Origin: Zymomonas mobilis subsp. mobilis ATCC 10988
GTDB lineage: Bacteria > Pseudomonadota > Alphaproteobacteria > Sphingomonadales > Sphingomonadaceae
Reading direction: 5' to 3'
NCBI RefSeq assembly: GCF_000175255.2
Contig: NC_017180.1
Location: 480 to 32,479 of the forward strand
DNA: 32,000 nt
In this document: positions 1 to 32,000 of the stretch, piece by piece
How positions within the stretch are numbered: position 1 is the stretch's first letter
How the letters are laid out: each line of letters begins with the position of its first letter
Translations under genes and position numbers: made by a program
Notes under the pieces: generated by a model
Databases searched by the model: none
What the model was told of the DNA's origin: nothing
The model's input: only the letters and a program-made list of their open reading frames with translations

Positions 1-2
1 GG

Positions 3-221
3 GCGTTCGGTTCACGTGCACGTTGGACTGCTAAAGATTATTCTGATCTGGATATTGTAATACTTGGTGAGGAGCCTCTCTCCGAAGAATTATTTATGGA
101 TTTGGAAAAAAATTTCACAGAATCGGATTTACCTTGGAAAGTAGATATTGTTGATTGGTACAATTTAGACGACGATTTTAAAAAGATAATAGAAAAAGAT
201 TATGTTGTGATACAAAAAAGA
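3..221 (+). CDS. Minimal nucleotidyltransferase (MNT / NTP_transf_2-type) domain, C-terminal part. The 5' end lies outside the window and there is no stop codon before hsdS.
   Basis: The frame is open from base 3: AFGSRARWTAKDYSDLDIVILGEEPLSEELFMDLEKNFTESDLPWKVDIVDWYNLDDDFKKIIEKDYVVIQKR. The GSRAR-x6-SDLDI motif plus the later DIVD segment is the hallmark of MNT proteins of HEPN/MNT modules. Confidence 0.7.
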
Positions 222-1493
222 AATATCACTAAATGGCCATCCGTTCGCCTTGATTCGATTTTAGTACCAACCGAAAGAATTTCTTATGGTGTCGTTCAAC
301 CTGGCAAAGAATCCTTAAATGGCGTACCCATTGTGCGTGTATCAGATGTACGCGATGGAATGATAAAAACAGAAAAGCCTTTAAAAATTTCACAAGAGGT
401 TGAAAATTCGTATTTACGCACACGTTTAACAGGAGGCGAACTCTTGCTGAGTATCGTTGGCACTGTTGGCGAAACGGCTATAGTGCCAGAATCTCTTAAA
501 GGATGGAATATCGCACGCGCAATTGCACGCATTCCAGTCCGAGAAGATATCGGCGCTCGATGGGTACAATTAGCACTTAAAACAGAAACCATTAAACAAC
601 TTATCAACAGCAAACTCAACACAACCGTACAACCAACACTTAATCTTCGTGATGTTTTTGAATTACCTGTACCGTTCCCATCTAAAGAAAAACGCTCCAG
701 TATTCTAAACATCCTCGGCTCCCTCGACGACAAAATCGACCTCAACCGCCGGACAAACGAAACACTGGAAGCCATGGCGCGAGCGTTGTTTCGGGACTGG
801 TTTGTCGACTTTGGGCCGACACGGGCAAAAATGGCCGGAGAAGCCCCTTACCTCGCACCAGAACTGTGGGAACTTTTTCCCGACAGGCTGGATGATGAAG
901 GTAAGCCAGAAGGGTGGAAAAATAGTCAAATTGGCAAACAATTTGATATTACCATGGGACAGTCCCCTCCTGGATATACATATAACTTAGACGGCAATGG
1001 TAAGCCTTTTTATCAAGGAAAAGCTGACTTCGGAACCATTTTCCCAACTCGTAGAATGTATTGCGCAGCCCCAAATCGTATGGCTTATACGTTTGATAGT
1101 TTGGTCAGCGTACGAGCACCTGTTGGAGAGGTAAATCTTTCAGCTGAAGAGTGTTGTATCGGAAGGGGGTTAGCAGCCATTCGCCATCCGCAGAATCTGC
1201 CTTACTATACCTATCTTGTAATGAAATCCCTAAGAAAAATATTTTTTTCTTTTGAAGACAACGGCACAGTATTCGGCTCCATCAACAAAAAGCAATTTGA
1301 AAAATTGGGTGTTTTAGAAAGTAAAGTCGAGAATGTTTTTGAGAAACGCGTAGACCCAATTTTTAAAAAAATTATTACCAATGAAGCCGAATCTTATACT
1401 CTTGCCCAGCTCCGAGACCTTCTTCTCCCAAAGCTCATGTCTGGTGAAATAAGTATCCGGAATGCCGAAAAGATGGTGAAAGACGCGGCATGA
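96..1493 (+). CDS. hsdS: Type I restriction-modification specificity subunit HsdS with two target-recognition domains. The HsdS-like sequence proper begins around 207-235; the ATG at 96 lies inside the MNT-like segment.
   Basis: TRD1 reads WPSVRLDSILVPTERISYGVVQPG...GELLLSIVGTVGETAIVP. The central conserved region reads LGSLDDKIDLNRRTNETLEAMARALFRDWFVDF. A second TRD follows, then the distal conserved LAQLRDLLLPKLMSGEI. The stop overlaps the hsdR start (ATGA at 1490-1493). Confidence 0.9.
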   Translation: MDLEKNFTESDLPWKVDIVDWYNLDDDFKKIIEKDYVVIQKRNITKWPSVRLDSILVPTERISYGVVQPGKESLNGVPIVRVSDVRDGMIKTEKPLKISQEVENSYLRTRLTGGELLLSIVGTVGETAIVPESLKGWNIARAIARIPVREDIGARWVQLALKTETIKQLINSKLNTTVQPTLNLRDVFELPVPFPSKEKRSSILNILGSLDDKIDLNRRTNETLEAMARALFRDWFVDFGPTRAKMAGEAPYLAPELWELFPDRLDDEGKPEGWKNSQIGKQFDITMGQSPPGYTYNLDGNGKPFYQGKADFGTIFPTRRMYCAAPNRMAYTFDSLVSVRAPVGEVNLSAEECCIGRGLAAIRHPQNLPYYTYLVMKSLRKIFFSFEDNGTVFGSINKKQFEKLGVLESKVENVFEKRVDPIFKKIITNEAESYTLAQLRDLLLPKLMSGEISIRNAEKMVKDAA

Positions 1494-4400
1494 GCTTTCT
1501 GTCTGAAAACGAGATCGAAGACTGGGCTTGCGATATTCTGCGCGAATGTGGCTACACCATTGTCTGGGGGCCAGATATTGCCCCCGGTGGCAAAAAGCCG
1601 GAACGCGCCTCGTTATCGGACGTCATTCTGGAAAAACGCCTGCGTGCGGCCATAGACCGTTTGAACCCACACCTTCTCCAAGCCTCGCGGGATGAAACTC
1701 TGCTGGCTCTGATCCGCGAAGACACACCCGACCATGTGGACGAAAACCGCCGCCTGCATGATTATCTGGTCAATGGCGTGCCGGTAGACGTGGTGCGCGA
1801 AGATGGCACACAGTCTGGCGACCGGGTGCGCCTTCTGGATTTTGATACCCCGGAGAATAATGACTTTCTGGTCGTGCGCCAGTTCGTCCTTGAAAAGGAC
1901 GAGGCCAACCGCAGGCCAGACCTCGTTCTGTTCATCAACGGCATGCCGCTTGGAGTGGTGGAACTCAAAAGCCCCAGTTCCGAGAACGCTACGCTGGATT
2001 CCGCATGGAACCAGTTCCAAACCTATCGCAGCCTTATTTCCTCCCTGTTCCGTTTCAATGAAGCGTTGATGATTTCAGATGGTACACAGGCCCGCGTTGG
2101 CTCCCTCACAGCCGGCCGTGACCGCTTCATGCCATGGCGCACCATCAACGGCGAAGACCTGATCGCCAAAAACCATGAGGAAATGGAAACCGTATTGCGG
2201 GGCGTGTTTACGCCACACTGGTTTCTGGGTCTGATCCGTGACTTTGTGCTGTTTGGCGAGAAGAACGGGAGTCCTATCAAAATTCTGGCGGGCTATCACC
2301 AGTTTCATGCCTGCCTGAAGGCTGTGACGCAGACTGTGCGGGCCTCTGCCCCGGATGGAAACCGCAAGGTGGGTGTAGTCTGGCACACGCAGGGGTCCGG
2401 CAAGAGCCTGCTCATGACGTTCTATGCAGGCGTGATCGCCCGCCACCCGGAGATGGAAAACCCCACCATCATTGTGCTGACAGACCGCAATGATCTGGAC
2501 GACCAGCTCTTCGCCACCTTCTCCGGCGCGCAGGCTTTACTCCGTCAGATACCGGAACAGGCGGACAGCCGAGACGACTTGCAGAAACTCCTCCGGCGTA
2601 CCTCGGGCGGTGTCATCTTTACCACCTTGCAGAAGTTCCAGCCCGAAGACGGCGAAACCAGCCTGCCCATGCTGACCGACCGGCGCAATGTGGTGGTCAT
2701 GGCAGATGAGGCGCACCGCAGCCAGTATGGGCTGGAAGCCAAATTCAACCCTAAGACCGGCAAAATGACCTATGGATTTGCCAAATATCTGCGCGACGCC
2801 CTTCCTAATGCCTCCTTTATCGGCTTTACCGGTACACCCATTGAAAATGCCGATGTGAACACACGCGGCATCTTTGGCGACTACATCGACATTTACGACA
2901 TCGCGCAGGCTGTCGAGGATGGCGCAACCGTGCCTATTTATTACGAAAGCCGCCTTGTGCGCATCGAACTGGATGAAGACCTCAAGGACGAGCTGGACGA
3001 TGAACTGGCCGATATTGTCGAAGGGCTTTGCGAGAACGAGGAACACAAGCTCAGCCAGAAATACTCCCGCGTAGAAGCTTTGGTCGGCTCGGAACCCCGC
3101 CTGCGCCGGATTGCCGTAGACCTTGTAACCCATTTTGAAAACCGCCTGAATGCCCTTGAAGGAAAAGGCATGATAGTTGGTATGAGCCGGGCCATTTGTG
3201 TGGCTCTGTATAACGAGATCATCCGCCTGCGCCCCGCATGGCATAGTGATGATGACAATGAAGGAGCCATCAAGGTGGTAATGACCGGCAGTTCATCCGA
3301 CCCTGCCGGGTTGCAGCCCCATATTGGCAAGAAATCCAAAGCCCGACGTGAACTACTGGCAAAGCGCATGAAGGACAACAATGACCCGCTCCGTCTGGTT
3401 ATTGTGCGCGACATGTGGCTGACGGGTTTTGACGTGCCTTCCATGCACACCATGTATGTGGATAAGCCTATGCGCGGGCATGGATTGATGCAGGCCATTG
3501 CCCGCGTCAACCGTGTATTCAAGGGCAAACCCGGTGGTCTGGTGGTAGACTATATCGGCCTCGCTCAGAATCTAAAGGCGGCTCTGGGTGAATATTCAGC
3601 CGGAGACCGCGAGCAGGTCGGCATTGATGAAGGCAAAGCCATCCGCGCCTTGCAGGAACGCTACGAAGTCGTGCGAGCCATGTTCAATCCTGGTCAGGCC
3701 GCTGGCTTTGACTACCGCCCAGCCTTGCAGGACGAGGCAACAGCTAAGACCAAGCTCTCCATCATGGCAGGAGCACTTGACCATATTCTGGGTCAGCAGC
3801 AACGCGCCATGGTAACAGCCAAAAGCGCTGAAGAGCGTAAAGCGATCCAGAAACGCTACCCGGATGGAGTCAAGGCGCTTTCAGTCGCCTTTGCTCTGGC
3901 CTCTGCCAGTGATGAAGCTGCCAGACTGCGCGATGAAATCGGGTTTTTCGAGGCAGTCAGGGCGGCACTGGTCAAAAGTGCGAGCAATGGCAGCGATGGA
4001 CGCAGTGCGCAGGAACTCGAGCTAGCTATCAAGCAACTGGTCAGCAAGGCGGTCATTTCAACCGATATTATCGATATCATGGAAGTCGCAGGCATTGGAA
4101 AACCTGATATTTCCATCCTCTCGGACACCTTCTTGCAGGAAGTGCGGGAAATGCCTCAGCGCAATCTGGCCATTGATGCGCTCAAAAAGCTGCTGGAAGG
4201 CCAGATACGTAGCCGCACACGCACCAACATCACGGAAGCCGAAGCTTTCTCACAAAGACTGGAACAAGCTGTCGCCCGTTACCATGCCAATGCACTCACA
4301 TCTGCCCAGATACTGGATGAACTTATCCGCATGGCGCATGATATGGTCTCCGCTTGCGACCGGGGCGAGGAACTGGGACTGACACAGGAAGAAATCGCCT

Positions 4401-4675
4401 TTTATGACGCACTCGCACAGAATGAAAGCGCCAAGGAGGCCATGGGTGACCCTGGTCTACGCGCTATTGCTACAGCTTTAGTAAAGACCATTCGGGTAAA
4501 TGCTACCGTTGATTGGACCGTCATGGCCCAAGCCCGCGCCAAAATGCGTACATCTGTCAAGCGTCTACTTCGCCGCTATGGATACCCGCCTGATATGCAA
4601 GATGAAGCTGTACAGCACATCCTGCGACAGGCCGAACAATTTGCACCTGTTTGGGCTGAGCAAGGAGGTATATAA
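1490..4675 (+). CDS. hsdR: Type I restriction enzyme R subunit (HsdR), 1061 aa
   Basis: N-terminal PD-(D/E)xK-like nuclease motif (PDLVLFINGMPLGVVELK). SF2 helicase motif I (WHTQGSGKSLLM) and motif II (MADEAHRSQ). The length and position after hsdS are typical. Confidence 0.95.
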   Translation: MSFLSENEIEDWACDILRECGYTIVWGPDIAPGGKKPERASLSDVILEKRLRAAIDRLNPHLLQASRDETLLALIREDTPDHVDENRRLHDYLVNGVPVDVVREDGTQSGDRVRLLDFDTPENNDFLVVRQFVLEKDEANRRPDLVLFINGMPLGVVELKSPSSENATLDSAWNQFQTYRSLISSLFRFNEALMISDGTQARVGSLTAGRDRFMPWRTINGEDLIAKNHEEMETVLRGVFTPHWFLGLIRDFVLFGEKNGSPIKILAGYHQFHACLKAVTQTVRASAPDGNRKVGVVWHTQGSGKSLLMTFYAGVIARHPEMENPTIIVLTDRNDLDDQLFATFSGAQALLRQIPEQADSRDDLQKLLRRTSGGVIFTTLQKFQPEDGETSLPMLTDRRNVVVMADEAHRSQYGLEAKFNPKTGKMTYGFAKYLRDALPNASFIGFTGTPIENADVNTRGIFGDYIDIYDIAQAVEDGATVPIYYESRLVRIELDEDLKDELDDELADIVEGLCENEEHKLSQKYSRVEALVGSEPRLRRIAVDLVTHFENRLNALEGKGMIVGMSRAICVALYNEIIRLRPAWHSDDDNEGAIKVVMTGSSSDPAGLQPHIGKKSKARRELLAKRMKDNNDPLRLVIVRDMWLTGFDVPSMHTMYVDKPMRGHGLMQAIARVNRVFKGKPGGLVVDYIGLAQNLKAALGEYSAGDREQVGIDEGKAIRALQERYEVVRAMFNPGQAAGFDYRPALQDEATAKTKLSIMAGALDHILGQQQRAMVTAKSAEERKAIQKRYPDGVKALSVAFALASASDEAARLRDEIGFFEAVRAALVKSASNGSDGRSAQELELAIKQLVSKAVISTDIIDIMEVAGIGKPDISILSDTFLQEVREMPQRNLAIDALKKLLEGQIRSRTRTNITEAEAFSQRLEQAVARYHANALTSAQILDELIRMAHDMVSACDRGEELGLTQEEIAFYDALAQNESAKEAMGDPGLRAIATALVKTIRVNATVDWTVMAQARAKMRTSVKRLLRRYGYPPDMQDEAVQHILRQAEQFAPVWAEQGGI

Positions 4676-4702
4676 ATATACTAAATTTATATGATTTTTT
4701 TT
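4671..4702 (+). terminator. Weak candidate intrinsic terminator after hsdR
   Basis: AT-only 7-bp stem tataaat/atttata (4671-4677 / 4685-4691), followed by tga and then T8 (4695-4702). The stem is weak. Confidence 0.3.
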
Positions 4703-5230
4703 GTATTAAAACGCGACCAGCAAGACCATTTTCTTGTAAATGACGAGCAATGCTAAATAGATTGAATTCTTTCCTTGGGGGGGGGCAATTGCAAAAAAAT
4801 AGGAAAACTTTGGGTATTAAGAAGTGGAACGCATTACATAGATAAGCTTGGAAGACTAAGTGATTTTTGGTAGTAATGCGCCTGCCAATAAACGGCTTTT
4901 ATATTGGTTAGCTTTCTCTTTCAGTCGTGTAAGATGTAAATTTTCGCCCTCGGTTGTAGTAATTATAAAAGAAGTTACTCGATCATTTTGAACCTATGAT
5001 AATTCGATTTTTCTAGTAACCTTAATAAATGAAGCAGTCCCGACGTGTCACCATATGCTATAGCAAAATAAGAAAACCTTTCTTCGCCTTTTTGAATCTT
5101 GCTGCTGTAAAATTATGACTACCTTTTTTTGTCAACAGTACCTAATTATGTCATGAATTTTGAAAAGATTTATTAGTATAATAACCGAATATATCGTTCT
5201 ATAGATAACGATAAATATTTTTGTGACATT

Positions 5231-6334
5231 TTATTTCGTAACATTTGAGATAATCTTAGAAATAGCTATTTCAAAAAAATTGAGTTCTTGAGGAGTTGCT
5301 GTCCCAACCCTGATCCAATTCAAATAGTTAGGATCGTTAAAAATACGAACATCTACGCCTTGAGACATGAGGGCGTCTTTCATTTTTTGCGCAGGTCGTA
5401 AAGTATTAATATAAACAAAGGTTCCTTCGCTCGGTAAATAAGGTAATCTATTATTTTTACATATTTTGTAAATTATCTTTCGACAAGAATTTAAATAGTT
5501 TATTGCACCTTGTAAGTAATTAGAATCTCTAAAACAGGCTTGTGCAGCAGCGTAACCCGCTTGATTTCGAGAGGTTGTTGTTAAACTGTACAGTTGTTTA
5601 ATCCGTTGTGGTTGGGCAAGGCAATATCCAATTCTTAGACCTGCAAGTCCATATACTTTTGAAAATGTACGTGTAACGATTATATCAGCATTTTTATTAA
5701 GTAACGGAGCAACTGTTTTTTGAGAAAAATTTGATAAAAGTTCATAATAAGCTTCATCAATAATGATAGGTATCTTTGTAGATATTTCTATACAGAAACT
5801 GAATAATTCAGATATATCAAGTACAGTCCCTGTTGGATTATTGGGATTGCATAAATAAATAAGTGCGGTTTGTGAGGTTATTGCAGATTTTATAGCTTCT
5901 AAGTCGATCTTATGGTTTTTTAATGGTATAAAATCTACAGTTATACCTCGCCGTTGTGCATATGATAGATGAGTAGAATAAGTTGGACTAGGCGCAATAA
6001 TTGTTCCATTCCGTCCAATATCAGCAGAAAGCAAAGACAAAGTATCAAGAGATCCATTTGATAGTCCGACCTGTTCAACTTTAAGATGCTCATACTGCGC
6101 AATTTTTACTCGTAGTTCGGACTCGTCTTCTATGTAATAGGGAGCTTTTGATATACAGGCTGCAATAGCTTGGCGCGCATTGAGCGATGGGCCAAATGGA
6201 TTTTTTGTAACATTTAACCTTGCCCGTATAGGTCTATCGCAGGATAACTGTGCATTTAATTCCTTATTTCCTAAAAAAGTCGGACCCATAATACTGGCAG
6301 CTTGTAAAATCTTACGTCGATTAAGATGCACCAT
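5231..6334 (-). CDS. Class I/II PLP-dependent aminotransferase (HisC/histidinol-phosphate aminotransferase-like) with an N-terminal twin-arginine-like signal
   Basis: The TFSKVYGLAGLRIGY motif carries the PLP-lysine and NPNNPTG is also present. The N-terminus MVHLNRRKILQAASIMGPTFLG resembles a Tat signal (RRxhL followed by a hydrophobic stretch). Confidence 0.8.
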   Translation of the reverse strand: MVHLNRRKILQAASIMGPTFLGNKELNAQLSCDRPIRARLNVTKNPFGPSLNARQAIAACISKAPYYIEDESELRVKIAQYEHLKVEQVGLSNGSLDTLSLLSADIGRNGTIIAPSPTYSTHLSYAQRRGITVDFIPLKNHKIDLEAIKSAITSQTALIYLCNPNNPTGTVLDISELFSFCIEISTKIPIIIDEAYYELLSNFSQKTVAPLLNKNADIIVTRTFSKVYGLAGLRIGYCLAQPQRIKQLYSLTTTSRNQAGYAAAQACFRDSNYLQGAINYLNSCRKIIYKICKNNRLPYLPSEGTFVYINTLRPAQKMKDALMSQGVDVRIFNDPNYLNWIRVGTATPQELNFFEIAISKIISNVTK

Positions 6335-6529
6335 CTGATAAATCCAAAGTAAAATGCGCTATTAGAAAATCTCTTTTATTTTTTATCACAAAAATATTAC
6401 AATTTTGTAACATTAAAATGTTAATTAATAATAAAATTATAAAATGTCATATTTTTTTAATAATTTTCATAGATGGAAGCTCAATAAATGAAATGTCTGA
6501 GCCTCTTTATTATGATCTGGAAGAATATT

Positions 6530-9118
6530 ATGGCAATTCGAAAAGCTCTTCTGATTAGTACTTTTTCTACTTTAAGCATTACATCCACTAATGTTGTCTT
6601 CGCAGCAGAAAAAAAAGATATAAATGACATCCAAAAACAAAAGGCGACAATAGAAAAATCAAATAATAACTCCGATATTTCACCAAATAATAGTTCGGAT
6701 ACTTTAATTGTTACAGGTACCAGAACGGTTAATAGGCAGGCGCGCCAGAGCGCTTCACCCGTTAGTGTATTGTCTGCAGCTAATTTACAGCGTTCTGGAC
6801 AACTCAATTTAGCAGATGCCATTACTCGAACTTATGCATCGATCAACGTTAGTACGATGGGGAATGATGCGGGGGCTCTTACATCGGCTTTTCGTATGCG
6901 AGGATTAAACCCAAATCAGGTTTTAGTACTTGTAAACGGAAAAAGGCGCCACACGACAGCCAATATTTATGCTGATGCAGGACCCGATTTTGGTGCAACG
7001 CCTGTTGATCTTAATATGCTTCCATCTGCATCAATAGAGCATATTGAAGTGTTAGAAGATGGGGCTGCCGCTCAATATGGCTCGGATGCTATTGCTGGCG
7101 TTGTAAATATTATTACAAAAAAAAGTAATAATGGTTTAAATGCGAGTGTCCAAACGGGTGCAAATGCTTATAATGGGGATGGTTGGCAATATCAGGCTAA
7201 TATTGATGGTGGTCTTTCTTTAGGAAAAAATGGGTATTTGCATTTGAGTGCCCAGTCGTACCGTGCAAATCATATGGTGCCCTATACGGAAGATCATCGT
7301 TTGTTAGGATATAAGCCCGCAGGTGCGGGAACTTCTTTATATACCGATTCTGTTTCAGTCCCTCTTAATTCTAACAAGGTTATGAGTACCCCGAAAGAAA
7401 CGCGCGAAAATTTGAGTATTGATTTTGGCAAACCGCTTTCCGATGGAGTGGAAGGGTACGGTTTAATAACCTATGCTCATCGTCAGTCAGAGTCCTACCA
7501 AAATTATCGGACGCCTGATACCGTACCCACTATCTATCCTTATGGTTTCTCGCCTCTCGAGACGATTAAAGAAAATGATTACGCAGCGACATTGGGTCTA
7601 AAAGGAGATAACCTTTTTGGGTTTTCTTGGGACGCTAGCTCAACCTATGGGGCAGATGAGGATGATATCGGTAATAAAAATAGTATAAATAATGGTATGC
7701 TCAGTACTAAATGTATTGACCGTCGTCAAAATCCTCAAACAACTAGCGCCTATGCTTCCAGTCAAGGGTGCGGTTGGTCACCAACAAAGACACGCGCCGA
7801 ATCCTATCGGATGGCTCAGTGGACTAATAACTTAGATATTAGACGAAGTATAAATACCGGATTCGCTACTTCAACAATATTAGTCTTTGGTGCAGAACAC
7901 AGACTTGAAACCTATGAAATTAAGGCTGGTGATCCGCCTTCTTATGAAGCCGGTGGTATGGCAGGATATGTTGGTCTTAGTCCGCAAAATGCAGGACATT
8001 GGAATAGAAACATTTTTGCGGGATATGTGGATGCTGATTTCCATCCTTTAAAAAAATGGAATATCGACTTTGCTGGTAGATTTGAACATTATTCAGATGT
8101 TGGAAATACTTTAAATGGAAAATTTTCTACCCGCTATGATATTTCGCACCATATTGCCGTTCGTGGTACCGTTAGTAACGGTTTCCGTGCACCGACACTA
8201 GCAGAACAGCATTTTAGCTCTATTAATGTTGGAGCAACAACGGTCTCTGGATTGCTGCCCGTAAGTTCGAACGCTGCTCATATTCTTGGAGCCTCTCCTC
8301 TTAAACCGGAAAGATCTTTTAATGCCAGTGGTGGTATTGTTTTAGAGCCTATAAAGGGCTTTCATATAGAAGCCGATGCTTATCAAATTAATATTCGTAA
8401 TAGAATTATCGCTGGAGGATCAACAAATGGCAGTAATGCAATTTCGGCATTGGATAGCTTGGGTTTTGTAATCCCATCCGGCTTAGATCCTAATGCTGTT
8501 AGTACTTATTATTTTGCAAATGGAGCCAATACTCGAACCAGAGGGTTAGATGTAAAAGCGGACTATTTGGTTCATTTGCATGAACTCGGTATTTTATCAC
8601 TCTCTGCTTCCTTAGACATTAACAAAACCATTTTAACGCATGTTGCATCTACAACGGCGAATGGTGTTTCCGTTCCATTACTTAATGCTGCCACTGCTGG
8701 TTATATTACGAGTTCTTATCCTCGTAGTAAGTTAATCCTGAATGCTTTTTGGGAAGTCGGTAAATGGAATATAAATTTGCGTGAAACACGATATGGCTCC
8801 ACAACTAATATGCTGGTTTATCAAGATTGGACACCTAGTTCTGCAATATGTGAGGCAAATGGTAAAGCTTTGCGCTACTCAAATACTTGTTTTGCTAAAT
8901 TTAAAAATACACCACGCTGGATGACTGATATTGAAGTAGGATATAATATAAATTCAAAGATACATCTTGCTGTTGGTGCCAATAATATTTTTAATGTCCG
9001 ACCTCGTCGTGTAAATCAAATAAATAATAATTATGGTGCCCGTATTTATGACGCCAATTCTGCACAAGTACCAATGACTGGTGCTTTCTATTACGGGCGT
9101 GTTTCTGTAAAAATTTAA
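6530..9118 (+). CDS. TonB-dependent outer-membrane receptor
   Basis: Signal peptide MAIRKALLISTFSTLSITSTNVVFA and a TonB-box-like DTLIVTGTR. Plug-domain motifs are present (RGLNPNQVLVLVNGKR, IEHIEVLEDGAAAQYGSDAIAGVVNIITK), followed by a long beta-barrel. The ATG at 6530 has a GGAAG 8 nt upstream; the longest ORF starts at 6488. Confidence 0.9.
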   Translation: MAIRKALLISTFSTLSITSTNVVFAAEKKDINDIQKQKATIEKSNNNSDISPNNSSDTLIVTGTRTVNRQARQSASPVSVLSAANLQRSGQLNLADAITRTYASINVSTMGNDAGALTSAFRMRGLNPNQVLVLVNGKRRHTTANIYADAGPDFGATPVDLNMLPSASIEHIEVLEDGAAAQYGSDAIAGVVNIITKKSNNGLNASVQTGANAYNGDGWQYQANIDGGLSLGKNGYLHLSAQSYRANHMVPYTEDHRLLGYKPAGAGTSLYTDSVSVPLNSNKVMSTPKETRENLSIDFGKPLSDGVEGYGLITYAHRQSESYQNYRTPDTVPTIYPYGFSPLETIKENDYAATLGLKGDNLFGFSWDASSTYGADEDDIGNKNSINNGMLSTKCIDRRQNPQTTSAYASSQGCGWSPTKTRAESYRMAQWTNNLDIRRSINTGFATSTILVFGAEHRLETYEIKAGDPPSYEAGGMAGYVGLSPQNAGHWNRNIFAGYVDADFHPLKKWNIDFAGRFEHYSDVGNTLNGKFSTRYDISHHIAVRGTVSNGFRAPTLAEQHFSSINVGATTVSGLLPVSSNAAHILGASPLKPERSFNASGGIVLEPIKGFHIEADAYQINIRNRIIAGGSTNGSNAISALDSLGFVIPSGLDPNAVSTYYFANGANTRTRGLDVKADYLVHLHELGILSLSASLDINKTILTHVASTTANGVSVPLLNAATAGYITSSYPRSKLILNAFWEVGKWNINLRETRYGSTTNMLVYQDWTPSSAICEANGKALRYSNTCFAKFKNTPRWMTDIEVGYNINSKIHLAVGANNIFNVRPRRVNQINNNYGARIYDANSAQVPMTGAFYYGRVSVKI

Positions 9119-9125
9119 TTATCTA

Positions 9126-9155
9126 AGTTATGTACGATTAAAATCGTACATAACT
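9126..9155 (+). terminator. Hairpin terminator candidate after the TonB-dependent receptor
   Basis: Perfect 14-bp inverted repeat agttatgtacgatt / aatcgtacataact 8 nt after the stop, followed by an AT/T-rich tail (taataattataaatttatttt). Confidence 0.5.
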
Positions 9156-9379
9156 AATAATTATAAATTTATTTTGACAGTGATTTTTTTGAAACTTAAA
9201 TGAATATATATAAATATGCGATATTGTTTGGAATTTACTTAATTTTTTTGCAAAAAAATGCAGGATTGCAAAGTGCTCAACCGTATCGGATGTTCAATAA
9301 GATTAAACCATGTGACAACTTAGCCAATGAAAGATGGCTGAATCTTAGGCTTATGAGCTATTAACTTATTAACAGGTTG

Positions 9380-9761
9380 TTGTGATCCACAGGCTTACCG
9401 GTGGAAGATGAGCCTGTGAATGAGTTATTTTTGCCGTCTGAGCGCCTGATAGAGCCAATATCCGCGTTTTTCCTATGAGCTGTGGGTTCTAAACGGGATT
9501 GTCTACGTGATCCTTAACGGCTTCAGTAGAAAGATGCCTCGAAAGTCTATGAGACCGATACCAAGAGCAGCTTGGGTATTCGACAGAATTTTCGCCGCGC
9601 AGGTTGGCTGGTAAAAGCAGCTGATGATTGACGCCACTTCTTCCTGCTTAGAAAAGGGATTTTCTTCATTATATCGGACGGGCAAATAGTAGACAAACTC
9701 GACATTCCACGCCGCATGTGAGGCCCAAGGTCGTCCGATTTGTCTCCTTGACAACAAGAAT
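9380..9761. mobile_element. IS5-family (IS427-group-like) debris, probably two nested fragments
   Basis: Segment 9485-9761 reads, on the minus strand, as a transposase fragment (...LIDFRGIFLLKPLR; compare LLFRGILPVIPP of the IS at 25308-26116). It shares the 13-mer gatgcctcgaaag with that IS. It is bounded by IR-like ends: ggttctaaacggg at 9485 and ccttgacaacaagaatt at 9745. On the plus strand, 9428-9484 reads LPSERLIEPI, like the N-terminus of such transposases. Confidence 0.45.
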
Positions 9762-9843
9762 TATAGGTTTTCATCGAAAACCTTCGAGCGTGTCGCCAAT
9801 TATAATTTTGTCACCATTTAATTTCATCTGTATATTTCTGAAA

Positions 9844-9869
9844 CTTATGATATACATGTATATCATAAG
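9844..9869. promoter_or_regulatory. Perfect 26-bp palindrome, likely the operator of the relBE-like operon
   Basis: cttatgatatacatgtatatcataag is exactly self-complementary. It ends inside the AAGGAG SD, 11 nt before the antitoxin ATG. Confidence 0.6.
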
Positions 9870-9879
9870 GAGTGTTGAA

Positions 9880-10104
9880 ATGTTGGCAATTCGTTTACCA
9901 GAAGAAATTGAAGATCGTCTCAGCCAGCTAGCGAAGGCGACCGGCCGGACCAAAACCTTTTATGCCAGAGAAGCTATACTTCAACATTTGGAAGAGCTGG
10001 AAGATACTTATCTTGCAGAGGCGCGTGCCATCAAAATTCGTTCAGGGAAGACTAAAACTGTTTCTTTAGAAAATGTCATGGCTGAATATGGCTTGGAAAA
10101 TTGA
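9880..10104 (+). CDS. relB: RHH-type antitoxin (RelB/ParD/StbD-like), 74 aa
   Basis: [42 protein letters not shown] is a ribbon-helix-helix N-terminus. An AAGGAG SD lies 8 nt upstream. The longer ORF starting at 9718 is rejected. Confidence 0.8.
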
Positions 10105-10372
10105 GTTCGATCCAGCCGCTCAAAAAGAGTTAAAAAAATTAGGAACGCAGCCAGCTAAGCGCATCTTAAAATTTTTATCCGAACGTTTGGCTTCAACCGA
10201 TAATCCAAGATCATTAGGTGCTGCTTTAAAGGGGAGCGCTCTAGGCAGCTTATGGAAATATAGGATTGGTGATTATCGCGTCATTGTCGATATTGAAGAT
10301 AAGATGCTGCGTATTTTGGTTGTCAGAATTGGCAACAGAAGAGAAATCTATAAAAAAGTTGTGCGGCACTGA
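10088..10372 (+). CDS. relE: RelE/StbE-family mRNA interferase toxin, 94 aa
   Basis: [18 protein letters not shown]...[34 protein letters not shown] is the typical RelE/ParE fold signature. It overlaps the antitoxin gene by 17 nt. Confidence 0.85.
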
Positions 10373-10429
10373 TTGATATAACATACAGATAAATAAACGT
10401 TTTTTATATTAATCTATAATGATAGCTTA

Positions 10430-10457
10430 ATATCTATATATCATTATATATAGATAT
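10430..10457. promoter_or_regulatory. Inverted repeat upstream of parA (candidate par operator)
   Basis: atatctatatat-catt-atatatagatat has 12-bp perfect arms and ends 18 nt before the parA ATG. Confidence 0.4.
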
Positions 10458-10474
10458 CATACAAAGGTGTGCAG

Positions 10475-11107
10475 ATGATTTATGGTGTCGTCAATACAAA
10501 GGGTGGCGTTGGCAAAACGACGATAGCTGTCCATCTTGCGGCCTATCTTAGTACCAAAGGAAAAACCCTGCTTATTGATGGAGATCCTCAAGCCAGTTCA
10601 GCTAGTTGGGCTGCATGGCGGCGAGATAGTGACCAGAAATATCCATTCAATCCAACAACAACCTGTCTTACTGGCAAAGCGATTTATAGCGAAGGTCGCG
10701 ACTTATCTTCTGGTTTTATGAATACCGTTATCGATGCCGGAGGGCGTGATACATCCGGATTAAGATCGACATTGCTGTTATGTCAGAAAGCTATCGTTCC
10801 GGTTGGTGCCTCTAATATGGACGCGGCAGCCTTATCTGATCTGTTAGAGGTAATAGATATCGCTCGGGATTATAATTCCGACTTAACGATACATATCTTA
10901 CTTTCTCGGATTGACCCTAGAACCAAAGATTCTGCTGAAATGCTGGCCTTTCTAAAAGATCAAAATTTGACCGTGCTATCCAGTCAAATTTGTGAACGTG
11001 TGGCTTTCCGGCGTGCAATTGGTGAAGGCGCTACTGTGGCAGAAATAAAAAAAGATACTGCGGCTATCACTGAAATAACCCATTTTTTTGAAGAGATCAC
11101 AGCATGA
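10475..11107 (+). CDS. parA: Small ParA-family partition ATPase (type Ib-like, no N-terminal HTH)
   Basis: Deviant Walker [11 protein letters not shown], followed by LIDGDPQ. Size is about 210 aa. The ATG at 10475 lies 7 nt after AAAGG; an in-frame GTG at 10469 is also possible. Confidence 0.9.
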
Positions 11108-11379
11108 ATAGAATGAAACGTAAACCCGATGTCAGCAAGTTTCACTTATCTAAAGACCCAGATGATTTTCTAAATGGAGCCATCGCGGATAAGGCTGAAA
11201 AGAAACAATCGAAAGTCGAAGTCAAGAAAACTGAAACGCAGCAGAAAATTTTTCGATTGCCCGTCGATGTTATTAATGCATTGAAATTACATGTTGCTCA
11301 TCAACAGGTCGAAACAGGGCAGAAAATAAGTGAAACGAAAATTGTTGAAAAGCTATTAAGAGAATATTTAAAATTATAG
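11104..11379 (+). CDS. Small partition adaptor / centromere-binding protein, RHH-like C-terminus (ParG/omega-like)
   Basis: 91 aa with its start overlapping the parA stop (ATGA). It has a basic, disordered N-terminus and the C-terminal [42 protein letters not shown], which fits a beta-strand plus two helices. Confidence 0.6.
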
Positions 11380-11455
11380 CATTATAGCATTATAGCATTA
11401 TAGCATTATAGCATTATAGCATTATAGCATTATAGCATTATAGCATTATAGCATT
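11373..11455. repeat. Ten perfect tandem copies of the octamer ATTATAGC plus a partial eleventh; candidate centromere (parS/parC-like)
   Basis: Direct count gives units at 11373, 11381 ... 11445, then att. The first unit contains the TAG stop of the adaptor gene. Confidence 0.9.
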
Positions 11456-12119
11456 TACTAGAGGTGCGGCTAGAATTTTACACAACAGGTATTTTAACAC
11501 TTTAAAAATTTGGCTCCTCAATAATGATATAGCTTAATGCATGGCGCATCATTTTTCTGAAATCCAAAATCCTATCAATTTAACAGAAAACTAAGTAGAG
11601 ATGTCGCATATAAACAGCGCGAAAATGACATTCGATATCATCAATTTAATAAGAAATCAGATCTATATATATGGGTTAAAATGATAGTCATAGTTGCGAC
11701 TTAAAAATGATATCATGTTATAATGATATTTTGATAACATTATAGATTTATATATAAGTTGTATGACTAACACTGCTATCATATTGGTCAAAAATAACAG
11801 AATATAAGCCTTAATTAGATGATCGGCAGCTTAACGATTTGATGATCATTATTCCTAATATGATATCTATCGATCCCCCCCCATTTTGCTAAAAAATAGA
11901 CAATTTGCTTAAATGCGCTGCCTTGAGATGAAATGAGATGAGGGTTCCAGCTTGTTTTTAGCTATATGCCGCTTTATAAGGCTAAATACGGAGGATTTAG
12001 GGTATGTTTGAGCTGTATCGATTTGAGCAAAAATAGGGGGGCAAATTTACCGGGGGCTTTGGTTGGCATCGAACGCAAGGGGTCTAAAAAAACATTTCTG
12101 AAATAATGTTATAGAACTT

Positions 12120-12203
12120 AAAAAGAGTAAGTTGTTTACTCCCTTTTCTAACGGATACCTCTTTTAAGATTACGCTGCCACTGCCCGCCGGACGGCATCT
12201 GGT
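12120..12203. repeat. Left copy of an approximately 80-bp imperfect direct repeat (partner at 14626-14704)
   Basis: aaaaagagtaagttgtttactcccttttctaacggatacctcttttaag..gctgccactgcccgcc aligns with aaaaaagaagtaagttgtcataccctcttttctaacgagtagtcttttaagccgccactgctcgcc. Roughly three quarters of positions are identical by eye. Confidence 0.6.
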
Positions 12204-12322
12204 TCTTTCCATAAAATCTTCAATAGCATCCTGATGGCAGGATCGAGAGCCACGCGTCCCTGTTCCCAATCCTGCCAAGTAGCGAGCGGTATGCCCATCA
12301 GATCAGCGGGACCTTTTCTAGA
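12170..12322 (-). pseudogene. 5'-truncated XRE-type HTH antitoxin-like gene fragment
   Basis: The minus frame reads SRKGPADLMGIPLATWQDWEQGRVALDPAIRMLLKILWKEPDAVRRAVAA*. It is paralogous to the C-terminal half of the intact gene at 20129-20410 (...VGTLRDWEQTRSTAPDYAIAYVKVISLHPEMVAEAVAA*). A stop codon lies immediately upstream and the N-terminal half is absent. Confidence 0.55.
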
Positions 12323-12635
12323 TTATACTCAAAGCGTGTTGGACAGTCTTAGTCGCCGGATATACATTGGAAAATGTTTCCTTATCTGTGCCGTCTACAT
12401 CTACCCGATGGAGAATATCTTACATCAATCGTATTCGATAGCCATTCTCGATCTACATGGTCGCCCAAATAATGGATATTTGGCTATTCACTAACTATTT
12501 TATTTTTAACTTATAAGAGACTACAATATTATTTTAATTAAACATAGTTACCAGATAATAGATGATAAAATACATCATTCAAATTATGGTACGATATATT
12601 ATAATATTGAGTGATATAAATAGGAAATATTATTT

Positions 12636-14234
12636 ATGCATCTACTAAGCGCTCATATTACTAATTTTCGCCGCTTTGCTGATTTAACTATCAAAGAAAT
12701 ACCTAAAACAGCAAAACTAGTAGTGTTGGCTGGACCGAATGGATCTGGTAAATCATCATTTTTTGATGCCCTTCTTCTTCGATATCGTCTTGACAGTCAT
12801 TTCGGTTGGAATGGCGATCAAAAATATTATAATCGACAACACAGTGAGACAGCTACTTGGGATAAGAGAATTACTGTTGAAACAGACTGTGGTAATACTT
12901 TGAATCGAGGTAACGTTTATGTTCGTACAGCCTATCGAAACGATCCAGATTTTCAAACAACGGGTCTAACACGCCAAGAGAATATCCTCGACAACCCTCC
13001 TCTTCATCGTATGATTGAAGCTGATGCTACTGTCAGTGTGAACTATCAGCGCTTGGCATCACAAGCAATGGAAGATGTTTTTCAAAAAGAATCTCCTACC
13101 ACAACTATAGGACAATTTCGTGAAAACTTAATAGGTAAGATCGGAGTATCATTGAATCGATTGTTCTTAGATCTGAATCTAATTAGTGTAGGTAATCCAG
13201 TAGATCATGGTACCTTTGAATTTAGCAAGGGGATGTCAAAGAAATTTGAATACAAAAACCTATCTGCTGGTGAAAAGGCTGCTTTTGATCTTATTCTTGA
13301 CCTTGTCGTTAAGCGAGATAGCTATAATAACGCAATATACTGTATCGATGAGCCTGAAACACATATGAATACACGGCTGCAGGCTGCTCTTCTCAAAGAA
13401 CTTGTTGAATTAATTCCAGATAACTCCCAGCTCTGGATCGCATCACACTCAATAGGAATGATGCGAAAAGCACGTGAAATGTATGATGCTGATCCTTCAT
13501 CTGTAGCGTTTATCGACTTCAGTGGAGTTGATTTAGACGAACCTGTCGTGCTGACACCAACAAAGCCAACACGCGCATTCTGGAGGAATGTTATGCATGT
13601 TGCGCTTGATGACCTAGCCGAACTAATCGCACCTAAGCAGGTCATCATTTGCGAAGGTAATCCATCTGGAAATGTGCCGCGAAAAAATTCAAATCATGAT
13701 GCTGAAATTTATGGAGCAATTTTTGCTGAAGAATTTCCTGATGCTACTTTTATTTCAGCCGGTAATTCGAAAGAGGTGCAGAATGATTTTATAGGTTTGG
13801 CCGCTGTATTACCGAAACTGGCTACGGGTATAGAAATTATCCGTCTTATAGATCGTGATGATTATACAATTGAAGATATTAACGATTTTAAAAATAAAGG
13901 TATCCAAGTATTAAGCCAACGCCATATTGAATCCTACCTTTATGATGACGAAGTGCTGATTGCTTTGTGTAACTCCGTTGAAAAACCTGAAAAGAGTGCT
14001 GATCTCATAGATGAAAAGAGAAAAATTATCGACGAGATAGTAAAAAATGGAGCTCTAAGTGATGATATAAAAAAAGCTGCCGGAAAATTATCTGTCAAGG
14101 CCAAGAAAATATTGGAGCTAAGACAAGCTGGGAATGACACCCCTGGCTTCGAGCGTAATACACTTTCAAAAATCATTAAACCAAATATGGGCATCTATAA
14201 AAAATTAAGATTTGATATATTTGGCTTGAGATGA
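12636..14234 (+). CDS. ABC/SMC-type ATPase fused to a C-terminal TOPRIM/DUF4435-like domain (OLD-family / fused PARIS-like defence candidate), 532 aa
   Basis: ATPase motifs: Walker A GPNGSGKSS, ABC signature LSAGEKAAF, Walker B AIYCIDEPETHMN and H-loop IASHS. The C-terminal 200 aa carry VIICEG ... DAEIYGAIF ... ISAGNSKEV ... IRLIDRDD, which is the E...G...DxD TOPRIM pattern. Confidence 0.75.
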   Translation: MHLLSAHITNFRRFADLTIKEIPKTAKLVVLAGPNGSGKSSFFDALLLRYRLDSHFGWNGDQKYYNRQHSETATWDKRITVETDCGNTLNRGNVYVRTAYRNDPDFQTTGLTRQENILDNPPLHRMIEADATVSVNYQRLASQAMEDVFQKESPTTTIGQFRENLIGKIGVSLNRLFLDLNLISVGNPVDHGTFEFSKGMSKKFEYKNLSAGEKAAFDLILDLVVKRDSYNNAIYCIDEPETHMNTRLQAALLKELVELIPDNSQLWIASHSIGMMRKAREMYDADPSSVAFIDFSGVDLDEPVVLTPTKPTRAFWRNVMHVALDDLAELIAPKQVIICEGNPSGNVPRKNSNHDAEIYGAIFAEEFPDATFISAGNSKEVQNDFIGLAAVLPKLATGIEIIRLIDRDDYTIEDINDFKNKGIQVLSQRHIESYLYDDEVLIALCNSVEKPEKSADLIDEKRKIIDEIVKNGALSDDIKKAAGKLSVKAKKILELRQAGNDTPGFERNTLSKIIKPNMGIYKKLRFDIFGLR

Positions 14235-14625
14235 CCTGTTAGCACTTGAATTTTAATTTATATTGTAGAGATAGACAGAAGAGACACGAATTTCCTTTTA
14301 CCGATGAAACCTAGTCAGTCTGGGTACACCCAGTTGGGAAAAACAGCTTTTGACAAGCGTGGATTCGACACCTTTAGGGATACTGATGTTGCCCCTTTAC
14401 CTAGTGAAAAGCAGATCATAGGTAGTCAAATATACGTCTACGTCGCAGGCCGCTTAAAATATCCCAGCGGGAATTCTCGCGGATGTTCCATTTATCTTTT
14501 TTAACGTTGGTTGATTAGGAGTAAGGCCGGAAAAAGTTAAATGCAGCTTTTTTGAATTACTTAGCTTTAATCAAGATTCTATACGTCAAATAATAGAATG
14601 GCTCATGAATAATGCAGCTTAAAAT

Positions 14626-14704
14626 AAAAAAGAAGTAAGTTGTCATACCCTCTTTTCTAACGAGTAGTCTTTTAAGCCGCCACTGCTCGCCAGGCAGTGG
14701 CTGG
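14626..14704. repeat. Right copy of the approximately 80-bp direct repeat (partner at 12120-12203)
   Basis: See the left copy. The minus strand here ends a short frame ...FGPATAWRAVAA* (stop at 14672-14674). This is the same C-terminal ending as the antitoxin fragments. Confidence 0.6.
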
Positions 14705-14975
14705 ACCAAAAACTGTATCTTCATCAGTGGTCGTAGTCAGTCGTTTACGGTCAACACGGCCACTATAAATACCTAAATCTTTAAACAAGGTGCCAGTATC
14801 TTTAAACACTTTTACTTTTCCTGATTACAATTCAATAATATATTTTTTGCTATTAGTGTTTTTTCTGGAAGAGATTAACGTTGCTCATTGGTGATTTTAT
14901 CCATAAGCAAGCGGATATCCTTCGAAAGACTAAAGTCCCTTTGTCCTAACGCTTATCAACTGGCCTATACCTTAA

Positions 14976-15242
14976 TCAAAACAACTCTGAATGAGATCCT
15001 AGCCGCACCAAATGAAGGGTGTATTCGTCAGGCTTCCGGTAAATTAAAAGCAAATTAGGCTTAATGTGACATTCCCGATGGTCATTCCAGTTTCCCGTCA
15101 ACGAATGATCCTTCAAACGAGGAGCTAGCATAACGTCACTGGCTAGATGGGTAACGACAGGAATAAAATATTTATCTAACTGCGGATCTGACTTTCGTTC
15201 TCTTTTGTAATCGCGTTTAAATTGAGATGTTCGCTCAATCAT
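14976..15242 (-). CDS. yafQ: YafQ/RelE-family toxin
   Basis: MIERTSQFKRDYKRERK...LKDHSLTGNWNDHRECHIKPNLLLIYRKPDEYTLHLVRLGSHSELF closely follows the YafQ pattern. The start at 15242 overlaps the dinJ stop by 8 nt. In-frame ATGs also occur at 15248 and 15257. Confidence 0.85.
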   Translation of the reverse strand: MIERTSQFKRDYKRERKSDPQLDKYFIPVVTHLASDVMLAPRLKDHSLTGNWNDHRECHIKPNLLLIYRKPDEYTLHLVRLGSHSELF

Positions 15243-15498
15243 CCGCATGAAGGTCATCCATCAGAGATTGAACACTGTCGAACTTTTTCATTTTACCGGC
15301 ACGCGCGTCTTTCATGGCAGCCAATGTCTTTTTGTTTGGAGTCAAAGGGTCAAAAGGCAGAGCTTTTTCTTGAACGACTTTTGTCAGCATCATGCGGACA
15401 GCATCAGATACCGTCAGACCAATGCTTTCTAATATAACAGCAGCCTCCTGTTTTATCTGTCCGTTAATGCGAGCCTGTACGAGCTGATTAGCTGCCAT
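15235..15498 (-). CDS. dinJ: DinJ/RelB-family antitoxin
   Basis: MAANQLVQARINGQIKQEAAVILESIGLTVSDAVRMMLTKVVQEKALPFD is the typical DinJ RHH N-terminus. It lies immediately upstream of the toxin. Confidence 0.85.
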   Translation of the reverse strand: MAANQLVQARINGQIKQEAAVILESIGLTVSDAVRMMLTKVVQEKALPFDPLTPNKKTLAAMKDARAGKMKKFDSVQSLMDDLHADD

Positions 15499-15673
15499 TA
15501 CTTCCTCCTATATGAATGACAATGTAATACATGTTATCATTTATATAGCTTTTTAGAAAGCATCATTCCTCTTTTAAAGCTGCATGTGCCGCAGTGAATA
15601 AAAACTTCCCCCTGTTGGAAAATAGCCAATATAGAATTGGGAATTGGCTATTCAGGGGGCCTGAATTTATGAT

Positions 15674-16126
15674 TTAACTGAGGAACATCCCTACTTCTTT
15701 TATGCCTTTAGGGAGATTCTTCGCCAAGCTGGATGCAATACGGTATTTAGAATCCCATGGGATATGGTCTTCCATGGGTGCTAAAAGCCCAATAAGTATT
15801 TTCTTAAGAGAAGATTCATCAGGTAAAAAAGTCTTACCGTTACAATCGAATGTCTGCGGTTTTTGGTAAACCTTACCAAGCAATTTCGGAGGGTTCTCTT
15901 CGAAAGCCTGTTCAACAAATTGTAGCCAAGATGGGACACTTTTCATGTGTCCCAGTTCCAAATAGGAAATCGACTGCTGTTTTAAGTCAATCTGAACATT
16001 GTTAGCTTTGGCAACCTGAGTAGCCTTTTCCGCCAGCACTCGCGTACTCCAGTCTCTCAACAGGCGTTCTTGGCGAACCCAGTTCCGGATGTAATCGATT
16101 TGGTCTGACTTTTTCATAACATGCAT
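15674..16126 (-). CDS. Hypothetical protein with a probable N-terminal HTH (Cro/CI-like) segment
   Basis: 150-aa ORF. WSTRVLAEKATQVAKANNVQIDLKQQSISYLELG resembles an XRE-type HTH. It is divergent from the ogr-like gene across a very AT-rich spacer. An alternative start lies at 16117. Confidence 0.5.
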   Translation of the reverse strand: MHVMKKSDQIDYIRNWVRQERLLRDWSTRVLAEKATQVAKANNVQIDLKQQSISYLELGHMKSVPSWLQFVEQAFEENPPKLLGKVYQKPQTFDCNGKTFLPDESSLKKILIGLLAPMEDHIPWDSKYRIASSLAKNLPKGIKEVGMFLS

Positions 16127-16373
16127 GTTTTACAACCGCTTCAAAAGCGTTTGTTAATCAATGTATGTGTGACTGAATTGTTAATTTTTTATTTTTTTAC
16201 AAAATTCAATAATTAAATTGAAAAATACAAAATAATTACATATGAACAACAAATATAAGGTTACGACTCTAATTACGACTCTGTCAGTAGAGGCATTTTA
16301 GACAGCAATATGTATTATTTTTCAATAAAAATTTTACAAAGAATCTTTGTAGATTTTAATTGCGGGCAAGCTG

Positions 16374-16652
16374 ATGACAAATAAATCAGTTACATTGCAG
16401 GCTCATAAATTATCGGCAGATATTCCCTCAGGATATTGTCCTTATTGCGGCTCGCGCGTGCATGTCTTGTCTAGTCACATGCAATCGGATTTGATCCGAG
16501 ACAGTTATGTTGAATGTAATAACAAGCGGTGCGGTCACCGCTTTGTATTGCAGATTTCATTCATTCACACAGTTGAAGAGCCAAAGTTTTTTGAGATCTC
16601 GCTGAATCTTCCGAAATCTCCGAAATTAAAGGCGCGTCAAAATGACAATTAA
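16374..16652 (+). CDS. Ogr/Delta-like zinc-finger transcription factor
   Basis: CPYC-x22-CNNKRC gives the exact C-x2-C-x22-C-x4-C spacing of the P2 Ogr / P4 Delta family. The context SxxxxxxxxRDSYVECNNxxCGHRF also fits. Confidence 0.8.
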   Translation: MTNKSVTLQAHKLSADIPSGYCPYCGSRVHVLSSHMQSDLIRDSYVECNNKRCGHRFVLQISFIHTVEEPKFFEISLNLPKSPKLKARQNDN

Positions 16653-16959
16653 AACAGCCGAAAATATGCCTTCTGTGGTCGATGGCGAGATCAGCACATT
16701 CAAGCAGAAGATTAGTAACGCCATGTATCTTTATATGGGGCAGATGGAATGTGGCCTTCGCCTGTTGATGGATCGCTTGGAAGGTATTCGTCGGGCAGAA
16801 GAGACCCGCTCTTATGCTTTACTGGAAAATGTCTCAAAAGATGAATTCATAAGATTTAATACTGAAATATTAAGTCTTATCGAGGTGATTAAGCGTTCGG
16901 CAACTACGGCCAATGAAGGCTTGAATAGCTTTATCCAAAACTTTGGTTCGTCTTTATGA
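16642..16959 (+). CDS. Hypothetical protein (105 aa), translationally coupled to the ogr-like gene
   Basis: The start overlaps the upstream stop by 11 nt. The composition is protein-like and no family was recognised. Confidence 0.45.
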   Translation: MTIKTAENMPSVVDGEISTFKQKISNAMYLYMGQMECGLRLLMDRLEGIRRAEETRSYALLENVSKDEFIRFNTEILSLIEVIKRSATTANEGLNSFIQNFGSSL

Positions 16960-17083
16960 CCCATTGTTTTTTCAGCCTTTCCTATTTGGAAAAGACCTGT
17001 TCTGTTTCCGTCAGTTCTAACCTTGGGTTTCTGGCCGATGCCTATTCGGCAACCCCTCATCTTCTCATTGGAGAGACCGTCTT

Positions 17084-17335
17084 ATGAGTTCTATTCATGC
17101 GACCGAAGAGCTGACTGAAAAGCTCCAATCCATTATCAGCCTTGAAGAAGAAAAGGCGCGTTTGGATGACCAGATTGCCGAAGCCTATCGTGATCTGAAA
17201 GGTCAAAAATACGACATCAAGAAGGCGAAGTTTGCGGTTAGCCGTTCGCGGAAAGGTCATCCTGAAAACTCTATTCGTATTCTGATCAACCAGATCGTCA
17301 ATGATCGGGCGATGAGCCGGAAGCTTGTTCCGTGA
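17084..17335 (+). CDS. DUF2312 / GapR-like small DNA-binding protein
   Basis: LQSIISLEEEKARLDDQIAEAYRDLKGQKYDIKKAKFAVSRSRK matches the UPF0335/GapR pattern (ERIERLEEEK...VYAEAK..GFD.KA.R). A GGAGAG SD lies upstream. Confidence 0.7.
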   Translation: MSSIHATEELTEKLQSIISLEEEKARLDDQIAEAYRDLKGQKYDIKKAKFAVSRSRKGHPENSIRILINQIVNDRAMSRKLVP

Positions 17336-17384
17336 TCAGAACCGGCATCCCCTTTCTCTATCTCTCTATCTCAAATTCAGGCCT

Positions 17385-17417
17385 GCCACAGCGGAGAATC
17401 TTCGCTGTGGCTTTTTT
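17385..17417 (+). terminator. Rho-independent terminator after the GapR-like gene
   Basis: 9-bp GC-rich stem gccacagcg / cgctgtggc with a 9-nt loop, followed by T6. Confidence 0.8.
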
Positions 17418-17441
17418 GCGTCCAAGACCGGAGCCCGCACA

Positions 17442-19025
17442 ATGACCGCCTCTTCTTCATCATCTCATTTCGTGGCGTCATCTCCTATGTCTCCTTCACT
17501 TAATGCCGACTTGTCCTCTTCTGACTCTGCCTCTTCTGCGACCCTGTCGGACGCCTCTGTTCTTTCTTCAGAGCCTGTCTCTGTATCTTTTGAACAAATG
17601 ACGCCCACAACCAGTCCTTTTATCGACAGGCTAGGCCGTTTCAAGCGCGGCACCTATCGAATAATGTTGATAGAAACCGGCATGCCATATGACAGCGCAA
17701 AGATCATGGCGGATCAGGCCGCAGAACAGCATAAAATAGACCGCATATTCTCTAAATCAATGCCACTGGCCAATAGCGTCGCCCCCGAAATTCCGGCCTC
17801 AAATACCAATCTTGAGGTTACGGCCCCCGCATCAGAAGCGTTCGACGAAATCGAATATTTTGATCAGATGGTGTCTAGCGGGTGTGATCCTGAAACCGCT
17901 GCCGATATCGCCCGTAAAACGGCTGAGACCAGACGCAAAGACCCTCTCGAACGAGCCACCCGCTATAAAATCCGCCGTCGGACTCCTGATCCTGTGCATC
18001 GGGACTCTTATGAGGTTGGCGAGCGCGAGAAGTCGGTCTGGAAACCAGTCAATCCGCAAGAGATCGGTGCCTATCTGGAAGCGGTCGATCAATATTCGAT
18101 CAAAACCAAGGGCTTAAGCGATAAGGCCGTTCGTCTTCTAAAGATGCTGTTTCGGATGGTCGACTTTAAAACTGGCCGTCTGGAACCGACCCTTGATACT
18201 ATTTGCGATAGTGTCGGCTACGCCCGTGCGACGGTCGTCAAATTACTACGACAGCTACAGGATTTAGGCTTCATCCGCTGGATACGCCGGTCAATCAAGA
18301 TCAAGGCGGACGGCAAAGGTCCCCGCCGCAAGCAGACCAGTAACGCCTACGGCTTCTTGTCTCCCAAGGCTTGGCCAGAGTTGGCCAGACAGGTTTTCGA
18401 GCGCGTCATGCGCCGGAGAAATGCGCCTATTCCTGACGATATTGACCACGCCCAAGAGGCGGACAAAGCCGAAACCAAAGCCATAATCGAAAATCTTCCC
18501 CCTGTTGAATTCATGAAAGAAATATCGGGGGCAAAAGCGCCTAATGCGCTCACAGATTCATTGATAGAGCTTGCGAAATCTATCGAGCGGGCAGACCAAC
18601 GGGAACAAGAAGAACCGGCTAAGAAGGCTGCACAGGCCGATCAGGATGAGGTTAAAACATCTTCCCAAATACCTAAGGAGGATACCTCAAAAAAGCCCCA
18701 AATCTCGGACAATCAACGCGAGTTCAATTCTTATACTCTATCCTGTTATAGTTATTTATATAATAACGACGATCACAAATTTGAAACGACAGAAGAGAAT
18801 ATGGACTGTCTCGCTCCTGCTAACGCAGGCTCGACAGGCGTTGTTTTAGACACGAAACCTGAACCTGACCGCTTCACAAAAGAACTTCATACCCTGAACC
18901 TCCGGCATGATCAGGTAGCTGCTATCCTTCAACACAGGAACAAGCGGAAAGAACAGCGCATGATGCCCCTCTCACCAAAAGATATCGCCGACCTCCTCGT
19001 TAAAACCGGACAGATGCGCCCATGA
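17442..19025 (+). CDS. Putative plasmid replication initiator (winged-helix/HTH Rep-like), 527 aa
   Basis: The central segment AVRLLKMLFRMVDFKTGRLEPTLDTICDSVGYARATVVKLLRQLQDLGFIRWIRR...QTSNAYGF is the pattern I associate with alphaproteobacterial plasmid Rep/HTH proteins. The start is moved to 17442 (GGAG 9 nt upstream) because the longest ORF would include the terminator at 17385-17417. The N-terminus is Ser-rich. Confidence 0.5.
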   Translation: MTASSSSSHFVASSPMSPSLNADLSSSDSASSATLSDASVLSSEPVSVSFEQMTPTTSPFIDRLGRFKRGTYRIMLIETGMPYDSAKIMADQAAEQHKIDRIFSKSMPLANSVAPEIPASNTNLEVTAPASEAFDEIEYFDQMVSSGCDPETAADIARKTAETRRKDPLERATRYKIRRRTPDPVHRDSYEVGEREKSVWKPVNPQEIGAYLEAVDQYSIKTKGLSDKAVRLLKMLFRMVDFKTGRLEPTLDTICDSVGYARATVVKLLRQLQDLGFIRWIRRSIKIKADGKGPRRKQTSNAYGFLSPKAWPELARQVFERVMRRRNAPIPDDIDHAQEADKAETKAIIENLPPVEFMKEISGAKAPNALTDSLIELAKSIERADQREQEEPAKKAAQADQDEVKTSSQIPKEDTSKKPQISDNQREFNSYTLSCYSYLYNNDDHKFETTEENMDCLAPANAGSTGVVLDTKPEPDRFTKELHTLNLRHDQVAAILQHRNKRKEQRMMPLSPKDIADLLVKTGQMRP

Positions 19026-19166
19026 CCCTGTCAGCTGTCATTCTGACAGATCACCGTCTGTTTATCCCTCCGGTGCTGTTCGCTTCGCTCACAGGCGCGG
19101 CGAGGAAGGAATTAGAGTTTTCGGGAGGCTATCAAATTTCTAACAATTCGCATTATCGAAATGTGC

Positions 19167-19841
19167 TTAAATTGGCTTATTCTCTAATAACGTTTCGACA
19201 TGGCTTTTGCTGTTATCCAGCATCCAATCTGCTGTTGGTCTTGAGCGATATTCAATCAAACGAACAATTCTATCCCAATCAGCTTGCAAATCTCTTTCAA
19301 ATATCGGCTCGTGATGGGCTATGCGATTACGCAGCATCCGAATTTCACCCAGATCACTATAAAGGCTCTGTCTATGGTCTTTAATATCTTGCGTCTGGTC
19401 AAGGTTGGGGAATACTTTTAACAAATATGAACGCCAAAGCCTTTTATCATGGCGCTTCGTGAACATAGCCTGCCAGAATACAAAGTTCAGTTCTGGTATT
19501 ACCTTTCCAGTCGTTTCCGCCTTCCAACAAGCTTTGTTTACATCCGTCAATGCGCTGTATCCTGATTTTATAACCGGAAGGCTTCGTAGGAAGCCTTCTG
19601 ACCATGGCCAGCGATCTCCATAAGTATAGGATAGCGCTTCTGCTACAGCATTTCGGATAGCTATTTCTGTTATATGAAGGGGCGCTAGCAATGCGCCGGA
19701 TAGCTGTGCATTCCATACATATAAATCCAAGGCGACAAGATCATCTTTTCCTAATGCCCTAACCTTGTCTTCATATCTTCCAAGTCGGGGAGCCGATAAG
19801 GTCTTTCTAATAGAGATAATCTTATCTTGAATTGACAGCAT
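19167..19841 (-). CDS. Abi_2 family (AbiD/AbiF-like) abortive-infection protein with a HEPN motif
   Basis: N-terminal SAPRLGRYE...LYVWNAQLSGALLAPLHITEIAIRNAV and C-terminal IRMLRNRIAHHEPIF (the R-x4-H HEPN signature) are typical of Abi_2. Confidence 0.8.
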   Translation of the reverse strand: MLSIQDKIISIRKTLSAPRLGRYEDKVRALGKDDLVALDLYVWNAQLSGALLAPLHITEIAIRNAVAEALSYTYGDRWPWSEGFLRSLPVIKSGYSALTDVNKACWKAETTGKVIPELNFVFWQAMFTKRHDKRLWRSYLLKVFPNLDQTQDIKDHRQSLYSDLGEIRMLRNRIAHHEPIFERDLQADWDRIVRLIEYRSRPTADWMLDNSKSHVETLLENKPI

Positions 19842-19925
19842 GGCTACCCATTTATATAATCAACCACATATTCGCCTCGGGTCTTTGTTGGCTTATGCCT
19901 CCCCCTGAGGACAAAAGATACAAAA

Positions 19926-19956
19926 AAGACCTCGCTTAAGGCGGGGTCTTTTTTTA
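19926..19956. terminator. Bidirectional intrinsic terminator-like hairpin
   Basis: aagacctcgc-ttaag-gcggggtctt forms a 10-bp stem with one G-U pair. It is flanked by A6 on the left and T7 on the right, and lies downstream of the minus-strand gene at 20129-20410. Confidence 0.65.
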
Positions 19957-20128
19957 TCCGTTTCCCTGTATTTTAAAAGCCTTTGCTAACCTAATGGAAA
20001 ACATCATCATACGATGAATTCATACTTCATCCTTTCCGTTAAAGTTTTCCGCCTATTTTCCCTCGATAATTCCGGCCTAAATTAGACCCGTGCTATCTCT
20101 GGCCGGAAAACACCTGTTACTCGGCAGC

Positions 20129-20410
20129 TTAAGCTGCGACTGCTTCAGCAACCATCTCGGGATGAAGACTAATCACCTTCACGTAAGCAATAGCGTAATC
20201 CGGTGCCGTGCTGCGGGTCTGTTCCCAGTCACGCAACGTGCCTACAGATATTTTGAAGCGTGAAGCAAAATCTTTCTGAGATAATCCCAAAGCCGAGCGC
20301 GCTTTTCTGATTAACCGAGCGCGCTGCCCCCGTTCCATGGCTTCCTTGGTTACGTTGAAATCTTCCTCATCCGCAGGGTCAGCAGGAAGAATGATACGCT
20401 CTTTCTTCAC
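20129..20410 (-). CDS. XRE-family HTH antitoxin-like protein
   Basis: ARLIRKARSALGLSQKDFASRFKISVGTLRDWEQTRSTAPDYAIAYVKVISLHPEMV is an HTH_XRE with the WEQ(G/T)R motif common in TA antitoxins. It lies directly downstream of a BrnT-like remnant. Confidence 0.75.
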   Translation of the reverse strand: MKKERIILPADPADEEDFNVTKEAMERGQRARLIRKARSALGLSQKDFASRFKISVGTLRDWEQTRSTAPDYAIAYVKVISLHPEMVAEAVAA

Positions 20411-20448
20411 CTTTATTGCTCCTTCTTACCGATATGAATCGAGGCAAA

Positions 20449-20568
20449 TCATTGCGCTAAACAAAAACGGCAGTGAAAAGTTTCAAGCCAACAATGCCAA
20501 TCACTAAAGGCTAACGAAAGCCCATGCTTCTCTAAATTCTTAGCATCTTTGGCAGGGTCGAATCTCAT
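20449..20568 (-). pseudogene. Truncated BrnT (DUF497) toxin remnant
   Basis: The minus frame reads MRFDPAKDAKNLEKHGLSLAFSDW..., matching the BrnT N-terminus (M.F.WD..KA..N..KHG.SF). It then terminates after 39 codons, whereas full-length BrnT is about 90 aa. Confidence 0.6.
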
Positions 20569-21538
20569 TTATGCCTTATACGGAAATCCCGTATATAAAT
20601 AAAGCCTAAAATTTTGTCGCTGTGATTGAGCATAGTGAAACAAAATTGAACCTGAAAAAGGATGGATTTTTAACCAAGGTAGAAAAGGTAAATAAAGCCG
20701 TTCCTCCTCAGTTCTATCGCAAAAAGAAAGGCAACCAACCCTAAGATTAACCGTCTTTCGTGCGTTTATGAGACTTTTATTTATTAGATCAGGGCGCGAT
20801 GCAGATAAAGATTTTTACCATCAATCTTCATCTGCTGCTTTGCGGCTAAGACAAGCGCCCCGATGATTTTTATGAGACGCTCACAAAATTTGCCGCCTGC
20901 CTGAAAGTAGCCCTGCAATCCGTAGCATTTTTTGAAGACACCAGCTTTACCGAAAAAGACCGCGCCACCTATAAGGAAACACTGAAGCAAATGACCAGCC
21001 TGCGCCAGCTGGCACATGATCTTCAAGACGGAACTCGTAGAACAATGCCTCCTGTATTTTCGTTCGATCATCCATCATTTGCAGATTCCTCCTGCGAAGA
21101 GTGAATCAGTGCTTCACTCTCAAAGTAAGCGCGACTTTTTCAACACTATCGAAGGAAAGCGGAACGTCTGATTTCAGATTACAGAAAAAAGGAAGTGGAC
21201 ATGAACAGAAGCGACTGACAGGGGGAATCAATTAAAAGCTTTAGTCAACATTCAGACGACGTCCATAGACAACATCTAAAATTCACCCGCGACACCGATC
21301 CACGGCATCTAGAGCATATATATTATGCCAGTTTATACCCTACTGCAGTGAAGGAATTGACACATTCGTCAAAAATAACAACATTCGAGACTGATAATGT
21401 CAATAAGTTTTTGCGTAATCCGCCATTATTTATAGTACAGTGAGATATATTTAGCTCATAAATATTTATTTTTAGCTTGAATTAGAAAAATATATTATTG
21501 TACAATCAAATGTATTTTTATAAAATTTTATCTATAAA

Positions 21539-22495
21539 TTATCTATTCAAACGCGCTGTCAGAATTGCCTTTGTCCGCTCGTCACAGAAGGCCGCCTCGA
21601 TGGCGTTTTTGTTAATTATATAGTCCGAGAGGCATGACCCAACGGTCCGCGCAAGGGCGTATTCTTGCAACAGGTCGGTATCAAAGAAACTCGGATCATC
21701 AGTGCCAAGCGTGATGACACATCCGGAATTGGCCAGCCTGCCGATCGGATGAGCGGTTATTGTTGGGTAAAGACCTAGGGCCACGTTACTACTAAGGCAG
21801 ACCTCGAGTGGAATTCGGGACGATGCAATCTGCCGCATCACATTTGGCGATTCGACTGCACGTACTCCATGCCCAACCCTGTCAAGGTTGAGGATTTCAA
21901 TTGCCTCAATAACCGTCTCGGCAGGACAGTGCTCGCCGGCGTGTGCTGTTGCCTTGAGGCCTTCCCCTCGAGCAATACTGAATGCCTCGGCAAAATCGCC
22001 AACGGAATACTGATTTTCGTCACCGGTCAGACCAAAACCGACCAATATGTTCGACCGTATGGATGTCGCCATGCGAGCAGCCTCTATGGCGGCTAGTGGG
22101 CCGAGGTGACGGACTGCAGTGGCGATGAGACAGGAATGCACACCCCACTCCTGACGTGCCCGATCAGCAGCGGCCTGTAGTGCTCTCAGTTGATCAAAAA
22201 ACGGAACGCCCGTGCGGGCGAGATCGGGAGGTGACAGCATGAATTCCACATAAGAACCACCCAACAAAGAGCATCGCTGGAGATATGATGTGGCGACTTG
22301 CTCAAGGTCGTTCGCAGACTTCACTACGGATGTGATCAGATCGTAGGATTTCAAAAAGGAAGGGAAATCATGCCACCCGTAGCGCGCAGCCGAGATTACA
22401 GAGGAGGGGATTGAAACGTTATTGCGTTTAGCAAGTAAAATTACTGTATCGCGGAGCAAGGTCCCCCGAAGGTGAACATGAAGGTCGACTAACAT
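21539..22495 (-). CDS. komA: Adenosine-deaminase-family protein (KomA-like)
   Basis: The metal and catalytic motifs of the A_deaminase fold are all present: DLHVHLRG (HxH), ATAHAGE, RVGHG and LGTDDPSFF. 318 aa with no extra domains. Confidence 0.85.
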   Translation of the reverse strand: MLVDLHVHLRGTLLRDTVILLAKRNNVSIPSSVISAARYGWHDFPSFLKSYDLITSVVKSANDLEQVATSYLQRCSLLGGSYVEFMLSPPDLARTGVPFFDQLRALQAAADRARQEWGVHSCLIATAVRHLGPLAAIEAARMATSIRSNILVGFGLTGDENQYSVGDFAEAFSIARGEGLKATAHAGEHCPAETVIEAIEILNLDRVGHGVRAVESPNVMRQIASSRIPLEVCLSSNVALGLYPTITAHPIGRLANSGCVITLGTDDPSFFDTDLLQEYALARTVGSCLSDYIINKNAIEAAFCDERTKAILTARLNR

Positions 22496-22538
22496 AGCGA
22501 CCGTTGATACAGATTAGACTAGGAGCGTGGAAGTCTAA

Positions 22539-23096
22539 ATGCGTATTAGATTCTTATCAAAGAACAAACATAAGATCGCGGAAGCTGAGAAAATACTCAA
22601 TCCTCTGCATGTCGAGGTTGTTCCTATCACGGTACAGATCGATGAACTTCAGACCATTGATGTCAAGGCGATCATCCGAAACAAAGTGCTACGCGCTTTC
22701 GATAGAATTGGCCATCGACTAATTGTGGAACAGACTTGTCTCTACTTGGACGCCCTGAACGGCTTTCCTGGGGGCCTTACTCAGCCGTTTTGGGATACAC
22801 TTGAAGCAGAGCGCTTCTGCGAGTTGTTCGGTCGTGGGGAAATGCGAGGCGTTACCGCGAAAACGTGGATCGGCTACTGCGACGGTCGGCAAATTTACAA
22901 ATTCGAAGGGGAGATCCGCGGCAGCGTCTCTTCTGAACCGCGTGGCGATCGTGCCTTCCAATGGGACTGCGTTTTCATTCCAGATGGTCATCAGGAAACA
23001 TTTGCTCAGATGGGCGAGAGGAAAAACGAGATATCGATGCGGCGCAGCGCGCTGAATGCCTTTGCGCAACACTTGCGGGAGGCAGCCGATGCTTGA
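22539..23096 (+). CDS. komB: HAM1/RdgB (ITPase)-fold protein with divergent catalytic motifs (KomB-like)
   Basis: FLSKNKHKIAEAE, LNGFPGGLT and KNEISMRRSAL follow the Ham1 family layout. However, the canonical DDSGL, FGYDP and SHR motifs read EQTCL, FQWDC and SMR. Confidence 0.75.
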   Translation: MRIRFLSKNKHKIAEAEKILNPLHVEVVPITVQIDELQTIDVKAIIRNKVLRAFDRIGHRLIVEQTCLYLDALNGFPGGLTQPFWDTLEAERFCELFGRGEMRGVTAKTWIGYCDGRQIYKFEGEIRGSVSSEPRGDRAFQWDCVFIPDGHQETFAQMGERKNEISMRRSALNAFAQHLREAADA

Positions 23097-23895
23097 CTTC
23101 CTTGCGCGCGAGATCCGCGAACATAGGGTGATTCTTTTCGTAGGAGCAGGCCTCTCGCGACCGTTAGGGCTTCCGTCGTGGGGAAAACTCATCAAGCACA
23201 TGGCACAAGAGCTTGGCTTCGACCGCGACGTCCTTGTCGGGCCAAGTGCTGATTATCTGCAGGTCGCAGAGTTTTACAAACTGAAGAAGGGAAACATCGG
23301 CGAATTGCGAAGTTGGATGGACAGGAGTTGGAATGTGTCCGACGATAAGCTACTGGCATCCAAAGTGCACCAGCAGATTGTCGATCTCAAATTTCCCCTC
23401 GTTTACACAACGAATTACGATAACAATCTTGAGCGAGCATTTGAGCTGCACGGAGTACAGGTCTCGAAAATTGCGTCAGTCATAGACATCGCCAATGCGA
23501 AGCCAGGCCATACTCACGTCATTAAGTTCCATGGAGACTTCGCCGACGACAACTCGCTGGTCCTTACCGAGACGGACTACTTCGAGAGGCTAGAATTAAA
23601 ATCGCCGCTCGACCTGAAGCTGCGGTCGGATGTTCTGGGACGCACGATCTTGTTTGTTGGGTACAGCCTGAAGGACCTAAATCTGCGTCTCCTTTTCTAC
23701 AAACTGAAGCGAACCTGGGATGGCACTCCCTATGCAAAGAAGCGTCCGCGGTCGTTTATTTTCCTTATCCGGCCCGACGTCGTTCAGGAGACGGTAATGG
23801 AAAGCCGCGGGGTCTCCCCCATCGTTTCAGATTCTCTTGATCCCGAAGATGCGTTGCCGGCGTTCTTCGAGCGTTTACTAGAATGGACCGGATAG
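23089..23895 (+). CDS. komC: Stand-alone SIR2_2-type (SIR2-like NADase) protein (KomC-like)
   Basis: VILFVGAGLSRPLGLPSWGKL, VYTTNYDNNLERAF, IKFHGD...LVLTETDY and ILFVGYSLKDLNLRLLF are the SIR2_2 motifs. The start at 23089 has a GGGAGG SD 6 nt upstream and overlaps the komB-like stop by 8 nt. Confidence 0.85.
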   Translation: MLDFLAREIREHRVILFVGAGLSRPLGLPSWGKLIKHMAQELGFDRDVLVGPSADYLQVAEFYKLKKGNIGELRSWMDRSWNVSDDKLLASKVHQQIVDLKFPLVYTTNYDNNLERAFELHGVQVSKIASVIDIANAKPGHTHVIKFHGDFADDNSLVLTETDYFERLELKSPLDLKLRSDVLGRTILFVGYSLKDLNLRLLFYKLKRTWDGTPYAKKRPRSFIFLIRPDVVQETVMESRGVSPIVSDSLDPEDALPAFFERLLEWTG

Positions 23896-24160
23896 ACGGC
23901 AGGTTTAGACAGTTTCTTCACGAAAGCTGGCGGTCTGAAAATGTTCTGACTTGACCGTGAGCAGCGCACCGTAACGAGGTCCGGTTTCGAGAAGGTACAC
24001 GGCCAAATTAAACGGTTGCCATGGAGGCGATTGCTGCCTGTCTATTTCATGTTTTCGAACAGACAGGCAACTAAGAGGGCGGATAGGTAGATTTCCAGTT
24101 ATGAGATCAGAAATTTGACAATGGAATTGATGAAAGAAAGTTCGTCTTATGGTCATTATT

Positions 24161-25096
24161 TTAAGAAATTGATTTAGGTAAATCGACCTTCTGCTGATTG
24201 GTAATGCCAAATGGGATGTGAACTGAGGGTGCTACAGCGCTGGCTGACCGTAGATGACCAGACTGATCATCGAAGAAAATATGCGGCTTAAGTACAGATA
24301 AAATTTTTCCTTTTTCGACCCCACCAAGAAAAAAGGCATCATTTGCCATAACATTCCAGCTCTTTAGAGTGCGGAGTGCTCGCTCGTGATAAGGAGCATT
24401 GCGTGCTGTAACTATCGATATCCTAAGCCTATTTTTATAATCAGGATGATTACTTTTATGTTCTTCTTCTATTTTTTGTATTTACGACATTTCTACTAGA
24501 AATTTTTGGAGAGGTCCTGGGTTATGTGGCTGCATAACATTTCGCGTTTCGTGTTCATGAAATCTATCTAAACCCGATGATTGCATCACGGCCTCAGATT
24601 CATCCCCGGCAAGCACTCCATCAAAATCAAATGCGATTCTTAGAGTATTACCTTTTTCGTCGTCTTGAAATGTGGAGTCGAGTACCTGACCGGCTGGATG
24701 TCCCAAATGGATTGCGGCGTCGACGTCTGGCTTATGAGCAGATAAAAATAAAGCAATATTAAAAGCTGGTATGTATTCATATGGGGATTTCCCCTGCATG
24801 AAAATTGCGCGGGTGATATCAAGACCATAATGGGATATCGTATCCATAACCCTCAAACCTGTGTCGGGGTCATTTCTTGATAGCAGCACTACTTCCACAA
24901 GCGGGTCTGCCTTATCAGGACTGAGATCATTTAATGATAACAGGCGCTTTACAAACGGAAAGGCGATACCCGTTGGAAGAGGGTTATGTAAATTTTCCTC
25001 TTGGTACTTTCTATATTTTTCCTCTCCGTCTTGTCTAAAAATGCTGTCTGAAACACTGAGATCAAAAACCGCGCTGGATGCGACACCAACCACCAA
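24161..25096 (-). pseudogene. 5'-nucleotidase (PF06189-like family) interrupted by a single in-frame TAA
   Basis: The N-terminal part (24485-25096) reads VVGVASSAVFDLS...EKYRKYQEENLHNPLPTGIAFPFVKRLLSLN...LRIAFDFDGVLAGDESE. A TAA follows at 24482-24484. The same frame then continues IQKIEEEH...ISIVTARNAPYHERALRTLKSWNVMANDAFFLGGVEKGKIL...PHIFFDDQ to 24161. The start is GTG or TTG, only 2-3 codons after an upstream stop. Confidence 0.75.
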
Positions 25097-25307
25097 TCTT
25101 TTTTAAATCGTACGCCATTATATACGTCTCAGTCTATTTTAGAGAATGCGCCACTATTGAATTGAAAAGTGCAAAATATTTTGTAAAATCACATTTACGA
25201 AATAAGATGATCTGATATTTCTCAATCAAAAAAAGTATCCTGCAAGCCTACTTCATCTATATGAAATTTCTCTGCGTAATTAGTATTGCACTTTACCTAC
25301 CCGACTA

Positions 25308-26116
25308 GGTTCTGTTGACAAAGGTTATAATTTAAGATTTTTAGAGACAAATTGAGAACAAGTTTTGTAGGGAAGACAGGATGCGAGGAGATCTGACGGA
25401 CGCGGAATGGCAGATAATAGAGGGTCTTCTTCCAAGCGAACGAGGCCGCTGCGCACGTCCCGCAAAAAGTAATCGGTTATTCTCAACGTATGCTTTATGT
25501 GCTTCGAACAGGCTGCCCGTGGCGAGACATGCATGAACGTTATGGGAAATGGAATTCGGTCTATGTTCGGTTTCCTAGATGGGCGGAACAGGGTGTCTGG
25601 GATGCTCTTCTTGAAACCCTGGTTGACCTTGGCCTGACAGATGACTGGCAACATATGATAGATAGTACGATTATTCGCGCCCACAGCCAAACGGCTGGCG
25701 CAAAAAGGGGACGGATAAGGAAGGCTTTGGTCAAAGCCGCGGAGGCTTTACGAGCAAGATCCACGCCCGTTCCGATGGTCAAGGCCGCCCTCTAACTTTC
25801 GAACTTACAGGTGGTGAGGTCCCTGATTATTCTGGCCCTTGTGACAACGCCCCGCTGTTTTCTCGCCGATAAAGGATATTATAGCGATAGGTTATGCGAA
25901 AAACTACTCTTTCGAGGCATCCTTCCTGTTATTCCGCCTTGTTCCAATCGAAAAAAGCCTATTCCTTATAATCTCCAGCACTACAAAGATCGTCATTGTA
26001 TTGAGCGGATGTTTAATAAGCTGAAGCAGTTCAGACGTATTGCCAGACGCTATGACAAAACCAGAAAATCTTTCCTCGCCTTTCTTCAGATCGATCCCAT
26101 GCCCTTTGGTAGAACC
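25308..26116 (+). mobile_element. IS5-family (IS427-group-like) element, about 0.8 kb, with a multiply frameshifted transposase
   Basis: The transposase pieces lie in different frames. They read MRGDLTDAEWQIIEGLLPSERGR (25380-), MLYVLRTGCPWRDMHERYGKWNSVYVRF.RWAEQGVWDALL...IDSTIIRAHSQTAGAK (25490-), GGFTSKIHARSDGQGRPLTFELTGGE, and ADKGYYSDRLCEKLLFRGILPVIPP.SNRKKPI...KDRHCIERMFNKLKQFRRIARRYDKT. The IR-like ends are ggttctgttgacaaagg (25308) and ccctttggtagaacc (26102-26116). Boundaries are approximate. Confidence 0.7.
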
Positions 26117-26278
26117 AAGCAAAAATACCTATGATTGTTGACAACAACATCCCCCAATTAACGGACATGGCAGTATTTCTCTCAGTTTCTTAACGATCTA
26201 ACATGAAAACACGTGAAATACGTCGTTTGATTTTATAGATAGCAGACATTATTAAAGTGGATTTTGAGAAGTTTCAGT

Positions 26279-26797
26279 ATGCTCATTGTATTCACAGGAT
26301 TGCCTGGGTGTGGGAAAACGACAATTGCTCAGCTTCTTTCCAAAAAATTGTCGGCTGTGTATATTCGTGTAGATGAGATCGAACAGGCAATTAAATATTC
26401 GAATGTTTTACGAGATGACATTGGTTCAGTAGGTTACGAAGTGGCGAGCTACCTGGCGCGTTCAAATTTAAATTTGGGAACAATGGTTATCGTGGATTGT
26501 GTGAACCCAGTTTTCGAAAGCCGAGAAATGTTTTATCAAACCGGAAAAGAAACCAATTCCTCAGTCATAGATGTCGAAGTCGTGTGCTCTGATCCTGTAG
26601 AACACAGGCGTCGGATTGAATTTCGATTGGCGGACATTCCTGGACACAAAGTCCCAGAATGGGATGCCATTTGGGAGATGGAATATACACCATGGTCTAG
26701 CCCTCGCCTAATCATCGACACCGCGATATGCTCTAGTGATGATGCATTAAGTAAAATTTCTGATTATTTGAGGTTAAAGTCTCGCTCGATTACATAG
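26279..26797 (+). CDS. P-loop kinase-like protein (AAA_33 type), substrate unknown
   Basis: MLIVFTGLPGCGKTTIAQLLSKKL (Walker A), then VIVDCVNP (Walker B-like); about 170 aa. The longest ORF begins at a TTG at 26264. Confidence 0.7.
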   Translation: MLIVFTGLPGCGKTTIAQLLSKKLSAVYIRVDEIEQAIKYSNVLRDDIGSVGYEVASYLARSNLNLGTMVIVDCVNPVFESREMFYQTGKETNSSVIDVEVVCSDPVEHRRRIEFRLADIPGHKVPEWDAIWEMEYTPWSSPRLIIDTAICSSDDALSKISDYLRLKSRSIT

Positions 26798-26991
26798 CCA
26801 CCGATGATCAATTCTGATGCTCTCGGCTACTGGAAAAGACTTAAGCTCCTTGTGGATTGGCCGATTTTAGCTCCAGTAGGAGACTGATGGAGTACGATTT
26901 TATTAAGGTGTTCCGACTGGCTATTAAAAAGGTAATCCTAGCCTTTCTAGTTTAATCGGAATTATGAAAGCATTAGAGAAACTTGTCCCTA

Positions 26992-27816
26992 TTAATTTTG
27001 CGCGTCCATCCAGTGGCTGATGGCACCCACCACACTATCTTCAATACCGTAATAACCATGCGGTGTGAGCGATCCACAAGCCTTAGTTGATTTGTTTATA
27101 CCCCCAGAGACAATAAGCACATGCACGTTTCTGCTGGCAGTCATCGCGGCTGCGATCTGGTTTGCAGCTTTAGGGGGCGCTACTTTACAGCGATCGTCCC
27201 TGTTGGCGACTACTAAGACAGGTATACTAACATGCTGCGGATCAGCATCAAAAACTGTCTCGCCACTACCGCCCATTACCGAAACGGATTCAGTAAGTAC
27301 TAAGCCAGCGATACTGCCCGGCGCGGCGTGTGCTGCACCATTCACCGCCGCAATTGTTCCTTGGCTCGTGCCAAGCAGGAACACAGGAGTTGTCCCATGT
27401 AAGTGAGCAAACTTAACAAGGTCATCAACTATATGCCCATAAATGGATGAACTGCGTACACCGCGTAAGTTGGCATGATCAGTCGAATCTGGGATAAGCA
27501 CTGCATAACCTCGCCGATTCCATAGTGCGCGGGTTCGTATCAAAAAGTTTTTATTGTGCCTAATGTGGCCGTCTTGTTCTAGACCTATATTTCCAGTTCC
27601 ACCGGGAAGCATTACAATCGTTCCCCGCGCGGATAGGGGTGTAGAAAGTAAAACTCTCTGATAATTTCCTTCTCTTAATGGCAGGTTGAATATCTGTTCG
27701 GACACCATCCGATGATCTTGCCGTAGAGCATCTCGAGCTAGCGCTGTAACCGGAATTAACATCATGCTAAGCGCGAATAATACGACTAGATAAAATGGGG
27801 AGGGATTTCTTTTCAT
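26992..27816 (-). CDS. Secreted alpha/beta-fold hydrolase
   Basis: Sec-type signal MKRNPSPFYLVVLFALSMMLIPVTALA and a nucleophile elbow GTSQG (G-x-S-x-G) within FLLGTSQGTIAA. 274 aa. Confidence 0.7.
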   Translation of the reverse strand: MKRNPSPFYLVVLFALSMMLIPVTALARDALRQDHRMVSEQIFNLPLREGNYQRVLLSTPLSARGTIVMLPGGTGNIGLEQDGHIRHNKNFLIRTRALWNRRGYAVLIPDSTDHANLRGVRSSSIYGHIVDDLVKFAHLHGTTPVFLLGTSQGTIAAVNGAAHAAPGSIAGLVLTESVSVMGGSGETVFDADPQHVSIPVLVVANRDDRCKVAPPKAANQIAAAMTASRNVHVLIVSGGINKSTKACGSLTPHGYYGIEDSVVGAISHWMDAQN

Positions 27817-29856
27817 TTTTTCCTATTGCACTATCGTGATTTTGTAAGCGCTAAGCAAACAGATAGTTTATATGGAAGCAATATGGGGCTCCCGTAGTTC
27901 GACTTTAATCATCAGGTCAGCGGAATACAATAAACTAAGGATAAGAAGCCTTTTAGCTATTCTATCAACTTGAATCATCGCATTTTGGTAGAGAAATCTT
28001 GTTCCAAGAGCTTTTTAAATAGCCCTGTTGGGTGCCAATTAATAAAGGCTGATCAATTGCAATCCTACCTAAAACAACGACAGGAATAGATCCTGCATAT
28101 TCTTGAGCTAATTTCGTGATCTCACAGCAATGGAGGCCGAAACACAATAGCCATACCATAACCCGATGATTTTTTCGCAAAAAAAAAGAAAGTCTCAAAA
28201 CCCATAATCAGAGGCTATGTCATCAGGATTCTACGAAAAATGATTTTGACCTGTTTGGCGTGGTAACCCCACCCAAGCCCTCGGCGTAGAGGTGTCGCTT
28301 TTTATGCACTTTCTGACCTTATGCAGGATAGCCATAAATAACCTAAAATGCTGCCTTAAAATAGCTTTATTCAATGAAATACGGCCGAAAATATTTTATG
28401 CATATTTATGCAGCCTTGTCCATTGGTAGCTCCCCCTATTTTCCTGTTAAAATACTCCTTGTTTCTCAAAAGCTATGTCCTCTTTTTTATCCTCAGGATT
28501 AGGCTTCAGTTAGCTATGAGTAGAGGAATTGAAAAAGAGAACGTGTGGGAAAAATCAGACTATAGCAAGCAGCTAGTAAGAAGAATCAGAGAAATGCAAT
28601 GGAATATACAGGCTGGATAGAAGTTTGGATCTTCACCTGTTTAGTAAATCAGCCCTTCATTACAGAAGAAGATCGAGGGATAGAGGTTATATTCTGCATC
28701 ATCCATTTTTAGTCAAGATTTATGGACAGAAGATTGTAAGCCCAAAAAGCATTAGGATGTCTTCTCAGAGTAAAATTAAAATACTTCCTCTTCTTGGTCC
28801 ACTGGTCACATACCTTCTTTCTTGCTGTAGAGGTCTCTCTGGGCTGATGATGTATAGACAGCTTTTGGCTTTCGGAAAGGTATATCTCTTAGCTATAGCC
28901 GATGAAGTGGATCAATTCTTTTTAAAGAAGCAGTATCAAAACCCATTGGTTGATATAAAAATATCAAGAGAGGTATTTTTTTATTATACCCTTAGCGTTC
29001 GGTAGACCAACCCTAGCCCCCGCGCCATAGATATCGCTTTTCTACGCATTTTTTAGTTCGACGCAAGTAACAAAATATCGCATTAAATAGCCCTTAAAAC
29101 GCAAAGTTTTTTAGAAAAATACCCATTTTTGCTGTTCGCAAAATTACGCATGCTCAACGCATTTTGTAAATAGTAAAAAACGGGCAAAAAAATGCTTATT
29201 TTCTCAAAACCGCTCTTGAGAAAAAGCTGATAAGAGGGCTACTTGGTTAGCCCTGCCATAGCTAACAGTCTGTTCGGATAGGAAAACGATGTTGAGTAGA
29301 GTTCTTCCTGAATTGATCTGTTTAAGCCATTGATAGGCATGTTAAATTTTGCTTGTCGCTATCTTTTGTCAGAATTTACCCAAATCTCTTTAAGATTATC
29401 CTGATACTGGAGTTCGTCTGGGATCTTTGGGAAAAATAGAAAGATCTGCTATGTTATTATGAGGATAATGCTTTCATTAGATCAGCTAATCGATATCGGG
29501 TATGGAATTATAGTGAAAGCCCCTCCGTTTCATCTCAACCTTCACAGGTTGTTTTTTGCTTGTCTGTGTAGCTTTTAGCTATTTTTATTAAACTAAGACC
29601 TCTCAAATATATTATACAATGACCGAACCTAGAGCTGCATATCGGCATATTCTAAAAATAACCCCGATATTTTTTTCTCATTTTTCAGTGAGCTCTGATA
29701 TTGTTGTTCAAGTGAATTTTGCTATTCATAGTATATCTTTCGTCTACTCTATTAATCATCTTAAGAAAAATGACACGCTACAGTGTCACGTAAATTTATG
29801 ATTACTTTTGGCTTTGGGTACAGCCTATTTTGGCAGCTATTGCTACAGGATACGTT

Positions 29857-30135
29857 ATGCACGTCGATAGCTATAACAAACTATATGCTGCTGTTAGTAA
29901 CAAAAATAATACCCGCGATAATGCGATGCTATTGCCTTCCATGGCAAGGTCAAACAATAGAAGTTATTCCGAAGATGAGGTTGATTTGGCCATCAATTAC
30001 CTTTCAAATTATTCATTACCGTCATCAGGATTCTATAACCTTATAGAGATGATCAATGACTCAAAAGACGAAGCATTTGGAGCTACGGCCATTCGTAAAC
30101 CATCTGACCAGCTCACTGAGGTTGAAAAGATCTAA
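29857..30135 (+). CDS. Hypothetical small protein (uncertain)
   Basis: This is the only ORF in the 28200-30398 stretch with a protein-like sequence (MHVDSYNKLYAAVSNKNN...EDEVDLAINYLSNYSLPSSGFYNLIEMINDSKDEAFGATAIRKP). No family was recognised and the start is unclear. Confidence 0.3.
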   Translation: MHVDSYNKLYAAVSNKNNTRDNAMLLPSMARSNNRSYSEDEVDLAINYLSNYSLPSSGFYNLIEMINDSKDEAFGATAIRKPSDQLTEVEKI

Positions 30136-30398
30136 GTTTTATCAATTATATACCCTCAGGTGGCTAAAAAAGTTCGTTAAGTTTAAAGCTGCAGGTAGCG
30201 TTGACGAGCTAGCTGCAATGATATCAACGAAACTGTAGGCTGCTACGAATAGGCTAAAAAAACCGAGGACATTAACCTTCAGAAAGAGGGGCTATAACCA
30301 TCTGATAATATATTCATATTTCTTGAAAAGAAGGCCAATCTTGATAAGACTGTAAACACTTAATTTACTGAATAAGATACAGATAAGGATTCTTTGGC

Positions 30399-31991
30399 AT
30401 GGCTCGCAGTCGTCTATCTAAAAATTCGGATGTAGCTCCAGCTTCCAAGCAAGCAAGCAAGGCCAAGACAGCGACTGCGACATTAGGATTTGAACAGCAG
30501 ATGTTTCTTGCTGCTGACAAGCTGCGCAAGAACCTTGAACCCTCAGATTACAAGCATGTTGCTCTTGGCCTAATCTTTCTGCGCTATATCTCCACTGCCT
30601 TTGAAGCCCGCCATGTTGCCTTGATGCTAGACGATCCCGCAGCAGCGGAAGACCCAGACGAATATCTAGCTGAAAATATCTTCTGGGTGCCGGAGACTGC
30701 TCGTTGGTCTCATCTTAGGGATAATGCCCGCTCCCCTAGCATCGGTAAGATAATTGATGAAGCCATGCTGGCCATTGAAAAAGCCAATCCGGAACAGCTC
30801 AAGGGTGTTCTCCCCAAGGATTACGGGCGGCCTGCCCTTGATAGCGTGATGCTGGGTGAGTTGATAGACCTGATCTCCGACATAGGCATGGGCGATACGG
30901 ACGACAAGGCGCGGGACGTGTTGGGTCGGGTCTATGAATACTTCCTTGGCGGGTTTGCTGGAGCTGAAGGCAAGCGCGGGGGCGAGTTTTACACGCCGTC
31001 CAGCGTGGTACGCACGCTAGTTTCCATGCTCGAACCCTACAAGGGCCGGGTGTATGACCCATGCTGTGGCTCTGGTGGTATGTTCGTGCAGTCTGAACGC
31101 TTTGTGGAAACCCATGGTGGCAAGCTGGGTGACATTGCCATTTACGGGCAGGAAAGCAACCACACTACGTGGCGTCTGGCTCGCATGAACCTTGCTGTGC
31201 GGGGTATTGGCGCGGATATCCGCTGGAACAATGAAGGCAGCTTTCTGCGCGATGAACTAAAAGACCTGCGCTTTGACTATATTCTGGCCAACCCGCCCTT
31301 TAACGTGTCGGACTGGTGGAATGCGTCACTAGAGGAAGACCCGCGCTGGCAGTATGGCAAACCGCCAGCAGGCAATGCCAACTATGCGTGGCTCCAACAT
31401 ATCCTGTGGCATCTGGCCCCCGACGGTACCGCTGGCGTGGTGCTGGCCAATGGTTCCATGTCCTCAAACCAGAACAGCGAAGGGGAAATTCGCCGCCGGA
31501 TGGTGGAAGCAGATGTTGTGGACTGCATGGTCGCCCTGCCCGGTCAGCTTTTTTATTCCACCCAGATTCCGGCCTGCCTGTGGTTCCTCACCCGCACCAA
31601 GAAGCAAAAAGGCTGGCGAGATCGGGGCGGAGAAATCCTGTTTATTGATGCCCGCAAGCTGGGCAAGCTTGTGGACCGCACCCGCCGGGAACTGACAGAC
31701 GAGGACGTGGCCCGCATTGCCGACACCTACCACGCATGGCGTGGAGAAAAGGACGCGGGCACATATGAGGATATTTCCGGTTTTTGCAAATCCGCTACAC
31801 TGGATGAAGTGGCGCATCAAGGCTTTGTGCTAACACCGGGCCGCTACGTGGGAGCAGAGGAAGTCGAAGAAGACAGCGTGCCATTTACTGAACGCTTCGC
31901 AGCCCTTGAGAAGACCCTGAAGGAGCAGTTTGCGCAGGGTGAAGCACTGAACGCGAAAATCATTGGCTCTTTGCGTCTAATTATACGATAA
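30399..31991 (+). CDS. hsdM: Type I restriction-modification DNA methyltransferase subunit HsdM
   Basis: HsdM_N-like [37 protein letters not shown], the AdoMet motif [12 protein letters not shown] and the catalytic ILANPPFN. Confidence 0.95.
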
Positions 31992-32000
31992 GGTCGAACT

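Follow-up and report, generated by a model that had tools for sequence, protein, structure and literature searches.

A probable compact, single-polypeptide relative of the PARIS anti-phage system encoded on a Zymomonas mobilis plasmid

The plasmid gene described here encodes a protein of 532 residues in which an N-terminal ABC/SMC-type ATPase and a C-terminal DUF4435-like TOPRIM domain are joined in one chain, and its profile similarity is specific to PARIS. On this evidence we consider it a probable AriAB-like relative of PARIS, an anti-phage system, that is self-contained in one polypeptide. The window, by which we mean the whole analysed stretch of 32,000 nucleotides from Z. mobilis subsp. 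mobilis ATCC 10988, contains one open reading frame at 12636..14234 of the forward strand; this is a single ATG-started frame whose homologues are full-length, and we regard the gene called in the first-pass annotation as real. The gene and its candidate expression signals are as follows.

12636..14234, forward strand: coding sequence of a single-chain ABC ATPase plus DUF4435-like TOPRIM candidate nuclease (AriAB-like); ATG start, 532 residues, supported by profile and homologue matches
12578..12605, forward strand: promoter-like site, TTCAAA and TATAAT with a 16-nt spacer, about 30 nt 5' of the start codon; a consensus match only
12622..12625, forward strand: Shine-Dalgarno-like AGGA, 10 nt ahead of the ATG, as read from the sequence

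Full-length homologues, about 531 residues long, number more than 100, with E values from 1e-197 to 1e-239. All the motifs quoted in the annotation were located where it had placed them, namely GPNGSGKSS at residues 33-41, LSAGEK at 209-214, IDEPETHMN at 237-245 and IASHS at 268-272 in the N-terminal part, and VIICEG at 336-341, DAEIYGAIF at 355-363, ISAGNSKEV at 373-381 and IRLIDRDD at 402-409 in the C-terminal part. Residues K39, D238, E239, H271, E340, D355, D406, D408, R429, E432 and K479 were invariant in 78 of 78 genomes, and E439 was kept in 61 of them. Given the number of full-length homologues and the invariance of the motif residues across 78 genomes of many phyla, the motif set is not a product of chance. 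The family is uniform in length, occurs in at least 285 species-representative genomes, and is named just 'AAA family ATPase' in the source annotations that we saw. No RNA component, tRNA or terminator was found near the gene.

The N-terminal part was expected to be a complete ABC/SMC-type ATPase, and this proved correct: AAA_21 (68.5 bits, cut-off 27), AAA_15 (58.2 bits, cut-off 32.1) and SMC_N all scored above their Pfam cut-offs on the whole protein. An ATPase of the AAA_15/AAA_21 type with intact Walker A, signature, Walker B and H-loop, which is one of the defining characters of PARIS, is present.

12636..13535, forward strand: ABC/SMC-type ATPase head, residues 1-300, delimited by Pfam, AlphaFold secondary structure, Foldseek and motif spacing
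12732..12758, forward strand: Walker A motif GPNGSGKSS, with invariant K39
13260..13277, forward strand: ABC signature LSAGEK
13335..13358, forward strand: Walker B motif IYCIDEPE, with invariant D238 and E239
13440..13451, forward strand: H-loop ASHS, with invariant H271

When the full-length model was compared with known structures using Foldseek, it matched PtuA, retron ATPases, GajA and Rad50 at E values of about 1e-9. At the place where AriA carries its coiled-coil/trigger-binding insertion, the protein has a stub at residues 131-176, for which the AlphaFold secondary structure predicts just two helices (residues 131-150 and 158-176). Apart from this stub, the coiled-coil four-helix insertion of AriA, which provides the hexamer and Ocr interface, is absent, and positions 62-302 of the AriAB profile were unmatched. 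The first-pass annotation had suggested a compact subtype, and this description is apt, as the AriAB model is matched only in part and the spacing between Walker A and the signature is 176 residues, compared with 307 in a genuine phage AriA.

The ATPase head is followed by a short linker and by the domain that we consider to be the putative nuclease.

13536..13635, forward strand: linker, residues 301-333, consisting of one conserved helix (WRNVMHVALDDLAELIAP) and then a low-confidence hinge at residues 323-331
13636..13955, forward strand: DUF4435-like TOPRIM core, residues 334-440, delimited by AriAB/AriB and DUF4435 alignments, secondary structure and conservation
13653..13655, forward strand: codon of E340, candidate TOPRIM catalytic glutamate and counterpart of AriB E26, invariant in 78/78 genomes
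13851..13859, forward strand: codons of D406-R407-D408, candidate TOPRIM DxD metal site, with D406 and D408 invariant in 78/78 genomes
13956..14231, forward strand: C-terminal helical bundle, residues 441-532, with invariant K479 and near-invariant G499/N500; shorter than its AriB counterpart

The predicted topology of the core is beta1-alpha-beta2-alpha-beta3-alpha-beta4, in which E340 ends beta1, the G376..EV segment follows beta2, D406-x-D408 follows beta3, and R429-H430-x-E432 and E439 come after beta4. A TOPRIM acidic cluster, another character of PARIS, is represented by the invariant residues E340, D355, D406, D408 and E432. These residues occur in the same order and with a similar spacing as in the cluster of AriB (E26, D30, D88, E90 and E122; PMC11464382) and in a genuine AriB clade. 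Ahead of D355 there are about 11 inserted residues, and the AriAB, AriB and DUF4435 HMM alignments begin at D355, which corresponds to profile position 11-12. The sequence identities of the ATPase half and the C-terminal half are correlated across the family (r = 0.87) and the family is almost free of indels; the two halves of the protein co-evolve as one functional unit.

The assignment to PARIS is carried by profile comparisons. Among the PADLOC models, AriAB, i.e. fused PARIS, matched the whole protein best (100.9 bits, E 1.8e-29). The score thresholds of the fusion HMMs of Rousset et al. 2022 are 80 for AAA_15+DUF4435 and 20 for AAA_21+DUF4435; the PADLOC AriAB models, which we assumed to be the same HMMs, scored 100.9 and 53.1 bits, with about 45% of the 694-position profile covered, a coverage that could fail a coverage filter. 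The protein matched just positions 1-61 and 303-553 of the 694-position model, and the compact family therefore evidently lies outside the seeds of this model. For calibration, we scored a genuine two-gene PARIS of a P2-like Yersinia phage with the same library and obtained 78-90 bits for AriA and 82 bits for AriB.

When the C-terminal domain was searched alone, the two AriAB models (3.9e-7 and 1.5e-5) and AriB (5.5e-4) were the only PADLOC matches, and DUF4435 was the sole match in Pfam. DUF4435 (PF14491) scored 15.6 bits on the whole protein and 17.7-18.2 bits on the C-terminus alone, which is below the gathering score of 27 bits that also serves as the threshold in Rousset et al. 2022; DUF4435 at the gathering score, a further character used to recognise PARIS, was thus not reached. 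Precomputed PF14491 matches are present on some relatives. We extended the comparison to 40 diverse C-terminal domains of relatives (28-47% identity). The first AriAB model matched 31 of the 40 (best 6e-10), the second 26 (best 1.6e-11), AriB 20 and GajA one; DUF4435 was found in 20 of the 40 at E <= 1 (best 3.5e-7), and no second Pfam family recurred. In addition, phrog_25246, a 616-position phage 'moron' family, matched both halves of the protein. A PARIS-type reading is thus upheld at the profile level, since AriAB is best for the whole protein and the C-terminus is recognised by AriAB/AriB and DUF4435 alone.

The proposed TOPRIM/DUF4435 similarity of the C-terminus was supported by these profiles, with DUF4435 below threshold, but not by structure searches. 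The model of the domain had a pLDDT of 80, but just 55-78 over the TOPRIM core, and Foldseek against PDB and BFVD returned no significant match, with AriB, OLD and GajA outside the top 50. Support for the fold is therefore limited to its topology, which agrees with TOPRIM in that the predicted secondary structure places a Glu after beta1 and a DxD after beta3. Family HMM profiles, built from the whole family and from the 40 C-terminal domains, gave weak P-loop matches and none for the C-terminus when run against PDB sequences; solved AriB was not reached, and AriA was matched at just E 0.15. In an hhalign comparison with the genuine AriB clade (from the Yersinia P2-like phage) the C-terminal profile aligned in register, with a non-significant E of 0.16-0.19. 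As a control we used the profile of the genuine AriB clade, which likewise failed to reach solved AriB; the negative sequence results against AriB therefore carry little weight and are not read against homology. No homologue was found by tblastn among 72,556 PLSDB plasmids, and tblastn against phages gave weak ATPase matches alone; one of these pointed to the reference PARIS locus. We also considered whether the C-terminal domain occurs by itself as an AriB-like protein, but the matches of about 250 residues all begin at the MMRKA motif, which is invariant in the fused protein, and for this reason look like truncated gene calls.

The annotation had stated that PARIS also occurs as a single-gene fusion, and the literature bears this out: single-gene fusions were described by Rousset et al. 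2022, and Burman et al. 2024 distinguish the clades 'merged 1' and 'merged 2'. Both fused PARIS and the present protein consist of one chain in which a DUF4435 TOPRIM domain comes after an ABC ATPase of the AAA_15/21 type, and both have a conserved acidic cluster. They differ in that our protein has 532 residues (HMM lengths, 570 and 694), lacks about 130 residues of the coiled-coil/trigger-binding insertion, has about 11 additional residues between the catalytic Glu and the next Asp, and has a shorter helical tail after the TOPRIM core and a sub-threshold DUF4435. In the two-gene PARIS of E. coli B185 (PDB 8UX9, 8V45), AriA forms a hexamer via coiled-coil dimers, Ocr is bound at that interface, and Ocr binding releases AriB, which then dimerises. 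Both enzymatic modules are shared with this system and presumably also its logic, in which an ATPase sensor would control a TOPRIM RNase; unlike in the two-gene form, the coiled coil is reduced here to the two-helix stub and the nuclease is unreleasable from the fused chain.

At its locus the gene stands apart. Its closest neighbours are the ParA partner gene, which ends at 11379, and YafQ/RelB, from 14976 on the other strand; as had been proposed, there is no adjacent helicase or other partner. In the related plasmid pZYMOP02 the slot of the PARIS-like gene holds a full DUF1870-Doc toxin operon, and the segment carrying the gene is bracketed by a diverged repeat.

12119..12432, reverse strand: remnant of a DUF1870 gene
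12120..12189, forward strand: left copy of the bracketing 70-bp direct repeat; the two copies are 76% identical
14627..14691, forward strand: right copy of the same repeat

Relatives occur in similarly isolated positions. In Methylorubrum, one lies alone between two IS copies that are 99.9% identical; in Leisingera, one follows the endolysin gene of a prophage; in Tardiphaga, one is found alone between housekeeping genes. The gene thus travels solo and is mobile, being IS-flanked, prophage cargo or exchanged in a plasmid slot.

It had also been proposed that the gene lies beside a Type I restriction-modification (R-M) system and may serve as its back-up. The system is indeed in the same window, but at a distance of about 8 kb and not adjoining.

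30399..31991, forward strand: hsdM of the plasmid Type I R-M system (Pfam N6_Mtase, HsdM_N), candidate guarded system; the guarding link is drawn from relatives
96..4675, forward strand: hsdS (96-1493) and hsdR (1490-4675) of the same system (Pfam); the genes overlap directly, with nothing inserted

The GC content of the PARIS-like gene is 37%, compared with 55% for the R-M operon of the window. The back-up link fared better among relatives, which in many phyla lie inside hsd operons, than at the window gene itself. R-M genes adjoin relatives in 20 of 80 loci, and at least nine relatives show the arrangement hsdM-hsdS-[gene]-hsdR, across six phyla. The stop and start codons overlap as ATGA at the junction with hsdS, and the junction into hsdR reads TAAnnATG. 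The R-M-linked members are spread over three sequence clusters; in the cluster of the window gene itself, linkage was seen in just 4 of 34 loci. The closest relative (69% identity) lies 462 nt 3' of an hsdR whose product is 47% identical to that of the window. Overall, the window HsdM is 59-62% identical to HsdM of loci with embedded relatives, and HsdR is 47-51% identical to HsdR flanking relatives. When the flanking ORFs of the 80 loci were clustered, no conserved protein partner was found except R-M subunits. Frequent R-M embedding of fused PARIS is not reported in the literature that we searched. That relatives are found again and again within R-M operons suggests a back-up role in immunity, in which the protein would be switched on when restriction is disabled.

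Both PARIS and PrrC have been described as R-M guardians (anti-anti-restriction). PrrC of the EcoprrI Type Ic R-M system is activated when restriction is inhibited, and its target is tRNA-Lys. Its gene sits within the hsdMSR cluster, between hsdS and hsdR. This layout (hsdS-prrC-hsdR) is matched by the relatives just described, at least nine in number, but not by the window, in which hsdS directly overlaps hsdR and the PARIS-like gene stands outside the operon. The two proteins are alike in having an ABC-type NTPase N-terminally and a nuclease, in our case a putative one, C-terminally in one chain; they differ in that the PrrC nuclease is HEPN-like and not TOPRIM. The PrrC-type family in Pfam is AAA_13, for which the 532-residue protein gave no match, and no HEPN-like anticodon-nuclease domain or PrrC-type NTPase was present among its Pfam, NCBIfam and PADLOC matches. 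Membership of PrrC was rejected on these grounds and because the C-terminal domain is DUF4435-like; membership of MADS was rejected as well.

Several other explanations were weighed against a PARIS relative. A class 1 OLD-family nuclease like P2 Old, which would stand alone, act on DNA and respond to inactivation of RecBCD and not to anti-restriction proteins, has the same layout of an N-terminal ABC ATPase and a C-terminal TOPRIM-like domain in a single gene of about 530-590 residues, and PARIS itself has been classed with OLD-like systems. The structural similarity of the ATPase head extends to the retron Eco8 OLD-type effector and GajA (full-length Foldseek, E of about 1e-9 to 1e-8), but PtuA, which has no TOPRIM domain, ranks higher, so these matches are explained by the head. 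Even at E <= 10, neither Toprim_OLD (PF20469) nor any other Toprim Pfam family was listed for the protein as a whole or for its C-terminus, and none matched any of the 40 relatives, where GajA matched one C-terminal domain and AriAB 31; the GajA matches to the whole protein fall in the ATPase half, and there is no GajB/UvrD helicase neighbour. The OLD/Gabija alternative named in the first-pass annotation is thus unsupported, and we consider it unlikely. A fused RloA/RloB (AbiL-type) pair would share with the compact family the R-M embedding that is a hallmark of RloAB; the PARIS-like RloA/RloB pair was first seen within Campylobacter Type I R-M loci, and these systems, too, combine an ABC ATPase with a TOPRIM-like nuclease. 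They consist of two separate genes, with an RloB-type domain instead of DUF4435. The AbiLi model does match the ATPase half (E 4e-14), but is outscored there by AriAB and AriA, and RloB (PF13707) and AbiLii match neither our protein nor any of the 40 relatives. The top-probability BFVD match of the C-terminal model is an RloB-like viral protein (probability 0.69, TM 0.35/0.37), but at E 0.086 it is non-significant, and a fused RloAB pair seems to us similarly improbable.

The position of the gene, with a ParA partition module on one side and two type II toxin-antitoxin pairs on the other, in a slot that in pZYMOP02 is taken by a Doc-family toxin operon, would suit a plasmid-maintenance or competition module, in which the chain would be a toxin with a built-in inhibitor, rather than anti-phage defence; in addition, AriA has been labelled 'antitoxin' by depositors, and PARIS has been discussed as toxin-antitoxin-like. 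One polypeptide, however, offers no unstable antitoxin to drive post-segregational killing, and the family was not found on PLSDB plasmids, whereas chromosomal, prophage and R-M-embedded copies are common. We therefore give this reading a small probability. Very improbable, finally, is a housekeeping ATPase of DNA repair or chromosome maintenance (RecF/SbcC/Rad50-like) whose C-terminal domain is no nuclease. SMC_N does score above cut-off, and weak RecF, SbcC and Rad50 matches occur at the Walker A region, but the latter are far below family cut-offs and confined to the P-loop; moreover, the family is patchy across phyla at 40-69% identity, its contexts are IS-flanked, prophage or R-M, and its C-terminal acidic residues are invariant.

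Returning to the preferred reading of a PARIS relative, we infer a defence role for the 532-residue protein, with a trigger, a substrate and an oligomeric state as follows. The N-terminal ABC ATPase head would act as sensor and switch, and the C-terminal DUF4435-type TOPRIM domain would be a metal-dependent nuclease that is inactive at rest. A phage cue, most plausibly a restriction-disabling protein or the disabled Type I R-M complex itself, would alter the state of the ATPase. The nuclease domain would then be licensed, probably when it pairs with its counterpart in another chain, and would cut an essential host nucleic acid, halting translation before the phage cycle is completed. By analogy with AriB and PrrC, the substrate may be a tRNA such as tRNA-Lys. 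As the AriA coiled coil is largely missing and the fused nuclease is not releasable, sensing and activation must differ in detail from canonical PARIS. A more specific proposal, which we put forward tentatively and regard as rather doubtful, is an R-M guardian combining the logic of PrrC with the chemistry of PARIS: the protein, which lacks the coiled-coil sensor of AriA, would be kept latent by, or would monitor, the often co-translated Type I R-M complex, and its TOPRIM RNase would fire in cis upon inhibition of that complex.

Since fused PARIS genes and R-M-embedded, PARIS-like RloAB pairs have already been published, the compact family adds a variant to a kind of system that is already known. 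[quoted passage not shown] The compact family, with its fully invariant catalytic set, could serve as a small single-gene model of how fused forms sense and fire. Many of its members are translationally coupled to hsdS and hsdR, as is prrC, so that one experiment could separate binding of an anti-restriction protein from monitoring of the R-M complex. The practical side is of less consequence: defence annotation may miss the family because of the name that its members carry in the source annotations seen, and the plasmids of Z. mobilis are already known as barriers to engineering (PMC8432527). If the R-M guardian proposal were true, it would add a third, mechanistically distinct route of anti-anti-restriction, present in hundreds of species of many phyla and annotated in public records under the name 'AAA family ATPase' alone.

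The open reading frame that encodes the ATPase–TOPRIM fusion is a genuine gene, preceded by putative start signals:

Start signals and reading frame of the gene under study
12578-12605, + strand: sigma-70-like site (TTCAAA, 16 nt, TATAAT), upstream of the ORF
12636-14234, + strand: long ORF with ATG start, 532 aa
AGGA, + strand: sequence motif 10 nt 5' of the ATG of ORF 12636-14234

A sequence search with the 532-aa protein found over 100 homologues, full-length at about 531 aa (E 1e-197 to 1e-239), which their sources label just 'AAA family ATPase', 'predicted ATPase' or 'hypothetical protein'. All eight motifs on which the first-pass annotation had based its fused PARIS- or OLD-type assignment were found at the expected residues. 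When the two halves were scanned separately against Pfam, the N-terminal half gave AAA_21, AAA_15 and SMC_N above their gathering scores; for the C-terminal half (aa 332-532), DUF4435 was indeed the sole family, but at 18 bits it stayed under the 27-bit cut-off. Walker A K39, the LSAGEK signature, Walker B D238 and E239, and H-loop H271 were invariant in the relatives. In Foldseek, the AlphaFold model of the whole protein (pLDDT 76) matched PtuA, retron-associated ATPases, GajA and Rad50 heads (E ~1e-9 to 1e-8), and among PADLOC models the ATPase half was nearest to AriAB (the fused-PARIS models), MAD3 and AriA. We also noticed that residues 100-152 (window 12933-13091) contain many positions that do not vary among close family members (R101, F106, Q114, D130, N136, Y137, E146, D147), yet were modelled with very low confidence (pLDDT 26-44); this segment may be an interface formed only in an oligomer, or may take its fold only in an oligomer or complex.

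Scanned alone, residues 332-532 matched only three of the 5027 PADLOC models: the two AriAB models (3.9e-7 and 1.5e-5) and AriB (5.5e-4). To test whether this weak DUF4435/AriAB signal is a property of the family, the C-terminal domain was searched against 1.84 billion representatives, giving 569 clusters at E <= 0.001, most members being 530-545 aa long. Forty diverse C-terminal domains, 28-47% identical to that of the window, were aligned and scanned singly. The AriAB models matched 31 and 26 of these 40 (best 6e-10 and 1.6e-11) and AriB matched 20, while GajA matched one; DUF4435 was found in half of them (20/40, best 3.5e-7) as the sole recurrent Pfam family, and no match to Toprim_OLD, Toprim or RloB models was seen among the 40. 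The predicted secondary structure follows the TOPRIM order beta1-alpha-beta2-alpha-beta3-alpha-beta4 and then a helical bundle, with E340 predicted to close beta1 and D406-x-D408 to follow beta3. All 78 genome copies examined kept E340, D355, D406, D408, R429, E432 and K479 unchanged; these residues parallel the metal-binding cluster of AriB (E26, D30, D88, E90, E122; PMC11464382). In a metagenomic protein of 659 aa (P0252), the same DUF4435-like domain follows about 465 N-terminal residues of an entirely different, non-ATPase kind, so this nuclease module can recombine with other sensor domains.

The model of the C-terminal domain alone had a pTM of 0.75 and a pLDDT of 80, the latter only 55-78 across the TOPRIM core, and Foldseek with it found nothing significant in PDB or BFVD; the viral match of highest probability, an RloB-like protein, was not significant (E 0.086). 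The TOPRIM/DUF4435 similarity claimed earlier was supported by profile comparison, but not by a significant structural match. Family profiles also gave no match to solved AriB, by sequence against PDB. As a reference we used the two-gene PARIS of the P2-like Yersinia phage vB_YenM_31.17 (NC_070918.1; locus L009, 2685-4834), which lies between the repressor and integrase genes and consists of an AriA-like protein of 423 aa and a DUF4435 AriB of 292 aa (recorded as 'ATPase' and 'hypothetical protein'). Its second gene was matched by the AriB model over the full length (E 1.3e-23), with PF14491 in all its relatives. This genuine AriB clade likewise found nothing in PDB at E <= 10; the negatives against solved AriB therefore weigh little, AriB clades being too divergent for such tests. 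When the family's C-terminal profile was aligned with this clade by hhalign, VEG/CEG, G..EV, DxD and H.xE fell in register, at an E of 0.16-0.19 that is not significant. With PADLOC, the true phage PARIS scored 78-90 bits, against 100.9 bits for the window protein on AriAB.

The family nevertheless differs from described PARIS. The distance from Walker A to the signature is 307 aa in the phage AriA and 176 aa in the window protein. AriA builds its hexamer and binds Ocr through a four-helix coiled-coil, whereas the window protein is predicted to have only a two-helix stub (aa 131-176), and the 694-position AriAB profile stays unmatched from position 62 to 302. Compared with AriB, the family has about 11 extra residues between the catalytic Glu and the next Asp, and the helical region past the TOPRIM core is about 90 aa instead of about 170 aa. 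The compact subtype suggested by the first-pass annotation agrees with these lengths. The family is almost without indels, and its two halves co-evolve (r = 0.87 between their identities); it forms a stable and compact unit, not a decayed version.

Among the species-representative genomes scanned, relatives were encoded at 285 loci, spread over Proteobacteria, Bacteroidota, Verrucomicrobiota, Planctomycetota, Chloroflexota, Acidobacteriota, Clostridia, Spirochaetia and other groups. Flanking ORFs were clustered for the best 80 of these, and the sole recurrent neighbours were R-M subunits, whose identities were confirmed by BLASTP to the Pfam-verified Hsd proteins of the window. HsdS was directly upstream in 13 of the 80 loci, HsdR directly downstream in 12 and HsdM farther upstream in 7; altogether 20 loci were R-M-linked, at least nine with the order hsdM–hsdS–gene–hsdR. 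This layout matches that of the EcoprrI locus, where prrC occupies the same place in the gene order. In five loci from five different lineages the ATG of the gene overlapped the hsdS stop as ATGA, and in three Bacteroidales loci hsdR started 2-3 nt after the stop of the gene. Of the five main sequence clusters, three contained R-M-linked members. Deep et al. described the two-gene RloAB in an R-M setting, and the present data extend this pattern to the fused family. At seven loci (L055, L061, L064, L079, L083, L084 and L087; mostly Bacteroidales, two Clostridia-type) a Mod-like DNA methylase gene adjoined the homologue, usually 12-92 nt upstream, an arrangement that suggests embedding in another type of R-M or methylase system; several of them also carried a conserved ORF of 237-275 aa, 25-110 nt downstream.

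In the window the gene is not embedded in the hsd operon but lies 8 kb off, and hsdS and hsdR overlap directly:

Type I R-M operon of the window
30399-31991, + strand: hsdM
96-1493, + strand: hsdS
1490-4675, + strand: hsdR

Because this operon is split over both window ends, the window is probably a circular replicon of ~32 kb. At 55% GC the cassette differs from the gene (37%) and the backbone (36-40%), and Acetobacter plasmids carry cassettes 87-90% identical to it; from its sequence it looks to have been acquired separately. The protein nearest to that of the window, at 69% identity, is encoded 462 nt downstream of an hsdR whose product is 47% identical to that of the window.

Sequence comparison related the window to Zymomonas plasmids. 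In pZYMOP02 a DUF1870-Doc-antitoxin operon (L012, 4143-5294) separates the ParA module from the YafQ/RelB pair, while the same slot in the window holds a 3' remnant of DUF1870 (12119-12432) and the gene. A diverged 70-bp direct repeat (76% identical; right copy 14627-14691) brackets the gene-carrying segment, and the gene evidently sits in a swapped cargo slot. In Methylorubrum aminovorans (L011), two direct 849-bp IS copies (6879-7727 and 10831-11678, 99.9% identical) enclose 3.1 kb with only the homologue and a 41-aa ORF, like a composite transposon; a third, inverted copy lies 4 kb beyond. The Leisingera homologue follows a prophage endolysin gene, and a lone homologue in Tardiphaga is flanked by housekeeping genes. 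In Aminobacter sp. (L004, 9600-10559), an ORF of 319 aa without Pfam match starts 4 nt past the homologue's stop; it adjoins a homologue at both sites where the protein was found and may be a lineage-specific partner. Within the window, the 8-bp unit ATTATAGC is repeated perfectly in tandem 10.4 times (11373-11455), from the final codons of the gene for the 91-aa ParA partner onwards; this array is probably a plasmid partition (centromere-like) site.

The plasmid holds a further defence candidate:

19167-19841, - strand: Abi_2 / PD-T4-5 / AbiD-like abortive-infection gene (PADLOC, 1.8e-17)

A nucleotide-metabolism cluster at 21539-25096 also has a defence-like look. Its adenosine deaminase gave a hit to the PADLOC CARF_ADA model in the deaminase part (E 1e-30), and its Ham1/ITPase gene overlaps by 41 nt the gene of a 279-aa SIR2_2 protein that resembles the SIR2 domain of ThsA (E 3e-32) and lacks a SLOG domain; the 5'-nucleotidase is PADLOC candidate PDC-S08 (297 bits). 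The cluster may be a defence module of the ATP-to-ITP type with its own detoxifier.

We lean towards the view that the window protein is a single-chain PARIS-like abortive-infection protein, its defence role, trigger, substrate and oligomeric state being proposed by analogy with PARIS and PrrC, whereas its architecture, the conservation of its catalytic residues, the mobility of the gene and the linkage to R-M are demonstrated by the sequence data. The ABC head would dimerise on ATP and hold the TOPRIM domain inactive; a phage cue tied to the loss of restriction would alter the ATPase state, and the nuclease domains would be activated, probably by pairing in trans, and cut host tRNA or other essential nucleic acid. 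Single-gene fusions belong to the original definition of PARIS (Rousset 2022), two merged PARIS clades have already been described, and R-M guardians have been published as a concept, as have PARIS-like pairs embedded in R-M loci. The R-M-linked toxins listed by Makarova (2012) include no TOPRIM or ABC fusions, and our literature search found no report tying DUF4435 or AriA/AriB fusions to hsd operons. What appears to be new is a compact family that lacks the coiled-coil sensor module and is recurrently coupled in translation to hsdS and hsdR.

Follow-up and report, generated by a model that had tools for sequence, protein, structure and literature searches.

The locus described here raises a simple question: do three adjacent genes on a small plasmid of Zymomonas mobilis, which encode an adenosine-deaminase-family protein, a HAM1/ITPase-fold protein and a stand-alone SIR2 protein, form a phage defence system, or are they metabolic genes that happen to be neighbours? 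The obvious candidate is Kongming, a published three-gene system composed of KomA (PF00962), KomB (PF01725) and KomC (PF13289), with that of Escherichia coli NCTC13216 as the reference (Zeng et al., bioRxiv 10.1101/2024.12.20.629578). In Kongming, a phage dNMP kinase provides the route to dITP, and KomBC depletes NAD+ (bioRxiv 10.1101/2024.12.20.629578; PMC13454610), and cryo-EM structures of KomBC are available (8zsf/8zsg/8zsh/8zsi/9xvc; PMC13454610). The initial annotation, made from the DNA letters alone, described this pathway in terms that match the published system and proposed the trio as a candidate for it.

The replicon is a circular Zymomonas-type plasmid of ~32.5 kb, and the locus on it is very probably an intact cassette of the Kongming (KomABC) system, which defends by abortive infection. 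This identification rests on direct analysis of KomB and KomC homology, pocket and catalytic residues, gene coupling, cassette mobility and purifying selection. For the substrate of KomA, the dITP signal, filament formation, the phage-kinase trigger and the defence phenotype, we infer from the E. coli system what the Zymomonas proteins would do. Kongming itself is already published and structurally solved, and the Zymomonas locus represents a variant lineage of it instead of duplicating the E. coli one. With this locus, Kongming is found on a small natural plasmid from the gene pool of Zymomonas and the acetic acid bacteria, industrial fermentation organisms that face phage attack and DNA-uptake barriers.

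Gene content and layout of the locus

The window is the whole stretch of DNA analysed (32,000 nucleotides). The features relevant here are:

~21004-21174: transposase fragment (IS1182/ISGdi16-like) bordering the cassette on its left
21160-24029: mobile cassette, probably Kongming (trio plus short flanks), found elsewhere at 91.6% DNA identity
21539-22495, minus strand: komA, adenosine-deaminase-family gene, 318 aa (Pfam PF00962, 1.8e-69)
22496-22538: komA-komB intergenic region, divergent, 43 bp
22539-23096, plus strand: komB, HAM1/ITPase-fold gene, 185 aa (Ham1p_like, 8.6e-36)
23077-23096, plus strand: komB-komC coupling signal (GGGAGG at 23077-23082, 6-nt spacer, ATG over the stop codon)
23089-23895, plus strand: komC, SIR2_2 NADase gene, 268 aa (Pfam, 1.5e-26)
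24161-25096, minus strand: 5'-nucleotidase gene, PF06189 (PADLOC candidate PDC-S08), with an in-frame TAA at 24482-24484
25381-26134: IS4/5-family transposase pieces

The three genes lie side by side as first annotated, and the order komB then komC is shared with E. coli. In 80/80 related loci komC is directly 3' of komB, which rules out a chance arrangement. The divergent orientation of komA, also pointed out in the initial annotation, recurs in 20 of the 80 komBC loci, each with a komA of this lineage placed upstream and facing away from komB; in E. coli, by contrast, komA is co-operonic. Co-occurrence of the trio in other genomes, on which the original proposal depended, is thus established.

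The proposed translational coupling of komB and komC also stands. The two genes overlap by 8 nt (ATGCTTGA, 23089-23096) with GGGAGG 6 nt upstream, inside komB, and the junction reads ...TTGCGGGAGGCAGCCGATGCTTGA, where komC opens with its ATG at 23089 and komB ends in TGA at 23094-23096. The mechanical list of open reading frames starts komC at 23056, as opposed to 23089, where homologue alignments begin; independent gene calls of 268 aa favour the latter. The komB and komC matches are overlapping (distance 0) in related loci as well (L001-L005, L013, L015, L016 and L026). Overlapping start and stop codons would allow KomB and KomC to be made stoichiometrically, and the two are predicted to form a complex, for which this overlap and the adjacency in 80/80 loci are indirect support. 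Upstream, the 43-bp gap contains an SD-like GGAG/GGAAG motif for komB, and promoters must therefore overlap the coding regions. A sigma-70 scan of this region returned a weak sigma-70-like match only and no convincing promoter for either divergent transcript. The 43-bp spacing and a GATA...GAAGTGGAAG block are conserved in L001-L004. Rfam gave zero matches in the window.

The surroundings are much as initially described. The trio is richer in GC (0.521) than its left (0.441) and right (0.398) flanks, and IS debris lies on both sides: the fragment on the left is 94-96% identical to Acetobacter plasmids, where it falls under an annotated IS1182-like ISGdi16-family transposase, and the IS4/5-family pieces lie on the right. 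Pfam and PADLOC scans located further defence genes on the replicon, namely a Type I RM system, an AriAB-like ATPase and an Abi_2/PD-T4-5 gene.

Known systems with related parts are less good matches. Among the open reading frames scanned against Pfam and PADLOC there were zero matches to a TIR, SLOG, HerA, pAgo or STAND partner or to RdrA, in agreement with the original reading. Thoeris ThsA has a homologous SIR2 NADase domain (PADLOC ThsA, 5.2e-32; PDB 6lhx, 1.4e-20) and the same effector logic of signal-activated NAD+ depletion, but its fused SLOG domain senses a cADPR-type signal made by a TIR protein, whereas the Kongming sensor is a separate HAM1 protein. The ThsA model matches KomC via its SIR2 part only (positions 13-212 of 478). 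RADAR RdrB and the CRISPR-associated Cad1 likewise use ADA-family deaminase domains for phage defence, with adenine nucleotides as substrates; unlike the compact 318-aa deaminase here, they are large multidomain or oligomeric proteins that carry out bulk ATP/dATP conversion alongside an AAA+ ATPase or CARF partner, whereas the scans here showed no such partner or domain, and neither the trio nor its neighbours had a PADLOC match to RdrA/RdrB. PADLOC 2.0.0 picked up the trio in part: it recognized KomC only via generic SIR2 models (ThsA, LmuA, Dsr) and KomA only via CARF_ADA (9.5e-31), and there was no KomB model match.

KomB as probable sensor and KomC as probable effector

The identification is carried by the komB and komC products. 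KomB aligns end to end with the E. coli KomB structure 8zsg (7e-64, 98/182 identical, 54%) and KomC with 8zsf (1.1e-83, 128/256 identical, 50%), and experimentally required residues are kept in both, which bears out the Kongming identity first proposed. The next-best structures, at 1.7e-27 for KomB and 5.5e-38 for KomC, belong to the PDB 9v0g family, a second solved HAM1-SIR2 complex whose chains are named "xanthosine/inosine triphosphate pyrophosphatase" and "NAD-dependent protein deacetylase". Its HAM1 protein, with His at the dead position, and its SIR2 partner of ~270 aa are homologous to KomB and KomC but far more distant than those of KomBC, and its pocket motif is F-H-W rather than F-Q-W. 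We found no publication describing the 9v0g complex.

The pocket of KomB is well preserved. N9, H11, K12, E15, K49, T66, F140, Q141, W142 and R168 are all conserved, and position 8 is K as against R8 in E. coli. Mutating N9, K12 or E15 of the E. coli protein abolishes or reduces defence (bioRxiv 10.1101/2024.12.20.629578), and so does mutating R8, K49, T66, F140, Q141 or W142. H11 and R168 contact the hypoxanthine base, and Q141 and W142, which are invariant in 120 homologues, impose the 2'-deoxy preference.

KomB also differs from the published protein at residue 65. This residue is Gln, and it aligns with the catalytic D of IEDSG in PH1917 and Mj0226, the ITPases that are the fold parents of KomB and that have F-G/A-Y where KomB has F-Q-W. 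With the ITPase catalytic acid lost, KomB is predicted to be catalytically dead, a sensor rather than a hydrolase; the protein also scores under every ITPase equivalog cutoff in NCBIfam, though ITPase models match it. A dead catalytic position is common to both Kongming proteins, but in E. coli it is His65, and the Kongming paper calls the His at the dead site of defensive HAM1s "invariable" (bioRxiv 10.1101/2024.12.20.629578). Judged by the alignments, this claim does not hold, given a large Gln-bearing clade: the 120 closest KomB homologues have Gln (97) or His (23). KomC and a KomA of the present lineage accompany the Gln in 14/14 Gln65 loci, and Gln65 was seen only with this KomA lineage. 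Since all 14 still carry KomC and KomA, we treat His65 as a lineage trait and not a defining feature.

KomC retains the catalytic set of the E. coli effector, with TTNYD at 107, FHGD at 147 and N109, H148 and D196 as the equivalents of N107, H146 and D194. Pfam detects no second domain in its 268 aa. Counterparts of the filament residues R72, D76 and R77 are present (D76 corresponds to D78, R77 to R79), and loop1 reads DFADD. Interface positions, on the other hand, are changed relative to E. coli (E56 to Q, K67 to N and E169 to K). Charge-reversal mutants at E56 and E169, E169K among them, impair E. coli Kongming.

A second lineage of KomA

The deaminase of the Zymomonas locus also departs from the reference. 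As first annotated, its catalytic motifs are intact: HVH at residues 6-8, HAGE at 185, GHG at 208 and TDDP at 265 supply all the metal and catalytic residues (H6, H8, H185/E188, H209, D266/D267). The PF00962 match spans the full length, and the NCBIfam adenosine deaminase model TIGR01430 scores 262.6 bits (cutoff 216.55). KomA is 39-73% identical to the divergent KomA genes that adjoin KomBC in the 20 loci, but only ~27% identical to E. coli-type KomA, as represented by the proxies L019, L025 and L028 (loci in which KomB and KomC each share 71-75% identity with the E. coli proteins). There is no KomA structure in the PDB; the nearest solved relatives are PA0148 of P. aeruginosa (3ou8, 1e-40) and an A. 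aurescens deaminase (3rys, 4.4e-39). In a neighbour-joining tree, KomA joins PA0148 and the latter protein, AAur_1117, in 93/100 bootstraps and E. coli-type KomA in 6/100. On this phylogeny, KomA is not orthologous to E. coli KomA and is best placed on a separate branch of the ADA family. In the comparison with the published Kom proteins that the initial annotation proposed, similarity is close for KomB and KomC, but KomA is of another lineage and KomB has Gln in place of His.

One residue sets this lineage apart. Arg10 of KomA, in an HxH-L-R-G motif, occupies the position of the ribose-contacting Asp of classical ADA, and the cog1816 deaminases (PA0148, 3rys) have Glu/Asp there. Arg is invariant in 105/105 full-length homologues. 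The acid is lost in both KomA lineages: Arg stands there in this one, and E. coli-type KomA has Asn. Kongming seems to have acquired its deaminase on two or more occasions, from separate adenosine/adenine deaminase branches, with the acidic ribose-contacting residue lost each time. According to the Kongming paper, the association with KomA is loosely conserved and other nucleotide enzymes can substitute for it (bioRxiv 10.1101/2024.12.20.629578). The Gln65 clade and the second KomA lineage refine the existing Kongming model and do not amount to a new kind of system.

PA0148, the founding member of its deaminase group, reportedly deaminates free adenine. Because KomA groups with PA0148-like enzymes, its nucleotide substrate is assigned only by analogy. 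By that analogy, Zn-dependent KomA would deaminate dAMP or dADP to deoxyinosine nucleotides, which a phage dNMP kinase together with the host NDK would convert to dITP. The dITP would then bind KomB, whose HAM1/ITPase fold is without the catalytic acid (Gln65); having lost this acid, KomB would sense the nucleotide instead of hydrolysing it. Ligand binding would remodel KomBC so that the SIR2 domain of KomC hydrolyses NAD+ and the infected cell is halted.

Mobility, upkeep and competing explanations

The trio moves as a 2.9-kb unit and is kept under selection. The segment 21160-24029 is 91.6% identical at the DNA level to two metagenome contigs (L087 and L088) in which the flanking genes differ, and the same trio is present in an assembly of Acetobacter fabarum (L090); a distant blastn search with the trio against all complete E. 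coli genomes gave zero matches. Neither terminal repeats nor target duplications turned up in a repeat search around the cassette, and no conserved fourth gene is present across 22 loci of this lineage. All three open reading frames are full length relative to homologues. In several independent assemblies KomB is identical and the KomA and KomC gene calls are equal in length. Values of dN/dS (0.12-0.16 for komA, 0.14-0.19 for komC and 0.12-0.19 across the three genes) indicate purifying selection.

These results bear on the two explanations that would deny the locus a present role in defence. That these are housekeeping genes of purine metabolism, with a sirtuin that merely adjoins an ITP/XTP pyrophosphatase and an adenosine deaminase, is barely credible: KomA does exceed the TIGR01430 cutoff and the HAM1 protein does match ITPase models, but the latter falls below every equivalog cutoff and is without the catalytic Asp, komB shows translational coupling with the gene of a SIR2_2 NADase that is 50% identical to KomC, and, unlike housekeeping deaminases and ITPases, komA and komB are linked to that gene on a plasmid-borne, horizontally moving cassette. 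It is also very unlikely that the trio is a silent or decaying remnant, no longer expressed or functional, a reading that arises because the locus lies between IS debris and a pseudogene. The cassette is directly bordered on its left by the IS fragment, the adjacent 5'-nucleotidase has a nonsense codon, clear sigma-70-type promoters are missing from the 43-bp region and KomC has K at the position of E169K, a change that impairs Kongming in E. coli; against this stand the full-length frames, the intact catalytic residues, the low dN/dS, the agreement between independent assemblies and an intergenic layout conserved across genera.

A less remote alternative, though still an improbable one, keeps the architecture and changes the chemistry: a PA0148-like enzyme (adenine-deaminase-type) and a Gln65 sensor would have come together independently in this lineage, and the deaminase substrate or the trigger may be different, or the signal may be something other than dITP. 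The bootstrap grouping of KomA, its invariant Arg, the confinement of Gln65 to this KomA lineage and the replaceability of KomA all point in this direction. However, the KomB residues that read hypoxanthine, 2'-deoxyribose and triphosphate are all conserved, which argues for the same ligand, and the loss of the acid in both KomA lineages suggests that they converged on a phosphorylated substrate rather than diverged. Somewhat easier to entertain, if still doubtful, is an independently assembled alphaproteobacterial "Arg/Gln" Kongming, in which a PA0148-like deaminase was re-tooled for nucleotides by Arg at the ribose-contacting position, joined to a Gln65 sensor and controlled divergently instead of as one operon. 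Such a system could differ from that of E. coli in substrate range, in trigger or in the control of autoimmunity, and the 5'-nucleotidases repeatedly seen next to Kongming loci could be a built-in safety valve removing dAMP or dIMP. We favour an intact Kongming cassette of the published type on an alphaproteobacterial plasmid. Counting against it are the ~27% identity of KomA to the E. coli type and its PA0148-like grouping, Gln65 in place of His65, the changes at KomC E56 and E169, the lack of a KomB model in PADLOC (2023 release) and the lack of a convincing promoter.

The neighbouring 5'-nucleotidase gene (Pfam 9.8e-83; PADLOC PDC-S08 5.5e-90) is open throughout except for the single TAA, where homologues carry K or R, and identical split gene calls occur in four independent assemblies. 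It is a separate gene, inactivated by this one nonsense codon. We considered it as a fourth component and rejected it: the segment shared at 91.6% identity does not include it, the closest relatives lack it, and both its GC content and its nearest relative (Gluconobacter) differ from those of the cassette. That it is 71% identical to the L058 copy only reflects a very conserved family. The best homologue, 95% identical, is from Gluconobacter sp. OJB.

A Kongming locus with a conserved sensor and effector

The locus is a Kongming system. Three adjacent genes are present at 21539-23895 as the initial annotation described them, and each matches its Pfam family over the full domain:

21539-22495, minus strand: komA, A_deaminase, 318 aa (Pfam 1.8e-69)
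22539-23096, plus strand: komB, Ham1p_like, 185 aa (Pfam 8.6e-36)
23089-23895, plus strand: komC, SIR2_2, 268 aa (Pfam 1.5e-26)

Kongming is a published system of KomA (PF00962), KomB (PF01725) and KomC (PF13289) from E. coli NCTC13216, whose KomABC provides resistance to many coliphages; KomA acts as a deaminase on dAMP and, less strongly, on dADP, and dITP synthesis is finished by a phage dNMP kinase and the host NDK (bioRxiv 10.1101/2024.12.20.629578). KomB binds dITP, which turns on the KomC NADase inside a KomBC filament (PMC13454610). Compared with the deposited chains, the window HAM1 protein matches KomB (8zsg) at 7e-64, with 98/182 residues identical, and the SIR2 protein matches KomC (8zsf) at 1.1e-83, with 128/256 identical; the structures ranking after these are far weaker matches. 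Both the observation and the Kongming-type interpretation put forward in the initial annotation are therefore correct. The system itself has already been published, and the window locus is a further Kongming of another lineage, of modest importance.

The proposed coupling of the HAM1 and SIR2 genes is also visible: the komC ATG at 23089 overlaps the komB stop codon in ATGCTTGA, and GGGAGG lies 6 nt 5' of this ATG (the 23070-23100 region reads ACTTGCGGGAGGCAGCCGATGCTTGACTTC). A mechanical ORF for komC opens upstream, at 23056; homologue alignments and independent 268-aa gene calls favour 23089 as the genuine start.

Most residues known to matter in E. coli are retained. In KomB, these include N9, K12, E15, K49, T66, F140, Q141 and W142 (whose mutants abolish or reduce E. 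coli defence) and the hypoxanthine base contacts H11 and R168, while R8 is replaced by K. F140, Q141 and W142 are invariant among the 120 closest KomB homologues, and Q141 and W142 are credited with imposing the 2'-deoxy preference. In KomC, the equivalents of catalytic N107, H146 and D194 and of filament residues R72, D76 and R77 are kept, whereas interface residues E56, K67 and E169 become Q, N and K. Ligand pocket and effector chemistry are conserved; what sets the window lineage apart from E. coli is where its deaminase comes from, which way that gene faces, and a single hallmark residue in the sensor.

That residue is Gln65 of KomB, where published Kongming KomB has His; a His at this catalytic-Asp position has been stated to be invariable in defensive HAM1s (bioRxiv 10.1101/2024.12.20.629578). 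In the active ITPases PH1917 and Mj0226, the residue aligned to Gln65 is the D of IEDSG. It is no one-sequence oddity, because Gln occupies the position in 97/120 of the best KomB homologues (His in the other 23/120). Either way the acid is lost, and the choice of Gln or His leaves the functional point unaffected.

Origin and orientation of the deaminase

The trio recurs elsewhere. Among 80 sampled GTDB loci encoding a KomB relative, KomC directly follows KomB in 80/80, and a divergent KomA, 39-73% identical to that of the window, lies directly upstream in 20/80. One further locus carries a window-lineage KomA co-directionally, 14/80 have a co-directional upstream KomA merely 23-30% identical to the window protein, and KomA is missing in 44/80, mostly from Pantoea. 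The co-directional group has KomB and KomC proteins that share 71-75% identity with their E. coli counterparts, and published Kongming therefore belongs there.

The divergent layout noted in the initial annotation could reflect a local rearrangement or a trait of the lineage. It is a lineage trait, because Gln65 is seen only alongside the divergent KomA lineage (14/14 loci) and the 43-bp komA-komB spacer has the same length, and in part the same sequence, in four genera.

KomA contains all metal and catalytic motifs. Directly after HxH-L, mouse ADA and bacterial Add have Asp, PA0148 has Glu, E. coli-type KomA (represented by close relatives of the E. coli system) has Asn, and 105/105 full-length homologues of window KomA have Arg. 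The Asp, which touches the ribose hydroxyls in mouse ADA, is replaced in both KomA lineages, and this would be consistent with room for a 5'-phosphate. A neighbour-joining tree that includes five solved deaminases places window-type KomA with PA0148 (3ou8), reportedly an adenine deaminase, and 3rys in 93/100 bootstraps, and with E. coli-type KomA in only 6/100. This suggests that the window lineage recruited its deaminase separately.
Such recruitment fits the loosely conserved association of KomA (bioRxiv 10.1101/2024.12.20.629578).

A mobile cassette and its neighbours

The trio is a cassette complete in itself that moves horizontally and is under selection, because related copies occur in other contexts, no fourth gene is common to the lineage (22 loci), dN/dS is 0.12-0.19 for each of komA, komB and komC (window versus metagenome or A. 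fabarum relatives), and several independent assemblies have an identical KomB as well as KomA and KomC gene calls of equal length. Two metagenome contigs with other flanking genes (a HEPN_Apea gene in one) match the segment 21160-24029 at 91.6% identity, and an Acetobacter fabarum assembly has the same divergent layout, its HAM1-SIR2 pair lying beside a KomA of 91% identity. As previously noted, the trio is more GC-rich than its flanks (0.521 versus 0.441 and 0.398) and is accompanied by IS debris:

~21004-21174: IS1182/ISGdi16-like fragment
25381-26134: IS4/5-family transposase pieces

A further gene of interest is convergent with komC:

24161-25096, minus strand: PF06189 5'-nucleotidase, PADLOC candidate PDC-S08 (5.5e-90)

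A single in-frame TAA (24482-24484), at a codon for Lys or Arg in homologues, has inactivated it through one AAA/AGA-to-TAA nonsense change; this is no sequencing error, since four other assemblies show the same split. We reject it as part of the locus: it lies outside the cassette, and its nearest intact relative (Gluconobacter sp. OJB, 95%) belongs to a very large, very conserved family.
Nonetheless, two unrelated 5'-nucleotidase families recur beside Kongming loci, KomA-bearing ones included: PF06189 genes adjoin homologous loci L028, L058, L074, L077 and L078, and a Metallophos/5_nucleotid_C gene lies just past komC on the same strand in the distant locus L093 (407-2074). 5'-nucleotidase is listed among KomBC-associated genes (bioRxiv 10.1101/2024.12.20.629578), and an accessory role, e.g. 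draining dAMP or dIMP to limit autoimmunity, is plausible.

In L093, a small TIR_2-domain gene (5122-5538) also adjoins the divergent KomA (48% identical). Near three same-lineage loci (L001 3991-6756, L010 11063-13618, L026 350-1072) there is a large protein whose N-terminus bears a SIR2-like GAGAS motif, probably through defence-island co-location.

A defence-rich circular plasmid

Window KomB is also encoded on VFOI01000003.1 of GCA_006716005.1 (32,458 bp), which starts at window position 17805; the replicon is therefore a circle of about 32.5 kb, which the window shows in rotated form. Zymomonas mobilis plasmids of 30-34 kb share its backbone at 85-92% identity (shared stretch ~9.8-19.2 kb), and none of them carries the Kongming cassette; the best plasmid match for KomC is from Novosphingobium humi (83%). 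ParA and TraY-like proteins are encoded alongside the following genes:

30399-31991 (window end): Type I hsdM
96-4675 (window start): Type I hsdS and hsdR
12636-14234, plus strand: AAA_21/AAA_15 ATPase, 532 aa; best PADLOC match fused AriAB (PARIS-like), 1.8e-29, with PtuA and GajA weaker
17325-19025, plus strand: Rep-like protein, 566 aa, with Ser-rich N-terminus and winged-helix/HTH_36 region
19167-19841, minus strand: Abi_2/HEPN-like protein (PADLOC PD-T4-5, 1.8e-17)
20129-20410, minus strand: small XRE/MqsA-like HTH protein, adjoining the Abi_2 gene
26264-26797, plus strand: small P-loop kinase-like protein (AAA_33, APS-kinase-like, Zeta-like; weak PADLOC VakA match)

Because the replicon is circular, hsdM, hsdS and hsdR are neighbours across the junction. 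The ATPase may be another defence gene. The P-loop kinase-like gene, 2.4 kb downstream of komC and beyond the IS debris, gives no sign of a link to Kongming. The Abi_2 and XRE/MqsA-like HTH genes lie side by side, with the Rep-like gene to one side of them and the Kongming cassette to the other.
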